This document shows, in pieces, positions 1 through 64,000 of a stretch of DNA of 64,000 bases (the first letter of the stretch is position 1; every line of letters starts with the position of its first letter). The notes below the pieces were generated by a model. It was not told the DNA's origin and made no database searches. It saw nothing but the letters and a program-made list of their open reading frames with translations. The stretch lies in sequence record MN047793.1; one strand, written 5' to 3'. The translations under genes were made by a program, and so were the position numbers.

Positions 1-203
1 AGCCTGGGGGTACGGGCTGTTTAGTTTGTAAATAAAAAGTAACTCATTAATATCCCAAACTTGTTTTCAGTGTAGGACAGGGGGGTACCCCTAGGGTATG
101 AGTTGTGGCTACTAGTTAACTGTACGGTGGCATAGTTGGTATCTCTAGTGACTGTGTAGATACTATAGCACCAACGTACTGCGATGTCAACTACTATCTT
201 CTA

Positions 204-292
204 TTGACATTGTGTAGAGTTTATTATAAGATGGATGGGAGGACGGGGATATAGTTAGGGGCTACAATAAACCCCAGCATTGTGCTAGGGTT
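204..292 (+). repeat. Promoter/mini-RNA module copy 1 of 8
   Basis: TTGACA-17-TAAGAT, GGATGGG, AGGACGGGG, then the CCCCAGC..GCTAGGG hairpin. Confidence 0.8.
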
Positions 293-303
293 ATGTGGTA
301 TAC

Positions 304-705
304 TTACGGCAGTGAGTCGATGGCTTTGTTAAACATGTCAACAATGAGTTGAGGGGATTGACGTTTAATATCATTGAATCTGAATATGATATTAGAAGGT
401 GAGCAATAACCGTCATTCACATCACGTGGACTAATGGTATTGGCTAGGGCTTTCACAGCTTCTAACCTATTGAGTGCAGCATAGTTAGTATCAAACGCTA
501 TATAGTTGCCATATTCATCTTCTGGATTAATGACTACCTTACATCCAGCAGCCTTAGCGATATGTCCAAGGGCACAGAAGCATAGGCCACCATCAGCATC
601 AGGGTTACGTGCTACTAGCAACCCTTTCCCTAAGTTGTGAGGATTAGCGAGGATGGCATCACGGGCTTCGGTGAGGATTTGCTTAGTGGTCTTCATAGTA
701 GTCAT
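304..705 (-). CDS. Hypothetical phage protein (CFCALG motif)
   Basis: 133-aa ORF with translational coupling to the upstream gene (TAATG). Confidence 0.75.
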   Translation of the reverse strand: MTTMKTTKQILTEARDAILANPHNLGKGLLVARNPDADGGLCFCALGHIAKAAGCKVVINPEDEYGNYIAFDTNYAALNRLEAVKALANTISPRDVNDGYCSPSNIIFRFNDIKRQSPQLIVDMFNKAIDSLP

Positions 706-869
706 TAACCTAAATCAAGAGCGTTAGAAGTTTTGGTAACCACCGATTCATATACTTGATACGCTTCGGAGTTGTGTTTATTATCCCGTTGCAGCTGAAT
801 CATCCGCGAGCCGACCAGCACAGCAATGGCGTTCAGTTCTTGCTCAGTGAGTTCGATGGTCTTAATCAT
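705..869 (-). CDS. Small hypothetical protein (54 aa, MIKTIELTEQ...)
   Basis: Hand-translated; AGGA RBS; stop overlaps the next start. Confidence 0.6.
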   Translation of the reverse strand: MIKTIELTEQELNAIAVLVGSRMIQLQRDNKHNSEAYQVYESVVTKTSNALDLG

Positions 870-1083
870 AAAAGTCCTGTGCGTAGTATTCTTGTTCGCT
901 CCGCTTATCGGAAGCTGCGTAACGGAATCGGCGGGATGACTGGCGTGTCATCTTGGTGATGTTGGCGGCATCGGATGTGGAGATATTAAGACCACCGACC
1001 ATCGTATACACCTTGGCCTTACGTGACTTAGTAATCTCCTGATACATTTTACGATTGGACTTACGTCGTTCACGATTGGACAT
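862..1083 (-). CDS. Basic hypothetical protein
   Basis: Start moved to MSNRERRK, downstream of the sigma70 promoter at ~1110-1140. Confidence 0.55.
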   Translation of the reverse strand: MSNRERRKSNRKMYQEITKSRKAKVYTMVGGLNISTSDAANITKMTRQSSRRFRYAASDKRSEQEYYAQDFYD

Positions 1084-1144
1084 GATGGTCACGGTGTTTG
1101 GTATGGGTGTATGGTACTTGACTCTATAATTTAAGTCAAGTAGT

Positions 1145-1564
1145 TTAGAGTTTATACCATCCCAATGCATCGAGTGCTTTGGTATTCAGGCCATACTGTT
1201 GAGCCACGTCACGCATGGTTTCATCATATTCTTTTTTGAATGCCTTACCCTTTTCAGGGATAACATTGTCATGTGCATTCTGCAAATCCGCCATAAACTT
1301 ACGATGGGTATTAGGGACCATACCGGATTGAGCTAGTGCACCCCACACGCTATTGCCACCATTTTCCACCTGTCCCATGAGGTCAGCCGACTTACGACCT
1401 TCGTTCGTGAGGAATGGGGCAGCGTTGCAACCTGTGCCACCATACTGGCATGCTCCATTCTTATTGATGGACTGCTTACCAGTGGTTCCGATATGCTTAA
1501 CAGCGGTATCGAAAATGGTCTGTTCACTCATTTGCGAGAAGTTGCGGACAGTGATGAAAGGCAT
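1145..1564 (-). CDS. Hypothetical protein, paralog family A copy 1
   Basis: FDxAVxHIGxTG..CxYxGxGCNAAP..LQxxHD shared with 2692 and 3618 ORFs. Confidence 0.8.
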   Translation of the reverse strand: MPFITVRNFSQMSEQTIFDTAVKHIGTTGKQSINKNGACQYGGTGCNAAPFLTNEGRKSADLMGQVENGGNSVWGALAQSGMVPNTHRKFMADLQNAHDNVIPEKGKAFKKEYDETMRDVAQQYGLNTKALDALGWYKL

Positions 1565-1754
1565 GATGGTTGCTCGATTGATTTTGTGTTATTGTACTAG
1601 TCTTAACTTATAACGTCAAGCGCTTAAGATGTCCCAGTTATAGGCATCCTGCAATTCGAATGCATCCATGGTATCCAGTGCGTCATTAAACTGGTCATGG
1701 GTTGGATTGTTTGCCAACCACTTGGTAAGTTCATCTTTCGACATACGCGAGAAA

Positions 1755-1973
1755 TTAATCACGAAGCCCCCGGATTGCGTCAGGAATTTGTGTAACGGAT
1801 TCATCCAGCTTCAGGAAAAATGCGACAGGATACCTCGCCGCGACAGTGTTGGCGAAATGCTCATCATTGTCGAAACGGTACCACTTATAATCGCTACCTT
1901 GGTAGCACCAGTGGCCTTGTGCATTGGTGTGATGGACGTTGGACGTGTGCAGATGTTGGAAGCGACGAGCCAT
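1755..1973 (-). CDS. Hypothetical protein
   Basis: 72-aa ORF, GAAGGA RBS, own promoter. Confidence 0.6.
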   Translation of the reverse strand: MARRFQHLHTSNVHHTNAQGHWCYQGSDYKWYRFDNDEHFANTVAARYPVAFFLKLDESVTQIPDAIRGLRD

Positions 1974-2026
1974 GTTACCGTTCCTTCAGTGTATGTGTTG
2001 TCAGTATACCACGATTTTACTACTTG

Positions 2027-2293
2027 TCAATATTTCTTGTGGCTTTGTTTGGTATACTTGCGCCAGTTGGGATGCCGGGCTTCGAACGGAGTAAACTCAC
2101 GGGTCACCGGCCCTTCTACCAGCTTGATATGCGCATCACGGAGAATCGTACCGTTGGACTTAATCGAGGCCTTGCCCACGATGGTGACGATGTAGACACG
2201 ACCTTCATACATGCTTTCGAACGTGTCACCGGGCTTCTTTCCGGGATACGTACCGAAAAAGTCAACACTGACGGGTGTGGTATATTCGAGCAT
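2027..2293 (-). CDS. Hypothetical protein
   Basis: GGAG RBS before MLEYTT. Confidence 0.6.
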   Translation of the reverse strand: MLEYTTPVSVDFFGTYPGKKPGDTFESMYEGRVYIVTIVGKASIKSNGTILRDAHIKLVEGPVTREFTPFEARHPNWRKYTKQSHKKY

Positions 2294-2307
2294 GTCTGAG
2301 CACTCCA

Positions 2308-2526
2308 TTATTGTGGAATTCCAACCAAATCAGTGAAGATGTAACGATTGTCCTGTTTCGTCAGTCGCCACAAGACTAGTTGCGGCTGATACGTGTGTAT
2401 GAAATCACGCAATACTTTTTTGTCATATCCGCGATGGACCACCATATGCTCAGTGAGTGCATCAAGGGGTTCGCCCTGTAATGCTTGCTGGTCTTCATCT
2501 TTGTGGACTGCGCAATAGTATTCCAT
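2308..2526 (-). CDS. Hypothetical protein
   Basis: 72-aa ORF with TTGACA-16-TATAAT promoter at 2553-2580. Confidence 0.65.
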   Translation of the reverse strand: MEYYCAVHKDEDQQALQGEPLDALTEHMVVHRGYDKKVLRDFIHTYQPQLVLWRLTKQDNRYIFTDLVGIPQ

Positions 2527-2594
2527 GGGAGTAGTCTTGTTGGTATGTGTAAATTATAGCAGCATAAAAAGTATTGTCAACTATAATTTTGGGG

Positions 2595-2682
2595 TTGACA
2601 TGATCTAAATTATAATGTAAAATGGATGGCAGGACGGGAGAGTACACTGGCCCAAAAAGAAACCCCAGCTTGTGCTAGGGTT
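2595..2682 (+). repeat. Promoter/mini-RNA module copy 2
   Basis: TTGACA-17-TAAAAT GGATGGC AGGACGGGAG, then the hairpin. Confidence 0.85.
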
Positions 2683-2691
2683 TGAGGTGTA

Positions 2692-3072
2692 TTACCATCC
2701 TAGGTTGTCGAGGATGGTACTATCCAGTCCGTAGGTTTTTGCAAGTTTTAGCATTCTACTGTCATAATCACTTTTGAATGTAATGGGGTCTGAGTCATCA
2801 TGTGCAGATTGCAGTTGTTCAATGAATGCAGCATTATTTTTCGGGACATACTTATTTACAGCGAGTTGCGGCCATGAGCCATAGATGTCTGCAAGTTCGC
2901 GCACATCTTCACGCAACAGCGGTGCAGCATTGCAGCCAGACCCACTATACAGACATTTACCAAACGTATTAACCGACTTGACCCCAGTGCTGCCAATATG
3001 CGTGACCGCCATGTCGAAAAGCTTCTGTCTGGTCAGCTTGGAGAATCCGGGAATGGTGAGATAGTTGGGCAT
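2692..3072 (-). CDS. Hypothetical protein, paralog family A copy 2
   Basis: Clear similarity to 1145 and 3618 ORFs. Confidence 0.8.
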   Translation of the reverse strand: MPNYLTIPGFSKLTRQKLFDMAVTHIGSTGVKSVNTFGKCLYSGSGCNAAPLLREDVRELADIYGSWPQLAVNKYVPKNNAAFIEQLQSAHDDSDPITFKSDYDSRMLKLAKTYGLDSTILDNLGW

Positions 3073-3109
3073 AGCTAGTTGTCTTTAAAGGATGAGGGTA
3101 TTATAGCAC

Positions 3110-3553
3110 TTATTCAGGGTCACTGCCATTACATGTTTTGCGAATCAGCAATTCAATTGCCAATTGCATGACCAGTGGCATTGCCTTATATTCCGGACCA
3201 ATAACAGGACAACTGTAGACCAAATCGTATGGTTTGGTGCTATCCACATTATCGATGAAAATCTGGAGACGTGCGCTATTCGTATCCAAGCCTACCGTGT
3301 CATATTGTGCATCCCATGGGAGCATCAAACGCCACCGCAAGCGGGCAGGGTCAATATCCAACAGATAACCAGTTTCATTAATAGCTTTGATGACGGTTGT
3401 CCGCACATAACTATCAATTACCAAATGCGTGAATCCTTCACGCACTAAATCAGCAGGATACTTATGGCTCGAACAATTCGGTGATACTTTACTATGATAC
3501 TTCCATCTATTAGCGCATTTGACGGAAGCCAACAGAAGAGGATACATGGACAT
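3110..3553 (-). CDS. Hypothetical protein
   Basis: 147-aa ORF. Confidence 0.6.
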   Translation of the reverse strand: MSMYPLLLASVKCANRWKYHSKVSPNCSSHKYPADLVREGFTHLVIDSYVRTTVIKAINETGYLLDIDPARLRWRLMLPWDAQYDTVGLDTNSARLQIFIDNVDSTKPYDLVYSCPVIGPEYKAMPLVMQLAIELLIRKTCNGSDPE

Positions 3554-3617
3554 GTTACAATCCTTACGCGTAGGTATTGATGGTGAAGGGTTTGAGGTGT
3601 ATTACCATCCTAGGTGA

Positions 3618-4028
3618 TTATACTTTCCACTTGATACGGAGAGCATCTAGTTCGGTGCTATTGAGGTTGTGGGATTTTGCCAGGGCTTGCATATTAATTA
3701 GATATGCCTTACGGAATGATGCAGTCAAATTGCTTGCATATTTCCCACTATTATCATGTACCTCTTGAAGTTCTACAATAAATTTGACGTTATGTGCAGG
3801 AGCCATATCCTCTCCTACCAATTCAGACCATGAACCATACGCGTCAGCATCCTGTCGCATATCTTCACGCAACATCGGTGCAGCATTGCAGCCAGTCCCA
3901 CTATAGATACACTTACCATGTACATTAACCGACTTGACACCAGTGGTACCAATATGCTTGACTGCCATATCGAACATCTTCTGTTTGGTCAGCTTGGTGA
4001 ATCCGGGGATAGTGATATAGTTAGACAT
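3618..4028 (-). CDS. Hypothetical protein, paralog family A copy 3
   Basis: Start set at MSNYITIPG by alignment with paralogs. Confidence 0.8.
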   Translation of the reverse strand: MSNYITIPGFTKLTKQKMFDMAVKHIGTTGVKSVNVHGKCIYSGTGCNAAPMLREDMRQDADAYGSWSELVGEDMAPAHNVKFIVELQEVHDNSGKYASNLTASFRKAYLINMQALAKSHNLNSTELDALRIKWKV

Positions 4029-4038
4029 GTTGCATGCC

Positions 4039-4263
4039 TTATGCGTAGGTATTGATGGTGAAGGGCTTGATGACATTGACGGGAATGCTGTACACACAGC
4101 CATCGCCGTTCACTTTGAGCATGGGGATATGTTCAACACCAGTGCGGCGAGTATCGGAATGCGACATATCTGCCATCGGATTGTGATTCTTGGATTCAAC
4201 CATCACGGTTCCAGCAGCCAGACCCATACCATCGTGCTTATGAGTCAGAGTGAAAAGTGCCAT
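4039..4263 (-). CDS. Hypothetical protein
   Basis: 74-aa ORF with own promoter and RBS. Confidence 0.65.
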   Translation of the reverse strand: MALFTLTHKHDGMGLAAGTVMVESKNHNPMADMSHSDTRRTGVEHIPMLKVNGDGCVYSIPVNVIKPFTINTYA

Positions 4264-4321
4264 GATGTTGTTCTCTTGTGGTGTGGGTTAATTATAGCAC
4301 CACAAAATGGATTGTCAACAC

Positions 4322-4876
4322 TTATTGTACAGCAATTAGCATTTCTTGCAGTTCACGATTTTCGATGACAGCAGTCAGCTTGTATACACTGAACGTACCA
4401 TCAAAGTGTGCGATGATATCGAACGCTTCACCCTTAGCATTGATGTGGCGGGTTACCTTGGGCGCAGCAGGAGTTTCCGGCTGATTGATATCGTACTGTT
4501 CAGTTTCATCTTTAAGTGAAGTAGAAAACTGATTAATGAAGCTATCTAGCTGTTCCAGAGCATCATCGAAATCGCGTGGAGTAGTGTTAAACAGGTCATC
4601 ACTTCCCGGACCAAAGTAGAAGGGAAGTAATGCCTTAACTTCGAGCCAACGGCCAAACATTGACGCTCTGGCAATTCTATAGATTGATTGTTGCAGTTCA
4701 TCAGGAAGCACACCACCGGCATGAAATGCTCGGTGGATAAAACACCCGGAATTACTAGCATCTTCAGCATCAAACTGAACATTTCCCCCATTGAAATATT
4801 CAGGGTCGATATTATCGGCAAACTTTCGCAGTTTTACCAGATTAGCTAGTTGTTGCTCGGCAGTTAGTGTAGTCAT
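4322..4876 (-). CDS. Hypothetical protein
   Basis: 184-aa ORF. Confidence 0.7.
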   Translation of the reverse strand: MTTLTAEQQLANLVKLRKFADNIDPEYFNGGNVQFDAEDASNSGCFIHRAFHAGGVLPDELQQSIYRIARASMFGRWLEVKALLPFYFGPGSDDLFNTTPRDFDDALEQLDSFINQFSTSLKDETEQYDINQPETPAAPKVTRHINAKGEAFDIIAHFDGTFSVYKLTAVIENRELQEMLIAVQ

Positions 4877-4905
4877 TTTAGTATTCCGTTATAATAGGGA
4901 TTATA

Positions 4906-5352
4906 TCAATTGGTAGTTATATTGCGTAACATTTCCTCTCGCTTACTCAAGTCAATGAGCTTAGCGCTGTACTTTTTAATTTCATTCGCTGCTAACGCCT
5001 GGGCGGTTAGATTCAAGGTATTAATGGCAGTCTTCATATTGTTCATTGCAAGTTCAAGCGACTGCTTAGCGTCATTAATTTCTTGCTCGATACGCGTCAT
5101 ATCATAGTTTACGGATTTGACGGGTGTCGTAACATACTCGATTGTAGCAACCTTGATATCAGTCGCTTGACGATACATGTATTCGATGTCAACACCACAA
5201 ACTGCATGCTCAGCGCTATCAAACAAGTGTGCACGGGTAATGATATCCTGCCAAAACGGATACCCGCCACTACTGGCGTCAATATCAACATACACCACTT
5301 TACCCGCAAAGGGGGCAGAAACACCAATACCCATAACGATAAATTTATTCAT
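4906..5352 (-). CDS. Hypothetical protein with coiled-coil C-terminus
   Basis: GGAG RBS before MNKFIV. Confidence 0.7.
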   Translation of the reverse strand: MNKFIVMGIGVSAPFAGKVVYVDIDASSGGYPFWQDIITRAHLFDSAEHAVCGVDIEYMYRQATDIKVATIEYVTTPVKSVNYDMTRIEQEINDAKQSLELAMNNMKTAINTLNLTAQALAANEIKKYSAKLIDLSKREEMLRNITTN

Positions 5353-5382
5353 GGCGACATGACTCCAATAGTTTATTATAAT

Positions 5383-5418
5383 ATAATAAAAGGCTTGACA
5401 TGTCAAGCCTTTTATTAT
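5383..5418. repeat. 36-bp perfect palindrome (terminator overlapping a -35 box)
   Basis: ATAATAAAAGGCTTGACA|TGTCAAGCCTTTTATTAT. Confidence 0.85.
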
Positions 5419-5802
5419 GTGATGTTGGGTTTACTTGACCAGATACTTCGCGACGGTATCATTTTCAATCGTTTCGAAGATAGCCCAAAATTCTTGAATC
5501 TTGGGCGGGAATGCTCCCGCTGTCGAATGCAGTGACCCCATATCATCCCCCTGCGTTTGATTGGGGGTGTATGCCTTATCACTCAGGACCAATGACGATG
5601 GACCATGTACAGCTTCGAAGGCTTGAATAGCGACCGCATAACGCATCAAACTGGTAATGCAGAAGTTCGTAATCAGAGTGCCACCCCCATAGATATGATT
5701 ATGGTTAAGGTCGGATTCGGTAAGGTGCATGACGTAGGCCAATTGGGTTAGTGTGTGCTCATTATAACGCATCAAAATCAAATGTCAACTATAATTTTGG
5801 GG

Positions 5803-5893
5803 TTGACGTGATCTAAATTATAGTGTAAAATGGATGGCAGGACGGGAGCATAGGCTAACCCAAAATAAAACCCCAGCTGCTACGCCAGGGTTT
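5803..5893 (+). repeat. Promoter/mini-RNA module copy 3
   Basis: TTGACG-17-TAAAAT GGATGGC AGGACGGGAGCATAGGCTAA. Confidence 0.85.
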
Positions 5894-5898
5894 ACATA

Positions 5899-6090
5899 TT
5901 ACTTGGATTGCGGGAAGATGATTGCAGCAGCTTCATTGACACTATTGGCATACCCCAAGACTTGATAGACCTCTTCCCCCTTGGCGTTTTGTGTGGGGTT
6001 CTGGCTGACGTTCCGGATGAGGAAGCCAGGGCTATTCGGGGCATCGATGGACTTGATGACAACGAACCTTGCATATTTCTGCGGCAACAT
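5899..6090 (-). CDS. Hypothetical protein
   Basis: AGGAG RBS before MLPQKY. Confidence 0.65.
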   Translation of the reverse strand: MLPQKYARFVVIKSIDAPNSPGFLIRNVSQNPTQNAKGEEVYQVLGYANSVNEAAAIIFPQSK

Positions 6091-6140
6091 GGCTAACACT
6101 CCTGTGATGTGAGTTAATTATAGCATTCTATTGCTAAATG

Positions 6141-6320
6141 TCAAGAGGCTTTTAGAGATAGTTCGTGTATTTTTGTCTTAGCATCGATAACGCTATTGGC
6201 GTAATCTACCACCTCACTGCCGATAGTTCCATCTGACAACATTGTATGGTCTTCGCCATCATTGTTGGTAAAGTAATACGTCCCTGTTGACAAAACTCGG
6301 ATAATGATGTACGGCGACAT
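6141..6320 (-). CDS. Hypothetical protein
   Basis: Short ORF with upstream promoter. Confidence 0.5.
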   Translation of the reverse strand: MSPYIIIRVLSTGTYYFTNNDGEDHTMLSDGTIGSEVVDYANSVIDAKTKIHELSLKAS

Positions 6321-6534
6321 TACGATTCTCAATTATTAATTAATGTGATTGGCGTTCCTTAGTATGTGATAATCATACTCGATTATAATTTAACTGTCAA
6401 GCATTTGACGCTTGATTTTATTGAGAAAATGTGATCAGGTTCACATTGTCAGGCCCTTGGCTAGGTTAACTGATTCACATAACAGAAAGGCCAGGATTGC
6501 TCCCGGCCCTTGAGTGTGCTATAATTGATGTTAC

Positions 6535-6750
6535 CTATGCCTGAATGGAACGGAAGTATTGACGCAGTTGGGTTTCGACCTGATGCAGGGTGTAGCACAG
6601 CCGTCCCTCAATCTTAACGATGTTGGCCGGGTGCCTATCCATATGCTTTGCACACAGGTCATAACCATATCGCTCATTAATCATTTCATGCCGTTGCAAC
6701 TCTTTACTGTACCGGTTATAACGAATGATGGTGGCAGTACGCTTAGACAT
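6535..6750 (-). CDS. Hypothetical protein
   Basis: AAGGA RBS before MSKRTAT; terminator at ~6485-6512. Confidence 0.6.
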   Translation of the reverse strand: MSKRTATIIRYNRYSKELQRHEMINERYGYDLCAKHMDRHPANIVKIEGRLCYTLHQVETQLRQYFRSIQA

Positions 6751-6775
6751 GCAATTATCCTTGAATATGAACGAC

Positions 6776-7015
6776 TTAGAAGCAGCGGTGTGACTTCGAT
6801 TCAGCGCGCGAACGCTTCCAGCCTTCCAGCGTGTACAGCTTGTTGCGAATGTCGTTTTCCACCAGCACGTATTCAGGACGATATCGCATAGCGAACAAGT
6901 CCCGCAGCATCGTGTAATGCTCAATCAGAATGTCTAAATCGGCATCATTGATGGGGGTAACGGTGGTGTGAAAATCACTGTCGATTTTCTGGAAATGAGC
7001 ATTAGCGTCTTTCAT
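6776..7015 (-). CDS. Hypothetical protein
   Basis: AAGGA RBS before MKDANAH. Confidence 0.6.
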   Translation of the reverse strand: MKDANAHFQKIDSDFHTTVTPINDADLDILIEHYTMLRDLFAMRYRPEYVLVENDIRNKLYTLEGWKRSRAESKSHRCF

Positions 7016-7037
7016 GGCGGTATCCTTGGGATTCGTA

Positions 7038-7346
7038 TTACAGTGCATTTTTAATCAGTCGCATGATTTCGAGTGAATCATTGCGATAGAATTTAACGAA
7101 GTGATGAACCCCATGAACGTCCACGAAAATATAATATGCCGTGGCTTCCGTATCATCTTGCTCATCCCAATCAGCAACCCCAATATTGTCATATGGGATA
7201 ATGAAGTAATCTTCATCTTCACCATCATCAAAATTGAACATAAAACATTCATTCGATGGGACATACGCCACACCAGTAATCGTTCTCCCATTCATAATGA
7301 TGAGAAATTGATTAAACAATTTTAGCACTGCTTCAGCATTGTTCAT
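7038..7346 (-). CDS. Acidic hypothetical protein
   Basis: AGGA RBS before MNNAEAV. Confidence 0.65.
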   Translation of the reverse strand: MNNAEAVLKLFNQFLIIMNGRTITGVAYVPSNECFMFNFDDGEDEDYFIIPYDNIGVADWDEQDDTEATAYYIFVDVHGVHHFVKFYRNDSLEIMRLIKNAL

Positions 7347-7518
7347 ATTAGCTGTCCTGCTTGTTGCGATGTTTGGCATTACGCTTATAATCATTCTTAC
7401 GGTCACGATGGGTCGCGGCCTTGTTGAATTTGTGTGCGTGCTTGGCGACCGGGTTATTCATGACACTCTCCGTGGTTGATGTGTGTCATTATACTTATAA
7501 TTTACCAGTTGTCAAGCA

Positions 7519-7896
7519 CTATTTGTTAGCATTAATGATTTTTACGGCCAGACTTTCAAAGTCATCAAAGAAGCTACGAACCTCGCTGAGTCCAGCACTA
7601 TGACCACGTTCATATGCAATATCCATTACAATGGCATAGGTAACATCATTGAGGGTCATATTTTGCTTACGATGCAGCGCATTCCACCGTTCGATAATAT
7701 CATTACGACGGTTGCGAGCCTCAACACACGCAGCCTCAAATTCGGCCATTTGCGCTTCATATTTACGCATTTTTACGGCAAGGTCTTCAGCGTCTTTTGA
7801 CGTGGTGATGAGAGTAGATGGACGTTTAGGGCGAGAAACTGCGGCAGTATCGCGTTGCCGCAATTCAGCTTCCAGAGATTCCAAAGTGTCATTCAT
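7519..7896 (-). CDS. Coiled-coil hypothetical protein
   Basis: AAGGA RBS before MNDTLES. Confidence 0.65.
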   Translation of the reverse strand: MNDTLESLEAELRQRDTAAVSRPKRPSTLITTSKDAEDLAVKMRKYEAQMAEFEAACVEARNRRNDIIERWNALHRKQNMTLNDVTYAIVMDIAYERGHSAGLSEVRSFFDDFESLAVKIINANK

Positions 7897-7898
7897 TA

Positions 7899-8060
7899 TC
7901 ACTTTCCTTGATTGAGGGCAAAAAGGGTGAGGGTACCGACGAACCACAACAGCGAGATAAATGCCCAGCTGGTCACCTTGGGAAACCTGCAACCATTGTT
8001 ATTAGCTTCACGCAGGGTCAGGATGACAAGAATGAGGCTGATAAGGTTCCAGAGAAGCAT
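7899..8060 (-). CDS. Small two-TM membrane protein (53 aa)
   Basis: Hand-translated MLLWNLISLILVILTL...WAFISLLWFVGTLTLFALNQGK; own promoter. Confidence 0.6.
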   Translation of the reverse strand: MLLWNLISLILVILTLREANNNGCRFPKVTSWAFISLLWFVGTLTLFALNQGK

Positions 8061-8290
8061 GGTGGTGTGTCCGTTGTTGGTATGTGTTAATTATACTGGA
8101 TCACACTACGATGTCAAGCACTTTTTGCAAATAAAAATGCCGGCTAATATAGCCGGCATTGTGTCTATAGAGTAAGATAAGTATGTTCATGTTACATGAC
8201 TCTAACCCCCTCAATTGAAATTGCTCAGGTTTATGGGAATGTACCCGCCTCAAGAAACATTAGATTACGATGGTGAGTCTAGTTTGTCAA

Positions 8291-8557
8291 CTACTTTTTA
8301 GCGTTCTGTGCTTCGTCTGCGAGGAATGCTGCACGACGCAACTCATTGTAATTTTCCGGGATATCAATGAACGGTACGATTTTGTCAATTTTCGCCCATG
8401 CATTGATAGAATGTGCACACGGCCTGCAATAATATGCTTGGGTCTCGCGGTTATAGCAGAATGCCGTGTTAGGAGCCTGACACTGTGTGCGGTTGCAACT
8501 GCCACCTTTCTTGCCCTTGTCGTCACGAATGGTCTTGGCATGTGGATTGGTAAGCAT
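8291..8557 (-). CDS. Cys-rich zinc-finger-like hypothetical protein
   Basis: CNRTQC...YYCRPC. Confidence 0.65.
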   Translation of the reverse strand: MLTNPHAKTIRDDKGKKGGSCNRTQCQAPNTAFCYNRETQAYYCRPCAHSINAWAKIDKIVPFIDIPENYNELRRAAFLADEAQNAKK

Positions 8558-8595
8558 GGTGGCAATTCCTTGTGGTGTGTTAATTATAGCGCTTA

Positions 8596-8967
8596 TTATG
8601 CAAGCGGTCTCGAATTCATGCATTGTACAGCAGTCGCAGAAATAACCAAATCAATCACTTGAGTGATGTCGCTAGCCACTCCAATATGGGTTTCCAACGA
8701 CACCACGAACGTACCGCCATCACCCGGAGTCACCACGAAACGATTACCATTCGGCAGCGTATGATAGCTCGGAGAAAGTTTAGCTTCTTGCCGTACACTA
8801 TCGCGATAAGCCTCTACCACGTCTTTTACTTCTTTCAAGCTACGACCATGCAATTCAGCACGAAGTGACTTGATAGCCGGAACCATGTGGTTATTGCGAG
8901 CGTACAGCTTCCATTGAGCACTGCTAGTAAATGAATTGATGATATCAGTGATGTCAGTCGGATTCAT
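8596..8967 (-). CDS. Protein with a ribosomal L7/L12 C-terminal-like motif
   Basis: VPAIKSLRAELHGRSLKEVKDVVE resembles the bL12 CTD pattern AIKxxRxxTGxGLKEAKxxVE. Confidence 0.5.
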   Translation of the reverse strand: MNPTDITDIINSFTSSAQWKLYARNNHMVPAIKSLRAELHGRSLKEVKDVVEAYRDSVRQEAKLSPSYHTLPNGNRFVVTPGDGGTFVVSLETHIGVASDITQVIDLVISATAVQCMNSRPLA

Positions 8968-9029
8968 GATAATGTCCTTGTTAGTTTGTGTGTTAATTAT
9001 AACACTACAAATCGTAATGTCAACACATA

Positions 9030-9416
9030 TTATGAAAAATGTGCAGCGCGCGCCATACGCGATTCACTTGCACGATTCCAGTATGTGTCTTTACAATTCG
9101 CCCGGCCCTTGTTAGAACAGAATGCCTGCTGATACGACTTCTTAACGAATGACTTGCCACACGCAGGACATGTGCAGGTTGCACCAGTCTTTGCAGCCTT
9201 GCTCGCCTCGTACACACTCAGGGCATGGATTTTGGCGATGGTTGCAGCAGCTGGACGTTGTGACGTTGGTCGTAGGGAATCCACCGACCGCGAAGTTAAT
9301 GAGCCACATCGGCCATAGACATAAACGAATTCACCCGGACCATCGTGAGAAAATTCGTCATCATCGTCCATATTGTCAGAAAAGGCTTGGCCTTCAGTTC
9401 CGTCCCACTCACGCAT
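9030..9416 (-). CDS. Zinc-finger-containing hypothetical protein
   Basis: CPACGKSF..FCSNKGRANC; AAGGAG RBS. Confidence 0.7.
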   Translation of the reverse strand: MREWDGTEGQAFSDNMDDDDEFSHDGPGEFVYVYGRCGSLTSRSVDSLRPTSQRPAAATIAKIHALSVYEASKAAKTGATCTCPACGKSFVKKSYQQAFCSNKGRANCKDTYWNRASESRMARAAHFS

Positions 9417-9437
9417 AACATTCTCCTTACATGTGTG

Positions 9438-9857
9438 TTACATCATAGATTGTGGCATTGCTTTTGTCAACAGCCGACTAACTGAAATCTTCTTGAACGA
9501 TGTTGCGTCAGCTGGTATAAACGCCACCTGTGTGCCCGACTTGCCAAACTTCACTAAGTCAGCATCAATCGTATAGGCATAGATGTGCATATTCATGCTT
9601 TGCAGCACTTCCACCGTCTCACGACTGGGGAACCAGTGACGAAGTTGACGGATACTTTCGGTCCCGCAGCAATATTGCCTATTCTTATTACCTAATCCTC
9701 CCATTTCTAGACCAACATCACGGCCAATCAGTGGATGATACTTAAGGTCAGGAATGGAAGATGTCAGCACCATACGAACCTCATCTGGTGTTGAGCCATC
9801 ACGAAACGGACCAACATTATTATCGTTTTGAACTCGATAGATGGTGATGGTGTTCAT
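9438..9857 (-). CDS. Hypothetical phage protein
   Basis: IYRVQN..GPF..CGTES..QLRHWF. Confidence 0.65.
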   Translation of the reverse strand: MNTITIYRVQNDNNVGPFRDGSTPDEVRMVLTSSIPDLKYHPLIGRDVGLEMGGLGNKNRQYCCGTESIRQLRHWFPSRETVEVLQSMNMHIYAYTIDADLVKFGKSGTQVAFIPADATSFKKISVSRLLTKAMPQSMM

Positions 9858-9984
9858 GATACATACTCGGTGGGTATGTGTGTAACTATACACTATAATT
9901 TTATGTTGTCAACTATTATTTTCATCTTGACAAATAAAAAAGCCCCAGCGATGCTAGGGCTTCTTACGCAATACCGGTATCGGT

Positions 9985-10257
9985 TTACTTGCGGGTGATG
10001 GCGAAGTTCAGCGGGCCGACCTTGCCCGACACGTCACTGGCGGTCTTGGGCAGCTTCAGGCCAGCACCGACCTTCAGCGAGGAACGCACACGGTCTGCGT
10101 TGATGCGAGCGGTGGCCTTGGGCGAACGATACAGACCATTACGCACCGGCTTGGCGAGCGATTCAGCCAGATTGTACGCGGCGGTCTTAACCACTTCCTT
10201 GGCAGCGGCGAACGAAGTGGTGTCGGTGGACTTGTTGTTGATGGTCACGTCGTACAT
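9985..10257 (-). CDS. Basic hypothetical protein
   Basis: AAGGA RBS, own promoter, downstream terminator. Confidence 0.7.
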   Translation of the reverse strand: MYDVTINNKSTDTTSFAAAKEVVKTAAYNLAESLAKPVRNGLYRSPKATARINADRVRSSLKVGAGLKLPKTASDVSGKVGPLNFAITRK

Positions 10258-10277
10258 GGGTGTATCCTTTGTTGGTT

Positions 10278-10317
10278 GGTGTGTGGTTAGTATACAGCGT
10301 TAAATCGTATTGTCAAC
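10278..10317 (-). promoter_or_regulatory. Shared early promoter cassette type C (second copy 16699-16738)
   Basis: 40-bp near-identical repeat containing TTGACA-16-TATACT. Confidence 0.75.
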
Positions 10318-10325
10318 TACTTTTT

Positions 10326-10520
10326 TCAAAAACTTCCTGCGTTTTCTGCAACGATTGTCTGCAACCGGGTCAAATATTCTTCAGCCAAGGCTTCTGCTTC
10401 AGCCTGACTCATTGCCTGACGGTAGTAATGCACTACCATCTGACGAATTGTTGGCTCAGGACCATCTTTGATAGGAACGCTAGGGAATTGAACCGAAACA
10501 TCGGCGAACGGGATAAACAT
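10326..10520 (-). CDS. Hypothetical protein
   Basis: 64-aa ORF. Confidence 0.6.
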   Translation of the reverse strand: MFIPFADVSVQFPSVPIKDGPEPTIRQMVVHYYRQAMSQAEAEALAEEYLTRLQTIVAENAGSF

Positions 10521-10523
10521 GGT

Positions 10524-10616
10524 TTAGGCTTCCTCAATGGAGCCGAATTCTTCGTCATCACCAAAATACTGGTCAGCGAAGTCGTTGGCGTCAAAGCTGA
10601 ATTCATTCTCATCCAT
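10524..10616 (-). CDS. Highly acidic 30-aa micro-protein
   Basis: MDENEFSFDANDFADQYFGDDEEFGSIEEA; AAGGA RBS; promoter cassette upstream. Confidence 0.6.
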   Translation of the reverse strand: MDENEFSFDANDFADQYFGDDEEFGSIEEA

Positions 10617-10637
10617 GGTGCAGTTCCTTTGATTGGT

Positions 10638-10678
10638 GGTGTGAGTGCTATTCTACACGACTAAATTATAAAGTCAAC
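10638..10678 (-). promoter_or_regulatory. Shared early promoter cassette type A (copies 11107-11147, 14499-14539)
   Basis: 41-bp repeat TTGACT-16-TAGAAT followed by the CACTCACACC leader. Confidence 0.8.
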
Positions 10679-10682
10679 TGTT

Positions 10683-11087
10683 TTATTCAAAATAATTGCG
10701 CGAAAGTGAATGGGGACCAAATTCGATATCCGGGACAATCACGCGAGCCGCTGCATCTTCACCAAATGCATCATAAAGCCCCACACCGTGACCCATGGCC
10801 TGCATTGCCAGATAGTGGCCGAACATCGCAGCAGTCGGTTCACGGTCACCAGCAGCAACCTGTTGAATTTCGGTCAGCAATTCAACAGGTTGCTGCAAAT
10901 TCTTCTGAAAAATTGTATCAAGCAAATCATCGGCGGCAGCCAACGCTTCAGAATCAATTTCATCCGGAAGCTGATTCATAATCTCACCATGCATCGGCTG
11001 TTCAGCCTCATCCGCTTGATCCGCGAAAGCCGAACCAAAGAATGCCAGTGCAGCATGCTTACGAATTTCATCACGGATGGTATTCAT
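10683..11087 (-). CDS. Hypothetical protein
   Basis: 134-aa ORF behind a promoter cassette. Confidence 0.75.
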   Translation of the reverse strand: MNTIRDEIRKHAALAFFGSAFADQADEAEQPMHGEIMNQLPDEIDSEALAAADDLLDTIFQKNLQQPVELLTEIQQVAAGDREPTAAMFGHYLAMQAMGHGVGLYDAFGEDAAARVIVPDIEFGPHSLSRNYFE

Positions 11088-11142
11088 CGGTTCGGCCTTG
11101 TTAGTTGGTGTGAGTGCTATTCTACACGATTAAATTATAAAG

Positions 11143-11361
11143 TCAACCAATAATTCTAGTCGTATGTGAGAAATACGTCAGATAAATGGTGTCAAAATAG
11201 TCTTCCACTTCCTGTTCAGTTTTCAACGCAACGATTTCAGCGTACTGTTTATGGGTAGATGGTATGGTGACCATATCACCCGACACCATGCCGATACGAA
11301 CAGACCCATCATCACAATGCATGGTGAAGTAATCAGCACCACTTACAATCATTTTCGACAT
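11143..11361 (-). CDS. Hypothetical protein
   Basis: 72-aa ORF, AGGA RBS. Confidence 0.65.
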   Translation of the reverse strand: MSKMIVSGADYFTMHCDDGSVRIGMVSGDMVTIPSTHKQYAEIVALKTEQEVEDYFDTIYLTYFSHTTRIIG

Positions 11362-11375
11362 AGTGTTATCCTGTA

Positions 11376-11618
11376 CTATCTGAGCGAGCCAATGCCATAC
11401 ATCTGAATGAAATTCGTCATCACGTCACGGTCATTCAGAATCTCATAATCCGTGAACGTATCGGCAAAACAGAACGTCAATTCCTTTTCACGATTCACAT
11501 GAATGGTGGAGGTGAATGCAACACGCTTAGACTCGGTTTCAGGTTCGTGAGTGATTTTGACCGTGTGCCAATGCATCAACTGAAACTTGCCGAGGTGGGT
11601 ATAGGTGTTGGTGCTCAT
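11376..11618 (-). CDS. Hypothetical protein
   Basis: 80-aa ORF ending in TAG. Confidence 0.65.
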   Translation of the reverse strand: MSTNTYTHLGKFQLMHWHTVKITHEPETESKRVAFTSTIHVNREKELTFCFADTFTDYEILNDRDVMTNFIQMYGIGSLR

Positions 11619-11685
11619 CGCGTCATTCCCTGTTGTGTGTGCTCATTATAGCTGATCGAAACGCAATGTCAACTATAATTTAGTG

Positions 11686-11773
11686 TTGACAGGACCTAAA
11701 TTATAGTGTAAAATGGATGGCAGGACGGGAGCATAGGCTAAGCCTAAAGAAAACCCCAGCTTGCGCTAGGGTC
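11686..11773 (+). repeat. Promoter/mini-RNA module copy 4
   Basis: TTGACA-17-TAAAAT GGATGGC AGGACGGGAGCATAGGCTAAGCCTA, then the hairpin. Confidence 0.85.
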
Positions 11774-11787
11774 TTCAGTGGGATAGA

Positions 11788-11961
11788 TTACTTTGCAGCC
11801 AATACGATGTCCATTATTTCATCGGAAGCAACATTTTGTGCAGATGCCGCCCCCTTTCTATATGCGTCTGCATGTTCGTGGTCATTCATGTCGGCTTGAG
11901 TACGCTTTTTGATAACCCATGCTTCCAGCATTTCAACGATTTGTTCAGCAGACAGATTCAT
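11788..11961 (-). CDS. Small hypothetical protein (57 aa)
   Basis: Hand-translated MNLSAEQIVEMLEAW... Confidence 0.55.
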   Translation of the reverse strand: MNLSAEQIVEMLEAWVIKKRTQADMNDHEHADAYRKGAASAQNVASDEIMDIVLAAK

Positions 11962-11995
11962 ATGATATTCCGGTATATGAGGAGAAGGAAACTAC

Positions 11996-12289
11996 TTAGA
12001 CGACAGGCTTGAGCGTTTCGCCTTCAGCAATCAGGCCGGCTTCCTGCATTTTGGTGAACAGGGATTGCAGTGCCGCGTTGCGAGCCTTGACGGTCATACG
12101 GCCCGGAATGTCTTCCTTCACTGTCCGATTGGAAAACATTTCAAACGTGAAGGATTGAAACTTGGAATCAACGTTTTCCAGTTCCCCCTCACATGCGAAG
12201 GCATAGCCCGGACGGCCTTGCGGCTTATAGGTGTAAAGGTTCCAATGCTTGTTCTCGGCAGTGGACTTGACGTACTGGGAATCGCTCAT
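11996..12289 (-). CDS. Hypothetical protein
   Basis: 97-aa ORF with own promoter. Confidence 0.7.
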   Translation of the reverse strand: MSDSQYVKSTAENKHWNLYTYKPQGRPGYAFACEGELENVDSKFQSFTFEMFSNRTVKEDIPGRMTVKARNAALQSLFTKMQEAGLIAEGETLKPVV

Positions 12290-12358
12290 TGTTGTGGCCT
12301 TGTTTGTTGTGGTGTGAGTTAATTATAGCAGGTTAAATCGTACTGTCAACACTTATTT

Positions 12359-12889
12359 TCAACGTATGCCGTAATCGTATGCGACCAATTTACCCTTGCG
12401 ATTGTAGCCGACTTGTGCACAATCGACATAACCCACCCAATCCGGTAGAACCTCATAAGGCTCATCCGTGGACTTCACTTGTTCCATGAACAGAATTGGA
12501 GTCTTTTCAAAGTAGGCCAGACGGGTTCTAGCATACTGTACGTTATCAGGGTTATAATCCGGTTCGTCTTCCTTTGCGTTGGAAATACTGCCCTCCCAAT
12601 CGTTATCTGCGTGACCATCCCAGCTAATAGGGAATTTGATAACGTATGGCCCCATCAATAGAACGACACGATTGCGACCATTCGTGACGCCTGAAGCACG
12701 CTTAAAATACTGAACGAATTTGCTTGCGACTTTGGGACCACAACACCCTTTAATAAACTCAACACATTTTTTCATAGTCTCCAGCGTATTGGATTCTACG
12801 GAGTACCATTCTCCAGAATCTGCACGGCCTTGCACCATGTAATGTTGAATCGGGAATTTGTATTGGCGACGGCAACCAATCTTGTGCAT
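12359..12889 (-). CDS. Putative protein-kinase-like (APH/STK fold) protein
   Basis: GRNRVVL..YVIKFP, NxWE, ILFMEQV, DCAQVGY..GKLVAYDYG (DFG-like DYG). Confidence 0.55.
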   Translation of the reverse strand: MHKIGCRRQYKFPIQHYMVQGRADSGEWYSVESNTLETMKKCVEFIKGCCGPKVASKFVQYFKRASGVTNGRNRVVLLMGPYVIKFPISWDGHADNDWEGSISNAKEDEPDYNPDNVQYARTRLAYFEKTPILFMEQVKSTDEPYEVLPDWVGYVDCAQVGYNRKGKLVAYDYGIR

Positions 12890-13127
12890 GGTCAATTCCT
12901 TAATGAACCGACTTAATCTTGCGGGTCGAATATCCACACGACATGGCAAAGGTTTTGGCTTCGCTGTAGCTGGTGAAATACTTCGTAAGTGTGGGACCGC
13001 AGACGATTTTGTACATGGCTGGCTCCGTTGGTATGTGTGTAGTATACACCATCAAAATCACTTGTCAATAAAAAATCCCACTATTTCTAGTGGGATTTTG
13101 TGTTAGTCTATTGGAATCCTGAACAGA

Positions 13128-13880
13128 TTAACCGTTCAGGATGTCGGCCGGAATCCCTGCGACATCTTCCGGCAAATACGACTTGCGGGAGACAATCAGA
13201 CGCTCAAAATTGTCTTCCTTCAGGGAAAGCGCCTTCAGGCTGACAGACTTGGAATTCAGGACCTTGGCGATGCAGTTAGACATGAGCACCGGGGCACCAG
13301 ACTTCACCACCTTATATTCACCCGGAACGCGAACAGTCTTGTTCAGTTCCAGAATGGTGACCATGATGCTATCCACGGTCGGCAGACCATCGGTCAACAC
13401 CGGTTCCTTATGTTCGCCCACCTTTTCCGTGACGTAATGCACCCGGATACCATCGGCCATCTTGGCATAGCAGCGGTCATGTGCGGCACGGTGTGCATCG
13501 CTGCGGTCGGTGCTGGTAAGGGTCTTAGTCATGCTGGCGACTTCTTCAGCCTTGCGAGTATTGAACAAGGCCATTGCTTCGACTTCGGACAGCTTAGACA
13601 GAATGGGGTCCTTTTCCACATGCTCGCGAATGTCCGAAAACTTGATGTCGGACAATGCAGCGACCTTGCGCTGATACAGGCGTTCGGTGCTGAAGCGAGT
13701 CAGAACCTGCATATCTTGCACCGGACTCTTACCGGCAACATAGCCGCTGGTCGGACGATAGCCGTAAACCGTGGCAATACCACCAGCACGGGCTTCAGTC
13801 AGCGAGGCGATGGCTTCAGCCTGCGATTCCGTGGCGCGAAACTTGGTGCCGTTCAGGTCGGTGAGGATGACAAATGACAT
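13128..13880 (-). CDS. Hypothetical protein (250 aa)
   Basis: Long ORF, AGGA RBS, terminator at ~13072-13100. Confidence 0.8.
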   Translation of the reverse strand: MSFVILTDLNGTKFRATESQAEAIASLTEARAGGIATVYGYRPTSGYVAGKSPVQDMQVLTRFSTERLYQRKVAALSDIKFSDIREHVEKDPILSKLSEVEAMALFNTRKAEEVASMTKTLTSTDRSDAHRAAHDRCYAKMADGIRVHYVTEKVGEHKEPVLTDGLPTVDSIMVTILELNKTVRVPGEYKVVKSGAPVLMSNCIAKVLNSKSVSLKALSLKEDNFERLIVSRKSYLPEDVAGIPADILNG

Positions 13881-13945
13881 TGCGATTCCTAGTTAGTGTG
13901 TATGGGTGTCATTATACAGGATAAAACGATGTTGTCAACACCTAA

Positions 13946-14092
13946 TTAGGTGAAATGCGTCACCAATCGATAGATTCCCCAAATGATAGTACCCACGAAG
14001 GCAATACCCAACACACCCACAAACAACATCCACAACACCATCAACAATTCAACGACGGTATAGCCTTTCTGATACTTACGCATGCTTTTCAT
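13946..14092 (-). CDS. Type IV pilin-like micro-protein with prepilin cleavage motif (48 aa)
   Basis: MKSMRKYQKG|YTVVELLMVLWMLFVGVLGIAFVGTIIWGIYRLVTHFT; AGGA RBS; basic leader, G-1, E+5, hydrophobic helix. Confidence 0.75.
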   Translation of the reverse strand: MKSMRKYQKGYTVVELLMVLWMLFVGVLGIAFVGTIIWGIYRLVTHFT

Positions 14093-14133
14093 GTATAGTT
14101 CCTAGTTAGTGAAAATTATTGTGTACCGGTGTG

Positions 14134-14481
14134 TTAATCAATCATGGTCGAAACTGTGCAAGGTATGCCAGCATCCTTAAGACTCATAGCCATCGCCGTT
14201 AGGCATCGTGCGGCATAATCCATGCTTTGGCTCATGCCTTCAGCATACATGAACGACGGCATACGGTATTGATAGCACTTTTCATAATCCGACCAACGAA
14301 AATCATGTGCCAATAGGGTTTTCGCTAGGGCACCATTCTTGCGAATTTTGATATTCAGCCGTGCGAACCCACACGGATACCAATGCGGTTCAGGCGTCAC
14401 GCTTTCCCTCACAAGACATCCCTTGGCATTGGTAAGATGTTCAGACAACGCTGCGGCAGTCATCGAGGCGGGGAAAGTCAT
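14134..14481 (-). CDS. Hypothetical protein
   Basis: 115-aa ORF behind promoter cassette A. Confidence 0.7.
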   Translation of the reverse strand: MTFPASMTAAALSEHLTNAKGCLVRESVTPEPHWYPCGFARLNIKIRKNGALAKTLLAHDFRWSDYEKCYQYRMPSFMYAEGMSQSMDYAARCLTAMAMSLKDAGIPCTVSTMID

Positions 14482-14541
14482 TGGATAATCTCTGTGTTGG
14501 TGTGAGTGCTATTCTACACGACTAAATTATAAAGTCAACCC

Positions 14542-14757
14542 TTAAATGGCCCAATTGAGGGCCGTAGAAAGGCATTCATTGGGCGTACCGCATTGCAGGT
14601 TACGAATGCACTTGTTCGTTTCGATGCTATATTCATCCAAGCCAGTGTAACCATTACGGCGGGTTTCCTTCAGATAGGTCGTACCACCACGCTCCTTCGC
14701 AATCTCATTGATGCCCTTCAGGTCGTGGTCCAGCATTTTGTTAGTGTAGCGTGCCAT
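14542..14757 (-). CDS. Hypothetical protein
   Basis: 71-aa ORF with own promoter. Confidence 0.65.
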   Translation of the reverse strand: MARYTNKMLDHDLKGINEIAKERGGTTYLKETRRNGYTGLDEYSIETNKCIRNLQCGTPNECLSTALNWAI

Positions 14758-14830
14758 CTGAATGCCCCTAATTGTCTTAGTGTGTGGGCATTATAACGCA
14801 TCAAAATCAAATGTCAACTATAATTTAGTG

Positions 14831-14924
14831 TTGACAGGGCCTAAATTATAGTGTAAAATGGATGGCAGGACGGGAGCATAAGCTAAGCCCAAAAGAAAAC
14901 CCCCAGCCTTGCGACCAGGGGTTT
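14831..14924 (+). repeat. Promoter/mini-RNA module copy 5
   Basis: TTGACA-17-TAAAAT GGATGGC AGGACGGGAGCATAAGCTAAGCC. Confidence 0.85.
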
Positions 14925-15026
14925 AAAAGGATTCGCCGTATGTCCCAACTAATTTAGCTATGATTGTTGGCGGGTTCAACCTGACGCCATAATGTCACAA
15001 GCTAAACCATTTGTCAATAGACGTTG

Positions 15027-15356
15027 TTAGCGATAAAGTCCGTTACCATACATATCGCAGGGCTTACCCTTGCCAACGTCGCACCCATCATTCCAAATGG
15101 AACCACGGACTCCCTTAGTGGGTGACTTCCAGCTTGCAGCCTTACGAATTGACCCATCGGTCAGGTCCACGAAGCAATAGACCGACCTAGAACCGCCAGT
15201 TTCGACCACGATGCGTGCATACTTTTGGCCGTATTCCACCGTGAACGGCTTCACATAATTGGGGGTATTCAGGTGCGCCAGCGCAATGCTGTACATTTTG
15301 AACAGCGCTTCCAGAAACTCATTGATGCGGTTTTCTATTCCGGGCTGACGTGCCAT
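15027..15356 (-). CDS. Conserved phage hypothetical protein
   Basis: KYARIV..SVYCFVD..G.I.KAASWKSP motif. Confidence 0.75.
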   Translation of the reverse strand: MARQPGIENRINEFLEALFKMYSIALAHLNTPNYVKPFTVEYGQKYARIVVETGGSRSVYCFVDLTDGSIRKAASWKSPTKGVRGSIWNDGCDVGKGKPCDMYGNGLYR

Positions 15357-15387
15357 GATATGTGTCCTAAGCAGTTTAATGGTTGGA

Positions 15388-15693
15388 TTACGCCGCTGCG
15401 TTAATTCGGTTAGATATCGTTTGCAAGTCCGTCAAATGTTCAACAGACTTCATATTGTCAGGAGTGCCATGATATACGATGCTGTAACCGATATAGCCGC
15501 GCTTCTTACATTCGTCAGCGGCAATAGCTTTCCAAGTGAAATAACTCTGGCGTGCATCCAGAATGACCACGCTGCGGTCACCAGTGGCATGGATGGGCTT
15601 GCGTTCCCCAAACTGGGGCGGGATAGAACCTTCGACATAGCCGGTGGACAACTGCCAAAATTGAACGTAGGCTTTGACGGTACGAAGGTTCAT
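15388..15693 (-). CDS. Hypothetical protein
   Basis: 101-aa ORF behind promoter cassette B. Confidence 0.7.
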   Translation of the reverse strand: MNLRTVKAYVQFWQLSTGYVEGSIPPQFGERKPIHATGDRSVVILDARQSYFTWKAIAADECKKRGYIGYSIVYHGTPDNMKSVEHLTDLQTISNRINAAA

Positions 15694-15709
15694 GGCATGT
15701 TTCCGTTGT

Positions 15710-15750
15710 GGTGTGTGGTCAGTATACAGGACTAAATTATAAAGTCAACT
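15710..15750 (-). promoter_or_regulatory. Shared early promoter cassette type B (identical copy 15941-15981)
   Basis: 41-bp direct repeat containing TTGACT-16-TATACT. Confidence 0.8.
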
Positions 15751-15984
15751 TAAAAAGTTGTCGTGGTTACATTTACATTTTCTTCACAATCCTGACAAAA
15801 TGTGTCGTCGTATACTTCACCCGTTCGCACCCATTCCTGTTTAGTGACATCCCACATGCATGGTGCATCGCTAACCAAATTTACGCCATTACATTGCGCA
15901 CAATGAAAAATGATGTTGTTCATGGGCTTTATTCCGTGTTGGTGTGTGGTCAGTATACAGGACTAAATTATAAAGTCAACTGTT

Positions 15985-16257
15985 TTAGTGAAATTTTGCC
16001 TCACGTGCTTTAACCAATGCACGGCGGTCGGCCTTAATTTCAGCCTTGAATTTACGGTTGAATTCCCCATTGAACTCGCGTAGCTTTTTGAATGCCAAGT
16101 CAAACACATACTTAGCAAACTTGAATTCTGGCGTGGCCTTCACATGGTCAGGAGTCAACCCCATGGGACCCTTGGGGAACTTTTGCAGTTCCGCACTCAA
16201 CGTGTCCACCATCAATTCCAATGACTTTTTGTGTGCCTTGGATTCTTCGTAGTTCAT
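15985..16257 (-). CDS. Hypothetical protein
   Basis: 90-aa ORF, GPMGLTPD motif. Confidence 0.7.
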   Translation of the reverse strand: MNYEESKAHKKSLELMVDTLSAELQKFPKGPMGLTPDHVKATPEFKFAKYVFDLAFKKLREFNGEFNRKFKAEIKADRRALVKAREAKFH

Positions 16258-16260
16258 GGC

Positions 16261-16449
16261 TTATGCCCTAGCGTTAATGATATTGAGTGCGTCGGCGAAA
16301 ACTTCGCTTGCCATGTCCCGGCTAAGCCATTGCGCAGAAGTGCCCAATTCAACTGCCGCTTCTGCAATCAAGGTATCTGCATCCATTTCGTTCGTGGTGT
16401 GTGCAATGATTTCCTGCATCGTTTCACGCCATGCCCGATTGCTTGCCAT
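16261..16449 (-). CDS. Hypothetical protein
   Basis: AGGA RBS before MASNRAW. Confidence 0.6.
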   Translation of the reverse strand: MASNRAWRETMQEIIAHTTNEMDADTLIAEAAVELGTSAQWLSRDMASEVFADALNIINARA

Positions 16450-16508
16450 GATTGCGTTCCTGTGTGGTGTGTGTAAATTATAACTCACTTCTGAAGATGC
16501 TGCAACTA

Positions 16509-16682
16509 TTATTTGCGGGTCCAGTTGTGATATTGTGCGTCCGTAATCTCACCACTACGGTGCAGGCTGTCCGTCCAGTCATTGAATGCCGTATTGAGGG
16601 CGATGGTGTCGTTCCCATACTGCTTAATCACGGCCGGCTTGATATTTTCGTTGAAATTCTTACGGGCTTCGCGAAGGGTCAT
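16509..16682 (-). CDS. Small hypothetical protein (57 aa)
   Basis: Hand-translated MTLREARKNF..AFNDWTDSLHRSGEIT..QYHNW. Confidence 0.65.
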   Translation of the reverse strand: MTLREARKNFNENIKPAVIKQYGNDTIALNTAFNDWTDSLHRSGEITDAQYHNWTRK

Positions 16683-16777
16683 GATGGTATTCCGTGTTGG
16701 TGTGTGGTCAGTATACAGCGTTAAATCGTATTGTCAACACCTACAGGCATAAAAAATGGGCCTTTCGGCCCACTTTC

Positions 16778-17143
16778 TTACTTGAGAGAATCCAGCAGAT
16801 TCCGGGATTCATCAATCCGCCGATTCCAGTATTCCACGTCAGTGATGACCGACAACACTTCACCAGTCGGGCAATAATCAGCATTGAACTCCGCCGCCAA
16901 TTTCTCGGCATCTTCTTTGGTGAACAGCATTGGGGTATTGGTAATACCAACAGCCCAGCGGTTCACACCCTTGGGACGGTGCACAATCCGTGCGACATTC
17001 AGCGAGGACACCACCACAAAACTTTCGGCCTTCAGTACGTTAGCCGTACGCTGCAAGTATTCCATGCCCATACGAATGACGTTGTTGCATTCATCGGCAA
17101 CAACCTTGCGGGCTTCTTCGATTTGGCTGGCGGTGTAGGTCAT
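16778..17143 (-). CDS. Hypothetical protein
   Basis: 121-aa ORF with promoter and terminator. Confidence 0.7.
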   Translation of the reverse strand: MTYTASQIEEARKVVADECNNVIRMGMEYLQRTANVLKAESFVVVSSLNVARIVHRPKGVNRWAVGITNTPMLFTKEDAEKLAAEFNADYCPTGEVLSVITDVEYWNRRIDESRNLLDSLK

Positions 17144-17214
17144 GATGGTGTCTCGTTGGTGGTGTGAGTGCTATTCTACAGCATCCACACCACTTGTCAA
17201 CATGTTTTGAGGAA

Positions 17215-17469
17215 TTATTTTTTGGATTTACGTTCAGTCATTGCGATATACTTCGTGACAATATCCCGCAAATTCTTGTTATTCAACAGGTGGTCTAGCA
17301 ATTCGTGAATCGGAATCACGTATTCCGTTCCGTCCCTGTAGCCGTCCTCGCTCAGGACCTTTTCCAGAGTCGTGCGAGCTAGGATGTATTCTTCATACAC
17401 GACAGCTTCATCACGGGTATGGAATTCCGTACCATCGTGTGCCACCCATTTTTCAACGGCCCTAACCAT
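17215..17469 (-). CDS. Hypothetical protein
   Basis: 84-aa ORF coupled to the upstream gene. Confidence 0.65.
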   Translation of the reverse strand: MVRAVEKWVAHDGTEFHTRDEAVVYEEYILARTTLEKVLSEDGYRDGTEYVIPIHELLDHLLNNKNLRDIVTKYIAMTERKSKK

Positions 17470-17855
17470 TAGCGTAGCCCCAGTGCGAGAAATTTAGTAC
17501 CATTCTTCTTAAACCATTCCACCAGCTTGATAGCGCAGGCCATTTCAGTCGTCCCCTTAATCTTGCGGAACGTAACCCCCGCATTCTTCAGCGGACGGCC
17601 ATGCGACGTGGGCGCATCAATGTAATAACTACCATTGGAGCGGTCTTTATCGATACTGAACATCATGAACGCCGGGTCATTTTCCAGAATGCCACTCTGG
17701 CAGTCGTCTTTACTCGCCGCATTGGTGTAGTACAGATAGACATTGGTTTCACCAATGATATTACGGGTCAGCGGACGAATTCCCGAAGTCGGGAAAATCT
17801 TACGCAGTTCCGTGGCGAGGAAGTTGATAACGTCGGTTTGTGCTTGGGTTTCCAT
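17469..17855 (-). CDS. Hypothetical protein
   Basis: GAGG RBS before METQAQ. Confidence 0.65.
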   Translation of the reverse strand: METQAQTDVINFLATELRKIFPTSGIRPLTRNIIGETNVYLYYTNAASKDDCQSGILENDPAFMMFSIDKDRSNGSYYIDAPTSHGRPLKNAGVTFRKIKGTTEMACAIKLVEWFKKNGTKFLALGLR

Positions 17856-18044
17856 GTTAGCGCTTAGCCTCGAAATCCTGCTGCACCTTTTCGTCGCGAC
17901 GTGTCGGCCCATGAGCTTGACGGCTGGGGATGAATCCGAACATGATGGCGAGGTTACGGAGAAAGGTGCGCATGTGGATGTTTCCGTGTTGGTGTGTGGT
18001 CAGTATACAGCTATTTTTCGTACTGTCAACGTCTTTTTTCAAAA

Positions 18045-18383
18045 TTATGCAGGCTCAACTGTCCAGATGTAGGCCGCTGGATAGCCTGCACAGCTGTTAT
18101 ATACTTGCTCATACGACCCTTCACGGATAATATCCCATGAGCTAAAGCCATCCCACACCCTGATTTTCCAACGCTCCAGAATGAAAAAGTCTTCAGGAAG
18201 GTAATCACTGGTAACACCATCGGTCCAGTACAGGCCAACCGTGTGACCATTATGAAACGATACGTACCACATGCCGGCATTTCCATGAACGCGGTAGCCT
18301 GAATTTTTCCAACACACCACAACTCCTGCTTCCACTGCTGTCGTGACTTCTTTCAGGGTCTTGAATTCGGAAGTGGTAGACAT
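18045..18383 (-). CDS. Hypothetical protein
   Basis: Start at MSTTSEF; V.WK..GY.V motif. Confidence 0.65.
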   Translation of the reverse strand: MSTTSEFKTLKEVTTAVEAGVVVCWKNSGYRVHGNAGMWYVSFHNGHTVGLYWTDGVTSDYLPEDFFILERWKIRVWDGFSSWDIIREGSYEQVYNSCAGYPAAYIWTVEPA

Positions 18384-18489
18384 GTTTGCGTTCCGTGTGT
18401 GCTGTTGATGTGTATAGATTAGCACACTAAATTATAATGTCAACATCTTATTTCAATTATTTTCGTTCAGGTTGTTCAGTCTCACGGGC

Positions 18490-18540
18490 TTATGCTCCCG
18501 GCCTGCCATCCATTTTACACTATAATTTAGGTGAATGCAA
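18490..18540 (-). repeat. Promoter/mini-RNA module copy 6
   Basis: Reverse strand TTGCAT-17-TAAAAT GGATGGC AGGCCGGGAGCATAA. Confidence 0.8.
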
Positions 18541-18674
18541 GGGGTTGACAACAGAAAATATCATGGTAGGCTGTCAAATCGTACAGGCAAAAAGAAACCC
18601 CACGACCAGAGTCATGGGGTTCCGGTTCGGGACACCACTCCCGACCCTACCACACTGGGCACCACCCCAGCATG

Positions 18675-18929
18675 TTACTTGCGGGCCACCGCCATCGGCG
18701 CGTTCAGGTTCAGTTCCCAAATCTTGGGAGCCGGCCCGCGAATACCTTCCGGCTTATCAGCCGTACCGACTTCAGTAGCGAAGCCCAGGCGAGTCATGAC
18801 CGACAGTTCCGGCTGACCGACAGTGCGACCATTGATGGTGATGGAGCCAGCCAGTTCGGCAATCGTACCACGAACGGTGGTCTCGGTGAACTCGGCGGTG
18901 GTGGCAGTAGCGACCTTCGACATATGCAT
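18675..18929 (-). CDS. Hypothetical protein
   Basis: 84-aa ORF, AAGGA RBS, terminator at ~18595-18620. Confidence 0.7.
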   Translation of the reverse strand: MHMSKVATATTAEFTETTVRGTIAELAGSITINGRTVGQPELSVMTRLGFATEVGTADKPEGIRGPAPKIWELNLNAPMAVARK

Positions 18930-19004
18930 TTCCTTGGTTAGTTAGAATGATCTTGACTATGTGGATATGATATCTAAATTATTGTTGTTGTCAACACTTA
19001 TCTG

Positions 19005-19029
19005 CAAATAAGTCCTAACGCAAGCGTTA
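19005..19029. repeat. 25-bp intergenic hairpin repeat (copies 21742-21766, 26360-26384)
   Basis: CAAATAAGTCCTAACGC(A/T)xGCGTTA. Confidence 0.8.
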
Positions 19030-19145
19030 CTCCTTACATGCATGCTGGTGAACTAGCTATCCCAGCTACCCGGTAGTTATCAGCGGAGGTTACTGACTAT
19101 CCGGTTTTCTCACTTAAGGGTGCGCCAACACTTGTCTTAAGTGGT
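19030..19145 (-). ncRNA. Candidate promoter-driven structured ncRNA
   Basis: TTGACA-16-TATTAT at 19179-19152 (reverse); no ORF; hairpins 19111-19143 and 19044-19084. Confidence 0.45.
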
Positions 19146-19182
19146 GAATCTATAATACCATGGCAAATTGTATTGTCAAGTA

Positions 19183-19380
19183 TTATTGTTTGGGAACGAA
19201 TGCAGGAACACAGACAACATTGCGAGGAAGTGCAGATTCACAAGTCTTCTTCATGTCCCTCAGTTCATAGATTGTAACGCCAGTGTCCAAAGGAATGAAT
19301 GTGCGAATGGCAATACCAAAAACCGAGCCAATAGAAATCCCTACAAGAATACATGAGATAGCAATTTCACGAGATGTCAT
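19183..19380 (-). CDS. Small membrane protein
   Basis: N-terminal TM helix. Confidence 0.6.
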   Translation of the reverse strand: MTSREIAISCILVGISIGSVFGIAIRTFIPLDTGVTIYELRDMKKTCESALPRNVVCVPAFVPKQ

Positions 19381-19442
19381 GTTATAATTCCTTGGTTGAT
19401 GTGACTATCTTAGCACACTAAATTATAAAGTCAACAACTAAT

Positions 19443-19676
19443 TTACTTTCTTTTCTTATTCTTGCGGTGCTTGGCACGTTCAGCGCGCGCAGCAGCATGC
19501 TTGCTGGCCGGCTTGCTGTTGTACCAGTCAAGGTATTTCGCCATCAATGCTGGGTCGATGCCCGTGCTCTTGCCAACATTGGAGGGGTAATACCGGCGAC
19601 CTTCCTGTTCAGTTGCTTCAGCTTCGAGCATATCAGTCATGATTTTTGCCATGTTGGTGTCGTAGTTAAGTTCCAT
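19443..19676 (-). CDS. Hypothetical protein with basic tail
   Basis: 77-aa ORF. Confidence 0.6.
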   Translation of the reverse strand: MELNYDTNMAKIMTDMLEAEATEQEGRRYYPSNVGKSTGIDPALMAKYLDWYNSKPASKHAAARAERAKHRKNKKRK

Positions 19677-19737
19677 GATACGATTCTACAATACTTTATA
19701 GGATGTGGCAACTACTTTGCGAAAATTTCTATCGCAG

Positions 19738-19745
19738 CATAAATA
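19738..19745 (+). promoter_or_regulatory. T4-like late promoter motif CATAAATA (also reverse 58442-58449; CTAAATA before several tRNAs)
   Basis: Resembles the T4 late consensus TATAAATA; sits just upstream of start codons and tRNAs that lack sigma70 boxes. Confidence 0.5.
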
Positions 19746-19751
19746 AGGTTT

Positions 19752-20171
19752 ATGCTACTAGAAGACATCCGCCCTCAATCCATCCGACGCGATAACTCCG
19801 CAGAACGCCTGTACCATAAGGATATTGGCTTCCCGGACAACGTGAACATGCCCCGTGGTTTTACACCAGTAATCAAACTGCGTTATGGCGGTCATGCCCG
19901 TGAGGAAGCAATGTTAGACAAGTATGGCAACATCAAGTTACCAGATGTCGTAGACGTGCGTAAGGGTGATGTGGTTGAGGTCGGCGTTACTAACAACGTC
20001 GTTACAAAAATGGTGGTACGCTTCCACTATGATGATAGACGTGACATCGTTCTAGTGATCAATCCTAGCGATGGTTTCGTACGTACAGTATGGGCTAACG
20101 ACAAGAATGACAAACACAAGTCATTGAATCGGGCCAAATACGTTGACCCGAAACAAGACCGTAATCGTTAA
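19752..20171 (+). CDS. Conserved hypothetical protein, possible BECR/RelE-like RNase fold
   Basis: HA..D.YG.I.LP...K.VVR..YD..DIVLVI..G.V.TVW.N...D.H pattern; lone plus-strand gene behind a late motif. Confidence 0.55.
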   Translation: MLLEDIRPQSIRRDNSAERLYHKDIGFPDNVNMPRGFTPVIKLRYGGHAREEAMLDKYGNIKLPDVVDVRKGDVVEVGVTNNVVTKMVVRFHYDDRRDIVLVINPSDGFVRTVWANDKNDKHKSLNRAKYVDPKQDRNR

Positions 20172-20467
20172 GCTTCGCCCCGGCTGATTCGATACAATTG
20201 GCCGGAATACTTCAGCATACACTTCCGAACAATAGCAATTTGTCGCTTGCTCAAAAATGCAGTGCGCTTATACTGCTTTGCCATGTCAGATAGAATCGTG
20301 GCATCGAATGCATTGAATCCGATACCATTTGATTCCTTTGTGACATCTGCATTTTGCTCCTCGTCAGTCTGTCGAGCGTAGATAGCCAACAGACCACGAA
20401 TCAACCACTTGTCATCTGTCTTAAGCTTGGCGTGAATCTCTTCCTTAGTCCAGTATTGGCCCGCCAT
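20168..20467 (-). CDS. Conserved phage hypothetical protein
   Basis: DKWLIRGLLAIY.RQT.EEQ...NGIGFN.FDA. Confidence 0.75.
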   Translation of the reverse strand: MAGQYWTKEEIHAKLKTDDKWLIRGLLAIYARQTDEEQNADVTKESNGIGFNAFDATILSDMAKQYKRTAFLSKRQIAIVRKCMLKYSGQLYRISRGEA

Positions 20468-20501
20468 CTTATTAGTTCCGGTAGGTGTTGTGAATACTAT
20501 A

Positions 20502-20879
20502 CTAAATTATAGTTTTGGTGTCAACCCTTACGCCAATAATTTTTTCAAGTATGTCAATCAGCTTCTGAGTGTGCAAGAATTCGGACAGGTCAAAGATAGT
20601 TCCGCCATGGATTTGAGACCACAACTCATGGAAGCGAATAACTTCTTCACGAGTAGGCAGGTAATCCCCTTTTTTACGGTTACACTTCCCACACGATAAG
20701 ACGGTGTTACGTGTCAGAGTGTTACCCATGGCCTTGGGAAAGAAGTGGTCACGTGTGTATCCCTTACGCACTTCATTTGTCCAACCCATTTGAACCAATG
20801 CTGTGCCACAATAGAAGCATCTCCCCTGCTGCAAGTTGTACAATAGGGGTAATGAATAATACGGAGGTTTATTGGTCAT
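20502..20879 (-). CDS. HNH endonuclease
   Basis: CFYCG..TRDHFFPKAMG..N.VLSCGKCNRKKG. Confidence 0.85.
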   Translation of the reverse strand: MTNKPPYYSLPLLYNLQQGRCFYCGTALVQMGWTNEVRKGYTRDHFFPKAMGNTLTRNTVLSCGKCNRKKGDYLPTREEVIRFHELWSQIHGGTIFDLSEFLHTQKLIDILEKIIGVRVDTKTII

Positions 20880-21127
20880 TTGGAAAACTTATAAAGCAAT
20901 TCGGCTGCGCATTTTGTGGTGTAGAGATACCCATACACGGCCGATAGCTTCATTGGTCCTAAGTGATAGTAGATGTATGGACAACCGCCAAGATATGCCA
21001 TATCCTCGCACCACTCAATATAATTGTCAAGTTCGGCTTGAGTCACACTAGCAACATATTTCTTCAATCCCATGTAAACATGGTAAGGGATTTGAACTTC
21101 AGTCGTCAGAGGTTGGTGTGCAGACAT
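20876..21127 (-). CDS. Hypothetical protein
   Basis: GAGGA RBS before MSAHQP. Confidence 0.55.
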   Translation of the reverse strand: MSAHQPLTTEVQIPYHVYMGLKKYVASVTQAELDNYIEWCEDMAYLGGCPYIYYHLGPMKLSAVYGYLYTTKCAAELLYKFSK

Positions 21128-21217
21128 GGCGTTGTCCTCGTGTGTAATCTGACTATAAAGCCACCATATCGTATTGTCAAGTATTATTTTCATTCAGTTT
21201 CGGTCTGATCACTCGGC

Positions 21218-21268
21218 CTATGCTCCCGTCCTGCCATCCATTTTACACTATAATTTAGGTGAATGCAA
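21218..21268 (-). repeat. Promoter/mini-RNA module copy 7
   Basis: Reverse strand TTGCAT-17-TAAAAT GGATGGC AGGACGGGAGCATAG. Confidence 0.8.
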
Positions 21269-21335
21269 GGGGTTGACGAAAAATATTTTGATGTTACACT
21301 TTATGAATCGACATTGATGAACGCCACGAACCTGA

Positions 21336-21755
21336 ATGAATTCACCATTGTTAACCTATGTTTTATACCCATCGGTTCATGAAATGGAACCGAAAGTGAG
21401 AGGTGCGGTCAAAAAGATGGGGTTAAAGGATGATTGTGGACAATTAATTGACGTGGCTAAGGGAAAGATTAGCATTCAATATGGTGCTATTGTTCTGTTT
21501 GAAGATGATAGGCCAGTTGGTTGGGCAGCTTGTTATAGTAAGCCGACCAGCACTACCAGTAATCCGATTGAATATTCTGCCATGAGTGTATGGGTCAATA
21601 TCAAAGACCGATGCAAGGGGTATGGCTACCAGTTAACAACGTTGGCCTATCGATATTGGTACCAGAAATATGACCCTGATACATTTCGTAGAGTCAATGA
21701 TTGGTGGTATAAAAAGGAACAAGCTTCACTAAGACGTAGGGCAAATAAGTCCTAA
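21336..21755 (+). CDS. GNAT-family acetyltransferase-like protein
   Basis: PVGWA...SVWVNIKDRCKGYG (R/QxxGxG/A acetyl-CoA motif). Confidence 0.6.
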   Translation: MNSPLLTYVLYPSVHEMEPKVRGAVKKMGLKDDCGQLIDVAKGKISIQYGAIVLFEDDRPVGWAACYSKPTSTTSNPIEYSAMSVWVNIKDRCKGYGYQLTTLAYRYWYQKYDPDTFRRVNDWWYKKEQASLRRRANKS

Positions 21756-21779
21756 CGCAAGCGTTAGTATTAGGTACCC

Positions 21780-22052
21780 ATGCAGTATTGTAAGGTGGTC
21801 CTTATCCCACCAGATAAAAACATTATCTTAATTAAGACTAATGATGGACAACGTGGCACCATCGAACGAAGTAAAGCAATGTTCCTTCGTGTGGGTGACG
21901 TGTTTACGGTTCAAGGGAATAAGTTTAAACTATTGACAGACGATGACGATGTGGTTATCATGTCACACCCAGACCGTAGGCAGTTGGTTCCGTATGGATT
22001 TTTTGGACCCAAGCCCCGGCCACCGGAACCCATCCAAACTCCAAGGTCTTAA
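21780..22052 (+). CDS. Hypothetical protein
   Basis: 90-aa ORF. Confidence 0.55.
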   Translation: MQYCKVVLIPPDKNIILIKTNDGQRGTIERSKAMFLRVGDVFTVQGNKFKLLTDDDDVVIMSHPDRRQLVPYGFFGPKPRPPEPIQTPRS

Positions 22053-22053
22053 C

Positions 22054-22548
22054 ATGTATAAGCTTACCCTGATTCTTATCTTGAGTGCTGCCAGCTTTAG
22101 CGCTGTTGCACAGTCATACACCCAACGTGGTGGCATTACTACTAGTCGTTATCCGGTCTATGACCGTGTGTACGAAGGTAGTCGCGAAGAATGTCATGAT
22201 GTCATCGTGCAGGACAATCGTCCCAATGTTGGTGGGGTCATCGTTGGCTCCGTGATTGGTTATGCCATTGGTCGTGAGATTGACAGGGGCACTGGCTATC
22301 GTGGTGGGTATTACGGTCATCGTCGCCATGATTACTATCGCCAGCCTGAGAGCCGTGTAGGCCGTTACGGTGGTGCAGTGGCCGGTGGGTACATTGGTAG
22401 TCAGGTTGGCTCTGGCGGCTCATCTGTGCAGCGTGTATGCGATTCTAACCGTAGCTATCCGAACTATCGTGAAGTGCTGACAGGTTATCGTGTGGTCATT
22501 CGCTATCCGAATGGTCAGATGGATGAATACTTCGAACCTGCACGATAA
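22054..22548 (+). CDS. Secreted glycine-zipper 2TM (YcfJ/SlyB-like) protein
   Basis: Signal peptide MYKLTLILILSAASFSAVA; GGVIVGSVIG..GGAVAGGYIGSQV; VQRVC..GYRVVIRY. Confidence 0.75.
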   Translation: MYKLTLILILSAASFSAVAQSYTQRGGITTSRYPVYDRVYEGSREECHDVIVQDNRPNVGGVIVGSVIGYAIGREIDRGTGYRGGYYGHRRHDYYRQPESRVGRYGGAVAGGYIGSQVGSGGSSVQRVCDSNRSYPNYREVLTGYRVVIRYPNGQMDEYFEPAR

Positions 22549-22608
22549 GTGTTGACACCAACAAAATCTTATCTTATAATTTAGTCATTCCAAACGACAG
22601 AGAACGTT

Positions 22609-23631
22609 ATGCAAAAGTTTAGCTCTATTGAACAGTTCCGCCATGTCATCAAGACTGTGCGTGAGAACAGTGCCTATCACGGCCAGCCGATTCCGACCAT
22701 CGAATACGAAGGTACGGTGAAGCTGCATGGAACTAATGCTGGTGTCCGTGTGTATGAGGATAAGGTGCAGGCACAGAGCCGTGAAAACCTTATCAGCATT
22801 GAAAAGGACAATGCAGGCTTTGCCCATTATGTGGCGCGGAGTGAAATTGCATTCCATCACTTGGTTGCAAATATTGCATTGCACTTTGACCACGCAAGCC
22901 AACATCGTTACACCATCTTTGGTGAATGGTGTGGTGGCAATATTCAGAGCAAGGTTGGCCTGAATACGCTTGAAAAGCATCTTGTCATTTTCAATGTGTA
23001 TGACCACGAAATTCAGAGTTACCTGCCACGTACGTGGATGGATAGCCTGATGGAAAGTAATGCCGTTATGCAATCGCTTCACGACTATAACATCCATCTC
23101 ATCAAGGAAATTCCGACGTTTAATATCAGCATTGATTTTACGCAGCCGGAACAGTACATTGAAGAGTTGGAGCGTCTGACTTTGGAAGTGGAAGAGTCGT
23201 GCCCGTGGACCACGTATCGTGGTGGTACTGGTATCGGTGAAGGCATCGTGTGGGTTAAGAAAGATGCTCCCGGTGATAACCGTTATTGGTTCAAGACCAA
23301 AGGCGTGAAGCACCAGGGCAAGGGCGAAAGTAAGGTGAAGACCTTGAATGTGGACCCTGTGCGTACTGGTAAGATTCGTGATTTGGTGCTGGTACTCACT
23401 CCGGAATGGCGTTTGGAGCAAGGTGTAACCTATCTGCGTGAGAATGGTTATTCGCTTGACCAAAAGGCCACTGGTCAGTTCCTGCAATGGGTGATGAAGG
23501 ATGTTATTAAGGAAGAGTCTGACACCATTGCTGCGAATGAATTCACTTGGAAAGAATTGACCGGGTTGATGACTACTCGCATTCGTGACTGGTATTTTGC
23601 TCACCTTACTTCTGAAGCATTGAAGGCATAA
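22609..23631 (+). CDS. rnlB: RNA ligase, Rnl2 family
   Basis: Motif I KLHGTN, FGEWCG, EGIV, FKTK nucleotidyltransferase motifs; C-terminal helical domain. Confidence 0.85.
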   Translation: MQKFSSIEQFRHVIKTVRENSAYHGQPIPTIEYEGTVKLHGTNAGVRVYEDKVQAQSRENLISIEKDNAGFAHYVARSEIAFHHLVANIALHFDHASQHRYTIFGEWCGGNIQSKVGLNTLEKHLVIFNVYDHEIQSYLPRTWMDSLMESNAVMQSLHDYNIHLIKEIPTFNISIDFTQPEQYIEELERLTLEVEESCPWTTYRGGTGIGEGIVWVKKDAPGDNRYWFKTKGVKHQGKGESKVKTLNVDPVRTGKIRDLVLVLTPEWRLEQGVTYLRENGYSLDQKATGQFLQWVMKDVIKEESDTIAANEFTWKELTGLMTTRIRDWYFAHLTSEALKA

Positions 23632-23632
23632 T

Positions 23633-23866
23633 ATGTCGTGCGAATGCGATAGTTGTGTAAGAACCGCCGAGTTTAATCGGCGGCTCTCACTAATCCCTGA
23701 AGAACATCGGGAGTATTTCGATTCGATTTACGAAATGCTATTGAATGTTGAAATGGATAATGACTTTAACAGTTCCGTACTAGATGGTTCATGGCCCACG
23801 GCGGTTGAATATCTAAAAAATAGTGCTGAAAAATGTGGATATAAGTTGGTACCTATTGACAGTTGA
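23633..23866 (+). CDS. Hypothetical protein
   Basis: 77-aa ORF. Confidence 0.6.
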   Translation: MSCECDSCVRTAEFNRRLSLIPEEHREYFDSIYEMLLNVEMDNDFNSSVLDGSWPTAVEYLKNSAEKCGYKLVPIDS

Positions 23867-23906
23867 TTTTTAACTGTTAAAATGACGGCTCAAATACAGG
23901 TGTAAT

Positions 23907-24233
23907 ATGTCTGATCCGTCACAAGAATCTCCACAGCCAGTTAGTAATGTTATTGATATGGCTACCTATATCATTAGCCTCGCTCTTCCAATGCGTATTA
24001 AGTATCAAGAACTACGTGAGAAGGCTAAGAAGTGTCCTAATCAAAAGCTTGCCGAACGATTCAATAAGGAAGCAGATGATATTGCAGAAAAGGGCATTGC
24101 ATTATCTAAACATTTGAATTTCTTGAGAGGGATCAAGAATCCTGCCCCGCCAATCCAGCCACCAACACCGATTGGCATGTATGGTGCACCACCGCCAGTA
24201 ACATTAACGGTCAGTCAACCAACAAATTCGTAA
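23907..24233 (+). CDS. Hypothetical protein with Pro-rich tail
   Basis: 108-aa ORF, terminator downstream. Confidence 0.6.
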   Translation: MSDPSQESPQPVSNVIDMATYIISLALPMRIKYQELREKAKKCPNQKLAERFNKEADDIAEKGIALSKHLNFLRGIKNPAPPIQPPTPIGMYGAPPPVTLTVSQPTNS

Positions 24234-24343
24234 AATCAAGAGTCCGAAGATGAAAATCTTCGGATTTTTTGTTGACATTCAGTTTTGTAGTCATTATAAT
24301 CCAAAAATAGTCTCAAAACTATAAAAACCACAGGAGCATAGTA

Positions 24344-24706
24344 ATGAATCTAGACCTAGAGTCTGCAAGGCTGGATGACATCCAGTTAGATGCAGTATCA
24401 GGGGAAGTCTCGATCAGTCTCGTACCGCAGGAAGCGGCTACAACCACTGTGACAGAAGTCCAGACTGTTACCGCAGTAGAACCCGAAACAGTCTCCCCCG
24501 CTGTTTCTCCACGTAGTCGTGCCGGCCGTAAGGTTGACACTACAGGTAGTACGAATTTGGGAAAGGCTCGCATTCTATATGCTGCCAATTCCTCATTCTC
24601 CCCTAAGCAGTTGAAGCAGTTGTTTGAAGCAGAGCTAGGCATCAAGGCTAGTGTGGCTCAAGCGTATGCCAGTATTGTACGTAGTAAGGCCAAAGCTGTA
24701 GGTTGA
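24344..24706 (+). CDS. Hypothetical protein
   Basis: AGGAG RBS; own promoter and terminator. Confidence 0.7.
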   Translation: MNLDLESARLDDIQLDAVSGEVSISLVPQEAATTTVTEVQTVTAVEPETVSPAVSPRSRAGRKVDTTGSTNLGKARILYAANSSFSPKQLKQLFEAELGIKASVAQAYASIVRSKAKAVG

Positions 24707-24825
24707 TACTATAGCTTTACATGAATGAATTGTGGGTGAAAAATTTTGCCCACAAATTCAAATTTATTGTTGACATCTTGGATTCTTGAGTTATAATTTA
24801 CTCATCGAATCACGGAGCAACAACA

Positions 24826-25590
24826 ATGCAGACCACCAATACCCGTCGTCTCCTTTCCGTTGCAGCTGACGCTAAGACCATCAAAGGCAGCAAGAAAGGC
24901 TTTCTGACGGGAGTTCTGTATCTGGCACCTCACACCATTTCGGGCTATCAGGTCTGCCCGCAGGCTAGTGATGGGTGCCGTGTGGCATGTCTGTACACCG
25001 CTGGTCGTGGCGTTTACAACAATGTCCAAAGCTCCCGTATTAACAAAACTCAGTTGTTCCACGAACATCGTGACGAATTCATGGCGTTACTGGTTAAGGA
25101 CATCGAAGCCTTGATTCGTAAGGCAGCGCGCGAAAATATGATTCCGGTAGTACGTCTGAATGGTACGTCTGACTTGCCGTGGGAAAAACTCAAGGTAATT
25201 CGTAATGGCATTTCGTATGCATCCATGATGGAAGCATTCCCTGACATCCAATTCTATGACTACACCAAAGTGCTTGGCCGCACTAAAGCGCTGTCACTTC
25301 CTAATTACCATTTGACGTTTAGTCTGGCCGAAGACAATGACAAGCGTGCAGTGAAGGCGCTTGAACAAGGTTACAATGTGGCAGTGGTCATGCACACGCA
25401 TCGTCGTGCAGACCCGAAGCCGGCTATGTGGTCCGGCTATCCGGTTGTCAATGGCGATGAAACGGATTTGCGTTTCCTTGACCCCAAGTCGGGACACATT
25501 GTGGCTCTGTTTCCCAAGGGTAAGGCTCGCAAGGATTCCATTGGCTTCGTACGCCAACAAAATTCGGGATTTAATCTGCACAATTCATAA
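24826..25590 (+). CDS. GP88-like protein (radical-SAM-related phage family)
   Basis: CPxASxGCxxACL, VRLNGTSD, FYDYTK, YHLTFS, GDETDLRFLDP. Confidence 0.8.
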   Translation: MQTTNTRRLLSVAADAKTIKGSKKGFLTGVLYLAPHTISGYQVCPQASDGCRVACLYTAGRGVYNNVQSSRINKTQLFHEHRDEFMALLVKDIEALIRKAARENMIPVVRLNGTSDLPWEKLKVIRNGISYASMMEAFPDIQFYDYTKVLGRTKALSLPNYHLTFSLAEDNDKRAVKALEQGYNVAVVMHTHRRADPKPAMWSGYPVVNGDETDLRFLDPKSGHIVALFPKGKARKDSIGFVRQQNSGFNLHNS

Positions 25591-25653
25591 TTTCATCCTT
25601 GATAATTAAATCGAAGTGAGGCATCATTCATCCTAGCAACGATACATACTAGG

Positions 25654-26157
25654 ATGAATGATAAACCCCCCACTCACAATGTAATTATAAAATGCTCTCA
25701 CAACAAACGTTCTGAAGAAGTAGAAGTTTTACATGAGGCAATGATCTTTTTCCTTGACGACCTACTAAAAAGGTGTACAATAGGCTACAAGTTAAATGTA
25801 GAGGTGAAGTTACGAAGTAACAAAAGATTGGTGAGTGATGATGGAGCAGAGAATGTGGGTCTAGCGCATTCATCATTCAAAAAGGGTCAACGATGGTTTC
25901 ATATTGAACTAGCGAATGACCGACCGTTTCTGGAACTGTTGTCAACCCTTGCACATGAAAGCATTCATGTTAGTCAACTAGCCACCGGCCGGTTGCAGAT
26001 CACAGATTCTGAATGGATTTGGGAAGGAACAAGTTACGGCGAAGAACCTTACATTGGCGAAGATAGTGATCATCAACTTCCTTGGGAGTATGATGCATAT
26101 TCTAAAGAAATTGATCTTACTAAGAAGTTTGTTAAAAAATACTATTCCAGTTGGTAA
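25654..26157 (+). CDS. Putative HExxH metallopeptidase
   Basis: TLAHESIHVSQ...PWEYDAY. Confidence 0.7.
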   Translation: MNDKPPTHNVIIKCSHNKRSEEVEVLHEAMIFFLDDLLKRCTIGYKLNVEVKLRSNKRLVSDDGAENVGLAHSSFKKGQRWFHIELANDRPFLELLSTLAHESIHVSQLATGRLQITDSEWIWEGTSYGEEPYIGEDSDHQLPWEYDAYSKEIDLTKKFVKKYYSSW

Positions 26158-26167
26158 CCACACATAA

Positions 26168-26347
26168 ATGAGCAACATCGCAAACATTTCTAATCAAATT
26201 GCAAAGCTTAGCCGACAGCTGACGGATGCCCGTGCTAATGGTGACGCAGAATTGGCCGAGCAACTTGAAGATGCGTTGAATGATCTTGAAGATGCGTTGT
26301 CTGATGCTGAAGAAGATGCTCGCGGCACTGGCTACGGCTGGTCCTAA
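26168..26347 (+). CDS. Small acidic coiled-coil protein (59 aa)
   Basis: Hand-translated MSNIANIS...LEDALNDLEDALSDAEEDARGTGYGWS. Confidence 0.6.
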   Translation: MSNIANISNQIAKLSRQLTDARANGDAELAEQLEDALNDLEDALSDAEEDARGTGYGWS

Positions 26348-26401
26348 TTCTAATCCATTCAAATAAGTCCTAACGCATGCGTTAGGTAAAAGGACATTAC
26401 A

Positions 26402-26836
26402 ATGTGCCTGTGTGTTAGTTCCGAAATCCACGAAAAGGTTAAACCCTCGTATATTCCAAAGGTAGCGGAACGCCCCTACCAAGTCTGGAAAGTGCTGCGT
26501 ATGGATAATGGTAGTGGATGGAGGTCTCCTATCCGGCTTACGCGATTTGACCTGAATGTTATCCATACTGCCGAATTCTCCTTTGATGATGATGGTGACG
26601 TTGAAGCAGGCCTGCATGGTCTATTTGGTGCGGAACAAAATGCTCTCGATAATTGGGATTTGGATGCTGAGGAAAAAATGTTTCCGGCATTGATTCCTGC
26701 TGGTGCTGAATTTTATATTGGTGATGACAAGGAATTTGCATCTAACCAGTTGATTGTATTCCCCGCCATGGACGCCTTGTTGGCCTATTGTGGTGTCGAT
26801 GAGCTTGATGCTCCTGTCTTTGCCTATAGACTCTAA
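26402..26836 (+). CDS. Hypothetical protein, paralog family B copy 1
   Basis: MCL..VWK.L..SP..VEAGLH..PA.IP.GAE.YIG. Confidence 0.8.
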   Translation: MCLCVSSEIHEKVKPSYIPKVAERPYQVWKVLRMDNGSGWRSPIRLTRFDLNVIHTAEFSFDDDGDVEAGLHGLFGAEQNALDNWDLDAEEKMFPALIPAGAEFYIGDDKEFASNQLIVFPAMDALLAYCGVDELDAPVFAYRL

Positions 26837-26847
26837 GATATAATATC

Positions 26848-27294
26848 ATGTGCCTAATAATTAACGATAAGTATCATACTGACCGCACTCCCAAGGTTGC
26901 GACACAACCGATTCTTGTCTGGAAAGTATTGGAAAGCGCAACGGAAAAACAAGCAGTATCTCCATACCAGGGCGCTACGTGGCGATTTGGTGTACAGAAG
27001 AAAGTTAATTTCTCATTTACCCAAACTGGTGATATTACCTCAGTGGGGGCTGGCCTTCATGCATTTATTTCTAAGGATTGCCGTAGTATTTCACGAATGG
27101 TTATAAATTGGTACCATGTGTATGCAACGGTGTATCCAGCCGTCATTCCCGTTGGTGCTGAATATTTCATTGGTAGTAATGATGAAATTGTCTCAACTCA
27201 GTTGACAGTTTATAAGACCGTTGCAGAGTGTCTGGCCGCGTTTGGTGCTACTGAATTTGCCCCTGGTATCCCTCTCAACTCATTGATGGTGTAA
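26848..27294 (+). CDS. Hypothetical protein, paralog family B copy 2
   Basis: Same motifs as flanking paralogs. Confidence 0.8.
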   Translation: MCLIINDKYHTDRTPKVATQPILVWKVLESATEKQAVSPYQGATWRFGVQKKVNFSFTQTGDITSVGAGLHAFISKDCRSISRMVINWYHVYATVYPAVIPVGAEYFIGSNDEIVSTQLTVYKTVAECLAAFGATEFAPGIPLNSLMV

Positions 27295-27298
27295 TATT

Positions 27299-27712
27299 AT
27301 GTGCCTTACTATTGACGCTAAATTCCACACTAAACGTGTCCCCCATGTTGCTACTGCACCAATTTTGGTGTGGAAGTGGTTGGAATGTCCCACTTACGCA
27401 GCTGCTAGCTCTCCTTACATGTACACGCTGTGGCACTTCGGTGTAGCGAAGACTGCTAAGTTTTCATATAGGTGTCATAAGAAAGTGGTAGAAGCTGGCC
27501 TTCATGCATTTTTCTCAAAGAACCCTAAACGTATTACTGGACATGGAGTCAGCTTGTATCCCGCAGTAATTCCCGTTGGTGCGCAGTATTGGATTGGCGA
27601 AAATGGTGAAATTGTTAGCAGTAAGTTGACTGTGTATCGAAATGATGAAGAATGCTTAGCCGCATTCAATGCCAAAAAGTACGGCAAACCCATTCGTCGC
27701 CCTAAGAACTAA
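27299..27712 (+). CDS. Hypothetical protein, paralog family B copy 3
   Basis: Same motifs as preceding paralogs. Confidence 0.8.
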   Translation: MCLTIDAKFHTKRVPHVATAPILVWKWLECPTYAAASSPYMYTLWHFGVAKTAKFSYRCHKKVVEAGLHAFFSKNPKRITGHGVSLYPAVIPVGAQYWIGENGEIVSSKLTVYRNDEECLAAFNAKKYGKPIRRPKN

Positions 27713-27713
27713 T

Positions 27714-28286
27714 ATGAATACTCAATACGGCACTGAAGAAGCAATCGCATTCTTGAATGGTACTGGCACTGATGCCAAGGGTCGTACCGTTGCAGAATAT
27801 TTGCAATTTACTCCTGATAAGTGGGAAGAATGCCACGACCATATTCAATGGGCGTTCCCGAGTCATATCCCATCTCAATTTAATCCTAATGCACCAGTGG
27901 TGAATATGGATGAGTTTACTAAGAACCTTCCGGTGAAGGGTCTTGTAAATATGATGAATTTAGTTGTCAAGTATTTGGAGTCTCTTGGATTTACTGAAAC
28001 CATGCAATATGGCGAGGTGCATTGGAGTCCTCCACTTTCTGATGCATATTGGCTGACACCACGGAACCATAACTACCAACGTATTAGTCGCCTACTGAAT
28101 CTATTGGCATGGGTTAATCCTACATTAGGTCGTCATTTGTTAAAGCAGTTTTTGAATCTTGCAGAATTAGTAGCTAACAAGACCCACATCCACTATCGTA
28201 GTGATGCGGTAGGATATGTCACGTCCCCAATTATCACAGTTGACACTGTGGTATACTGGTCTAAAGCAGCCATCGGACATCTTTAA
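27714..28286 (+). CDS. OGFr (opioid growth factor receptor) conserved-domain protein
   Basis: WEECHDHIQWAFP..S.FNPNAP..W..NHNY.RISRLL. Confidence 0.8.
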   Translation: MNTQYGTEEAIAFLNGTGTDAKGRTVAEYLQFTPDKWEECHDHIQWAFPSHIPSQFNPNAPVVNMDEFTKNLPVKGLVNMMNLVVKYLESLGFTETMQYGEVHWSPPLSDAYWLTPRNHNYQRISRLLNLLAWVNPTLGRHLLKQFLNLAELVANKTHIHYRSDAVGYVTSPIITVDTVVYWSKAAIGHL

Positions 28287-28287
28287 T

Positions 28288-28575
28288 ATGTTTCAGGAAC
28301 TTCTACGCAAATTGAATCTGGTCCATGAGCCAGTCTCTTATAAACATGGCGACATTCTGGATGCATGGGAGAAGGTGAATGCAGTTCTGAAAACTGCTAA
28401 TACGGAACAGCATGTGGATGCAGCACAACGTATTTTCAATTCGATGTTGAATTATTTTGGTTTCACTGAAGAGCAATCTCAGGCTCCTATCATTCATGAT
28501 ATGCAGAATCGCATTGTGGCTAAGCGTGCAGAGATTCAGCTTTCACTTCAGGATTACCAAACGGTTGAAGCGTGA
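28288..28575 (+). CDS. Hypothetical protein
   Basis: Start at MFQELL next to the OGFr stop. Confidence 0.6.
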   Translation: MFQELLRKLNLVHEPVSYKHGDILDAWEKVNAVLKTANTEQHVDAAQRIFNSMLNYFGFTEEQSQAPIIHDMQNRIVAKRAEIQLSLQDYQTVEA

Positions 28576-28615
28576 GTATTCTTAATGTATACTCACGTTT
28601 TCAAATAGGAATCTT

Positions 28616-28963
28616 ATGTCAGACAACACACTAGCAGCACGAAAGGAAGGGCTGAACAACACCCTACGCACCCTCAAGAACTACGATATCGATAACGATA
28701 GTAACTATAAGTTCATGAATCTGCTGCGTTCTCGTCTATTGGAAGAACAAATTCCAGTCGCCGTTGCCACTCAAATCATTGCCAATCTTGATTACGATTT
28801 GTCCGCAGTCAATGAAGATGATGATTACATTGGAGATGTTGCACTAGCCTATGCCGAATTCGCGTCTGCTGTGTATGTCAAGCTGGAATCCACTGGCTGG
28901 CATCGCAACCTCACCGATAGCATGATTCGTAAGTATTTTGGGCACTACCGCATTCAGTTGTGA
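28616..28963 (+). CDS. Hypothetical protein
   Basis: 115-aa ORF, AGGA RBS. Confidence 0.7.
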   Translation: MSDNTLAARKEGLNNTLRTLKNYDIDNDSNYKFMNLLRSRLLEEQIPVAVATQIIANLDYDLSAVNEDDDYIGDVALAYAEFASAVYVKLESTGWHRNLTDSMIRKYFGHYRIQL

Positions 28964-29036
28964 CCCATACAGGTACGCGATTGACAGTAGTCTCAATTCG
29001 TACTATAATTTAGGCATACCAAACAGGAATGCCTAA

Positions 29037-30401
29037 ATGTCTTCTAGCATCGCACTTGGAAAAATCATCGATACCAATTATCGCATTGGGATTTTGTCCA
29101 AGCTTGCCAATCGACATGGCCTGATTGCTGGTGCTACGGGTACCGGCAAGAGTGTGACCCTGATGACCTTGGTGGAATCGTTCGCTAAGGCAGGAGTCCC
29201 GGTGTTCATCTCTGATGTTAAGGGTGACATTTCTGGTCTGGCTAGCAATCAGTCGCTCTCTACTGTCTTCTGGGACATCTATGGCAAGAAGGGTTTGCCC
29301 ATCAATGTCTCGTTGGAGAATGTGGGTAGCCTGATGCTGTCCAAGATTCTCAACCTCAACGAAACGCAGTCGGGTGTCATCACCATTGCATTCAAGTATG
29401 CAAAGGACCTCGGCACTAACATCGTTTCGTTTGAAGATTTGCGCAGCATCTTGAACCAGATGAATACCAATCGTGCAGACCTGTCGGTCAAGTATGGACT
29501 GATTAGTTCCATGACTGTGGCCGGCATCATGCGTGCAATTCTGGTCTTCACTGAAGAGAGTGGAGAAGACTTCTTTGGTCATCCGTCTTTCGACCTGATG
29601 AAGATGATTCGGCATGATGACAACGGTAATGGTGTCATCAACATCATGGATAGCACTCAGCTGGTGTTGAATCCTTCGTTGTACTCGACGTTTCTTCTGT
29701 GGATGCTGACCGAGTTGTTCCGCAAGTTGCCCGAACTGGGTGATGTGGCAAAGCCTAAGTTCGTGTTCGTGTTCGATGAAAGCCATTTGCTGTTCCGTGA
29801 TGCCACTCCGATGCTGTTGCAGAAAATTGAGCAAGTCGTTCGTTTGATTCGTTCGAAGGGTGTAGGTATCTATTTCTGTTCTCAGGTCCCGGACGATATT
29901 CCGAATGAGATTCTGGGTCAGTTGGGCAACAAGATTCAGCATGCTTTGCGTGCATTCACTCCTCGCGACCAGAAGATGATTAAGAGTTGTGCCGAGTCAT
30001 TTGCTCCCAATCCGAACATCGATACGTTGGCAATGATTCAAAGTCTGGGCACGGGTGAAGCATTGGTGTCGTTCCTGTCTGCCAAAGGTGTTCCGCAGCC
30101 AGTCCAGCACGTTAAGGTGCAGATGCCAGAGTGCAAGCTTGGGGAATTGAGTGAGGAAGCACGTCAGGCCATTATCAAGGCTACCGATTTCTTGGTGACG
30201 CGTAAGACTGAGACTCCGGCACCGACTATGGTTGCTCCAGCGCGCGTGTCTCCTGCCACTCCTTCGTTTCCTTCTGGTAGCTTTCAGACCAGTGTGATGC
30301 GTGGAATGCTTGGTGTGGTCTCGCCCAAGGAGCCGACTCAGTTGACGGAAGTCCGGTTGTCCTTTGTGCAGCGGATGCGTCGGATGTTCAAAACCGCTTG
30401 A
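29037..30401 (+). CDS. yjgR: HerA-like P-loop ATPase, YjgR/DUF853 family
   Basis: LANRHGLIAGATGTGKSVTL, DVKGDISGL, FVFDESHLLF, RLIRSKGVG, LGNKIQHALRAFTP. Confidence 0.9.
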   Translation: MSSSIALGKIIDTNYRIGILSKLANRHGLIAGATGTGKSVTLMTLVESFAKAGVPVFISDVKGDISGLASNQSLSTVFWDIYGKKGLPINVSLENVGSLMLSKILNLNETQSGVITIAFKYAKDLGTNIVSFEDLRSILNQMNTNRADLSVKYGLISSMTVAGIMRAILVFTEESGEDFFGHPSFDLMKMIRHDDNGNGVINIMDSTQLVLNPSLYSTFLLWMLTELFRKLPELGDVAKPKFVFVFDESHLLFRDATPMLLQKIEQVVRLIRSKGVGIYFCSQVPDDIPNEILGQLGNKIQHALRAFTPRDQKMIKSCAESFAPNPNIDTLAMIQSLGTGEALVSFLSAKGVPQPVQHVKVQMPECKLGELSEEARQAIIKATDFLVTRKTETPAPTMVAPARVSPATPSFPSGSFQTSVMRGMLGVVSPKEPTQLTEVRLSFVQRMRRMFKTA

Positions 30402-30431
30402 CTTTAAGAAAATAGGATGTAAACTATAATT

Positions 30432-31073
30432 ATGAAAACTACTCTTCCTACCAGCGTTGTCATCCCCGAGTTCATTCAGAACAATGATGTCTTTCTGCAT
30501 GCCGCAGAATTTGCCCATATCCATCATCATGGTGTTGGTCAGACGCGCGAAGCATCGGGTCAGCCGTACATTGTCCATCCTCTTGAGGTGGCGAGTCTGG
30601 TGTATGCCCTTGGTGTGGAGTTCCAGTATCCGCCTGAATGGCTCTCTGTGGCCGTCGTAGCTGCACTGCTACACGACACCATCGAAGACACGAAATGCAC
30701 GTACAACTTGATTGAGACCGATTTTGGGGTGGTTGTACGTGATACTGTCTTCTGGTTGACGGATGTGGTGGATAAGAAGCATGGTAATCGCCGAGTTCGT
30801 AAGGAACTTGAGCGTGTCCGTCTCACTGCTGCACCGGGTCGGGTGAAGTTTGTCAAGTGTTGCGACATCATCGCCAATGCCCGTACGGTACTGGCAGACA
30901 AGCCGGAATCGGCTCAGATGTTCCTCACGGAGAAGATGGCATTGATTGATGCATTCGTGAGTCACAACCGTCTGTATAAGGGTGTAGATGAGCCGAGCAA
31001 GCTGGATAAGCAGATGCTGGCTAAGTGCCGTAATGTACTAGTCGAAATGATGGATAGTGTTTCTAAACCTTAA
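30432..31073 (+). CDS. HD-domain phosphohydrolase, Mesh1/SpoT-hydrolase-like
   Basis: H..QTR..SG.PYIVHP.EVA, AALLHDTIEDT, VKCCD..AN. Confidence 0.85.
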   Translation: MKTTLPTSVVIPEFIQNNDVFLHAAEFAHIHHHGVGQTREASGQPYIVHPLEVASLVYALGVEFQYPPEWLSVAVVAALLHDTIEDTKCTYNLIETDFGVVVRDTVFWLTDVVDKKHGNRRVRKELERVRLTAAPGRVKFVKCCDIIANARTVLADKPESAQMFLTEKMALIDAFVSHNRLYKGVDEPSKLDKQMLAKCRNVLVEMMDSVSKP

Positions 31074-31081
31074 GGATTGTT

Positions 31082-31324
31082 ATGATAGTAGTAGCCCAAA
31101 AACAGGTTTACCCTATTATCCTAAGTAAGTGTATGTCTGATAGTACTTGGCGACATGAGGTCGTGGGGGTTGCATATTCACGTGATGTAGCGGACAACGA
31201 AGTTACTCGCCTGAATTCAGCTATTCCTAAGAACTATCCAGAATCGATTACGTATTCCGTTGGTGTAACTATTCCACTGTATACCAAATTGTTGCGTCGT
31301 AAGGTAGATTTAAATAATGAATAA
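31082..31324 (+). CDS. Hypothetical protein
   Basis: 80-aa ORF in an operon. Confidence 0.55.
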   Translation: MIVVAQKQVYPIILSKCMSDSTWRHEVVGVAYSRDVADNEVTRLNSAIPKNYPESITYSVGVTIPLYTKLLRRKVDLNNE

Positions 31325-31676
31325 ATTTGACCAAAAAATTCAACGGTTGACGCGAATGGAAGAACTGACGGGACATGTCAGGAGTGAACTTCAAGACCTG
31401 TTGGAACCATTATTGAGCAAATTTAGTAGTAGAGTTGGCTTTATTGAAAAGGTGTCCCGTGGGAATGGATGTGTTACCATTCATACGGTAGAATATTTCC
31501 GTGGCGAGAGCTATTGGGAAGACATTAATATTCCATATAATGTCTGGAACGCTGAAGACCCTGTGGCCGAAGCTACTAAGTACCTTGCCGATAAGAAAGC
31601 TACTGAAGAAGCTGCCAAACAGTTATCCATTCAAAAAGAAATTGACCGTTTACAAAAACAGTTAACTTCAAAATGA
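31317..31676 (+). CDS. Hypothetical protein
   Basis: 119-aa ORF overlapping its neighbour. Confidence 0.65.
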   Translation: MNKFDQKIQRLTRMEELTGHVRSELQDLLEPLLSKFSSRVGFIEKVSRGNGCVTIHTVEYFRGESYWEDINIPYNVWNAEDPVAEATKYLADKKATEEAAKQLSIQKEIDRLQKQLTSK

Positions 31677-31686
31677 AAAATGAAAA

Positions 31687-32022
31687 ATGAAACGTAACGA
31701 CATTGTTTTCTCAAAAGAAGAGCAACAGAATGGATGGATTCTGTATGGTCGCGTCTGGAAAGTTCTTAAGGATGGCCGTCTAGTTGTAGTATGTGGTGGG
31801 TCGCATGTATCCATCTATAATCCTGATGAATTAGTGCTGTCGGATTACAAAGGATACTTCCGACGTGGCCGATGGGTTCCTATGGATTCCCTGAAACGTC
31901 TTAAATTATATGCATCTATGTTTAATCCCTATTTTGCAAAAGGTAAGAGATGGTCTAAAGACAAGCGAAAGAAAGCGCTTGCTGCTTTGGAAGATGGAAT
32001 CCACTGGATTGATATGAAATGA
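31687..32022 (+). CDS. Hypothetical protein
   Basis: 111-aa ORF. Confidence 0.65.
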   Translation: MKRNDIVFSKEEQQNGWILYGRVWKVLKDGRLVVVCGGSHVSIYNPDELVLSDYKGYFRRGRWVPMDSLKRLKLYASMFNPYFAKGKRWSKDKRKKALAALEDGIHWIDMK

Positions 32023-32222
32023 GCGCGATTGTACAGCCACCAATGGTAACTCTTAAATTTGGGTATCACTCTCAGTATTTGGGAAGAATGAGTACACTTC
32101 CACGTATTGGTGAAAGTTTCTGTTGTGATGCACAGAATTATAAAGTAATTGATGTGGAATGGTCCTACAATGACGGAGCACGTGAGTGGGAAGTGACAGT
32201 TTCTCTTGACAGTTTCTATTGA
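32019..32222 (+). CDS. Hypothetical protein
   Basis: ATGA overlap. Confidence 0.6.
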   Translation: MSAIVQPPMVTLKFGYHSQYLGRMSTLPRIGESFCCDAQNYKVIDVEWSYNDGAREWEVTVSLDSFY

Positions 32223-32229
32223 GTAATAC

Positions 32230-32634
32230 ATGACCACTAAAGCAAAATTCTATGTTTACCGCAACCTTAATGCTGGCGGCTTTTCTATCAAACATCGTGG
32301 TAAAGTAATATACCGGTTTGGTAGTGATGGATTGGGATGGGTGTGCAAACCCCAGTTTCAAGTGTCAGAAGTAGTTAGTGCCAAGGTTAAGGCTACTAAG
32401 ACACGCTCAGTTCATGCATATGTGGTGTCAAATAATTATGGCTATATGAGTTTTGAAGGCAGTGAACCTCTTGACAAATTCCCAACACTTCGCTATAATC
32501 CTCACCATGATACAGAGTTTAGTGCAAGTGATGGTAGTGATTTGTCACTAGTCGAATATGCTGCATTCTTTAATGATAAAGTATATTTGATGTCATCTAA
32601 AGATTTTAGCGACTTGCCAAAATGGTGGTCATAA
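32230..32634 (+). CDS. Conserved phage hypothetical protein
   Basis: YVYRNL..GFSI..FQVSE..VHAYV. Confidence 0.7.
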   Translation: MTTKAKFYVYRNLNAGGFSIKHRGKVIYRFGSDGLGWVCKPQFQVSEVVSAKVKATKTRSVHAYVVSNNYGYMSFEGSEPLDKFPTLRYNPHHDTEFSASDGSDLSLVEYAAFFNDKVYLMSSKDFSDLPKWWS

Positions 32635-32647
32635 ATAAGTTCATATT

Positions 32648-32737
32648 GGAAGTGTGGCCGAGTGGTTTAAGGCACCGGTCTTGAAAACCGACGACCCCGG
32701 AAGGGGTCCGTGAGTTCGAATCTCACCGCTTCCGCCA
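32648..32737 (+). tRNA. tRNA-Ser(TGA)
   Basis: Type II cloverleaf, loop CTTGAAA, CCA. Confidence 0.95.
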
Positions 32738-32759
32738 AATTCAACATACCGTGAGCATC

Positions 32760-33056
32760 ATGGAAATCAACTTCCCCGAAGCGTTTAATGAACTGATAAC
32801 TTCTGAACGCATTAAAATGCAGAAGTTGTTTTTAAAGCAAGTTGCTCAGAACGTTATAGCACATGACCGCGCTGTCATTGCTCGCGAAAATCCTACCAAT
32901 AGAAATCTGGACCGTGCATTCACTGCAATCTCTCGTGCGTCTATGGGGATTGGCTTCATGAATCGGCATGCCAAAAATCTATGGGGTCTCAGCCGGCCAA
33001 AATACTGGAGTGAATTTATCATTCAAGAAACCAATCGAATCCGAGAAGTATCATGA
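32760..33056 (+). CDS. Hypothetical protein
   Basis: ORF after the tRNA. Confidence 0.55.
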   Translation: MEINFPEAFNELITSERIKMQKLFLKQVAQNVIAHDRAVIARENPTNRNLDRAFTAISRASMGIGFMNRHAKNLWGLSRPKYWSEFIIQETNRIREVS

Positions 33057-33262
33057 ATCGTAATGTAGATGGTATTCTACCATGCCCATTCTGTGGGTTT
33101 GATGTTGGTAAAGCCTTTAATTTCGAATCACAAGATATTTCTTATCCAGTCAGTGGTAACGTGTGGCAGTTTGGTTGCAATGCTACCATTGGTGGATGTG
33201 ATGCAACCATGCTTGGTGTCAGTGAAAAAGATGCCATTAAAAATTGGAATAAACGTGCCTAA
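33053..33262 (+). CDS. Lar-like restriction-alleviation zinc-ribbon protein
   Basis: LPCPFCG...C..GGC.A...EKDAIKNWNKR. Confidence 0.65.
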   Translation: MNRNVDGILPCPFCGFDVGKAFNFESQDISYPVSGNVWQFGCNATIGGCDATMLGVSEKDAIKNWNKRA

Positions 33263-33373
33263 ACTTACTAAAAATGTGTGGGATTCATTTCTTGATACCA
33301 CCTACAAATTGCGTTGGGTGTACATTATTGGTGTTCCTGTGGCATTTGTAGTGGGTCTATACCTGCGATAATT

Positions 33374-33562
33374 ATGGTCACTGACTACTATGAGATGTGG
33401 AAATGGGCGGATGCTGATCGGCATCGGCTCATTGGTGCTGAATGGGTTGCCACAAAGCGTGCAATCCGTGCTGAAGCTGAAGTCAAAGAATTGAAGAAGA
33501 AAATCCTTGACATGCAGCGGCAACCTGAATTATTATTCCCATCTATTAAACATAAAGGTTAA
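33374..33562 (+). CDS. Hypothetical protein
   Basis: Coiled-coil ORF. Confidence 0.5.
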   Translation: MVTDYYEMWKWADADRHRLIGAEWVATKRAIRAEAEVKELKKKILDMQRQPELLFPSIKHKG

Positions 33563-33567
33563 TTCAC

Positions 33568-33777
33568 ATGTCTGATGATGCTATAAAGCGCCAACGAAAT
33601 GAATTTGATGCGGTACTTGATCTAGTCAATGCCTATAATAGTCTGGCACCTATTGTAGATGATGATTATCCGGAAACCCGCTATCGTTATGAAATGGCTC
33701 TCGGTGGACTAGTAGAGGCAATGAAGGCCAATGAACGATTCGTAGCAGGTAATCGTTTTCACCTAGCAGTTAAATAA
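33568..33777 (+). CDS. Hypothetical protein
   Basis: 69-aa ORF. Confidence 0.6.
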   Translation: MSDDAIKRQRNEFDAVLDLVNAYNSLAPIVDDDYPETRYRYEMALGGLVEAMKANERFVAGNRFHLAVK

Positions 33778-33819
33778 AAGTTGACACCGGCAACTGATTC
33801 AAGTAGTATAGCAGTCATT

Positions 33820-33915
33820 GGGGAGTTAGCTCAGTTGGTAGAGCATCGGGCAATAAACCGGCCGGTTTGCTAGAAGTCCCGAGGGTCGATGGTTCGAGAC
33901 CATCACTCCCCACCA
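33820..33915 (+). ncRNA. tRNA-like RNA with a 27-nt anticodon loop
   Basis: GGGGAGT/ACTCCCC-A-CCA, canonical D and T arms, TCGGG/CCCGA stem enclosing 27 nt. Confidence 0.8.
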
Positions 33916-33933
33916 ATATTATCGAGATTAATA

Positions 33934-34146
33934 ATGACTTACCTTGTAAATCAACCCCTTCGCAAAGGTGATATTGTCAAGGTTGTAGGTAATAAAACTG
34001 GGGTAGACAATGCAATTGGAGTAGTTCATTATATGAACAACCTTACTGCTATTGCAACTATTGACTTTAGACGTACTCGTAAAGAATTACACATTAGTAA
34101 ATTGGAATTAATTGATAGGAAAAATAATCAATTAAATTTATTTTGA
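33934..34146 (+). CDS. Small SH3/KOW-like hypothetical protein
   Basis: LRKGDIVKV..G.V. Confidence 0.55.
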   Translation: MTYLVNQPLRKGDIVKVVGNKTGVDNAIGVVHYMNNLTAIATIDFRRTRKELHISKLELIDRKNNQLNLF

Positions 34147-34254
34147 CAATTTAATACAGAAACACTAAATAAGAATTATGAACAAACTTTATTACAAACG
34201 ATATTATAAAAAGCTTCCGTAAGGATTGCGTACGTTTGTATGCGGTCCTGCAAC

Positions 34255-34330
34255 GGGACCGTAGCTCAATGGTTAGAGCATTCGCCTCTTAAGCGACAGG
34301 TTGTGAGTTCGAGTCTCACCGGTCCCACCA
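34255..34330 (+). tRNA. tRNA-Lys(CTT)
   Basis: Loop CTCTTAA, CCA. Confidence 0.9.
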
Positions 34331-34352
34331 AATTCCACCCAAAGATACCACC

Positions 34353-34592
34353 ATGTATACACTAGAACAGTTAGCGCTTTTTGATAGATGCTTGTTCCCT
34401 GGAGATTTTCAGACTCAGTTGATGAATGTTGGTATGTCTGGGTTCCAAGCAGCTGTGATTAGTGGATTCATAGAATCGAATCGACGTAAGGGTAACATGG
34501 TAGGAATTATTCAAGTGTATCAAGAATTTATCGATAGTGAAGAAATAACCAAGGCAATCGATGCCGTTGTAAGTGAGTTCGTAAACAAGTAA
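34353..34592 (+). CDS. Hypothetical protein
   Basis: 79-aa ORF between tRNAs. Confidence 0.55.
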   Translation: MYTLEQLALFDRCLFPGDFQTQLMNVGMSGFQAAVISGFIESNRRKGNMVGIIQVYQEFIDSEEITKAIDAVVSEFVNK

Positions 34593-34599
34593 AGAATAA

Positions 34600-34675
<76 letters not shown>

Positions 34676-34764
34676 GTTTCTTGCAAGAAGAAAGCTCGTG
34701 ACCCTGCGTAAGACTGGGGCACCGTATCAAGAGGGGTACAAGTCCTCAAGTCTTACTCAAATTC

Positions 34765-34851
34765 GGATGAGTATGCAAGCGGTCAAAGCTCGGGGACTGT
34801 AAATCCTCTCCCTTAACGGGTTCGTAGGTTCAAATCCTACTTCATCCACCA
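34765..34851 (+). tRNA. tRNA-Tyr(GTA)
   Basis: Type II, loop CTGTAAA, CCA. Confidence 0.92.
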
Positions 34852-34936
34852 AATCAGAAGTCAAGTATCGAAAGGTGCTTGACTTTTTTATTTTCTATCG
34901 TTATAATTTAAATATCACTCAACTAGGAAATTTTAC

Positions 34937-35332
34937 ATGGGCACTCGGTCTACCACTCTCATCACTCTTGATGGCGAACCTCTGGTCAAGTTGTACCGTC
35001 AATACGATGGGTACCCCTCCAGACATGGTTCGGAACTCGCTGAATTCATGGATGGTTTCACCTATGTAAATGGTATTAGCCGTGATATTACCGGTAAGAT
35101 TGCCAATGGCGTTGGCTGCTTTGCGGCTCAGTTGATTAAGCACTTCAAGAAGGATGCTGGTGGGGTGTATATCATCCCGATGACATCAGGCGGTCAAGAT
35201 TTCGACTATGTGATCAAATTTGTCACTGTCGATGAAGGGTTTGAATATCTGGAAGCACTGGATACGATTGAAATTGTGGACCACTTCTCCGGTAATCTCG
35301 TTGAATTCACGGAGTTTTGTAGCAAAGATTGA
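34937..35332 (+). CDS. Conserved phage hypothetical protein
   Basis: MGTRS..LYRQYDGYP..G. Confidence 0.75.
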   Translation: MGTRSTTLITLDGEPLVKLYRQYDGYPSRHGSELAEFMDGFTYVNGISRDITGKIANGVGCFAAQLIKHFKKDAGGVYIIPMTSGGQDFDYVIKFVTVDEGFEYLEALDTIEIVDHFSGNLVEFTEFCSKD

Positions 35333-35580
35333 CTTGACTTCTTTCGTTTTCGTGTTATAATTTACTAATAGTTAATAAGGGAGTAGTCATGAGCAATGAA
35401 TTTATTCTTTCCCAGATGGAATACTACAAGAACAACTTGAACTGTGGTCCGTCACGTGACTGGAACCTGATTTCTGGCCTGTATCAGCATTATCGTAGCG
35501 TAGCAGTGGCCCGTGGTTTGATTGCTTGACTTCTTTCGTTTTAGTGTTATAATTTATGCATACCAACCGGAGATACTGAC

Positions 35581-35829
35581 ATGGGTTACTACAAAGATAA
35601 TCAAGGCATTGACTGTTTCAGCCCGGATAACACCGAAAATACATTGTATATCGAGATAGGCAACGGTGAAAAAAGTGCAGATGCACTTACGGAAAGTATT
35701 CACGAACATTTCGGCGATATCGGTAATGCGTACAGCATTTCTGCCGAAAAGATTCATACCCGTTGCCTTGGGTATGACCTGTATGATTCCAGTGATTACG
35801 ATATGTTCCTTATTATTACGAAGGATTGA
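35581..35829 (+). CDS. Hypothetical protein
   Basis: GGAG RBS, own promoter. Confidence 0.65.
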   Translation: MGYYKDNQGIDCFSPDNTENTLYIEIGNGEKSADALTESIHEHFGDIGNAYSISAEKIHTRCLGYDLYDSSDYDMFLIITKD

Positions 35830-35864
35830 GTTGACACTACAACTTAATATGATAAGATGAGGGT

Positions 35865-36227
35865 ATGAAATATATCCTCATTCTATTACTATTAATGTTG
35901 ACCGGCTGCAACAGACCACATTGGAGCCGTCAGATGTCTGATCTTGAAGTGAAAATTGCGACTGACAAATGCACTAAAAATCATCATGGAACAACTGAAT
36001 TAGCTGTTCGACAGATACGCCGTGGTTCTGATGAAACGTATGCCGTCAGATGCTATACTGAAGATGGATTAGTCAGTGTGACGTATTCTTATGTAGTTGA
36101 ATATGATCGGTGGGAACTTATATGCAAAGAACAACATTCAACGGTCGAAATGACCCCTAATGGATTGGCATGTAAGAATGATATTAGTAAGACTTCACTA
36201 GAAACTATCGCAGAAGATCATCTATAA
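35865..36227 (+). CDS. Putative lipoprotein
   Basis: MKYILILLLLMLTG|C lipobox. Confidence 0.65.
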   Translation: MKYILILLLLMLTGCNRPHWSRQMSDLEVKIATDKCTKNHHGTTELAVRQIRRGSDETYAVRCYTEDGLVSVTYSYVVEYDRWELICKEQHSTVEMTPNGLACKNDISKTSLETIAEDHL

Positions 36228-36264
36228 TTGTTGACATCTCAATTCGTTGTGTTATAATTTATCC

Positions 36265-36555
36265 ATGCCTACGATAACATACGACCAAACGTACATTAAT
36301 CTTCAGCGCGCATATGAAGTGTTGAAGTTACTGGCTGATCATAGTGATGAACCAGTAGTAGTGAATCGGTCATACATTCGTGACGATACGATTGGTTTGA
36401 ATTTCAAGTTCAAACGGTTGAATTATCTATTGGTCATGTCTAATGATAAAGAACGTAACTTTGCAGTGTGGTATACTTCCCGTCAAGGGCATGTAATTAA
36501 GAAGCCATATACAACAATTGAAATCTACACTCAAAAATTTATTGACAAGTCATAA
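36265..36555 (+). CDS. Hypothetical protein
   Basis: Start at MPTITY after the promoter. Confidence 0.55.
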   Translation: MPTITYDQTYINLQRAYEVLKLLADHSDEPVVVNRSYIRDDTIGLNFKFKRLNYLLVMSNDKERNFAVWYTSRQGHVIKKPYTTIEIYTQKFIDKS

Positions 36556-36593
36556 TTTGTGTAGTTAAATACTATCGTATCGGCATTATAACC

Positions 36594-36779
36594 ATGAAAA
36601 ATATTAAATTTCGCGAAAATTGGTCTAATGGTAAGGTTGATGTTTATCTTGATGACAGAGTAGTATATTCTTCGCGGGAATATAAATTTGCCGCAGAATA
36701 TGTAATGAGAAATCATGGTGTAACCGAGTCACAAATGCACGAGATTTACACCGATTATAAAGAAGATTACGACTCGTAA
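36594..36779 (+). CDS. Hypothetical protein
   Basis: 61-aa ORF. Confidence 0.5.
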   Translation: MKNIKFRENWSNGKVDVYLDDRVVYSSREYKFAAEYVMRNHGVTESQMHEIYTDYKEDYDS

Positions 36780-36790
36780 ATACAATATTT

Positions 36791-36866
36791 GGCCTTGTAG
36801 CTCAGCGGTCAGAGCAGGAGCCTCTAAAACTCTAGGTCGTGGGTTCGATCCCCACCAAGGCCACCA
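36791..36866 (+). tRNA. tRNA with CTA anticodon (amber suppressor-type), Lys-like body
   Basis: GGCCTTG/CAAGGCC-A-CCA; arm GGAGC-CTCTAAA-ACTCT; T arm like the neighbouring Lys(TTT). Confidence 0.85.
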
Positions 36867-36884
36867 AATTACAGGTACCCCAAC

Positions 36885-37508
36885 ATGCCTATAGGTAATA
36901 GCAAAGTAATGGTTACCAAGCATGTTATGGAACGGATTCAACAACGCTTCCCTAATTTGTTTGGAAAGTATTTCGGCAACGAAACCATGTTGCGAAATCT
37001 GATCATTGCTCAGGTTTCGACTGGTGAACGCTTAGAAGACTGGAAGCGGGTTCCATTTTATAAAAACAAAATGGATACCGAATATGGTCCAGGCACTGAG
37101 ATTGTTCGTAAGTCTGGTGTCTACTATCTGTGTCAGCTAACCGATAACAGTAAGTACCTTCGGGTGTTGACAGCAGTTCCAGGGACGCTCTATTACCCTA
37201 GAGCTGACTCCATTGCGGTCGGTACGAAGGGTGGAGCTAGATACTTCAATGTGAATGAGTACATTAACCGGTTGCATGGTGAGGCTCTAAAAGAGTATCG
37301 AATCCGTAGCAATGGGGTTAATCCCGCTCAGAAGCATGCTGGACACTCTTCATCGGCGGAATTTGCTCAAGTAAATGCACTAAAGCAGTCACTTAGACAA
37401 AATATCTACAACTCGCGGAAGAAAATGCTAAAGAATCCGCGTGATGTAGTAGGGCGATTGAAGCACGAAGAAAAATCGCCAAATTGCAAAAACAGCTTGA
37501 CGAATTAG
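36885..37508 (+). CDS. Hypothetical protein
   Basis: 207-aa ORF; N-terminal TKHVMERI.QRF resembles RelE-like folds (weak). Confidence 0.6.
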   Translation: MPIGNSKVMVTKHVMERIQQRFPNLFGKYFGNETMLRNLIIAQVSTGERLEDWKRVPFYKNKMDTEYGPGTEIVRKSGVYYLCQLTDNSKYLRVLTAVPGTLYYPRADSIAVGTKGGARYFNVNEYINRLHGEALKEYRIRSNGVNPAQKHAGHSSSAEFAQVNALKQSLRQNIYNSRKKMLKNPRDVVGRLKHEEKSPNCKNSLTN

Positions 37509-37534
37509 AAAAAAGTGGTAAATTATAGATGTAC

Positions 37535-37631
37535 GGGGAGTAAGCACATTGGTTATGGGCATCGACTGAGGAGGGAGTGAAACCTAACTCCGGCGAAGGT
37601 AGTGAGGTTCGATTCCTCATACTCTCCACCA
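37535..37631 (+). ncRNA. tRNA-like RNA with expanded anticodon domain
   Basis: GGGGAGT/ACTCTCC-A-CCA, T arm TGAGG-TTCGATT-CCTCA, internal GGAG/CTCC hairpin; own sigma70 promoter. Confidence 0.7.
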
Positions 37632-37666
37632 ATTAACGATCTTATTTAACACATTAGAGCGTACTA

Positions 37667-37978
37667 ATGAACGAAGTCCTCCAGAAAATGTTCCCCACCG
37701 GTGTCCTTAATGGACATGGTACCGAAGTGAATGGACTGAACGCTGGTGTGATTCCGCAAGGGGTCATCCTGAAACAGGCCCAGAGTAGTTTTGACAAATA
37801 TAACCGCAGGGAATGGTTTCTTGTGGAATCTGATGGATACACAGCATTACTGCGGGTATGCACTGCTAGTAAGGGTGCAGGTTATGATGAATTCGCGGTC
37901 ATTCGCGGTATTGTGCCTAGCAGTGATGCAACGCAAGTGGCTGAATTTCACAGGTTCTTTGAACAACAGACTAGCTAA
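37667..37978 (+). CDS. Hypothetical protein
   Basis: 103-aa ORF. Confidence 0.65.
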   Translation: MNEVLQKMFPTGVLNGHGTEVNGLNAGVIPQGVILKQAQSSFDKYNRREWFLVESDGYTALLRVCTASKGAGYDEFAVIRGIVPSSDATQVAEFHRFFEQQTS

Positions 37979-38081
37979 AAAGTAGTTGACAATTTGAAGA
38001 AACGTGGTAAAGTAGTTACATGAGGTGACGGCATCGAGGCCACTCACCAGTTCTTTTACAATTTGAGCGGTAATGAACGAA

Positions 38082-38296
38082 AGTTCATATATGGGAGCGG
38101 CTTCGGTAGGTTCGAATGCCAATCCATCGGATGTTGTCATGGTGAACGGCGTAAGCCCTATCCACTAGCTAGGAAAAAATGGCAGCAAGTTGAGATAACG
38201 CCACTAGCCCGGTATCTCTCTATTCACTATCAGGACTGTGTGCACGCTAATGTCCGGCGAATCCGAAAGCCAGAGGCCAATCCCATATATGATCTT
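38082..38296 (+). ncRNA. Multi-branched structured RNA cassette
   Basis: Perfect 12-bp closing helix TCATATATGGGA(38085-96)/TCCCATATATGA(38281-92); GNRA and T-loop-like hairpins inside. Confidence 0.65.
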
Positions 38297-38348
38297 AACA
38301 ACCACAAGAGGGCAATGAGTAATCATCCTGGCGGGGTTGTTGTGTTTA

Positions 38349-38472
38349 CGGCAGGTAAGCAAGGGGCCAAAGCTGGGCGCTTAAGGTGTAGATACTTGAA
38401 AAGGTATCAGAGATGGTAGAGTCTCCCACAAGCACCTCTAATTCGTAGGTTCGAATCCTACCCTGACGACCA
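38349..38472 (+). ncRNA. 124-nt tRNA-like RNA with a two-hairpin insert in the anticodon arm
   Basis: CGGCAGG/CCTGACG-A-CCA; Tyr-like D arm; T arm GTAGG-TTCGAAT-CCTAC. Confidence 0.7.
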
Positions 38473-38479
38473 AGTTAGT

Positions 38480-38563
38480 ATACACATTTGCTAGAAGGTG
38501 AGCCTTCGAAGTAAGCTAAGTAAGAAATACCGGAGAAAGCCCGAGCTTACAGCAGATGTGTAT
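38480..38563 (+). ncRNA. Stem-closed structured RNA cassette
   Basis: 13-bp helix ATACACATTTGCT/AGCAGATGTGTAT with inner GAAGG/CCTTC and GTAAGCT/AGCTTAC stems. Confidence 0.55.
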
Positions 38564-38669
38564 CTAAAAACGTAGGAATACTGCCCAAAGCCGGTTCCTA
38601 TTGTCTGGAATGCGATAAAAAATTGCCGAGCTAGCGTTTCTAGCCCATGTCCAGACACCCTTTTTAAAT

Positions 38670-38819
38670 ATTTTGGTGGCGAAAGTGGTATACGCGGGGG
38701 CCAAGGCCAATATGATGTGGGGAGCTAAACATTCTCCATGCTGCTCATGGCCGAAAACTGCTGTCTTAGACGTTGCAGCTATACGTGACGACATGTGGGT
38801 TCGACTCCCACCCAAAATA
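38670..38819 (+). ncRNA. 150-nt tRNA-like RNA (Leu-type D arm, ~100-nt insert, no encoded CCA)
   Basis: ATTTTGG/CCAAAAT; TGGCGAAAGTGGTATACGC; GTGGG-TTCGACT-CCCAC. Confidence 0.65.
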
Positions 38820-38894
38820 CTATATAAGTTATACTGTGACTTTCTACGGTAGAGTACTTGGAAACAAGCTCCGAATGTAGACACAGTTGCAATA

Positions 38895-38998
38895 TCAAAA
38901 ATACTCACGTATTTGGCACAGGAAAACCAGACGGAGTAATCGGTCGCTTATTTTCTCGGGTGCGTCCCCAGGATTTAGAGTGGTTAGAGTATTTTTGA
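38895..38998 (+). ncRNA. Stem-closed structured RNA cassette
   Basis: Perfect 12-bp IR TCAAAAATACTC/GAGTATTTTTGA. Confidence 0.5.
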
Positions 38999-39002
38999 AC
39001 AA

Positions 39003-39083
39003 TATGACTGTAGAGGGATTCGTCCCTCAGATGTTGAAATGAAGGACAGGAACACGGGAGTTCGATTCTCCCCAGGTCCACCA
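39003..39083 (+). ncRNA. ssrA: tmRNA acceptor piece (3' part of a permuted ssrA; 5' boundary approximate)
   Basis: GGGAG-TTCGATT-CTCCC T arm, CAGGTCC-A-CCA; pairs with GGGCCTG at 39231 giving G3:U70. Confidence 0.85.
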
Positions 39084-39230
39084 AAAATATATTACCCTAC
39101 CCAAGGGGTTGTCAGCAGGGTTGGAAGGACTGACACATGCAAAAACTATTCAGCCGTTGTAATGGCGTGTTGTTGGGAAGGTTCAAAATCCCGGTATAAA
39201 TGAATAGCGAATCCGTAATGTATTTTTGAT

Positions 39231-39410
39231 GGGCCTGCACTGGTTTCGACTCTTGGAGATAATGGAGATTGACAGTTGGTCACACAAGACTTTAAAATGA
39301 AGACAGAGAAGTCTCTAATCACAAAGAATTAAACGACAACGTTGATTCATTCGATTTCGCCATGGCGGCCTAATCCCAAGCACATCTAGCACTTGGTCAC
39401 CCGACGCTAG
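39231..39410 (+). ncRNA. ssrA: tmRNA coding piece (5' acceptor strand plus tag ORF; 3' boundary approximate)
   Basis: GGGCCTGcaCTGGTTTCGAC start; tag reading frame ...NDNVDSFDFAMAA* at 39332-39373. Confidence 0.88.
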
Positions 39411-39432
39411 AGCAATATGTAGTCTCGACTGC

Positions 39433-39534
39433 ATATTGTCCTACAATCTTGTGATATGTGTGGCTTCGTCTCCATACTCATAATCATGAATGTTATTCGG
39501 CCATGTCGATGTGGCTTAGATTGTAGGACAATAT
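39433..39534 (+). ncRNA. Stem-closed RNA cassette
   Basis: Perfect 17-bp IR ATATTGTCCTACAATCT/AGATTGTAGGACAATAT. Confidence 0.55.
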
Positions 39535-39542
39535 ACAGTTTT

Positions 39543-39686
39543 AGAGTGTATATTAAAGCCAAAGTTGCTATTAAATCTCGATAACTGGTTTAGGTCTTGC
39601 TCACCTTCCAGATAAACGAGAGCCTTGAGCGAGAAGGAATGAGGGGACGGCAGTCGCCCTCCAATGGAGGCTTTAATATACATTTT
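39543..39686 (+). ncRNA. Stem-closed RNA cassette
   Basis: 15-bp helix GTGTATATTAAAGCC(39546-60)/GGCTTTAATATACAT(39669-83). Confidence 0.55.
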
Positions 39687-39688
39687 AT

Positions 39689-39768
39689 GCGATAGTAGAT
39701 GTAAGCCAAGAATGGTAATGGTGGGGCTGTAGGGCTACGCATGCATGGTTCGAATCCATGCCATCGTC
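39689..39768 (+). pseudogene. Degenerate tRNA-like element
   Basis: GCGATAG/CCATCGT acceptor, CATGG-TTCGAAT-CCATG T arm, no clear anticodon arm or CCA. Confidence 0.4.
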
Positions 39769-39890
39769 AATCTATCGAAGTCAGAGCGGTCATTATGGCA
39801 CTCATATTTGATTTGAGTAAACGGCGTAAATGGTCTAACGGGACCTAGCTCTGGCGGTACTATTCTAGGAGAAGTGATATGGGTTGTGGA

Positions 39891-40160
39891 ATGAGTGCAG
39901 TACGTGATGATCAAGACGAATTAGCCGATATTTTAAAGCAATTTCGTCTCAATAATCATCCTGAATTTGGTAACATTGACGTTTATTCACATGAAGCACG
40001 ACTATTAAAGTCGTTAAGTCGTGATGTAACAGTAACGACAGAACAAGCAATTGAAAAGCTAGTGTGGGATAAGCATGAACGTGCAGCTAAGGCCGCGTTC
40101 GCCAAGGAAATGGAAGAGCGTAAGACTCTTGCCGAACTCCGTACTAAATACGGTAGTTAA
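39891..40160 (+). CDS. Hypothetical protein
   Basis: 89-aa ORF. Confidence 0.55.
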   Translation: MSAVRDDQDELADILKQFRLNNHPEFGNIDVYSHEARLLKSLSRDVTVTTEQAIEKLVWDKHERAAKAAFAKEMEERKTLAELRTKYGS

Positions 40161-40168
40161 AAGTTTAT

Positions 40169-40243
40169 GCGAGCTTAACTCAGTGGTAGAGTGTCAGCCT
40201 TCCAAGCTGTTCGTCATCGGTTCGAATCCGATAGTTCGCTCCA
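40169..40243 (+). tRNA. tRNA-Gly(TCC)
   Basis: Loop CTTCCAA, U73, CCA. Confidence 0.93.
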
Positions 40244-40247
40244 CATT

Positions 40248-40884
40248 TTGATGGGTGGTCGGTAGCTCTACAAGGCCCTATTATTACTCCATATCTTTAG
40301 CGAAAGTGCACGCCCGGAATTAACTGGGTCTGCGGTATGCAGAGGGAGATTGATTATTATCTACACATGACCCATCAATTTTTAATTGGATAGAGTGCAG
40401 TTAGCCGGTATCATTGGAAATATCCAAGCATCGCAAAGTGACAATGCCGATGATATCCTGATGCACATAATCCATACTAATACTGATGCGATAAAGTGTA
40501 AGTGGCTACATACAAGGCTCATAACCTTGAGTGCCGGTTCGACTCCGGAATTCGCTACCAAATTGTAAACATCATGCAAAATGTGTAAAAATAGTGATCA
40601 CTGATCGGCTAGTGAAACAGATTAGGATGTTGTTTACAACCAAATACCATCAGGTCAAAAGTTAACGACTAGTATTAACGAGTATGTGTAAGAACATATA
40701 CCTATGGTACCCAAATCAAAGCATGTGATTCATGCCCCGCCACATGGGAAGCGTGGCTCTGCTCTATCATTGCAAACTGTATATGATATGCGTTTTGATG
40801 GTTTCAAGTAAACCATTGGTGCTAAGCCGGTTTTGGGAGTCATTTTCTGCACCCGATAAAGAAAACTCCACATGGTCTGGTATT
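40248..40884 (+). ncRNA. Second block of stem-closed structured RNA cassettes
   Basis: Closing helices 40248-56/40370-78, 40563-70/40632-39, 40643-49/40878-84; T-loop+ACCA end at 40533-40560; no credible ORF. Confidence 0.5.
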
Positions 40885-40940
40885 GACAAATGCTTATACT
40901 GATGATAAAGTATTGGCTACTAAATTTCTAGGACATCTTT

Positions 40941-41204
40941 ATGAATATTCAAGCACGTGTTGTAAGTACGCACCAAGGCCATAAAGGTGATGGACAGCAA
41001 ATCCTCGACGCAGGACTCAATATCAATGACATCGTGGATGTTGATAAAATTGATATGGGTGGCTCCTATACCACAATCACTCTGAAAGGCCATAAGGGCT
41101 ATTTCAATAGTGTGAACTTCGAATTTTTGGAAAATGGTAAGATGCTGGATATCTACCAAGATAAGCGCTTCTTTTCTAACGATTATTTTATTAGTTCACA
41201 ATAA
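40941..41204 (+). CDS. Hypothetical protein
   Basis: AGGA RBS, promoter upstream. Confidence 0.65.
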   Translation: MNIQARVVSTHQGHKGDGQQILDAGLNINDIVDVDKIDMGGSYTTITLKGHKGYFNSVNFEFLENGKMLDIYQDKRFFSNDYFISSQ

Positions 41205-41839
41205 TTATATGTGAGGTAGTTGTTGGCTTTCATGAGGCCAGCCAAACCTTAAATGGTTGCTTCACCCCCAATTCGTAATAACATAGGAATTCAACATGAT
41301 GTATGAAGGCGGTCCCGTCTATCCTGAGATGACCAGCATCCCTAAAGACCACTTGGACCAACTCAAAAAGGTATTGAAGTGGGTCAAGGACAATCCAGGG
41401 ATTCATCCGGAAAATATCAAAACCGAATTGCGTAATTTGGAAAAACTTTTCGGAGTGTAATAAATAGAAATTCATAGAGGAGTACATTATGAAAAATCTA
41501 AGCGATAAAGATACAATGGTAGATACTGCGGTAGGTGAAGGCATTGCTTGCGAAGAGATTCGTAAGGTAGAACCAGATTGGACAATTAGCCAAGATAAGC
41601 AAGGCTAGTAAGTAAACTGCGACTATTTGTCGAACTGCTCCGGTGGAGTGGGCTTATGTAGGGCCAAAGTGTGCAGGGAGTTCCCCTAGTATCTCATTGC
41701 AACGACGTTACATAAGTTATGGACTAGGAATACCTCACGTTCTCAATTAGTAGTCTGACGAACGGTTGATTAATGACTATTCAAAGTGCCTTGTGGTAAA
41801 AAACTTTCGGTGATGAAAAGGCTATAACCGAACATATTT

Positions 41840-41924
41840 GGGCTGGTGGCGGAATTGGTAGACGCGCCAGATTTAGGTTCTGGTACCGAAAGGTGTGAGG
41901 GTTCGATTCCCTCCTAGCCCACCA
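41840..41924 (+). tRNA. tRNA-Leu(TAG)
   Basis: Type II, loop TTTAGGT. Confidence 0.95.
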
Positions 41925-42117
41925 ATAGATGATGGCGAACGATGTAAGGGCATCAAGTAGTCTAGCGAAGTGTATTCTAGTTGGAGCACAATAGCGAAGT
42001 GGCCTCGGAACACATGGGGAGAGACTAGATAGGCCGCATCCTAACTGCGTATGGTAATTCATATGAGAGTATTGAACACTGAAATAGCCGTTCGCGGTCC
42101 CCACTCTCACTAATTTT

Positions 42118-42192
42118 GGACCCTTCGTCTACTGGCTAGGATAGGAGCCTTTCAAGCTCTTGAAAGGGGATCGAAACCCCTAGGGTCTACCA
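42118..42192 (+). tRNA. tRNA-Glu(TTC)
   Basis: Loop CTTTCAA, CCA. Confidence 0.9.
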
Positions 42193-42254
42193 ACAATACT
42201 TGACAGATACGATTTGTTCGTATAAGATATCTATCAAGTAATCAAACATGTACC

Positions 42255-42301
42255 AGTGAGCAAGATTTCGCGGGTTATAGCTCACTCGGATGTAAACCCG
42301 C
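42255..42301 (+). ncRNA. H-type pseudoknot RNA element
   Basis: P1 AGTGAGC/GCTCACT, P2 GCGGGTT/AACCCGC interleaved. Confidence 0.6.
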
Positions 42302-42588
42302 CAATTTTTAAGTCTAGAGACCTTTGTGCAGACGGCCATTAAAGTGGGCTATGCATAGAATCGACAAAATTGCAATGATGCTACTCATTGTGGACAAAGC
42401 GATTGCTCTCGTAGCAGAGAGAACGGGTAGAAAAGTGAAGTTGGCCTGAATGCGGTTTGCTAGTATGGTTCGGAAACGCCGAAAGGGTTTGCCCAAGAAG
42501 ACAACACTGACTAACCAAGGTACTGTAGATTTTATTTGACAACTCCTGTGTTCTGATCTATAATTTAGAAAATCAAACGAGAACACCC

Positions 42589-43299
42589 ATGCTTATCAAG
42601 AATATTTCCCCAACTACTCTCATCACCAGTGGTGTTGGTGTTGCAGTGTCTTGGGTTATTGGTCTTATGACCGTTTCTGTTCTCTTCGTAGTGTTCAGCT
42701 ATCTCAACGATGCTCGGAACAATTACAACGCTGTCAAGCAACTGGATATTGTGTCTGTTGGCCGAATCCATACCTTCAGTGGTATTACGTCTAAGAATGG
42801 CTCCAACATTGTCCACCATGATTGTGTAGCTGTTGAAGTAAACAACGACGTTATGATGCGCGATAAGAGCGCTCCGTCCGGGTCAAGTGCTTATTGTAAT
42901 AATCTATTCATTGAATATCTTCCTAACTGGAAGTTGCTGGCTAGTCCGGATTCGATGAAGATTATTGAACGGTCGTTCTGGTCGGTGGCTATCTGTGTGG
43001 TCGTCATTGCTGGCTTCTATCTTGCTTTGCGTATTCCTGCAATCCTCATCTGCTGTGTCGTTAAGCCGTTGATGCCTTATTACAATTTGGTTACGTTTGT
43101 CTTCCTGCTTCCTGTGTTCTATGTCCTGGCTTTGTTCCTCAGTAGTGCATGGGAGTATCATCCTAAGCTCTGGGTGACGCCTGACGGCCGTGGCGTGAGT
43201 ACTGAAGCCATCTACGTCACTAAGGACGGAAGCCTCTACAATCGCCCGGAATCGTCCTTTGAGTGGACTCAGGCAAAAGCAGGTAAGCCGATTCGATGA
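42589..43299 (+). CDS. Multi-pass membrane protein
   Basis: One N-terminal and two C-terminal TM segments. Confidence 0.75.
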   Translation: MLIKNISPTTLITSGVGVAVSWVIGLMTVSVLFVVFSYLNDARNNYNAVKQLDIVSVGRIHTFSGITSKNGSNIVHHDCVAVEVNNDVMMRDKSAPSGSSAYCNNLFIEYLPNWKLLASPDSMKIIERSFWSVAICVVVIAGFYLALRIPAILICCVVKPLMPYYNLVTFVFLLPVFYVLALFLSSAWEYHPKLWVTPDGRGVSTEAIYVTKDGSLYNRPESSFEWTQAKAGKPIR

Positions 43300-43715
43300 G
43301 TACTGAGTTCCTTTCCGTACCGAGTCGTCGTGAAGAACGGTTTTTCAAGCGAGCACGTGAAATTAGTCTCAAGTCTGACCATACCAAATGTAAGATTGGT
43401 GCTGTCATTGTTTTGGGCAATTATGTGGTGTCATCTGGCGTAAATCGGATGAAAAGCCACACAATTCAGGCAAGATATGACAAGAAAATGAACTATTATG
43501 GCCTTTTTCAGCGTTTGCACTCTGAAATTGATGCCCTGATTAGTAGTTCTAGGGTTGATTTGGGTGATGCAGAGATTTATGTGTACCGCGAATCTAGCCT
43601 TGGACAGATTGGCAACTGTAGGCCTTGTGTCAGCTGTACACAGGCCATTAGGGATGCTGGTATCCGTCATGTGTTCTATACCTTGCCCGAAGGGTTTGCA
43701 TACGAACATTGGTGA
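43296..43715 (+). CDS. Cytidine/deoxycytidylate deaminase-family protein
   Basis: IGAVIV..SGVN, HSEIDAL, PCVSC zinc motifs. Confidence 0.85.
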   Translation: MSTEFLSVPSRREERFFKRAREISLKSDHTKCKIGAVIVLGNYVVSSGVNRMKSHTIQARYDKKMNYYGLFQRLHSEIDALISSSRVDLGDAEIYVYRESSLGQIGNCRPCVSCTQAIRDAGIRHVFYTLPEGFAYEHW

Positions 43716-43812
43716 TTGACATTGTGGCAACTAGTTGCTATTATAGATTCATAGTCACTGACTAGATACATGAATAAACAGCAATACTAAATAGATTCAC
43801 AATTAAACTCAT

Positions 43813-43889
43813 CCGGGTTTAGCGCAGTCTGGTAGCGCGTCTGCTTTGGGAGCAGAGGGTCGCAGGTTCGAATCCTGCAATCCGGACCA
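43813..43889 (+). tRNA. tRNA-Pro(TGG)
   Basis: Loop TTTGGGA. Confidence 0.95.
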
Positions 43890-43932
43890 AATTCAAAAGT
43901 GAGCCACTACTTAATGTGGCCCTAAAATATAC

Positions 43933-44009
43933 GCCGGTATAGCTCAGCCCGGTAGAGCAACCGCCTTGTAAGCGGTAGGTCCACAGTTCGAATCTGTGTG
44001 CCGGCACCA
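43933..44009 (+). tRNA. tRNA-Thr(TGT)
   Basis: Loop CTTGTAA. Confidence 0.95.
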
Positions 44010-44037
44010 AATAACACACCTTAATAAGGTATAACTC

Positions 44038-44706
44038 ATGTCTACGCTCGGTCTTGACTTCGCGCCCTCTCATAAATCCACACGTACTGTCACTATTGCT
44101 CGTCAAGCATACTTGGAGCTATTGCATACTGAGTTAGAGCCTCTTAAGCTATTGCGTGATGCCCGTGAATTGGAAATTGAAACATGGATATCTTCTCCCG
44201 AACGTAAGGAAGAAGCCAAGAAATTATTGGTTCAGAGTGTGTTGAAAACATGCTATAGTGAACTGGTTAGCTTTACTTTGAAAAAATATCTGTACCCAAA
44301 GCTTAACCTTTTTCAAAAGGTAAAGTGGAATTGGGGATTTGCGTATACCCAAAAAGTTGACTATGCTGAATCTGTAGGGTTTAATTATCCAGTTGAAGGG
44401 TTCTATAAACATTACTCTTATTGGATGGATAACGGACTTCAGCAAGTATATGGTGTGTATCAAGAGTACGCTGACACCAATCTAACGTATGATGAATTTG
44501 CACAACAACTGTTAGATGAATACATGGCTAAGCACGAAATTGAAGCATGGCAAGTAGTTTGCCGACTGAACCATGTATGGCATCATGCTAGAAATGTATA
44601 CAGCGACAAAGTTAAAACCATCGAGACTTTGGCAGCATCAATTGATAAAGTGACAGATGCAACATTTACTATCTCTGAAAACGAATTTATCAATCTAACT
44701 AAATAA
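44038..44706 (+). CDS. Hypothetical protein
   Basis: 222-aa ORF. Confidence 0.75.
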   Translation: MSTLGLDFAPSHKSTRTVTIARQAYLELLHTELEPLKLLRDARELEIETWISSPERKEEAKKLLVQSVLKTCYSELVSFTLKKYLYPKLNLFQKVKWNWGFAYTQKVDYAESVGFNYPVEGFYKHYSYWMDNGLQQVYGVYQEYADTNLTYDEFAQQLLDEYMAKHEIEAWQVVCRLNHVWHHARNVYSDKVKTIETLAASIDKVTDATFTISENEFINLTK

Positions 44707-44716
44707 GCAGTATTAT

Positions 44717-44971
44717 ATGCAATTGGATTCAATCGTAAAACTAAAAGCTAAAGACCGTGACAAATTTGTTGATGAAGTATATGGTGGTTGGAGTCTTGCA
44801 GACCAACTCCCTGAAATCTTCACTACGGGAGTAGAAGTTGTCAAATATAAAAATGGCAACTATTACCTAATCAATGAGCACGGTAAGCCGCTTGATAAGG
44901 TTCATTCGTTTGAGGCAAGTACGTGCTTCTTCACGCAAGAAGAAGTTGACAGCTGCATGCAATTCGTTTAA
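44717..44971 (+). CDS. Hypothetical protein
   Basis: 84-aa ORF. Confidence 0.6.
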   Translation: MQLDSIVKLKAKDRDKFVDEVYGGWSLADQLPEIFTTGVEVVKYKNGNYYLINEHGKPLDKVHSFEASTCFFTQEEVDSCMQFV

Positions 44972-45048
44972 GGGTACCTAGCTCAATCCGGCAGAGCATT
45001 CGCCTCCAAAGCGAACGGTTGGGGGTTCGATTCCCTCGGTGCCCGCCA
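44972..45048 (+). tRNA. tRNA-Trp(CCA)
   Basis: Loop CTCCAAA, G73. Confidence 0.92.
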
Positions 45049-45253
45049 AATTCCGGCTCCTTTATTCAACTAAGTGAATAAACTGAGACTTCCGGATACA
45101 AATATGAGTGAATGCGTAGGCTGATACGTGGCTGAACATACATAAAGCAGGGTCAGGTTGTATGGAATCAGGGATAGTCCTGAAAATGGAATCTCCTGAT
45201 AAAGAATCCTGAATGTTAGGGATATTGCAGTACCTAACCACTCATTAAAACAT

Positions 45254-45328
45254 AGGGGTATAGCCAAGCGGTTACGGCAATGGGTTTTGATCCCATCATC
45301 CTAGGTTCGAATCCTAGTACCCCTACCA
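45254..45328 (+). tRNA. tRNA-Gln(TTG)
   Basis: Loop TTTTGAT. Confidence 0.92.
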
Positions 45329-45411
45329 AATATGACTTCTGCACACAGTTGATGGACGCATCAACGGGTTGATGACATACCGGAAAAGAGTCATCCAGAA
45401 GTCCCCTTCAC

Positions 45412-45454
45412 GCCTCAGTCACATCGATTAACCGTCGATTACTGAGGCTTTTTT
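45412..45454 (+). terminator. Intrinsic terminator
   Basis: GCCTCAGT..ACTGAGGC followed by T6. Confidence 0.75.
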
Positions 45455-45503
45455 ATGCCCGTAGATATCAATCTAAATAAATTTACAATATAGGAGCTAC
45501 ACA

Positions 45504-45653
45504 ATGTTTACTACCGTTTGTCTATTCGTCGCTTTCATCATCTTCGTAATCGCTGCTGCCATCACTGGTCCTACATGGAACCGTCTACTCGCTGGTGGTC
45601 TCGCGTTCCTGGCTGCTGGCCTAGGTGCACTAAAACTTCTCGGTCTTGGCTAA
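45504..45653 (+). CDS. Small hydrophobic two-TM protein (49 aa)
   Basis: MFTTVCLFVAFIIFVIAAAITGPTWNRLLAGGLAFLAAGLGALKLLGLG; AGGAG RBS; late motif CTAAATA. Confidence 0.65.
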   Translation: MFTTVCLFVAFIIFVIAAAITGPTWNRLLAGGLAFLAAGLGALKLLGLG

Positions 45654-45719
45654 ATTATAGTTGACAAGTCGGAAAATGCTGGTATAGTTGTCACATCACC
45701 TAACAACTGGTACCAGCAA

Positions 45720-46091
45720 ATGAATCTTGCCGCACAAGTCCAAGCCATTGTAAAGCCGGATATTACTTCCATCCTTGAAAGCCTGAAGGATAAGTCTATC
45801 TGGATTGAAGAACGCTGGTATGCATTCACCTTGCTCGTTACTAGTAATCTTCTGGTATCGAACGAAAGTTATGGTGATGGATTTGTTAATTTGCTAGTGT
45901 CTGAAAATAATGCTGGCTATGAATATGAATTGTATGATGATTTTCATATTGACCGTGGCGAAACAATTTCATATGTAGATTTGTATCGTAAAATTTGTAA
46001 CATCAGTAATCACGTCACAACTGAAAGTATTGTTAAGTGGCAGGAAAAGGTTCTTGAGTCTGGTCGGTCTGGGTTTCGGCACGACTGGTAA
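45720..46091 (+). CDS. Hypothetical protein
   Basis: 123-aa ORF with promoter. Confidence 0.7.
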   Translation: MNLAAQVQAIVKPDITSILESLKDKSIWIEERWYAFTLLVTSNLLVSNESYGDGFVNLLVSENNAGYEYELYDDFHIDRGETISYVDLYRKICNISNHVTTESIVKWQEKVLESGRSGFRHDW

Positions 46092-46406
46092 TATAAGTTG
46101 ACAAGTGAAGTTAGTCTGCTATAATGACTGACATCGGGTAAGCCTTCTAACCGACCAGTGAGTCTGAGAGAAGGAGAGGCATAGGCCGGGTAAGCTGGGG
46201 GCGCTATGAACCAATCAGGAATTCAAAATGGCTAAGATGAAACAACTACAGATTGACGAATTCGAAAGTCAGGTTCAAGATGAATGGTCGTATGACTTTC
46301 CTGACCATCCCATCTTCATCACTAAACCCCTCACATTCTGCAACGGAAAATCCGTAGAACGTGACGTTCAGTCCTCAGATGATTCTGAGTAACATTTAAC
46401 ACATTC

Positions 46407-46493
46407 GGCTCGTTGGCGGAACTGGTATACGCAACAGACTTAAAATCTGTCGCCCGAAAGGGCATGAGGGTTCGAATCCCTCACGGGCCACCA
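46407..46493 (+). tRNA. tRNA-Leu(TAA)
   Basis: Type II, loop CTTAAAA. Confidence 0.95.
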
Positions 46494-46509
46494 TTTAAGG
46501 ATTTAACTC

Positions 46510-46692
46510 ATGCCATTGGAATTTGCTGACGAAGTGCCCAACTATACAGAAGGCCGTAAGCTTAATCAGGCCTTTGACCTGGGATGGGCTATGGCATGCC
46601 GATGGGCAGAGCGACGCGATTTGATTGATGATATCGGCTCTCCTGCATATATGAAAGCTCGTGGTGAGTTACTAGATTCAGAAATACCATAA
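46510..46692 (+). CDS. Hypothetical protein
   Basis: AAGGA RBS. Confidence 0.55.
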   Translation: MPLEFADEVPNYTEGRKLNQAFDLGWAMACRWAERRDLIDDIGSPAYMKARGELLDSEIP

Positions 46693-46697
46693 TTTAT

Positions 46698-46774
46698 GGG
46701 CCTATAGCTCAATTGGTTAGAGCGCGCGACTCATAATCGTTAGGTTCCCGGTTCAAGTCCGGGTTGGCCCACCA
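46698..46774 (+). tRNA. tRNA-Ile2/Met(CAT), Ile2-like body
   Basis: Loop CTCATAA; GCGACTCATAATCG arm typical of the lysidine tRNA-Ile2. Confidence 0.85.
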
Positions 46775-46953
46775 CTTTTGGACACCCATATGACCCGACC
46801 ATATTACCTTGAATGGGAAAATGCTCCACCATGGGCAGGCTGGTTAGGCTGGAACGATGATGGGGTATATGAATTCACCTTGTTTGACCCCCGACCATGG
46901 CATGCATTGAAATGGCAACATGTAGAGAAGCGACCCAAACATAAAAAATTGCT

Positions 46954-47334
46954 ATGACAACTGAATATACTCCACCTGAAACCATTTCGGTTGACGACCT
47001 TCCGTTCCCACGTCTAGAATTACGTTGGCGTGAGCAAGATGAGACCGAACATTATTACAATTGGGTATGTGACTATTTTCTAGTGTTGGCTCCACGTACT
47101 GTGTCGGATATTCGGTCCAGTACATACGTTGATGACAATGAAAAATTTCATACCACGGATGTAGAATATCTACTAGCTAGTAGTCAGCGTAAAAGTGTGC
47201 GAGAACCATATCCTGGCGACACTCCATATCGTGATGGCTCTCATGCAGGATGGGATAGCTGTGCATTGAATATTCCTGCATATGTGACATACAAAGGAGT
47301 TTCAGTATTAGTTCCTAATAAGGAAAGGGTATGA
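46954..47334 (+). CDS. Hypothetical protein
   Basis: 126-aa ORF. Confidence 0.7.
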   Translation: MTTEYTPPETISVDDLPFPRLELRWREQDETEHYYNWVCDYFLVLAPRTVSDIRSSTYVDDNEKFHTTDVEYLLASSQRKSVREPYPGDTPYRDGSHAGWDSCALNIPAYVTYKGVSVLVPNKERV

Positions 47335-47480
47335 AACCTTTCCATGAGTGGAAAGAAGAACAAATTGCTAGTCACACTCGTGAAAATAATGGGGTTAAAA
47401 CATTTAAAGAGCGCGAGTGGTACTGGAAAGAATATGGGAAGTACTGCACTAAAATGCGAAAGCAATCTAAATAGAAAAAT

Positions 47481-47556
47481 GGTACAGTAGCTCAGTTGGT
47501 AGAGCGACGCTTTCATACGGCGTTGGTCGAGTGTTCGATTCACTCCTGTACCACCA
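47481..47556 (+). tRNA. tRNA-Met(CAT), elongator-type
   Basis: Loop TTCATAC; paired 1-72. Confidence 0.88.
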
Positions 47557-47562
47557 AAATTC

Positions 47563-47664
47563 AGTCCTGTTGCTAATGTTGGCCGTAGGGGCACCCTTAT
47601 ACAGTGCTAGAGCAATCTCCAGATAAGAGATGTAACGTGGGTTCGATTCCCACCGGGACTACCA
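47563..47664 (+). tRNA. Atypical tRNA-Ile(TAT)-like RNA with a 29-nt variable region
   Basis: AGTCCTG/CGGGACT-A-CCA; GCACC-CTTATAC-AGTGC; ATCTC/GAGAT extra hairpin. Confidence 0.65.
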
Positions 47665-47729
47665 AATTCGCTTGACAGCCTCATAAGAGGCTGTTATAAT
47701 TTTGTTTATATCAAAATTGAGTACGACTC

Positions 47730-48434
47730 ATGACACCGCACACCTTCATCGACGCTGATAATAACAAGACAATCAAGGCTAACCAGCCTGAACCATATAT
47801 CAATGTGAAGTGGCCGGCTATGTTGGTGACTGGTGATAAAGTTACGCCGGAACAGGCTCGGGATATCATTTTTAGAACCAATGGCTCGTATATCAGCACC
47901 AATGACCGTGATTTTGAAGCTAAAGTCATGGAATATCTTGGTATCCCTAAAGGTGAATATGGATATTACAACGGATATGATAAACTCAGGGAAAAATTCC
48001 AATCCCTTTCTCTACATTATCTTAATAATGACCGTATTTCATCTTGCTGGGTTGGTGGGTTTCATGGTTGGATGAATTGGGATGGTACGGTATTCAGTAA
48101 TAATTACAACATTGGTAAATGGCCGAGTGTTGAGGAAGTGTTAGAAGACTGGGCCGCGATTGCTCAGGCATTCCCTTACCTCAATCTGCGATGCCAGTTG
48201 CTTAACCATGAATCTTCTGAAGATATTGAAGAACCTAAAGTAACGGTTGAGTATGTTGTTAAGGATGGCACCGTTGCTATGTTTCTTCCTGAAGATGTTT
48301 CAAAGCTTGTGGTTTCTATTAAGCCGTTGAGCGATGATGACATCCTGCCAATGTTTGACCTCAATTACAAAGATAATATTGGTTTCACTCGCTTCAAAAG
48401 TGAATTTGAAAAATTCAAGAAACAAAATCCTTGA
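47730..48434 (+). CDS. Hypothetical protein
   Basis: 234-aa ORF. Confidence 0.75.
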   Translation: MTPHTFIDADNNKTIKANQPEPYINVKWPAMLVTGDKVTPEQARDIIFRTNGSYISTNDRDFEAKVMEYLGIPKGEYGYYNGYDKLREKFQSLSLHYLNNDRISSCWVGGFHGWMNWDGTVFSNNYNIGKWPSVEEVLEDWAAIAQAFPYLNLRCQLLNHESSEDIEEPKVTVEYVVKDGTVAMFLPEDVSKLVVSIKPLSDDDILPMFDLNYKDNIGFTRFKSEFEKFKKQNP

Positions 48435-48471
48435 CACGTACAAATAGTAGAGTTAAAGTAACAACTTAAAT

Positions 48472-48560
48472 GGCTAGGTGGCGGAGAAGTCGAACGCAGG
48501 GGACTGCAAATCCTCATGGAGAAATCCTCATCACAGGTGCAAATCCTGTTCTGGCCTCCA
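48472..48560 (+). tRNA. tRNA-Cys(GCA) with long variable arm
   Basis: Loop CTGCAAA, U73, 17-nt variable region. Confidence 0.85.
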
Positions 48561-48764
48561 AATTTCAGAGAAATAGATGAAAACCTTCATTCAATCATTA
48601 TTTTGCTTGCCACTCACTGCATTTGTTGGTATCATCTTTCACCAAGAGCCAGCAGTTATCTGGCAAGCTGCATTAACATTCTGGCCGGTCTGGTGGTTGT
48701 TATTGCATCTGGATAATCGAACGGTTACACCTGTTGTACAAGAAAGCTAAATAGATTCATAATT

Positions 48765-48851
48765 GGGTCAGTCGCTCAGCGGCCGAGAGCACGAGACTGT
48801 TAATCTCGCGACGAAAGTCCATCGCTGGTTCGAATCCAGCCTGTCCCTCCA
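48765..48851 (+). tRNA. tRNA-Asn(GTT) with long variable arm
   Basis: Loop CTGTTAA; GAC-GAAA-GTC extra arm; U73. Confidence 0.82.
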
Positions 48852-49078
48852 AATTCGCAACATCGTTACACAAACACTATATAAGACTATGACACTCTCT
48901 GAATTCCAAAATATTAAGGCAGACTTTACCGCCATTCTTGCAGACGCTTTTGAGCGGAAACTGCGAGATATGGGCGACGATGCCAAAGGTATTACTTGGT
49001 TTTCGTCAGTAGCAAAGAGTCATAGTAAGAACAAGCAAGAGTAAAGCATCGAAAACATTCCGGTGCTTTAAGTAACAC

Positions 49079-49154
49079 GGGAATGTAGCTCAGTTGGTAG
49101 AGCAGTCGCTTGAAAAGCTTCGTGTCATAGGTTCAATTCCTATCATTCCCACCA
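49079..49154 (+). tRNA. tRNA-Phe(GAA), weak anticodon stem
   Basis: GTCGC-TTGAAAA-GCTTC (two mismatches). Confidence 0.75.
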
Positions 49155-49174
49155 ATTTTGTTGTATGATATAAC

Positions 49175-49249
49175 GGAGCCGTAGTTTAACGGTCAGAATA
49201 GAGGCTTGTCACGCCTTTGGAAGGGGTTCGATTCCCCTCGGTTCCGCCA
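49175..49249 (+). tRNA. tRNA-Asp(GTC)
   Basis: Loop TTGTCAC, G73. Confidence 0.93.
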
Positions 49250-49263
49250 CATTTAGGATAATT

Positions 49264-49506
49264 ATGTTATTCAGGTCTAAAAACACAGGCAAGGTTGTAG
49301 GAGAGATTCAAGACCCGCAGCTGTTGCGGATTGGACCATGTACTGCAATTGATGTTACATGCATCACTGCCGTGTACAAAAAGAATGGTAATCTGATTAT
49401 CCGTTTCGGTGGAATTGGAACTATTGAAGTTCCACCGGCAGAGTTGTACAGCACAATTCAGCTTACTGTGGAAAAGTTGCTGAAGTATGTGAAAGTTATT
49501 GTATGA
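49264..49506 (+). CDS. Hypothetical protein
   Basis: AGGA RBS. Confidence 0.55.
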   Translation: MLFRSKNTGKVVGEIQDPQLLRIGPCTAIDVTCITAVYKKNGNLIIRFGGIGTIEVPPAELYSTIQLTVEKLLKYVKVIV

Positions 49507-49691
49507 TTATTCAATGTGATAGCAAATTGACACGTACACTTGATTCTCTTGGTAAGAATCGGTTTACTCGGGCTGAAATCATTCGCCAATCAATTGCTTT
49601 ACTGAAAATGGTCGTAGAAGCCAATAATCTGGGTAACAAGGTAGTTCTAATTGCCAAGGATGGCAGGGAAAGAGAGATTATTGTAAATTAA
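49503..49691 (+). CDS. Ribbon-helix-helix (CopG-like) DNA-binding protein
   Basis: LDSL..TRAEIIRQSIALL..G.KVVL..G..REI. Confidence 0.6.
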   Translation: MIIQCDSKLTRTLDSLGKNRFTRAEIIRQSIALLKMVVEANNLGNKVVLIAKDGREREIIVN

Positions 49692-49694
49692 TAT

Positions 49695-49770
49695 TGGACT
49701 GTAGCTCAGGGGTTAGAGCGTCCGGCTGATAACCGGGAGGTCGATGGTTCGAAACCATCTAGTCCAACCA
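49695..49770 (+). tRNA. tRNA-Ile(GAT)
   Basis: Loop CTGATAA. Confidence 0.95.
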
Positions 49771-49926
49771 AATTCGCTTGACAAATCGTAAAATTAGTCT
49801 ATAATTGGCTAATCACTTAAAAAGTTCTCGGACTTATAACCGAGTGGTGGAGGCGACTGCTAGGAAACTAGTGTACCGCCCTGGTCCGGTAGGGGACTTG
49901 AAAGTTCCTACCAAAATTTGAGGTTT

Positions 49927-50003
49927 ACGGGTGTAACCGCCAACGCTACGAACGTTGAGTCAGGTAATGGATGAAAATGCAGGTTCGACCCCTGCCACCC
50001 GTG
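49927..50003 (+). ncRNA. D-armless/rearranged tRNA-Arg(ACG)-like RNA
   Basis: ACGGGTG/CACCCGT; CAACG-CTACGAA-CGTTG directly after a 7-nt linker; GCAGG-TTCGACC-CCTGC. Confidence 0.65.
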
Positions 50004-50153
50004 CATTAGAGCACTATGGTAATGACTAGACCGGCCACCAGAATTGCGCAAGAAGAGTCGAACTAGTGACAGCGGGAGAGTGCCGCACAATATTAACAGG
50101 AGAACATCATGTCTAACCTTATGCTGTAACGTAACACCCAACTAAAGGAAAAC

Positions 50154-50576
50154 ATGATGGAAACAGTAACCCCGCTACAAAATGAATGGCTACGTAAGCT
50201 CGTACCAGATGAATTCTCCGATGTAGACTACCTCTTCGAAACAGTACTCTTCGAAGGACTAATCTTCTTCTGGGAAAAGGATAGAGGCCTAGAGACCTTA
50301 GAGTTCAACGCCGACCCCCAATCCTGGGAAGATTCGAACTGCGATGGCTGGTCACAGGAAAGAGTAGATTGTTTCGAAGCAATGAAAGCTGCGTATGAAT
50401 GGGCTAAAGCGCGAGACTCAACCGAGCCGCAACCCCCACCATACGAATTGGTACGCGATAAAGAGCAATACATGAAGTTGGCAGATGTATACCAACAAGA
50501 CCTCCAGAAATGGGATGCAGAGAAAGATTTACACGTACTAAATATCGTAAAATACCGTAAGTACCTGTGGTCATAA
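50154..50576 (+). CDS. Hypothetical protein
   Basis: AAGGA RBS, 140 aa. Confidence 0.7.
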   Translation: MMETVTPLQNEWLRKLVPDEFSDVDYLFETVLFEGLIFFWEKDRGLETLEFNADPQSWEDSNCDGWSQERVDCFEAMKAAYEWAKARDSTEPQPPPYELVRDKEQYMKLADVYQQDLQKWDAEKDLHVLNIVKYRKYLWS

Positions 50577-50650
50577 TCTAAAGGATATAACATGAACGTA
50601 TATGAGGGCTATTTCAAGGGTTAAGTTACTTCAAAAAGGAGACTTAACAA

Positions 50651-51334
50651 ATGAAATACAAAACAGTAGAAACCGTTCCGTTTAAGACCACCTACATGCT
50701 TGTGAGTCGTTATCACAAGAAACAATATGGTCCGTTCGATAGCATCACTGAAGTAAAGGTTTTCCACCGAACATTAAATTGGTGGTACAATCCCTTCATT
50801 GATAAAGTCGAACTTACGGAAAAGGAACAACGTCATTTTAATTTTCTGAAAAGCATCCTCCGTGTAGAGGAAGTTTATCGCCTTGAACACCAGTATTGCA
50901 TTACCGATTTATACGGAAATGTAATACCGATTGCCGAGGTAAATGCTGCCGCTGGTGGTCGAACTTACCGAAATCATAACTGGGAAGTTCGAGAACTCAA
51001 ATGGGACCAAACCGTCCAACGCTTGGTGAAAGTCAAGGGTGATGGTAAGAAGATTAAAAAGGATTGGGCGTACACAAATAACGGTGGTTATGGGTTTGGC
51101 CGTTATTGTGAATATGCAAACCGTGCAGTAGGTTCCATCCGTTACGTCCGTACACAGGCAGAGCGTCGTGCAAGCGCTGCTCATGATGCTGATTACGGGC
51201 AGGGTCTGGTTCGTGCTGCACGTCGAGGACGCCACCTTCCACATTCTTGGGATGACCCACGTTGTGGAATGTACGACCTGCAAATCTGCTGGAAGCACAG
51301 CACGAAGCGTCGTAAGCAGTGGATTCCTAAATAA
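50651..51334 (+). CDS. Conserved phage hypothetical protein
   Basis: C-terminal R.TQAERR..R..R.LP.SWDD..CWK..TKRRKQW. Confidence 0.75.
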   Translation: MKYKTVETVPFKTTYMLVSRYHKKQYGPFDSITEVKVFHRTLNWWYNPFIDKVELTEKEQRHFNFLKSILRVEEVYRLEHQYCITDLYGNVIPIAEVNAAAGGRTYRNHNWEVRELKWDQTVQRLVKVKGDGKKIKKDWAYTNNGGYGFGRYCEYANRAVGSIRYVRTQAERRASAAHDADYGQGLVRAARRGRHLPHSWDDPRCGMYDLQICWKHSTKRRKQWIPK

Positions 51335-51340
51335 GAATGA

Positions 51341-51416
51341 GGGGCCTTAGCTCAGCTGGGAGAGCGTCGCACTTGCACTGCGAAGGTCATCGGTTCGAAC
51401 CCGATAGGCTCCACCA
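51341..51416 (+). tRNA. tRNA-Ala(TGC)
   Basis: G3:U70, loop CTTGCAC. Confidence 0.95.
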
Positions 51417-51466
51417 AAAAGTGCTTGACAGATTTAAAGTAATCTGTCATTCTATATCTACAGTTT

Positions 51467-51541
51467 GGCCGGTTAGCTCAGTGGTAGAGCGTCTCCTTTA
51501 CACGGAGAGGGTCGGGGGTTCGAAACCCTCACCGGCTACCA
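51467..51541 (+). tRNA. tRNA-Val(TAC)
   Basis: Loop TTTACAC. Confidence 0.95.
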
Positions 51542-51550
51542 ATTTTCTAT

Positions 51551-51601
51551 GTCGATGTTGGGAAACGCCAGGGGCGCGTACCCCTGCCCACATCGGCTCC
51601 A
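51551..51601 (+). ncRNA. CCA-ended minihelix-like RNA
   Basis: GTCGATGT/ACATCGGC-T-CCA with inner CAGGGG/CCCCTG hairpin, between two tRNAs. Confidence 0.5.
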
Positions 51602-51606
51602 ATTAT

Positions 51607-51696
51607 GGAAGTGTGGCCGAGTGGCTTAAGGCGGCTCCTTGCTAAGGAGTTGACCCCGTAAGGGGTCCGGGAGTTCGAATCTCTCCACTTCCGCCA
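51607..51696 (+). tRNA. tRNA-Ser(GCT)
   Basis: Type II, loop TTGCTAA. Confidence 0.95.
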
Positions 51697-51720
51697 ATTT
51701 GATCCCTTTATCTATTTGGA

Positions 51721-52062
51721 ATGTATAACATGTATCGATTCTTTCTCGCGGTTGTCATTCTTGCTATTGGCATTCCTGTTGGGTTGTACAACGCATGGCT
51801 ATTCATCGATTTGTGGAAGTGGTTTGTTGTCCCCCTCAGTCCTGAAAATATTCCGGTACTGACGGTATGGTGGGCATACGGTCTTTTGTATGTGATTGGA
51901 TGGTCACATATGACGACACTGGTGTCTTTGCCGGGTAATGTATCTGACGAAGATATTGGTGAATGTTTTGCTAATAAGATTGCGACAATTCTAGCTATTG
52001 CTGTGGTATACACTCTTATGTGGGTGGTTGCCAAATTCATCGTTTACCCTGCTGCTTTCTAA
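51721..52062 (+). CDS. Membrane protein (three hydrophobic segments)
   Basis: Hydrophobic ORF. Confidence 0.65.
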   Translation: MYNMYRFFLAVVILAIGIPVGLYNAWLFIDLWKWFVVPLSPENIPVLTVWWAYGLLYVIGWSHMTTLVSLPGNVSDEDIGECFANKIATILAIAVVYTLMWVVAKFIVYPAAF

Positions 52063-52069
52063 GAACAAT

Positions 52070-52145
52070 GGGTGGTGTATCTCAACGGCTAGAGTCGCGC
52101 ACTGTGACTGCGTGTATGAGGGTTCGATTCCCTCCACCACCCCCA
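52070..52145 (+). tRNA. tRNA-His(GTG)
   Basis: G-1:C73, loop CTGTGAC. Confidence 0.93.
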
Positions 52146-52210
52146 AAATAAATGTTGACGATATAAGATGGTGATGCTATAATAGCGTCACCATTTTACT
52201 TTTAGGGATT

Positions 52211-52807
52211 ATGAAAATGCCACGCGCCAATAGCCGCATTAATTTCTCTAGTGAGACCAAGGAACGTGCACAGAAAGCGGAATGGTTAGACCTTGATGCA
52301 CTCCTGCGTCAGGACTTCCCTGAATTGGTTGAGAATGATGAAGTTGACTTCGTTCACCTTCAGATGCTGAATGCGACATCGTTCGTCCCACTCAAGTCTG
52401 AGTTCTCTATCTGGATGCTGCACGACGACGATGCTGACATGAACGACTTCCTCTACTGGAAGCGCTTTGAGGCCATCACCTTCAACGTGTTTGGTACCGG
52501 GACGGTCCATGAGCAGTTGATGTGCCAGATTTACACCTTAGAGATGCTTCGCAAGCATGACCAACCCAGCTTTCGCTCTAGCCGGCGCAATCTGAAGTCG
52601 TTCATGGATGCACAGGACAAGGTGTCTTCGGATTGGGGGCTGCGGTCAACCGAGGAAGCTGCCGAACGTTTCATCACTGAGGGGTATGGAATGTTCATGT
52701 CGTCCCAACGTGGATATGGGGCACCAAAGATTGTTGCCGGTGAGGACTATAGCCTGTCCTTCACCGAGAAGATGGCCTTTAAACGGTTCAGTTTGCGCAG
52801 AATCTGA
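52211..52807 (+). CDS. Hypothetical protein
   Basis: 198-aa ORF with promoter. Confidence 0.7.
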   Translation: MKMPRANSRINFSSETKERAQKAEWLDLDALLRQDFPELVENDEVDFVHLQMLNATSFVPLKSEFSIWMLHDDDADMNDFLYWKRFEAITFNVFGTGTVHEQLMCQIYTLEMLRKHDQPSFRSSRRNLKSFMDAQDKVSSDWGLRSTEEAAERFITEGYGMFMSSQRGYGAPKIVAGEDYSLSFTEKMAFKRFSLRRI

Positions 52808-52840
52808 GCCTGCATCTAAGTTTCATAAGTAAGCGTATAT

Positions 52841-52917
52841 GCGTCTGTAGCTCAACTGGACAGAGCAGCGAGCTTCTACCTCGCGGGTTGGGGGTTCGAA
52901 TCCCTCCAGGCGCACCA
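52841..52917 (+). tRNA. tRNA-Arg(TCT)
   Basis: Loop CTTCTAC. Confidence 0.95.
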
Positions 52918-53057
52918 TCTCAAGATGAACACGTTCAGATAATTGTTGGTCCTATACCCCTGAAAGCGTGAAAGATTTGTGGACAAGGCGTTATGACTAT
53001 GGCAACATAGCTTCACGGTCACCGCACTAACGACCGGAACTAACTTGAGACCATTTT

Positions 53058-53327
53058 GTGAACGACACTTCCTCTTCTCTTTTAAACGCACAGCACGTCG
53101 AACAACTGATCGAGCAATACGAAGCCATGTGTAATGTAGACAGTGGCAATGAAGAAGCCGATGAGAGCTTCCGCCACGCTGTCCAGATGATGGTTTCTGA
53201 TCTTAAATCGTTGATGAACAACATCAACCCGCTAGACGAATACACCGCCGAATTCGCCAACGAAGTGGACAACTCGCGCCCCTTCATCCCGGTCGGCTTC
53301 AAAATGCACTCTGTCGCAATTCATTGA
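53058..53327 (+). CDS. Hypothetical protein
   Basis: 89-aa ORF followed by a terminator at ~53333-53365. Confidence 0.55.
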   Translation: MNDTSSSLLNAQHVEQLIEQYEAMCNVDSGNEEADESFRHAVQMMVSDLKSLMNNINPLDEYTAEFANEVDNSRPFIPVGFKMHSVAIH

Positions 53328-53543
53328 TTTACAAGGGGTTCTCTCTCAAAATGAGAACCCCTTTTCACTGAAAGACATTTTTTCTCCAAAAAGTTCGAAA
53401 AAGTGTTGACAAGACAAAACTAAAGACTTATAGTTTCTCCACCGTAAGGTTTCGGGGAAACACAATAGTTTCCTCCGGATTGTAAATCGGAGTTTTAGGT
53501 CCATTCTTGTAACACTTTCTAACTAGCCCTTTGGAGTATCAAA

Positions 53544-53954
53544 ATGAACAAGCAGTACAACATTAAGTCCATCCCCCAGACCCTAACCCACATCCCGGCG
53601 AAGACTCGTACTGTTACGACCCCTCCGCTGGAAGCCAAGATGAAGTCGATGAAGGTCAACGAATCCTTCATGCTTGAAGGCGCTGAAATGAAGTCCGCCG
53701 CACCGAATTGCTATGCAACTGCACGTCGATTGGGGATCAAGGTCACTCTGCGTCAACTTGATGATGGTGTTGGTGTGTGGCGCGTCCGTAACGCAACCCC
53801 ACGTACCGAACTGGAAGAACGTAAGGAAGAAACTGCAACTCCTTCCCGTCGTGGTCGCCCTCTGGGCAGCAAGAACAAGCCGAAAGAGGCTGTTCAAGCT
53901 ACTACCGGTCGCCGTACCCGCCAGACCCAGCATCAGCAAGTGGCAAACGCCTAA
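53544..53954 (+). CDS. Putative DNA-binding protein with AT-hook
   Basis: ESF..A.R.G.K..LR...GVGVWR domain plus RRGRPLGSKNKPK; GGAG RBS; terminator at ~53983-54013. Confidence 0.7.
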   Translation: MNKQYNIKSIPQTLTHIPAKTRTVTTPPLEAKMKSMKVNESFMLEGAEMKSAAPNCYATARRLGIKVTLRQLDDGVGVWRVRNATPRTELEERKEETATPSRRGRPLGSKNKPKEAVQATTGRRTRQTQHQQVANA

Positions 53955-54128
53955 TCCAATCGTAAAACCTATCTCCGACTTAGAAAGCCCCGGTCTAGCC
54001 CACCGGGGCTTTCGTTTGTGTGCCTTTGGTGAAGCAAATATTAGGGTAGTGTGAGGGACTTGTCAAGAACTTTTTTCTATTGACATGTACGATTTGTTGG
54101 ATTATAATTATTCAAATACAAGATTAGG

Positions 54129-54509
54129 ATGAACCCCATGCCTCGCAAGAATTCCAAGACTAAGCAACCCAAGCCGTTTATCGAGAACTGGAGCGTCGCC
54201 ATTCAACACCTCCATGGGCCGCACGACGCTGAAGAATTGATTCCCACCGTGGACGACTCTCCCGTAGACCCCATGCCTCCTGAACCTCAAGCAGAAGAAC
54301 TGCCAGCAGTATTCACCGAAGCACAGGAAGAGCGGATTCGTGCAATTATCCGCGAAGAGATTACGGAAAAACTGTCGATTTCTGATAGCTCTTTCTCTGG
54401 CTACTACGGGGAGAATGGTGTCAACCTTTCGTTGAATTATGGGGAAAGCTATCGCTATGGTGAATATCAAACTCTCTCTTCCATTTCCATTAACATCCCC
54501 AAGGGCTAA
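54129..54509 (+). CDS. Hypothetical protein
   Basis: 126-aa ORF. Confidence 0.65.
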   Translation: MNPMPRKNSKTKQPKPFIENWSVAIQHLHGPHDAEELIPTVDDSPVDPMPPEPQAEELPAVFTEAQEERIRAIIREEITEKLSISDSSFSGYYGENGVNLSLNYGESYRYGEYQTLSSISINIPKG

Positions 54510-54515
54510 TCCTCC

Positions 54516-55103
54516 ATGATTCCATACATCAATACCCATCTGAGTCTGCCTGACCAGCCCGAACTGCTCCAGCAGCCACATCGCTACCTTGTTGCTCTAA
54601 CCGAGAATGCCACGAACAAGTCAGCGTCCCGTGTCATCATCTATGGTCAACACGCACAACAGGGGGTACATGCCCTGGTGAAGGAGATGGTGGCCGAGAT
54701 TAACCCAGAATATAAGAGTGCTGAACTCTCTCGTGGGACCTTGGATTGGTTCTTGGATGATGCCTTCCTTTACCCTGAGCGCTATGAGTGGCGTGATAAC
54801 GATGATAGACCCGAGAATCGAAGGGACAATTTCGATGGCTTTGACTCCTTCAGTCTAAATGAGTCAGTGCTGGTGCTGACAGATAAATCATTGATTCGTT
54901 TCAAGATGCGAGGCTTCTGTAAGTGGTCCTATGCAGAATTCACTCTCATTATCACGGATATGGGAGAATTCCTGGTGGACTGGTTAGAACAGAAAAATAT
55001 CCAGAATACACGTGAGTGGACCGAGGCAGCTATTGCTAAGGTGGAAGCACACTCAACCAAGGTGATTGCCGAACTGAAGAAGTTTCATGCCACGCTAAAA
55101 TAA
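54516..55103 (+). CDS. Hypothetical protein
   Basis: 195-aa ORF. Confidence 0.7.
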   Translation: MIPYINTHLSLPDQPELLQQPHRYLVALTENATNKSASRVIIYGQHAQQGVHALVKEMVAEINPEYKSAELSRGTLDWFLDDAFLYPERYEWRDNDDRPENRRDNFDGFDSFSLNESVLVLTDKSLIRFKMRGFCKWSYAEFTLIITDMGEFLVDWLEQKNIQNTREWTEAAIAKVEAHSTKVIAELKKFHATLK

Positions 55104-55129
55104 ATAAGCTTCACAGACAGGAATTATCT

Positions 55130-55492
55130 ATGAAGCTTGACCTATTTAACAAATGGCGTGACATCACTAAGTGGGACGGATTGACCTTGCAGTCTCAGTC
55201 AGTACGAAAGGGTGACGTATATGCCACCTACATCCGTGACAAAGACAGCAAGGCCAATATCACCTTTGCAATCAGTCGTGAGTCAAAGGAACAATCACTA
55301 GAACGTGCTATCGCTAAGCTACGTCAAATCGGCACCGATGGCGTTCGTAAGGCTATCCAGACTGGTCAGATGGTTCTACCTCGTGACGAACTGGCTCCAG
55401 CAAACGAGAAGGATGTTCAATGGCGTGATGGTGCAAACCACAGCCATCGTGCCCAGCGTGACATTGTAGACCGTGAACGCGGTTACAATTAA
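55130..55492 (+). CDS. Hypothetical protein
   Basis: AGGA RBS, 120 aa. Confidence 0.7.
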   Translation: MKLDLFNKWRDITKWDGLTLQSQSVRKGDVYATYIRDKDSKANITFAISRESKEQSLERAIAKLRQIGTDGVRKAIQTGQMVLPRDELAPANEKDVQWRDGANHSHRAQRDIVDRERGYN

Positions 55493-55575
55493 AAGATAAA
55501 AATACGTTTTAACAGTTGACTCCGGGTGAAGTTGTCCCTATAATTTAGGCACACCAACCAACCCGGAGCATCAAC

Positions 55576-56175
55576 ATGACCACTTCTGGTCGTATTGCCG
55601 TCCTGATTGCAGCCTTGGCCGCAGCTTCTTGTTCTTTCTTACACAAGAAATCACAGGATGAAGTTATCGATATCTCTCACATCAAGCCCATCACGGAAGT
55701 CATTTTGGTCGATGCCAGTGACTTTCTCGTCAAGATCGACCCGGTTGAGTACGATTGCATGCGTACCAACATGTACTACGAAGCCCGTAACCAACGTACT
55801 GACACTGCTTACATCGCAGTTGGCTATACCGTGTTGAATCGCACTGCATCCAAGCGGTATCCCAACACCGTATGTGGTGTGGTGACCCAAGCACGTCGTG
55901 ACATCAAGGGCAACCCGATTCGTCATAAGTGCCAATTCTCGTGGTATTGCGATGGCAAGTCGAACAAGCCCAGGCTGGACAATGTGATTGAACAGCGCGC
56001 GTGGGACCGAGCTAGCCTACTTGCCCTCAAAGTAATGAGGAAAGAAGTTGACAATCCGATTGGGTCAGCTACAATGTATCACGCTAATTATGTAAAACCA
56101 TTTTGGAAGGATTCGTACCGGCAAGTTGCAGTGATTGAATCCCACATCTTCTATACCAAACCTACAAAGGCATAA
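55576..56175 (+). CDS. Cell wall hydrolase, SleB/Hydrolase_2 family
   Basis: C...NMYYEARNQ, AVGYTVLNR, YPNTVCGVV.Q, CQFSWYCDGK, ATMYHANYV.P.W. Confidence 0.9.
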   Translation: MTTSGRIAVLIAALAAASCSFLHKKSQDEVIDISHIKPITEVILVDASDFLVKIDPVEYDCMRTNMYYEARNQRTDTAYIAVGYTVLNRTASKRYPNTVCGVVTQARRDIKGNPIRHKCQFSWYCDGKSNKPRLDNVIEQRAWDRASLLALKVMRKEVDNPIGSATMYHANYVKPFWKDSYRQVAVIESHIFYTKPTKA

Positions 56176-56179
56176 GGCC

Positions 56180-56647
56180 ATGCAATTCAATTCTAATTCG
56201 TGGTTCTTTCGTACGTATCTGCGCAATTACATGCTTCCATGTACCGTATGCGAATTGCTGACTACCACCTTTCGCGCTACTGCTAGGTATGCAGCCGTAA
56301 TTTGGTTCATAACCCTGCTGGTGCTATCACCAATCATGGTAGGTTTAATAATTTTTGAAGTCCCTATGGCAGTGGGCTTTCCCCCAATACTGAAAACAGT
56401 ATTCACCGGGATTGGTTTTCTTGAAGCATTATTTGGTATAGCTTTCGTAGTAGGTTACTTATTTCTGAAAATTGAAGCTTATATTGTGGAAAAGACTTGC
56501 GATAGTTGGACCGACTGGGGATACGTGCCTAAAGCTAGGACTCCTGGCAAAGTATATAACTTCTTTCTTACCCTGAAGAACCTGACCAAAGCGGTATATG
56601 CCCGTGTCAAGGACAAGACTTGCGTCATGATTGAGTACAAGGATTAA
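56180..56647 (+). CDS. Two-TM membrane protein
   Basis: Two hydrophobic helices. Confidence 0.65.
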   Translation: MQFNSNSWFFRTYLRNYMLPCTVCELLTTTFRATARYAAVIWFITLLVLSPIMVGLIIFEVPMAVGFPPILKTVFTGIGFLEALFGIAFVVGYLFLKIEAYIVEKTCDSWTDWGYVPKARTPGKVYNFFLTLKNLTKAVYARVKDKTCVMIEYKD

Positions 56648-56737
56648 AAAAGTTTTGACAAATCCTTGACAGAATCGAATTCAAGTAGTAATCTACAACC
56701 TCTCCCAACAACATCAACAACAAACGGTAATCACAAT

Positions 56738-57067
56738 ATGAATCTTGTCCGTTATGCACATGTCCAGAAGCCTCGTCTTCGCTATACCGTCGCCTACAAC
56801 TTCAAGCGTGAAGGTGACAAACTCGAAATCAACTATGGTATCGCCCAGTGTAGTAAGGAAGATACTTTCACTCGCGCTGAGGGTCGTAATGTCGCCGAGG
56901 AGCGCCTACGCATCGCTAGTTCGGCTAGCCAGAGTACCAGTGCTAGTACCCCCGCGCTTCGCCTCGGAACGCTTGTGGTGAAGGATACGGACGGTCTGAA
57001 CGTCTCTAAGACCATCCGTGAGCACTTCGAAGCACAGCGTAAGGCTGTTCTTAACAACTCCAAGTAA
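56738..57067 (+). CDS. Conserved phage hypothetical protein
   Basis: YTVAY..YGIAQCS.ED.F.R.EGR.VA..R. Confidence 0.7.
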   Translation: MNLVRYAHVQKPRLRYTVAYNFKREGDKLEINYGIAQCSKEDTFTRAEGRNVAEERLRIASSASQSTSASTPALRLGTLVVKDTDGLNVSKTIREHFEAQRKAVLNNSK

Positions 57068-57158
57068 TACTAACAACCCGGTGTCGTGATATGGCTTCCT
57101 GCACGACACCGGGCCTCCTGTTAGGAAGCCACTATTTTATTACTTGGATTTACTTTAA

Positions 57159-57353
57159 ATGATTAAGAAAGAACTGATCTTTACATACCACAGTGATGGT
57201 ACTTACTTCTCATTCGCTCCCTTCAAGAGCGTTTATGATCGTCAAGCTAGGAAGCAGCGTTATCAGCTTGATATGTACCGTGATCTTGTAGCCGAACGTG
57301 ATTCTGCGTCGGTTTTCATTCTGGATAACACCGGGCACGAACTAGCTAAATAA
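57159..57353 (+). CDS. Hypothetical protein
   Basis: 64-aa ORF. Confidence 0.55.
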   Translation: MIKKELIFTYHSDGTYFSFAPFKSVYDRQARKQRYQLDMYRDLVAERDSASVFILDNTGHELAK

Positions 57354-57378
57354 GATTCCCATCCCCAAGAGAGGAATC

Positions 57379-57576
57379 ATGAATACTTTTCGTACGACGC
57401 TACTAGAAACCTTCGGAATCGAACACGACTTCACTGCAATTGGTCATACGGACATTAAGCTCCAACACTTAAATGCCGAGGAACCTTTTGGTGAAATTGT
57501 AACAAATGACAAAGGCAAGACTACATTGCGAGTAGGGCACGTTCTGTCAAACGGCCCCACACTTACTATCAAGTAA
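57379..57576 (+). CDS. Hypothetical protein
   Basis: GAGGA RBS. Confidence 0.6.
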   Translation: MNTFRTTLLETFGIEHDFTAIGHTDIKLQHLNAEEPFGEIVTNDKGKTTLRVGHVLSNGPTLTIK

Positions 57577-57581
57577 ATCGG

Positions 57582-58436
57582 TTAATTTGATGTGGCAAGG
57601 CGGTGAAAATCCTTCACCGCCTTTTTCCATTTTAGTGGATTATTACGGTATAAGGATTTGAAGAACCGACTATGAAAGTTCGGCTTATACTTCAAAAATC
57701 CTTCAGGCATTGGTGCTACTGGATTCAAGAATGCTCGCATCAGTGCAGTAGCCTGTTCAGGCGATACTTCTTGACGTTTACGCACAGCAGCCAATGTTCG
57801 CTTGAAATCTCCAACCGCTGTGGTAATCTGGGGCTGGAATTCAATCTGTGAATTTAGATACGTATCTTCATCGTCATCAGCCTTTGGCATTGCCATCTGA
57901 CTCGGATGAAACTTGCGGAGTACGACATCTTGTGTTGCGTGTTGCATTTCGTGGGAAATCATGTTCTCTAATTCTTTTAAATCATGGGCGATAGATTGTG
58001 CATCTCCAGGGTTATCAGTGATACCGGGAACTGCATTAAGATTGACGAATATACTGGCTGAACTGCCTCGACTCATCTGGTAATATTCTGCCCCATTCTT
58101 TGTGTTCGTTGCGTGAGCATCTACCACAATCTTGATAGGATAACTTTTCTGAAGTCTTACTGTCTTCTTGCGATAGTTATCTGGTAATTCAGATGGATTG
58201 TATGATACAGTGCCTTGAATGGTATCACTATCATACACCTTGAACGTCCCATACTTCTGTCTAGCAGCCTTCAGAGCTTGTGTGAATTCCTTGCTCGGTT
58301 GCTCACCACTCTCTCGCATCAATCTCGAAATGTAACTAAAGTATCCACATGCCACAATGTTCATGGCCTGTTGAACTGCTGAAGTAGGTACAGCAATGCG
58401 AAATTCTAAAAGATATTGGGAGAAGGTCTGTTTCAT
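57582..58436 (-). CDS. HExxH protein, possible late/internal head protein
   Basis: SHEMQH motif; N-terminus MKQTFSQYLLE; CATAAATA upstream. Confidence 0.7.
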   Translation of the reverse strand: MKQTFSQYLLEFRIAVPTSAVQQAMNIVACGYFSYISRLMRESGEQPSKEFTQALKAARQKYGTFKVYDSDTIQGTVSYNPSELPDNYRKKTVRLQKSYPIKIVVDAHATNTKNGAEYYQMSRGSSASIFVNLNAVPGITDNPGDAQSIAHDLKELENMISHEMQHATQDVVLRKFHPSQMAMPKADDDEDTYLNSQIEFQPQITTAVGDFKRTLAAVRKRQEVSPEQATALMRAFLNPVAPMPEGFLKYKPNFHSRFFKSLYRNNPLKWKKAVKDFHRLATSN

Positions 58437-58451
58437 CCCAATATTTATGGG

Positions 58452-58502
58452 ATACATCCCCGTCCTGCCATCCATTTTACACTATAATTTATACAAATGC
58501 AA
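58452..58502 (-). repeat. Promoter/mini-RNA module copy 8
   Basis: Reverse strand TTGCAT-17-TAAAAT GGATGGC AGGACGGGGATG. Confidence 0.8.
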
Positions 58503-58634
58503 TAGACAGAAGCTAACCAGGGCAGGTTGCAATAGGAACCGTTGAGTGTATAGTGGGTAGTAAGTAGTTTATGACGCCCATAAAAAAGTCCCCCAGACCA
58601 CAAGGGACTAGGGGGACAACGCACTGCTACTGTC

Positions 58635-59357
58635 TTACTGTGTCAGGAACGCTGTGGGGTTCACCAGCGACCCATTGCGCCGTACCTCTACGTGTACGTG
58701 CACACCTGTTGCTACACCGGTCCTACCGGCTTTAGCAATTACCGTTCCTGTGTCCACCACGTCTCCCACCTTCACAAGGATGGCAGAATGGTGTGCAAGA
58801 AGAGAAGTGTAACCGTTCTCATGATCGATTTCAACAACCATTCCGTAACCGTTACGGAATCCTGCGAACACGACAACTCCAGCGGCTGGAGCCATCACTG
58901 GGGTTCCAAGCTTCGCTGCTAGATCAATTCCATCATGGTGACGGACTCTGCCACGTACAGGGTGCTTCCTGTATCCAAATGCAGAAGTAATCATGCCGGT
59001 GATTAAAGGGATGCGGGAAGAGGCTTGTGATGGATCATCACCCAGAATATTCTCTGGCTTCCTAATGAATGTGGCTAGAGAGTTTTCTTCTAGCTTTGGC
59101 AAATTACAATTGAATTCCCTTGGGGGAAGTTTCTTCGGGAGTTTAAATAAATCACTCACTGTAAAATGCGGACTACCCGTAAATACATATGGTGATGATG
59201 TTGCTGTTGCTGTTGCGGCAATCGCATTAACGTTATCTTGTGCTTTCGCTTCGTTAAATGCGCTTCCAATAAACGTCATGGTTATTGAAAGGAATATCGC
59301 TGCTGCCTTCTTACTTACGGAACGATGTTGCTGTTCCTTGGTTAATATTTCATGCAT
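58635..59357 (-). CDS. M23-family peptidoglycan endopeptidase with N-terminal TM/signal
   Basis: HDGIDLA, GYGMVVEIDH, HHS, TGVHVHVEV (HxxxD, HxH). Confidence 0.9.
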   Translation of the reverse strand: MHEILTKEQQHRSVSKKAAAIFLSITMTFIGSAFNEAKAQDNVNAIAATATATSSPYVFTGSPHFTVSDLFKLPKKLPPREFNCNLPKLEENSLATFIRKPENILGDDPSQASSRIPLITGMITSAFGYRKHPVRGRVRHHDGIDLAAKLGTPVMAPAAGVVVFAGFRNGYGMVVEIDHENGYTSLLAHHSAILVKVGDVVDTGTVIAKAGRTGVATGVHVHVEVRRNGSLVNPTAFLTQ

Positions 59358-59654
59358 AGAGTTTCCTTAATAATCTAAGCCTTGCGGGGCTTATAATTTT
59401 TCCTCATAAAGTAGATATTTAGTAACAAAGAAAGAAGGCCTAGTGTATCATCACTAAGCCTTCATTACAACTTCATGTCATATTTTAAGTGTATTAGCTA
59501 AGCCAGCCCTTCAAATGCTGACGCTCACTATTACTGAGTTCCCGTTGCAGAAACCCTTCAAGCTCAAACAGGGTGGTCATTTGCGCCACTTCTTGAGTCT
59601 CAGATTGACTCAATTCTTTCCCCAACATGCCTTCAACGATAAAAGGTAAATCAT

Positions 59655-60080
59655 TCATAAAACCATGTCCTCAGTCTTATACGAATATGCGCTTTCGTTA
59701 CCATCAAACTCTTCAAACGCGACCAAATATCCAGGCCGTCCCCACTGTACACACAATTCATGCGCAGACCAATAAGCATCCGGCCACTTAGTATTGGCGT
59801 AGTTAATGATTTCAATATAACGACGCTTCAATTCCGGGTGCTTAGCAGAATCCCAATTACGCTTTTCCGCATGTGCCAATACATCTTCATTGGCTTTAAT
59901 CCAATCCCATACGTTTAACACCATCCTAATCAAGGTGGGGTCTGTTCCGCAATCTGGATACGTATCACCATTTTGACTAAACCAGCCAACTCCATAGCCA
60001 GGGGATACAATGTATCCCACTTCACCCTTGTCATTATAATATCGATTAGTCTGCCGTGGAAGATTCATCAGTGATTCCAT
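59655..60080 (-). CDS. Conserved phage hypothetical protein
   Basis: SPGYG.GWFS..EFDGNES. Confidence 0.7.
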   Translation of the reverse strand: MESLMNLPRQTNRYYNDKGEVGYIVSPGYGVGWFSQNGDTYPDCGTDPTLIRMVLNVWDWIKANEDVLAHAEKRNWDSAKHPELKRRYIEIINYANTKWPDAYWSAHELCVQWGRPGYLVAFEEFDGNESAYSYKTEDMVL

Positions 60081-61215
60081 AAAGCTTATAGTTCTTAATC
60101 AAATGTTCCTTCAGGCCCATATCACGACCAATATACAGGTTCATCGCCAGAGAGAATACACCATCTGCCTTAAGCACTTCCTGTCCCTTGATTGCATAAT
60201 CCTTACGAGACAGCCCAGCATTTTCATTGTAGAATTCTTCCACCACACGATGCAGTCGGTTATACAGGGTCCGCCCCTTTTCTTCCATCTGTTCGATACG
60301 CAGAATTGCCAGCGGGTCCGCCACAAACAGCGCCTTGAGGTCATCCGACTGTTCCATGATGACAGACTCAAACAGACGACGCGGGTTGTTAATCTGGTCC
60401 TTTTGCAGATGCAGATTGGAATACCAGTTAGTCTTAAGCTTTACCTTGAGACCATTCTGGAAAGTGAACACATATCCTTCGATACCCGTCATCTCCCGCA
60501 CTTCCTCCACAAACGCTTCCATGTCGGCCGGCAGCGGATGTTCCTTACGCGTGAACCATTCCGGGAAGCCAGACGTTGCAAGGTCCACATATTCGCCAGT
60601 ACCATTGTGACGAATGTTCAGAACGCGAAGCGTCGGCTTGGAATATCCGATAACAATCTGGTTATCCGGAGCCATGTATTCCATGTTGACAGTGCAGCCA
60701 AGGTCCACATAGCCAGCAACCAACTTCTGAAATTCCCAATACTCTTCAGTCTCGATAAGAGCCTGTGCCGCAACTGCCTGAGCAGACGACAGAGAAGTCT
60801 TAGACTTCAGAATGAAACTGCGACCAGCATTGACAGCCTGACGCGGCAATGCCACCGTTGAGATAAGCGAACCGTCCAGCTTGTCTTCAATGGAAACCAC
60901 CTTGGTCCAATCAAGGTCCATGGTGAACGGGTTCTCACCCACATTGAAAAACTTCTGCATCGGCAGCGAAACCAGAATCGGCTCTACCTGTGCATAGCCA
61001 CCATTCTCAGAAACTGCCACGGTGTCCGTATCATTATACGGAAGCAGGAAGGTATGACCACGGCATTCCAATGCACCCGGCTTCAGGAATTCGGTGTAAG
61101 ACGCAAGACGATACGTGAACACGCGAAACGTCCGGCCATAGCGAACATGGTCCACAAAATAGAACGCATCAGTGTCTGCACACAAGGCCATCAGTTGGGA
61201 GTAAAGGTTACGCAT
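60046..61215 (-). CDS. rnlA: RNA ligase, T4 RnlA (Rnl1) family
   Basis: Y.LAS..F..GALECRG, MQKFFNVGE, KLDGSLIS, EGYV, KLKT.WY.H. Confidence 0.9.
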   Translation of the reverse strand: MRNLYSQLMALCADTDAFYFVDHVRYGRTFRVFTYRLASYTEFLKPGALECRGHTFLLPYNDTDTVAVSENGGYAQVEPILVSLPMQKFFNVGENPFTMDLDWTKVVSIEDKLDGSLISTVALPRQAVNAGRSFILKSKTSLSSAQAVAAQALIETEEYWEFQKLVAGYVDLGCTVNMEYMAPDNQIVIGYSKPTLRVLNIRHNGTGEYVDLATSGFPEWFTRKEHPLPADMEAFVEEVREMTGIEGYVFTFQNGLKVKLKTNWYSNLHLQKDQINNPRRLFESVIMEQSDDLKALFVADPLAILRIEQMEEKGRTLYNRLHRVVEEFYNENAGLSRKDYAIKGQEVLKADGVFSLAMNLYIGRDMGLKEHLIKNYKLYGITDESSTAD

Positions 61216-61314
61216 ATAAGTTCTTCCTGTCATTTGATGGATAAATTATAGAACAAAAAATGGGCCGTGTCAATAAGACACAGCCCATGAAGTACAACAA
61301 ATTGGGATTTTGTA

Positions 61315-62394
61315 TTACTTGACGTGGGTGTACGTCTCACCATCACGAATACGTGCTACGGTGCGAGCACTTGTGCCAATTGCACGAGCAATCGATGCAA
61401 GCGGCCACTCTTCAGCCAACATGCCGCGAATATCACGCACTTGCTGGTCGGTCAGTGACAAGCCGGCAACATATGAAGTCTTCAGCGTCGGAGCAGAAAC
61501 GGGAGGTGCTGACGTAGCCAACGGGGCCGGGGCAACAATACCGAACGTATTCGAAAGAATCTGAACTACTTCTTCTTCACTTAGCTCGATGTCGTCGTTA
61601 TCATCATCTTCATCTAATTCGTCATCATCCTGAGCAACGGATTGACCATATGAAGAGGTATAGCCAGACTTGATATCTTCCAGTGGCTGTAGGGTATCGG
61701 TCAGACTGAGTTCGTCAACTACCTCATAGCGCCAGCAGCGGCCCTTGGCATCATTGTAGTCGGCAGGAATCGACACGACATCAGCCGGGTTAATCTTGAC
61801 TACGACGATACGTTCACCACCAAAGTGAGCCAGATACGACTTCGAACAGAAGTGCAGACCCGCAGAACAGGTGCGGTTACGGTCATCGTCAACAGCATTT
61901 CGCGGCATTTCGCAAATCTTGCCAACGCTGTTATCGAACGTACCGCTATGCACGTCGGTGTAGTCACTACGAACACGCTTGTACGCCAGGAAGTGACCAT
62001 CATCCGTAATCGGAAGGTCGCACTTGCTCAGGAAGCTATACAGTTCGTCCACTGCACGCTTGGACGGATTCTGCATCAGGTTCTCTAGGAACGTCAGCAG
62101 CGGAGCCACGTTGCCAGCTTCTTCCAATACTGCCAGAATGCGGTCGGTTAGAGCGCCATGAATCGGACGACCGTTGTACATGAGGCGTGAGCCTTCAAGG
62201 GTAACCAGACCCTGAGACACCTTGACGATTTCCTTACGGATTTCTACAGCACTACGGACGGCTTCAATGTCGCCAGCAGTGATTGCAGTAATCACTAGGT
62301 CGTACTGCGGAGTATTTGATGGAATAATATAATCGGTACCGTCAATAAAGACGGTCACGTTCTGTGACGATTTAATATGTGGGATATGCGGCAT
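61315..62394 (-). CDS. rIIB: rIIB-like protein with C-terminal HTH
   Basis: DGHFLAYKRV, FDNSVG..MPR..VDDD..TCS.GLH, NPADVVSIP.DY..KGRC..YEV. Confidence 0.9.
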   Translation of the reverse strand: MPHIPHIKSSQNVTVFIDGTDYIIPSNTPQYDLVITAITAGDIEAVRSAVEIRKEIVKVSQGLVTLEGSRLMYNGRPIHGALTDRILAVLEEAGNVAPLLTFLENLMQNPSKRAVDELYSFLSKCDLPITDDGHFLAYKRVRSDYTDVHSGTFDNSVGKICEMPRNAVDDDRNRTCSAGLHFCSKSYLAHFGGERIVVVKINPADVVSIPADYNDAKGRCWRYEVVDELSLTDTLQPLEDIKSGYTSSYGQSVAQDDDELDEDDDNDDIELSEEEVVQILSNTFGIVAPAPLATSAPPVSAPTLKTSYVAGLSLTDQQVRDIRGMLAEEWPLASIARAIGTSARTVARIRDGETYTHVK

Positions 62395-62452
62395 TGAAAC
62401 TTCCTTTATAAGTTGAAAGAATTATACAGAGTTATTTGTGTTACGTCAACAA

Positions 62453-64000
62453 TTACTTGTCAAAATGATTTACATATGCTGCCATGTGTACTGCTTCCGC
62501 TTCTTCAAACGCGCCCCAGCTACCACGTGTCGCCGTAACCAGTAGTGGAACCTTTTCATACAGATTTTCTGAATACGTCTGAATAATCTTCAGCGCAGGA
62601 TGTCCACCAACGTCATGTGACGCAATATTCATCTGATAGCTATTGACTTGAGCACGTTCCACATAATCCTTCACACGACGGTGCAGCATGCCCATACGGC
62701 GAATCTTACTACGGGTTTCCAACTTATCCACCAGACTATTCAAGCGGTCCGTCACAACTCCACGCAATACAGTGTGCATCTTGAGAGCAAGAGCATACCG
62801 CTTAACCTTCGGGTCTTCCAGAATTTCCTGACGCTTCTGTTGAACAAAGTCGCTCAGTTCAATCCATTTGATATTGGTCTTTGCCAACTTATCCAAATCA
62901 GAAGTACGAATTGCATACAACGGAATATCATTCACCATGCCAGCCATTGTCAACTGGTAGAAGATTCCGGCGGCACCAGCATATGGCGTAGACGTGCGCT
63001 GACGTTCTACCGTCATATAAATGGCTTCGGTTACCGGGTCACCATTCTCATCTTCAAGGGCATCCAGCTTATCATATACACGTTCCCAATTTGCCACCGA
63101 ATCCAAATCATTTGAATTAGTATTGAGATATGCAGTTGGACGGGTGTAATCACGTGGGGTCGTACTCGATGCATAGACAGCCTTTGGTGCATCCGGAAGT
63201 TCACTGTCCAGAATGACTGTAATACTATTCGAACCCAAATAATTCTTAAGGCTCTTAACCAGTTGCTTATCTACCAGCACTTCCTTTGACACCGCTACTG
63301 AATACAGACGGTCCAAAGAATTGTCCAAGAAATAATGGCGCATCTTTGCAATAGGTGCTCGCACGTCATCACTACGCAATACAATTGCATACTTCGTTGT
63401 GTTGTCAGGAGTAATCAGACCCCTGGATTCCGATGAACGAGAACCAGAGAATCCAGAATTTCCATTCGGAGTATATTCAGTAATAGACGCGGCATTACGC
63501 GTACGTGTCACCGTTTGGCCGTTAACATCGGTTGAGTCATAAGATACCGTGAATTCGGGCAGAGCAACAATACTAAAGTAATATTCACCCGCAGTACTAC
63601 GCTTAGCCGGCTTCAAATCCATTTCGTTATCAATGAATTTGGAAAACATGGTGTTGGTATTGATAAAGCGAGCCTTATCATACACATTGGTGAATCGTGC
63701 TAGTTCACCCTTCAGCCACGCAATAACTTCCAAGCGAGCCGTGTCAATCTTATTCTTAATATTGAGGATGGTAAAATCGTTGTATTCCACACCCTCACGG
63801 CTAGCAGTAACACCAATATCACCAATATTAAACTTCAGATGAATACCATAAGGATTCACCACGTCCATGAATGCACGTAGCTCAGCATTCAAATGTGGCT
63901 TCACCAAATCGTAATCCATGGCATAACCTACAGGTCCCTGCACAATGTAATTACGATTACCATAGCGATTCGGTGACACATTCATAACACGAATGTTTTC
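62453..64000 (-). CDS. rIIA: rIIA-like protein (5' part outside the window)
   Basis: Open frame to the window edge directly upstream of rIIB; F.IGDI..TASRE...Y motif. Confidence 0.8.
   Translation of the reverse strand, partial: ENIRVMNVSPNRYGNRNYIVQGPVGYAMDYDLVKPHLNAELRAFMDVVNPYGIHLKFNIGDIGVTASREGVEYNDFTILNIKNKIDTARLEVIAWLKGELARFTNVYDKARFINTNTMFSKFIDNEMDLKPAKRSTAGEYYFSIVALPEFTVSYDSTDVNGQTVTRTRNAASITEYTPNGNSGFSGSRSSESRGLITPDNTTKYAIVLRSDDVRAPIAKMRHYFLDNSLDRLYSVAVSKEVLVDKQLVKSLKNYLGSNSITVILDSELPDAPKAVYASSTTPRDYTRPTAYLNTNSNDLDSVANWERVYDKLDALEDENGDPVTEAIYMTVERQRTSTPYAGAAGIFYQLTMAGMVNDIPLYAIRTSDLDKLAKTNIKWIELSDFVQQKRQEILEDPKVKRYALALKMHTVLRGVVTDRLNSLVDKLETRSKIRRMGMLHRRVKDYVERAQVNSYQMNIASHDVGGHPALKIIQTYSENLYEKVPLLVTATRGSWGAFEEAEAVHMAAYVNHFDK

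What the first reader, a model, noticed from the sequence alone, without database searches (positions are those of the whole stretch)
37535..37631. Second GGGGAGT-acceptor tRNA-like RNA with a hairpin-extended anticodon arm
It has the same 5' acceptor strand as the 33820 RNA and an ACCA end. The imperfect TCGAC/GGCGA stem encloses a GGAG/CTCC hairpin with an AGTGAAA loop region instead of a 7-nt loop. It has a dedicated promoter at ~37497. Shared acceptor identity with unrelated inserts suggests a common processing or charging pathway (inference).
Basis: partly seen in the sequence, partly recalled or inferred. Interest (0 to 1): 0.7.

Follow-up and report, generated by a model that had tools for sequence, protein, structure and literature searches.

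The report
Alanine-type tRNA look-alike without anticodon
A giant Xanthomonas phage carries an unannotated gene for a tRNA-shaped RNA that keeps the parts needed for processing and probably for loading with alanine, but has lost a usable anticodon, so it cannot read codons; it is a lineage-specific oddity whose role is untested.

Summary
The window is Xanthomonas jumbo phage Xoo-sp13. Bases 37535-37631 encode a tRNA-shaped RNA. It has an acceptor helix, a D arm with GG, a perfect T arm (TTCGATT) and an encoded ACCA end. A host-type promoter lies 10 nt upstream. ARAGORN at default settings, Rfam at its gathering scores and the GenBank record all miss it.

- The acceptor plus T stack is 13 bp (8/5), not 12.
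- The 3' acceptor strand differs from the 33820 RNA at position 70. This RNA has G3:U70 with G2-C71, G4-C69 and A73, the bacterial alanine identity set. The 33820 RNA has G3-C70, so the two do not share a charging identity.
- The promoter also serves the next gene, ORF87.

No 7-nt loop with U33 can be drawn, with or without removing an insert, so the RNA cannot decode. It is not tRNA-Sec (20.9 bits against a cut-off of 47).

It was found only in Xoo-sp13 and near-identical environmental strains. XacN1 and a related contig lack it. It sits where XacN1 has a second amber-suppressor tRNA.

Best reading: a remodelled tRNA duplicate kept as a non-decoding tRNA mimic that is cut by RNase P and probably charged with alanine. 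A decaying pseudogene remains a serious rival. The scan has noted similar tRNA-scaffold RNAs in this window before.

The parts
37497..37524 (+). Promoter P1: TTGACG, 16-nt spacer, TG-extended -10 TAAATT. It lies in and just after the 3' end of ORF86. The predicted start is 3-5 nt upstream of the mature 5' end.
   Evidence: 9 of 12 matches, TG present. The phage uses this promoter class heavily: 62 TTGACA-N16-18-TANNNT sites against 2.6 expected. The 33820 RNA has the same 10-nt distance from -10 box to mature end.
37535..37542 (+). Acceptor 5' strand GGGGAGTA. It pairs with 37620-37627, and G37537 is G3.
   Evidence: Sequence; ARAGORN relaxed drawing; constrained fold.
37544..37560 (+). D arm: stem GCAC/GGGC with an A.G mismatch, extendable by A-U and U-A. 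The loop contains GG (G18 G19).
37562..37596 (+). Expanded 'anticodon' arm. Base stem TCGAC/GGCGA (one mismatch), 5' spacer TGAGGAG, distal hairpin GGAGT-GAAACCTA-ACTCC. It has no 7-nt loop with U33.
   Evidence: Enumeration of all hairpins found no stem of 4 bp or more closing a 7-nt loop.
37597..37602 (+). Variable region AGGTAG.
37603..37619 (+). T arm TGAGG-TTCGATT-CCTCA. It is perfect, with the consensus T loop.
37620..37631 (+). Acceptor 3' strand TACTCTCC (T37625 is U70, pairing with G3), discriminator A73 (37628) and encoded CCA (37629-37631).
   Evidence: The alanine identity set is taken from PMC9976931.
37632..37978 (+). A 35-nt spacer and ORF87 (37667-37978, phrog_5022). They are probably co-transcribed with the RNA from P1. 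The spacer aligns with the XacN1 spacer, which holds a good promoter that has decayed here.
36885..37508 (+). ORF86, the upstream neighbour whose 3' end carries P1. Its N-domain has a RelE/ParE-superfamily fold. A link to the RNA is possible but not shown.
   Evidence: synteny.

Best explanation
37535-37631 is a real, independently promoted gene for a non-decoding tRNA mimic. It is a heavily remodelled duplicate of a phage tRNA.

Its nearest relative in the genome is the 33820 RNA. By position it replaces the second amber-suppressor copy that XacN1 has in front of the ORF87 homologue.

Shown by the sequence:
- The half of a tRNA that RNase P, the CCA enzyme and AlaRS read is intact: a 13-bp acceptor/T stack, a consensus T loop, the G18 G19 elbow and an encoded ACCA.
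- The D-stem core and the anticodon arm are irregular.
- No anticodon loop exists.

Inferred:
- P1 transcribes the RNA together with ORF87.
- RNase P and 3' trimming release a stable RNA of about 97 nt and leave the ORF87 message.
- Host AlaRS charges the RNA with alanine. The RNA has A73, G2-C71, G3.U70 and G4-C69, and AlaRS ignores the anticodon.
- The RNA does not take part in normal decoding. It has no anticodon loop, and an 8-bp acceptor weakens EF-Tu binding.

What the mature RNA does afterwards is open. My ranking is: (i) tRNA-type punctuation and stabilising element for the P1 transcript, with alanylation incidental; (ii) a trans-acting alanyl-tRNA look-alike that occupies or supplies a factor which reads the tRNA acceptor end.
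For: - The shell is far beyond chance and lies on the tRNA strand of a 26-tRNA array.
- Promoter geometry is the same as for the 33820 RNA.
- Among the window's tRNA shells that end in NCCA, G3.U70 occurs only in tRNA-Ala and in this RNA. The tmRNA acceptor, read by eye, has it too. The first four acceptor pairs and A73 equal those of the phage tRNA-Ala at 51341.
- The bacterial Ala set is A73, G2-C71, G3.U70, G4-C69 (PMC9976931).
- An 8-bp acceptor lowers EF-Tu affinity about 100-fold in tRNA-Sec (PMC7609411).
- Compared with the 33820 RNA, three T-stem pairs and one arm pair differ on both sides and still pair.
- The element is present, with no substitution inside it, in low-coverage contigs of three independent environmental runs. 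Their flanks do vary.
- No homologue was found for the antisense ORFs.
- Positional evidence: the spacer to ORF87 aligns with XacN1's Sup2-ORF088 spacer.
- Amber suppressors are the best match to the distal hairpin and variable region.
Against: - No orthologue exists outside Xoo-sp13-like strains. XacN1 lacks it, and contig L011 lacks both it and ORF87. Scans of IMG/VR, JGI metagenomes and the phage collection gave only chance or generic tRNA hits. There is therefore no covariation test, and the RNA is dispensable for relatives.
- The D stem and the arm each have an A.G mismatch, and U8 is replaced.
- The arm is not more stable than shuffles and has two registers.
- The minor Ala determinant G20 is absent.
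- G3.U70 is not absolutely Ala-specific in this phage group: XacN1 tRNA-Asn has it, next to U4.G69.
- There is no expression or charging data.
- The absence of variants in environmental contigs is not significant at about 2% divergence.
Confidence: 0.55

Rival explanations
1. Decaying tRNA pseudogene. A duplicated tRNA (a suppressor copy or a copy of the 33820 RNA) lost its anticodon loop through indels. It persists only because it lies between a promoter and ORF87, and the G.U at 3:70 is an accident of one C-to-T change.
For: - It is lineage-specific and lost without replacement in L011; XacN1 lacks it too.
- There are mismatches in the D stem and the arm, U8 is missing, and the arm is thermodynamically ambiguous.
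- The Rfam score is below the cut-off.
- One transition separates its acceptor from that of the 33820 RNA.
Against: - Thirteen contiguous acceptor/T pairs, the consensus T loop, GG in the D loop and the encoded CCA are all intact, despite roughly 30-40% divergence from any candidate parent. T-stem differences are compensated on both sides.
- The promoter is well placed.
- Phage genomes shed useless DNA quickly.
- Other anticodon-remodelled tRNA shells in this operon are conserved across three phages.
Confidence: 0.3
2. Intron-containing pre-tRNA. The hairpin is a short intervening sequence that is cut out by a phage nuclease (for example the RelE-fold ORF86) and sealed by the phage RNA ligases or PNKP, giving a decoding tRNA.
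For: - Contig L011 has a tRNA-Lys(UUU) identical to the window's copy except for a precise 30-nt hairpin insertion between positions 34 and 35.
- XacN1-type phages encode PNKP-Hen1 and three Rnl2 ligases (PMC5852040, PMC7824862).
- A nuclease-fold gene lies next door.
Against: - No way of joining the two ends of the 25-nt loop gives a 7-nt loop with U33 (my reading).
- ARAGORN finds an 'intron' solution only at an 80% threshold, and that solution has a mismatched stem.
- No bulge-helix-bulge motif is present.
- The 8/5 stack would still disfavour EF-Tu.
Confidence: 0.05
3. A selenocysteine-type or allo-tRNA-type special decoder, suggested by the 8/5 stack and a D stem that can be drawn with 6 pairs.
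For: - 13-bp acceptor/T stack.
- In the 7.8-kb Rfam scan the only hit reported here was tRNA-Sec.
- The length, 97 nt, is like that of tRNA-Sec.
Against: - tRNA-Sec scores 20.9 bits against a cut-off of 47, and 54 of the other matches in the two phage genomes, ordinary tRNAs, score higher on that model.
- There is no UCA anticodon, no 7-nt loop and no separate long variable arm.
- Allo-tRNAs have 12-bp (8/4 or 9/3) stacks and serine identity (PMC7609411).
Confidence: 0.02
4. RNA partner of ORF86. The tRNA look-alike is the decoy, inhibitor or substrate of the neighbouring RelE/ParE-fold protein, as in an RNA-antitoxin pair.
For: - In five contigs an ORF86-family gene carries a promoter at its 3' end and is followed 16-37 nt later by a tRNA or tRNA-like gene.
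- Four of those five have abnormal anticodon arms.
- RelE-type proteins work in the ribosomal A site, where tRNAs bind (established knowledge).
Against: - All these contigs are related jumbo phages, so shared ancestry explains the gene order.
- In L011, L019 and L027 the family member is followed by a different RNA, and in L025 by no tRNA at all.
- The downstream RNAs are not clearly homologous to one another.
- No nuclease activity has been shown, and the family's invariant residues (H13, R17, R21) are not the classical RelE ones.
Confidence: 0.08

Closest known systems
tRNA-like domain of tmRNA
   Same: An alanine-type acceptor (G3.U70, A73, CCA), an intact T arm, a degenerate D region and no anticodon. 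The anticodon stem is replaced by another helix. A two-piece tmRNA with G3.U70 lies 1.4 kb downstream in the same phage.
   Different: There is no mRNA-like part, no pseudoknots and no tag reading frame. ARAGORN's tmRNA search finds nothing here. The stack is 13 bp rather than 12. The phage has no SmpB gene.
Canonical tRNA-Ala, including the phage's own at 51341-51416
   Same: The first four acceptor pairs, A73 and CCA are identical. The base of the arm and the variable loop share GCGAAGGT.
   Different: There is no UGC anticodon loop, G20 is absent, an extra acceptor pair is present, and overall similarity is no higher than to other tRNAs.
The 33820-33915 RNA of the same phage and the L024:3295-3393 RNA (tRNA shells with hairpin-extended anticodon arms)
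   Same: The same 5' acceptor strand, the same promoter geometry and the same plan: a 5-bp base stem closing spacers plus a distal hairpin. The 33820 RNA is the best pairwise match.
   Different: Pair 3:70 is G.U here, G-C in the 33820 RNA and G.A in L024. The insert sequences are unrelated. The 33820 RNA has a clean 7/5 shell.
Bacterial tRNA-Sec, and allo-tRNA-like irregular tRNAs and pseudogenes from soil metagenomes (PMC7609411)
   Same: An 8-bp acceptor and 13-bp stack as in tRNA-Sec. Like the irregular allo-tRNA-like sequences it is non-translating, and those were suspected to be linked to mobile or toxin-antitoxin elements.
   Different: It fails the tRNA-Sec model. It has no serine-type long variable arm, and it has Ala rather than Ser determinants.
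Phage T4 'species 1 and 2' stable RNAs in the tRNA gene cluster (from my own knowledge; no paper found in the library)
   Same: Small stable RNAs of unknown function, encoded among phage tRNA genes and matured by the tRNA-processing enzymes.
   Different: No sequence relation was tested. This comparison rests on memory only.

Membership tests
Canonical tRNA (Rfam RF00005) | Score at or above the curated cut-off (29 bits) on the covariance model | tested here: not met
   20.7 bits, with the anticodon arm treated as a 29-nt insertion. It is absent from the gathering-threshold scan.
Canonical tRNA (Rfam RF00005) | 5-bp anticodon stem closing a 7-nt loop with U33 | tested here: not met
   Enumeration of hairpins found none. 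ARAGORN at default settings finds nothing.
Canonical tRNA (Rfam RF00005) | Acceptor stem, T arm with T-loop consensus, G18 G19, NCCA | tested here: met
   Expected 0.01 per shuffled window.
Alanine acceptor identity (bacterial AlaRS substrates) | G3.U70 with G2-C71, G4-C69 and A73 | tested here: met
   Sequence and shell table. The determinants are as listed in PMC9976931.
Alanine acceptor identity (bacterial AlaRS substrates) | G20 (minor determinant) | tested here: not met
   In the D loop ATTGGTTAT a U follows G18 G19.
Alanine acceptor identity (bacterial AlaRS substrates) | Actual aminoacylation with alanine | not testable with these tools
   This needs an AlaRS assay or an acid-gel northern blot. 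The phage has no AlaRS of its own.
tRNA-Sec (RF01852) | Score of 47 bits or more; UCA anticodon; long variable arm; 8/5 stack | tested here: not met
   20.9 bits, lower than most ordinary tRNAs on this model. There is no UCA loop and no separate variable arm. Only the 8/5 stack is met.
tmRNA | tRNA-like domain joined to a tag-coding region with pseudoknots | tested here: not met
   ARAGORN -m finds nothing. No tmRNA family hit overlaps the element.
Intron-containing tRNA | Removing one contiguous insert restores a canonical anticodon stem-loop | tested here: not met
   No junction of the loop ends gives U33 (reading). ARAGORN with introns allowed finds nothing until the threshold is lowered to 80%.
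Repeated or mobile hairpin element | The insert sequence recurs elsewhere in the genome | tested here: not met
   It is unique in the window and in both phage genomes at up to 3 mismatches.

The most novel reading that the evidence does not exclude
The RNA is a functional, alanine-charged, anticodon-less tRNA mimic. It would work with the translation-interference module around it: an amber-suppressor tRNA, the RelE-fold ORF86 and a two-piece tmRNA. It could be the RNA partner of the RelE-fold protein. It could instead be a stand-alone 'tmRNA head' that enters ribosomes whose A site has been emptied by mRNA cleavage.
Probability: 0.1. Interest if true: 0.8.

Novelty: new variant of a known kind. 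Interest (0 to 1): 0.45.

Why it matters
If the RNA is made and charged, it would be a natural example of a free alanyl-tRNA look-alike that cannot decode, apart from tmRNA. That would show that phages reuse the acceptor half of a tRNA as a module.

The surrounding data point the same way:
- XacN1's two suppressor tRNAs have identical cores and swapped acceptor stems.
- Several phages carry tRNA shells with replaced anticodon arms.

Practically, it shows that standard tRNA finders and the GenBank record miss a set of structured RNA genes in jumbo-phage tRNA arrays. If it is only a decaying copy, it is still a dated snapshot of how such shells arise.

Tried and rejected
- Homologue hunts that found nothing useful:
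  - IMG/VR pattern scans gave chance hits or unrelated tRNAs.
  - The JGI metagenome pattern scan gave two chance hits with no tRNA features.
  - The phage collection by blastn matched only Xoo-sp13 itself, plus T-arm/acceptor matches to KVP40-type tRNA-Tyr.
  - Protein-anchored locus searches in IMG/VR with ORF86 and ORF87 found nothing.
  - The ORF87 word-based protein search found only itself.
- No whole genome is held for the window.
- tRNA-Sec reading: rejected.
- Intron reading: rejected for this RNA (and my reading of the loop ends).
- Mobile-hairpin reading: rejected.
Only a purine-rich GAGGA...GGAGUG resemblance exists, without the AGUA/GAGA core, so I rejected it.
- A mini-ORF (GUG after the GGAGG run) running to the CCA end: judged coincidental and not pursued.
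- Derivation specifically from tRNA-Ala: not supported by overall similarity.
- Antisense ORFs 37393-37632 and 37654-37863: no family hits.
- Environmental contigs are too close (95-99%) to give covariation.
- No RNA-seq of infected cells was found. The 'RNA' runs listed are metagenomic and probably hold DNA.

Full report
**Identity of the window.**
- The window matches Xanthomonas jumbo phage Xoo-sp13 (MN047793.1) at 99.7% identity, in the same coordinates.
- The closest sequenced relative is XacN1.
- The Xoo-sp13 record annotates no RNA genes in the stretch I fetched (32-41 kb), only hypothetical proteins.
- ARAGORN finds 26 tRNA genes, all on the + strand between 32.6 and 52.9 kb.
- Rfam adds a permuted tmRNA at 39030-39373.

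**Check of the observation.**
- All stated sequence features are present:
  - GGGGAGT at 37535, the same 7 bases that begin the 33820 RNA.
  - ACCA at 37628-37631.
  - TCGAC/GGCGA at 37562-66 and 37592-96, with one A.G mismatch.
  - GGAGT/ACTCC at 37574-78 and 37587-91, closing GAAACCTA.
  - TTGACG-16-TAAATT with TG at 37497-37524.
- ARAGORN at default, with introns allowed, and with its lowered-score option finds nothing. Only at an 80% threshold does it draw a cloverleaf, with an 8-pair acceptor and a forced 19-nt 'intron'.
- The Rfam tRNA model gives 20.7 bits (cut-off 29). It aligns the acceptor, D arm and T arm well and skips 29 nt in place of the anticodon arm.
- My shell detector (T loop TTCRANN, 5-bp T stem, 7-bp acceptor, NCCA) finds 24 sites on the + strand. 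All are tRNAs or tRNA-like RNAs. It finds none on the - strand and 0.01 per shuffled window. The shell is therefore real.
- This is the only hit with an extra nucleotide between T stem and acceptor. That nucleotide pairs with A8 and gives an 8/5, 13-bp stack.

**Anatomy.**
- Acceptor pairs: G1-C72, G2-C71, G3.U70, G4-C69, A5-U68, G6-C67, U7-A66, plus A8-U. The discriminator is A73, followed by CCA.
- D stem GCAC/GGGC has an A.G mismatch and can be extended by two pairs. The D loop holds GG.
- The T arm is perfect.
- Listing every hairpin in the middle of the molecule gives no stem of 4 bp or more that closes a 7-nt loop.
- No way of joining the two ends of the 25-nt loop puts a U at position 33, so excising an insert does not restore an anticodon loop.
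- The arm as a whole is no more stable than shuffled sequence (z -0.67). GGAG occurs twice and offers two registers. The distal hairpin alone is stable (z -3.4).
- The cloverleaf-constrained fold costs 2.8 kcal/mol relative to the free minimum.

**Acceptor identity.**
The 3' strands differ at one base: ACTCTCC here and ACTCCCC there. Pair 3:70 is thus G.U here and G-C there.
- G3.U70 is the major alanine determinant. The bacterial set is A73, G2-C71, G3.U70, G4-C69, with G20 as a minor element. Changing G.U to G-C abolishes charging (PMC9976931).
- This RNA has all four acceptor determinants, exactly as the phage's own tRNA-Ala does (GGGGCCT/AGGCTCC-A-CCA). It lacks G20.
- Among the window's tRNA shells that end in NCCA, only tRNA-Ala and this RNA have G3.U70; one other G.U line there lacks CCA and looks like a chance hit. 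The tmRNA acceptor, read by eye, has it too.
- One exception exists in the relative: XacN1 tRNA-Asn has G3.U70 next to U4.G69.
- The phages encode no AlaRS and no SmpB, so charging would be by the host enzyme.
- An 8-bp acceptor is the feature that lowers EF-Tu affinity for tRNA-Sec about 100-fold (PMC7609411).
- Together with the missing anticodon loop, this makes ribosomal decoding very unlikely.

**Families considered.**
- tRNA-Sec: 20.9 bits against 47, below 54 of the other matches in the two phage genomes, which are ordinary tRNAs. There is no UCA and no separate variable arm. Rejected.
- tmRNA: nothing from ARAGORN or Rfam at this place.
- Mobile hairpin: the insert is unique in both phage genomes.

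**Distribution.**
- XacN1 has no copy. It has tRNA-Sup, tRNA-Sup, ORF088 (the ORF87 homologue), a promoter and then the stable-RNA operon.
- A Logan contig (L011) was found through a 77%-identical ORF86 homologue. There the promoter at the end of ORF86 runs straight into the stable-RNA operon. The promoter is a hybrid: its first half looks like P1 and its last 21 nt are identical to the second promoter at 37986. That is what a deletion between the two promoters would leave.
- So the RNA and ORF87 are missing together in L011, and ORF86 and the RNA are missing in XacN1.
- Pattern scans of IMG/VR and JGI metagenomes, and blastn against 50,697 phage records, found no homologue.
- Contigs from three environmental runs, 95-99% identical to the window, cover 37411-37593 and 37602-37842. 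They show no change inside the RNA, while the flanks vary (insertion at 37470, changes at 37518, 37652, 37679). This shows that the element is not an assembly artefact. At that divergence it is not a significant conservation signal.

**Origin.**
- The best pairwise match among all tRNAs of the window is the 33820 RNA, at 70 of 97 positions against 64 or fewer for the others.
- Relative to that RNA, three T-stem pairs and one arm pair differ on both sides and still pair. One D-stem pair and one arm pair are broken.
- By position the RNA stands where XacN1 has its second suppressor copy. The spacer down to the ORF87 start aligns. In XacN1 it contains TTGACA-17-TATACT, which in Xoo-sp13 has decayed to TTAACG...TAGAGC. 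ORF87 therefore now depends on P1 and on read-through of the RNA gene.
- Amber suppressors are also the top matches to the distal hairpin plus variable region: GGAGT..CTA.ACTCC.GG against GGAGC.CT.CTA.AA.ACTCT.AGG (z about 2). This is suggestive only.
- XacN1's two suppressors have identical 58-nt cores but entirely different acceptor stems and discriminators. Acceptor exchange on a constant body evidently happens in this phage group.

**Context.**
- Other tRNA shells with altered anticodon arms occur in the window and in relatives:
  - 33820-33915 has a clean shell with a 27-nt loop.
  - 47563-47664.
  - 38349-38472 and 38666-38830, both conserved in XacN1 and L011.
  - XacN1 L002:147-255 has a Phe-type acceptor and a hairpin of about 55 nt.
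  - In L011, a tRNA-Lys(UUU) is identical to the window's copy except for a precise 30-nt hairpin between positions 34 and 35.
- XacN1-type phages also invest in tRNA repair, with PNKP-Hen1, a CCA enzyme and three Rnl2 ligases (PMC5852040, PMC7824862).

**The neighbour ORF86.**
- A full HMMER scan gave 41 relatives, mostly about 100 aa, matching residues 4-107. Invariant residues are H13, R17, R21, W53, F58 and T96. No Pfam family matches.
- The AlphaFold model has mean pLDDT 85.
- The top 46 PDB matches by Foldseek are all RelE, YoeB, HigB, YafQ, ParE or PrpT/PfiT toxins, with probability 0.57 to 1.0 and TM by target about 0.33-0.53.
- In AlphaFold DB the best match is a DUF4258 protein, with TM by hit 0.63.
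- The ESM Atlas gave the same lead.
- Family members sit just after an amber-suppressor tRNA in six of nine contexts.
- In five contigs the family member carries a promoter at its 3' end and is followed within 16-37 nt by a tRNA or tRNA-like gene:
  - this RNA in Xoo-sp13;
  - a tRNA with a 9-nt loop (L020);
  - a 76-nt tRNA-Tyr (L022);
  - a tetraloop-capped shell (L023);
  - an extended-arm shell without CCA (L024).
- In L011, L019 and L027 a different RNA follows the family member. All these contigs are related phages, so I treat the link as a lead, not a finding.

**Verdict.**
- The gene is real and the RNA cannot decode.
- The parts that are preserved are exactly those read by RNase P, the CCA enzyme and AlaRS. 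The parts that decoding needs are gone.
- I put 0.55 on a maintained, processed, probably alanylated tRNA mimic that also punctuates the P1-ORF87 transcript. I put 0.30 on a decaying pseudogene and about 0.15 in all on the other rivals; the four rival confidences are given separately and are not scaled to sum with these.
The two RNAs differ at the one acceptor position that decides alanine identity.

Noticed in passing
window 36885-37508 (ORF86); relatives P0005-P0044; loci L011, L019, L020, L022-L027: ORF86's N-domain belongs to an unnamed family of about 100-aa proteins with a RelE/ParE-superfamily fold (invariant H13, R17, R21, W53, F58, T96). The gene ends in TAG, usually follows an amber-suppressor tRNA, and has a promoter at its 3' end that drives a stable RNA. 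The cluster of suppressor tRNA, RelE-like protein and tmRNA looks like a module acting on the ribosomal A site.
   Followed up: partly
L002:5912-5987 and L002:5995-6070 (XacN1): The two tandem amber-suppressor tRNAs have identical 58-nt cores but completely different acceptor stems (GGCCCGT/ACGGGCC with A73, and GCTTTCG/CGAAAGC with G73). This implies that the same suppressor body is charged with two different amino acids.
   Followed up: no
L011:1-102: A tRNA-Lys(UUU) is identical to window 34600-34675 except for a precise 30-nt hairpin insertion between anticodon positions 34 and 35. It is either a mini-intron or a fresh disruption.
   Followed up: partly
L002:8435-8848 (XacN1 38570-38983): An unannotated GOLLD RNA (227 bits, cut-off 150) lies just upstream of tRNA-Gly in XacN1. 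No GOLLD hit was found in the Xoo-sp13 window.
   Followed up: no
window 47563-47664 and 40487-40560: Two further tRNA-like genes missed by ARAGORN. One is a 102-nt shell with an irregular interior (Rfam tRNA 35.3 bits). The other is a 74-nt CAT-anticodon tRNA at 27.4 bits.
   Followed up: no
window 48472-48560 and 48765-48851; XacN1 L002:428-516, 8918-9003, 12434-12524: tRNA-Cys and tRNA-Asn (and, in XacN1, Lys, Gly and Thr) carry long variable arms that these specificities normally lack.
   Followed up: no
L002:7723-7917 (XacN1): A promoter-fronted RNA of about 195 nt is closed by GCCCTTG/CAAGGGC followed by ACCA. Inside it is a tRNA-like D arm and T arm (GGGAGTAAGCTC...GAGAGGTTCGAATCCTCT). 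No counterpart was found in Xoo-sp13.
   Followed up: no
L016:2480-2568 (XacN1 tRNA-Asn): The acceptor has G3.U70 next to U4.G69, which is unusual for a non-alanine tRNA.
   Followed up: no
window 38349-38472; L023:3324-3403; L024:3295-3393: Three tRNA-like shells have a G.A mismatch at pair 3:70. The orthologues of the 38349 RNA in XacN1 and L011 have G-C there.
   Followed up: partly
window 37506-37581: ORF86 stops at TAG, 640 nt downstream of the amber-suppressor tRNA gene. Read-through would add 24 codons that run into the tRNA-like gene, ending at the TGA at 37581.
   Followed up: no

What the first reader, a model, noticed from the sequence alone, without database searches (positions are those of the whole stretch)
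38082..39686. Tandem array of helix-closed structured RNA cassettes around the tmRNA
About 1.6 kb without a credible ORF is tiled almost end to end by modules, each closed by its own long, often AT-rich helix: 38085/38292 (12 bp), 38480/38563 (13), 38602/38657 (8), 38833/38887, 38895/38998 (12), 39082/39228 (14), 39433/39534 (17) and 39546/39683 (15). Inner GNRA and T-loop hairpins are present. It lies downstream of one sigma70 promoter at ~37986. This looks like a polycistronic ncRNA operon whose units could be released by dsRNA or tRNA-type processing. Large ornate RNAs (GOLLD, ROOL) are known near phage tRNA clusters, but I cannot match this region to them by eye.
Basis: partly seen in the sequence, partly recalled or inferred. 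Interest (0 to 1): 0.85.

Follow-up and report, generated by a model that had tools for sequence, protein, structure and literature searches.

The report
Phage stable-RNA operon around split tmRNA
This protein-free 1.9 kb stretch of a giant Xanthomonas phage looks like a small "ribosomal-RNA-style" operon that makes a two-piece tmRNA plus several other folded RNAs. One of those RNAs belongs to an apparently undescribed leucine-tRNA-shaped class that also occurs in unrelated phages.

Summary
The window is the first 64 kb of Xanthomonas phage Xoo-sp13. Four are perfect and at least 12 bp long, against none in 100 shuffles. The region is not one ornate RNA, and it is not GOLLD or ROOL.

Behind a conserved promoter lies a hairpin plus a boxA-like leader (GTTCTTTTACAATTT; E. 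coli rrn has GCTCTTTAACAATTT). Downstream come:
- M1, a ~215-nt RNA closed by a 23-bp covarying helix, shared with XacN1 and Stenotrophomonas phage RAS14.
- M2, a 124-nt tRNA-like RNA ending in CCA.
- M5, a 150-nt tRNA-Leu-like RNA.
- A permuted two-piece tmRNA (Rfam RF04321, 65.7 bits; tag DNVDSFDFAMAA).
- M8, a conserved helix-closed module.

Very stable hairpins specific to Xoo-sp13 fill the gaps.

M5 has six relatives, in cyanophage S-CRM01, Pseudomonas phage GP100, XacN1 and three uncultured viruses. In this family 28 of 43 pairs covary, including a pseudoknot. It has no Rfam match.

The best reading is a Nus/boxA-antiterminated polycistronic precursor cut by RNase P, RNase III and 3' trimming. 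Transcription and processing are inferred, not shown.

The parts
37986..38013 (+). Sigma-70-type promoter, TTGACA-16-TAAAGT with an extended -10 TG
   Evidence: Found by the scan. It is nearly identical in XacN1. It belongs to a promoter family that recurs at 45661 and 40883.
38024..38048 (+). Leader hairpin in the boxB position (GGTGA...TCACC)
   Evidence: Conserved in XacN1 (GGTGAcggcatagaggccaCTCAC) and in RAS14 (GGTGA..CCACC). It sits where boxB sits in the E. coli rrnB leader.
38050..38064 (+). boxA-like element, GTTCTTTTACAATTT
   Evidence: 13 of 15 bases match E. coli rrnB GCTCTTTAACAATTT. XacN1 has GTTCTTTAACAACTT and RAS14 has GTTCTTTAACAATTT. It is the only exact TTCTTTWACAA in the 64 kb window.
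38081..38296 (+). M1: ~215-nt structured RNA closed by a 23-24 bp helix
   Evidence: Inverted repeat I2. z-score -3.2. Homologs exist in XacN1 and RAS14. In the three-sequence alignment 94% of cells pair, 10 of 28 pairs change on both sides, 0 of 500 shuffles reach this, and slid controls give at most 2. No Rfam hit.
38299..38345 (+). Short hairpin (CAACAACC/GGTTGTTG) inserted relative to XacN1
   Evidence: Read from the sequence. A 51-nt insertion relative to XacN1 lies here (alignment A1).
38349..38472 (+). M2: 124-nt tRNA-like RNA with a 7-bp acceptor, canonical T arm, discriminator and encoded CCA; the D and anticodon regions are expanded
   Evidence: T arm followed by CCTGACG-A-CCA. The XacN1 ortholog has compensatory changes in two acceptor pairs, two T-stem pairs and one anticodon-like stem pair. 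The Rfam tRNA score is only 16 bits and ARAGORN makes no call.
38480..38563 (+). H3: branched hairpin with no counterpart in the XacN1 alignment
   Evidence: z-score -6.3, 0 of 200 shuffles fold as well. Aligned to a gap in XacN1.
38598..38661 (+). H4: small three-way hairpin, largely unaligned with XacN1
   Evidence: z-score -3.6. XacN1 and RAS14 carry a different T-loop hairpin at this position.
38670..38819 (+). M5: tRNA-Leu-like RNA. It has an acceptor stem, D arm, long variable arm and T arm. The anticodon loop is replaced by a P4-P5 domain that forms a pseudoknot with the variable-arm loop. No CCA is encoded.
   Evidence: Seven-member family. Covariation: 89.8% of cells pair against 66.6% in shuffles, and 28 of 43 pairs change on both sides. 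After family members, the best hits of model R1 are tRNA-Leu genes. The D arm resembles the phage's own tRNA-Leu genes (family D16).
38831..38889 (+). H6: hairpin absent from XacN1
   Evidence: z-score -2.8. Aligned to a gap in XacN1.
38895..38998 (+). M7: module closed by a perfect 12-bp AT-rich helix, absent from XacN1
   Evidence: z-score -2.0. Aligned to a gap in XacN1. No homology to the tmRNA intervening loop.
39030..39083 (+). tmRNA acceptor piece: P2 strand, T arm, 3' acceptor strand CAGGTCC, A73 and CCA
   Evidence: Rfam RF04321 spans 39030-39373 at 65.7 bits against a gathering score of 47.
39084..39230 (+). Intervening segment of the permuted tmRNA gene, predicted to be excised.
   Evidence: Shown as an insert in the Rfam alignment. 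Inverted repeat I5, 39073-39095/39215-39237.
39231..39425 (+). tmRNA coding piece: 5' acceptor strand GGGCCTG (giving G3:U70), GGTTTCGAC loop, tag ORF 39335-39373 (DNVDSFDFAMAA stop), pseudoknot and terminal hairpin
   Evidence: The XacN1 ortholog scores 123 bits and has tag ANANTFDYALAA.
39426..39541 (+). M8: module closed by a 22-bp helix. Its 5' arm can instead pair upstream with 39397-39424.
   Evidence: Inverted repeats I1 and I4. z-score -6.1. The closing helix is kept in XacN1 (L002 5028-5042/5122-5136).
39542..39687 (+). M9: module closed by a 19-bp AT-rich helix, with no clear counterpart in XacN1
   Evidence: Inverted repeat I6. z-score -5.8. Poorly aligned with XacN1.
39688..39792 (+). 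M10: degenerate cloverleaf with a good T arm (CATGG-TTCGAAT-CCATG), no 7-nt anticodon loop and no CCA
   Evidence: Not called by ARAGORN or Rfam.

Best explanation
The region is a phage operon for stable RNAs, built like a miniature rRNA operon. One early-type promoter (37986) starts a transcript of at least 1.8 kb that is not translated. Its leader carries a hairpin and a boxA-like sequence. These would recruit the host NusB/NusE antitermination complex, so that Rho does not stop the untranslated RNA. Dense folding of every spacer would help in the same way. The precursor is then cut into pieces. RNase P would cut at the 5' ends of the three tRNA-shaped units: M2, M5 and the tmRNA coding piece. 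3' trimming would proceed back to the encoded CCA of M2 and of the tmRNA acceptor piece. RNase III would cut the duplexes of 19 bp or more that close M1, the tmRNA intervening loop, M8 and M9. The products would be: (1) a two-piece tmRNA that is charged with alanine and tags stalled proteins with DNVDSFDFAMAA; (2) M1; (3) the tRNA-like M2; (4) M5, a tRNA-Leu mimic whose anticodon loop is replaced by a conserved pseudoknotted domain that is probably its working part; and (5) spacer hairpins of uncertain value. What is shown: the folds, the covariation, the tmRNA identity and the conservation of the leader. What is inferred: transcription as one unit, antitermination, the nucleases involved, and any function of M1, M2 and M5.
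For: tmRNA: RF04321 at 65.7 bits. G3:U70, A73, CCA and the tag ORF are read directly from the sequence. Leader: the promoter, hairpin and boxA-like element are conserved in three phages. They occur in the same order as the E. coli rrnB P2 leader (boxB hairpin, boxA, then the 5' strand of a long helix), with 13 of 15 boxA positions identical. No plus-strand intrinsic terminator was found across 37986-41000, apart from weak matches inside the tmRNA intervening loop and M9. M1: 10 of 28 pairs covary in three phages. M2: compensatory changes in the acceptor and T stems. M5: seven members, 28 of 43 pairs covary, 0 of 500 shuffles reach this. All modules lie on the plus strand, which is also the better-folding strand. 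All 26 tRNAs of the island encode CCA, as do M2 and the tmRNA acceptor piece. The literature states that permuted tmRNA precursors are cleaved by tRNA-processing enzymes (PMC11915505). It also states that rrn leader-trailer helices follow boxA (PMC10250234).
Against: There are no expression or end-mapping data. The boxA-like element has U where E. coli has the C of GCUCUUUA, and the Xanthomonas rrn boxA could not be fetched for comparison. H3, H4, H6, M7 and M9 have no counterpart in the XacN1 alignments, so selection on them is unproven. A strong promoter-like match lies inside the tmRNA at 39269, although it is not conserved in XacN1. M5 encodes no CCA, unlike every tRNA of this phage. M2 is supported by only two sequences. 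RAS14 keeps the leader and M1 but showed no tmRNA in the 10 kb examined, so the set of units is not fixed.
Confidence: 0.6

Rival explanations
1. The region is a patchwork rather than an operon. On this view a functional tmRNA gene sits in a tRNA island among decaying tRNA pseudogenes (M2, M5, M10) and neutral or selfish hairpin insertions, each transcribed or not on its own.
For: The island holds several other odd tRNA-like elements, at 37536, 40470, 47563 and 49920. M10 looks degenerate. Five hairpin modules have no XacN1 counterpart. The module content differs among XacN1, Xoo-sp13 and RAS14.
Against: M1, M2, M5 and M8 keep their helices through compensatory changes. M5 is conserved from cyanophages to Pseudomonas and Xanthomonas phages, including a pseudoknot, which decay would not preserve. 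The hairpins are not a repeat family. Only one conserved promoter plus leader precedes the array.
Confidence: 0.2
2. The whole stretch is one giant ornate RNA of the GOLLD/ROOL type, or a divergent GOLLD, that folds and assembles as a single unit.
For: The syntenic loci of XacN1 and RAS14 carry GOLLD next to the same leader/M1 unit, at 227 and 218 bits. GOLLD is typically embedded in phage tRNA arrays (PMC6582537).
Against: There is no GOLLD or ROOL hit in the window at gathering threshold, nor at E of 10 or less in this region. Blastn with the XacN1 GOLLD finds CM1, RAS14, BUDD and X1 but not Xoo-sp13. Each module closes on itself, and modules are gained or lost one at a time between relatives. 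In XacN1 the GOLLD has its own promoter downstream of this array.
Confidence: 0.03
3. The AT-rich inverted repeats act at the DNA level, for example as a replication origin, a packaging or recombination site, or endonuclease targets, rather than as RNA.
For: Several closing helices are AT-rich perfect palindrome-like arms. tRNA islands of large phages are hot spots for homing endonucleases; RAS14 has an HNH gene in its island.
Against: The helices contain G:U pairs and fold better on the plus strand, -477 against -433 kcal/mol summed. Loops are long, 30-170 nt, and structured, unlike cruciform sites. The conserved modules covary in the manner of RNA, with G:U intermediates. No endonuclease ORF is present in the region.
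Confidence: 0.04

Closest known systems
Permuted (two-piece) tmRNA genes, Rfam RF04321 / beta_tmRNA RF01850, including phage-borne copies such as Melnitz
   Same: The gene order is the same: acceptor piece, intervening loop, coding piece. The T arm, G3:U70, A73, CCA, a tag ORF ending in AA plus stop, and a pseudoknot after the tag are all present. The XacN1 ortholog passes the betaproteobacterial model (107.8 bits against a gathering score of 84). Two-piece tmRNAs are already known in phages: 53 of 133 unique phage tmRNAs (PMC9004378).
   Different: The host is a soil and plant Xanthomonas phage, whereas most reported cases are marine or aquatic. The inferred resume codon is GAC. ARAGORN does not call it and the GenBank stretch examined (31.9-45.9 kb) lists no RNA features. 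It lies inside a larger array of non-coding RNAs behind a boxA-like leader.
Bacterial rrn operon leader (boxB-boxA-boxC with a leader-trailer helix cut by RNase III)
   Same: The sequence of elements matches: promoter, then hairpin, then a boxA-like sequence (13 of 15 identical to E. coli), then about 20 nt, then the 5' strand of a long helix that encloses a structured RNA. Further RNAs with tRNA-type ends follow.
   Different: The enclosed RNA is about 170-215 nt of unknown function, not 16S rRNA. No boxC sequence is recognisable. Nus factor binding is untested. The element is phage-encoded.
T4 RNAC (species 1, 139 nt) and RNAD (species 2, 119 nt)
   Same: They are stable RNAs of 120-140 nt encoded inside a phage tRNA cluster. 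RNAC carries a T arm and paired ends. Their function is still unknown (PMC3014915 and PMC9697503).
   Different: There is no detectable homology: the M5 model hits T4 tRNA-Leu but not rnaC or rnaD. M5 keeps a full D arm and a variable arm and has a pseudoknotted insert. M2 encodes CCA.
GOLLD RNA (RF02032) in phage tRNA arrays
   Same: It occupies the same genomic niche, and the same leader style precedes it in XacN1 and RAS14.
   Different: There is no sequence or structure match in Xoo-sp13. The modules here are small and independent.
Class II tRNA-Leu
   Same: M5 shares the acceptor stem, U8, a 3-bp D stem with an 11-nt loop carrying GG, a long variable arm and a GTTCGA T loop. The best non-family hits of the M5 model are tRNA-Leu genes at 40-50 bits.
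   Different: There is no 7-nt anticodon loop. A domain of 60-70 nt replaces it and pairs with the variable-arm loop. The discriminator base is not conserved and no CCA is encoded, although all tRNAs of this phage encode it.

Membership tests
Permuted two-piece tmRNA (RF04321) | Covariance-model score above the curated gathering threshold | tested here: met
   65.7 bits against 47, E = 2e-10, full model 1-213.
Permuted two-piece tmRNA (RF04321) | Circularly permuted order: T arm, 3' acceptor strand and CCA lie upstream of the 5' acceptor strand, with an intervening loop between them | tested here: met
   39056-39083 (T arm, CAGGTCC, A, CCA), a 147-nt loop, then GGGCCTG at 39231.
Permuted two-piece tmRNA (RF04321) | G3:U70 wobble and A73, the alanine identity elements | tested here: met
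   Pairing 5' GGGCCUG with 3' CAGGUCC gives G3:U70. The discriminator is A. Both are read.
Permuted two-piece tmRNA (RF04321) | Tag reading frame ending in a hydrophobic ...AA followed by a stop codon | tested here: met
   39335-39373 encodes DNVDSFDFAMAA then a stop. This aligns with XacN1 ANANTFDYALAA.
Permuted two-piece tmRNA (RF04321) | Processing into two base-paired RNAs and SmpB-dependent trans-translation | not testable with these tools
   Requires Northern blots or end mapping, plus tagging assays.
GOLLD RNA (RF02032) | Match to the conserved 3' domain model | tested here: not met
   No hit in the window at gathering threshold, nor at E of 10 or less in 37900-39900. The same model scores 227, 218 and 182 bits in XacN1, RAS14 and BUDD. 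Blastn with the XacN1 GOLLD does not find Xoo-sp13.
ROOL and other large ornate RNAs in Rfam | Match to the family model | tested here: not met
   The scan of the whole window against Rfam 15 returned only tRNAs and the tmRNA.
Canonical tRNA (RF00005) | Cloverleaf with a 7-nt anticodon loop and a score of at least 29 bits, or an ARAGORN call | tested here: not met
   M2 scores 16.2 bits. M5 and M10 give no hit. ARAGORN calls none of them. The acceptor and T-arm halves are canonical.
rrn-type Nus antitermination leader | A boxA sequence after the promoter, preceded by a hairpin and followed by the 5' strand of a long processing helix | tested here: met
   GTTCTTTTACAATTT against E. coli GCTCTTTAACAATTT. 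The order and spacing are comparable to rrnB. The arrangement is conserved in XacN1 and RAS14.
rrn-type Nus antitermination leader | NusB/NusE binding and Rho-resistant elongation | not testable with these tools
   Requires binding assays or reporter assays. The host's own rrn boxA could not be retrieved.
T4 RNAC/RNAD | Sequence or structure homology to rnaC or rnaD | tested here: not met
   On the T4 locus, model R1 hits only tRNA-Leu (L003 2873-2958), not rnaC or rnaD. The resemblance is one of kind only.
YrlA / bacterial Y RNA (RF02553) | Match to the family model | tested here: not met
   No YrlA hit at E of 10 or less in the region. From my own knowledge, not tested here: YrlA closes on the Ro-binding stem, whereas M2 and M5 end at the acceptor stem.
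M5 family (proposed here) | Shared architecture supported by covariation in independent lineages | tested here: met
   Seven distinct sequences. All 8 acceptor pairs, all 3 D-stem pairs, 5 of 8 P5 pairs, 3 of 5 pseudoknot pairs, 5 of 6 P6 pairs and 3 of 5 T-stem pairs change on both sides. In the hand-made alignment the pseudoknot reaches 5 of 5.

The most novel reading that the evidence does not exclude
Large Xanthomonas and Stenotrophomonas phages co-opt the host rRNA antitermination system (boxA/Nus) to run 'mini-rrn' operons. These operons deliver a toolkit of tRNA-shaped effector RNAs. One of them, M5, founds an unrecognised class of tRNA-Leu mimics that occurs in cyanophage, Pseudomonas-phage and Xanthomonas-phage genomes. 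In this class the anticodon loop is replaced by a pseudoknotted domain. The class would act on a host tRNA-binding factor (LeuRS, a tRNA-directed defence nuclease or the ribosome) rather than in decoding.
Probability: 0.3. Interest if true: 0.75.

Novelty: new variant of a known kind. Interest (0 to 1): 0.55.

Why it matters
Phage tRNA islands are usually annotated as tRNAs plus 'hypothetical' gaps. This case shows that such a gap can hold an organised operon of stable RNAs.

Three points would interest specialists if confirmed:
- A phage appears to use an rrn-type boxA leader to protect a long untranslated transcript. That gives a testable answer to how phages express kilobase-scale non-coding RNAs, GOLLD included, without Rho termination.
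- A tRNA-Leu-shaped RNA class with a conserved pseudoknotted insert is shared by unrelated phages. It is a candidate new tRNA mimic, comparable to the T4 RNAC and RNAD puzzle, which is still unsolved.
- A two-piece tmRNA occurs in a phage of a plant pathogen. This extends a feature thought to be mostly marine and corrects the public annotation.

The tmRNA itself is ordinary.

Tried and rejected
1. Finding relatives through the upstream ORF 37667-37978. IMG/VR gave nothing. The 5.8-billion-protein search returned only the query itself.
2. Exact-pattern scans of IMG/VR for the leader, the tmRNA pseudoknot, an M5 core and an M2 core. All found nothing.
3. The single metagenome scan, with the M5 pattern. 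Only L120, identical to L007, was real. The pattern was too loose for that collection.
4. The genome-contig scan with a tighter M5 pattern. It gave four chance hits, none confirmed by the model.
5. Two further IMG/VR patterns for M5. They recovered the same four contigs.
6. Blastn with XacN1 M1 plus M2. It gave only T-arm matches to tRNA-Asn genes.
7. The idea that M5 is a tRNA-Leu with an intron, or that the P5 loop is an anticodon. I rejected it because the insert is only 60-70 nt, the junction sequences are not anticodon-like, and P5 loops range from 7 to 13 nt.
8. The idea that M5 or M2 is a tag-less tmRNA. I rejected it because neither has G3:U70.
9. The idea that M7 is a duplicate of the tmRNA intervening loop. 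No homology was found.
10. A search for a conserved protein neighbour of M5 across loci. None was found; the hits were spurious ORFs over the RNA itself or antisense to the upstream gene.
11. The idea that the hairpins are a dispersed repeat family. None was found.
12. Phage BUDD as a further comparator. It has GOLLD inside a dense tRNA array, but model R1 found no M5 there; M1 and M2 were not searched for.
Full report
**Where the window comes from**

Blastn shows that the window is identical to bases 1-64000 of Xanthomonas phage Xoo-sp13 (MN047793.1), a 309-kb jumbo phage of X. oryzae pv. oryzae, with the same coordinates. The GenBank record annotates only CDS features in the stretch examined (31.9-45.9 kb). 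It leaves 37979-39878 empty. ARAGORN and Rfam find 26 tRNA genes between 32.6 and 52.9 kb, all on the plus strand, so the finding lies inside a large tRNA island.

**Checking the observation**

- Perfect Watson-Crick arms: 38085-38096/38281-38292 (12 bp), 38895-38906/38987-38998 (12 bp), 39433-39449/39518-39534 (17 bp) and 39547-39560/39669-39682 (14 bp).
- Imperfect but long arms: 38480-38506/38537-38563 and 39073-39095/39215-39237.
- Smaller stems at 38602/38657 and 38833/38887.

None of 100 dinucleotide-preserving shuffles of the region contained a single perfect helix of 12 bp or more; the region has four. Folding z-scores are:

| Module | Coordinates | z-score |
|---|---|---|
| H3 | 38480-38563 | -6.3 |
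| M8 | 39426-39541 | -6.1 |
| M9 | 39542-39687 | -5.8 |
| H4 | 38598-38661 | -3.6 |
| M1 | 38081-38296 | -3.2 |
| H6 | 38831-38889 | -2.8 |

The tRNA-like pieces have z-scores near zero. In 11 of 13 modules the plus strand folds better than its complement, -477 against -433 kcal/mol in total.

The longest ORFs in the region are 118 and 114 aa. They have no PHROG match. Alignment with the sister phage shows indels of 1, 6 and 17 nt and larger through them. A sigma-70-type site, TTGACA-16-TAAAGT with TG, lies at 37986-38013.

**The tmRNA**

Rfam's permuted-tmRNA model (RF04321) matches 39030-39373 over its full length at 65.7 bits, against a gathering score of 47. The following features can be read directly from the sequence:
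- The upstream piece ends with a T arm (GGGAG-TTCGATT-CTCCC), the 3' acceptor strand CAGGTCC, A73 and CCA (39056-39083).
- The 5' acceptor strand GGGCCTG starts 147 nt later, at 39231. Pairing it with the 3' strand gives G3:U70, the alanine identity pair.
- The GGTTTCGAC loop follows.
- The tag frame at 39335-39373 encodes DNVDSFDFAMAA followed by a stop. It aligns with the ANANTFDYALAA tag that ARAGORN reports for XacN1.

ARAGORN itself misses this gene in Xoo-sp13.

Phage-borne two-piece tmRNAs are known. 53 of 133 unique phage tmRNAs were two-piece, mostly from marine phages (PMC9004378). Their precursors are cut by tRNA-processing enzymes (PMC11915505).

**Relatives are few**

The 'phages' collection holds only one phage alignable over much of the region, XacN1 (AP018399, about 78% identity over the shared blocks). 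The leader and first module are also found in Stenotrophomonas phages RAS14 and CM1. Four IMG/VR pattern scans, a protein-based IMG/VR scan and a search with the upstream ORF against 5.8 billion proteins found nothing closer.

In XacN1 the syntenic ORF-free gap (L002 4010-6503) contains the same promoter, leader, M1, M2, M5, tmRNA (123 bits) and M8. Behind a second promoter it also contains a GOLLD RNA at 227 bits. RAS14 has the leader, M1 and a GOLLD at 218 bits, but no tmRNA in the 10 kb examined. Xoo-sp13 has no GOLLD or ROOL hit. Blastn with the XacN1 GOLLD finds CM1, RAS14, BUDD and X1 but not Xoo-sp13.

**The leader**

From the promoter onward the three phages share three elements. They share a hairpin (38024-38048, GGTGA...TCACC). 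They share GTTCTTT(T/A)ACAA(T/C)TTGAGCGG. About 20 nt later they share the 5' strand of the long M1 helix.

For comparison I fetched the E. coli rrnB P2 leader. It reads: promoter, then the boxB hairpin GCCGCT...AGCGGC, then TGCTCTTTAACAATTTATCAG, then boxC. Here boxA is the segment a published study deleted as -147 to -133, and boxC lies in the 5' strand of the leader-trailer helix (PMC10250234).

Over the 15-nt core, Xoo-sp13 matches 13 of 15 positions and RAS14 matches 14 of 15. The motif occurs exactly once in the 64-kb window. I therefore read the leader as an rrn-type antitermination signal. That is an inference from sequence and arrangement. I could not retrieve the Xanthomonas rrn leader, and no binding data exist.

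**M1 (38081-38296)**

M1 is closed by a 23-24 bp helix. Directly inside that lies a GGUAG/CUAUC helix. Across Xoo-sp13, XacN1 and RAS14:
- 94% of cells pair.
- 10 of 28 pairs change on both sides.
- 0 of 500 column shuffles reach this.
- Slid controls give at most 2.

M1 has no Rfam match in any of the three phages. In XacN1 and RAS14 the GOLLD unit starts right after a similar leader tail (GGTTTGACAACTTG...). M1 thus occupies the position of a product RNA rather than of a mere leader.

**M2 (38349-38472)**

M2 has a 7-bp acceptor stem (CGGCAGG/CCTGACG, with one G-A mismatch), a canonical T arm, A73 and an encoded CCA. Every tRNA of this phage also encodes CCA.

The XacN1 ortholog (TGGTAGG/CCTACCA, G73, CCA) differs by compensatory changes in two acceptor pairs, two T-stem pairs and one pair of an anticodon-like stem. 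About 60 nt replace the D arm, including a GAAA-capped hairpin, and the 'anticodon' loop has 14-15 nt. M2 is not a decoding tRNA: the Rfam tRNA score is 16 bits and ARAGORN makes no call. It is known from only two phages.

**M5 (38670-38819), the most informative piece**

A relaxed blastn hit led to an unannotated gap between tRNA-Ala and tRNA-Val of cyanophage S-CRM01. A pattern built from the shared motifs then found three IMG/VR contigs. A further blastn found Pseudomonas phage GP100. With XacN1 that makes seven distinct sequences.

All seven share the following architecture:
- An acceptor stem of 7-8 bp (12 bp in GP100).
- U8.
- A 3-bp D stem with an 11-nt loop carrying GG.
- A short stem, P3, in the place of the anticodon stem.
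- Instead of an anticodon loop, P4 (GCCA/UGGY), a conserved internal loop (AUAYGGAU), and a P5 hairpin whose loop contains CUAA or UAA.
- A long variable arm, P6.
- A GTTCGA T arm.
- Five bases 3' of P5 pair with the loop of the variable arm. This pseudoknot covaries: UAGCU/AGCUA, UGGCU/AGCCA, GCGCU/AGCGC, GCAC/GUGC and GCUGC/GCAGC.

I also counted pairs on the model-made alignment. That alignment mis-registers the two Xanthomonas sequences in P5, P6 and the pseudoknot, so the count is conservative. Even so:
- 89.8% of cells pair, against 66.6% in shuffles.
- 28 of 43 pairs change on both sides.
- 0 of 500 shuffles reach any of the measures.
- Slid controls give at most 15.

After the family members, the best hits of covariance model R1 are tRNA-Leu genes of Xoo-sp13, RAS14, BUDD and T4, at 39-50 bits. 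The M5 D arm is 84-89% identical to those of the phage's own tRNA-Leu genes. M5 is thus a tRNA-Leu derivative.

It is not in Rfam 15. I found no description of it in the paper library. In S-CRM01, L008 and L009 it sits among tRNA genes. In GP100 it sits among small early genes. No protein neighbour is shared. No member encodes CCA, and the discriminator base varies.

**The remaining modules**

M8 (39426-39541) keeps its closing helix in XacN1. Xoo-sp13 has ACTGCATATTGTCC.../...GGACAATATACAGT and XacN1 has ACTGTCTATTGTGAA/TTCACAATATGCAGT. In both phages its 5' arm can instead pair with the terminal hairpin of the tmRNA (39397-39424). I cannot say what this conserved alternative pairing means.

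H3, H4, H6, M7, M9 and the small hairpin at 38299-38345 have no counterpart in XacN1, and most align to gaps there. At the H3/H4 position XacN1 and RAS14 carry a different T-loop hairpin. The Xoo-specific modules are not copies of one another or of anything else in the island. M7 is not a duplicate of the tmRNA loop. M10 (39688-39792) is a degenerate cloverleaf with a good T arm.

**How it most likely works**

Shown:
- The folds exist and exceed chance.
- Five units are under selection for structure.
- One unit is a complete two-piece tmRNA gene.
- The promoter and leader are conserved.
- Everything lies on one strand, with no plus-strand intrinsic terminator apart from weak matches inside the tmRNA intervening loop and M9.

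Inferred:
- One transcript starts at about 38020.
- The boxA-like element loads host Nus factors, so Rho does not terminate the untranslated RNA.
- The almost gap-free folding of the spacers may serve the same end by leaving no free RNA on which Rho can load.
- RNase P cuts at 38349, 38670 and 39231.
- 3' trimming stops at the encoded CCA at 38472 and 39083.
- RNase III cuts the duplexes of 19 bp or more that close M1, the tmRNA loop, M8 and M9. This is analogous to the leader-trailer helices of rRNA.

The products would be the tmRNA, which gives the phage its own ribosome rescue and tagging, plus M1, M2 and M5. For M5 I propose that the tRNA body provides maturation and stability, and that the pseudoknotted domain replacing the anticodon loop is the working part. 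This is a guess. I put 0.6 on the operon-and-processing picture as a whole.

**Comparison with what is known**

The tmRNA is an ordinary member of a known family and meets every sequence-level criterion. The leader works like an rrn leader, but membership cannot be proven without Nus binding data.

M2 and M5 are of the same kind as T4 RNAC and RNAD, which are stable RNAs from a phage tRNA cluster whose function is still unknown (PMC3014915 and PMC9697503). They are not homologous to them. The locus is not GOLLD or ROOL, although it shares GOLLD's niche.

The patchwork alternative (0.2) is weakened by the covariation. The single-giant-RNA alternative (0.03) and the DNA-element alternative (0.04) are weakened by modularity, G:U pairs and strand asymmetry.

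**Limits**

- M1 rests on three sequences and M2 on two.
- The M5 pseudoknot count is best in a hand-made alignment fitted to the structure. The independent tool count is lower but still clear.
- Nothing here shows transcription.

Noticed in passing
window 37536-37630; about 40470-40563; 47563-47669; 49920-50005: Four more elements carry a T arm but are called as tRNA by neither ARAGORN nor Rfam. 37536 has an 8-bp acceptor stem plus CCA. 40470 has a perfect CAU anticodon arm but a weak acceptor stem. 47563 is 107 nt and ends in CCA. 49920 lacks CCA and lies behind its own promoter-like site at 49777, after a structured leader of about 120 nt.
   Followed up: partly
window 36791-36866; L002 3497-3655; L004 3785-3857: An amber-suppressor-type tRNA with anticodon CTA (ARAGORN labels it 'Pyl') is conserved just upstream of the ncRNA locus. 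Xoo-sp13 and RAS14 have one copy and XacN1 has two tandem copies.
   Followed up: no
L002 6020-6433; L004 8600-9025; L135 5921-6348: GOLLD RNAs scoring 227, 218 and 182 bits are present but not annotated in the GenBank records of XacN1, RAS14 and BUDD. In XacN1 and RAS14 the GOLLD has its own TTGACA promoter and a conserved structured leader ending in GGTTTGACAACTTG, which resembles the boxA-like leader of the M1 operon.
   Followed up: partly
L002 4437-4505 and L004 5527-5595; L002 about 5370-5480 and L004 about 7830-7930: XacN1 and RAS14 share two further T-loop-containing modules that Xoo-sp13 lacks. One is a hairpin closed by GCACAG/CTGTGC. The other lies upstream of the GOLLD promoter and contains ...CCGTTAGG...GAAAGGACTAC...
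   Followed up: no
window 39397-39454 and 39518-39539; L002 5010-5045 and 5122-5136: The arm 39427-39454 has two mutually exclusive partners, one upstream (the tmRNA terminal hairpin) and one downstream (the M8 closing helix). The same choice is conserved in XacN1. It could be a processing or termination switch.
   Followed up: partly
window 33820-33915: A 96-nt tRNA called Tyr with anticodon ATA scores 57 bits with Rfam. Its length and anticodon are unusual.
   Followed up: no
L007 814-934 (minus strand): A 121-nt stretch on the same uncultured-virus contig as one M5 member scores 30 bits with the M5 model. It may be another expanded tRNA-Leu-like RNA.
   Followed up: no
window 37974-38021, 45649-45696, 40883-40911: A recurring promoter family, with an AT-rich upstream stretch, TTGACA, about 14 nt, then TGGTAnAGT, marks several units of the tRNA island.
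   Followed up: no
window 31900-45900 (record MN047793.1): In the 14 kb examined, the public Xoo-sp13 record lists only CDS features and no tRNA or tmRNA. ARAGORN misses this tmRNA, so only the Rfam permuted-tmRNA model reveals it.
   Followed up: yes
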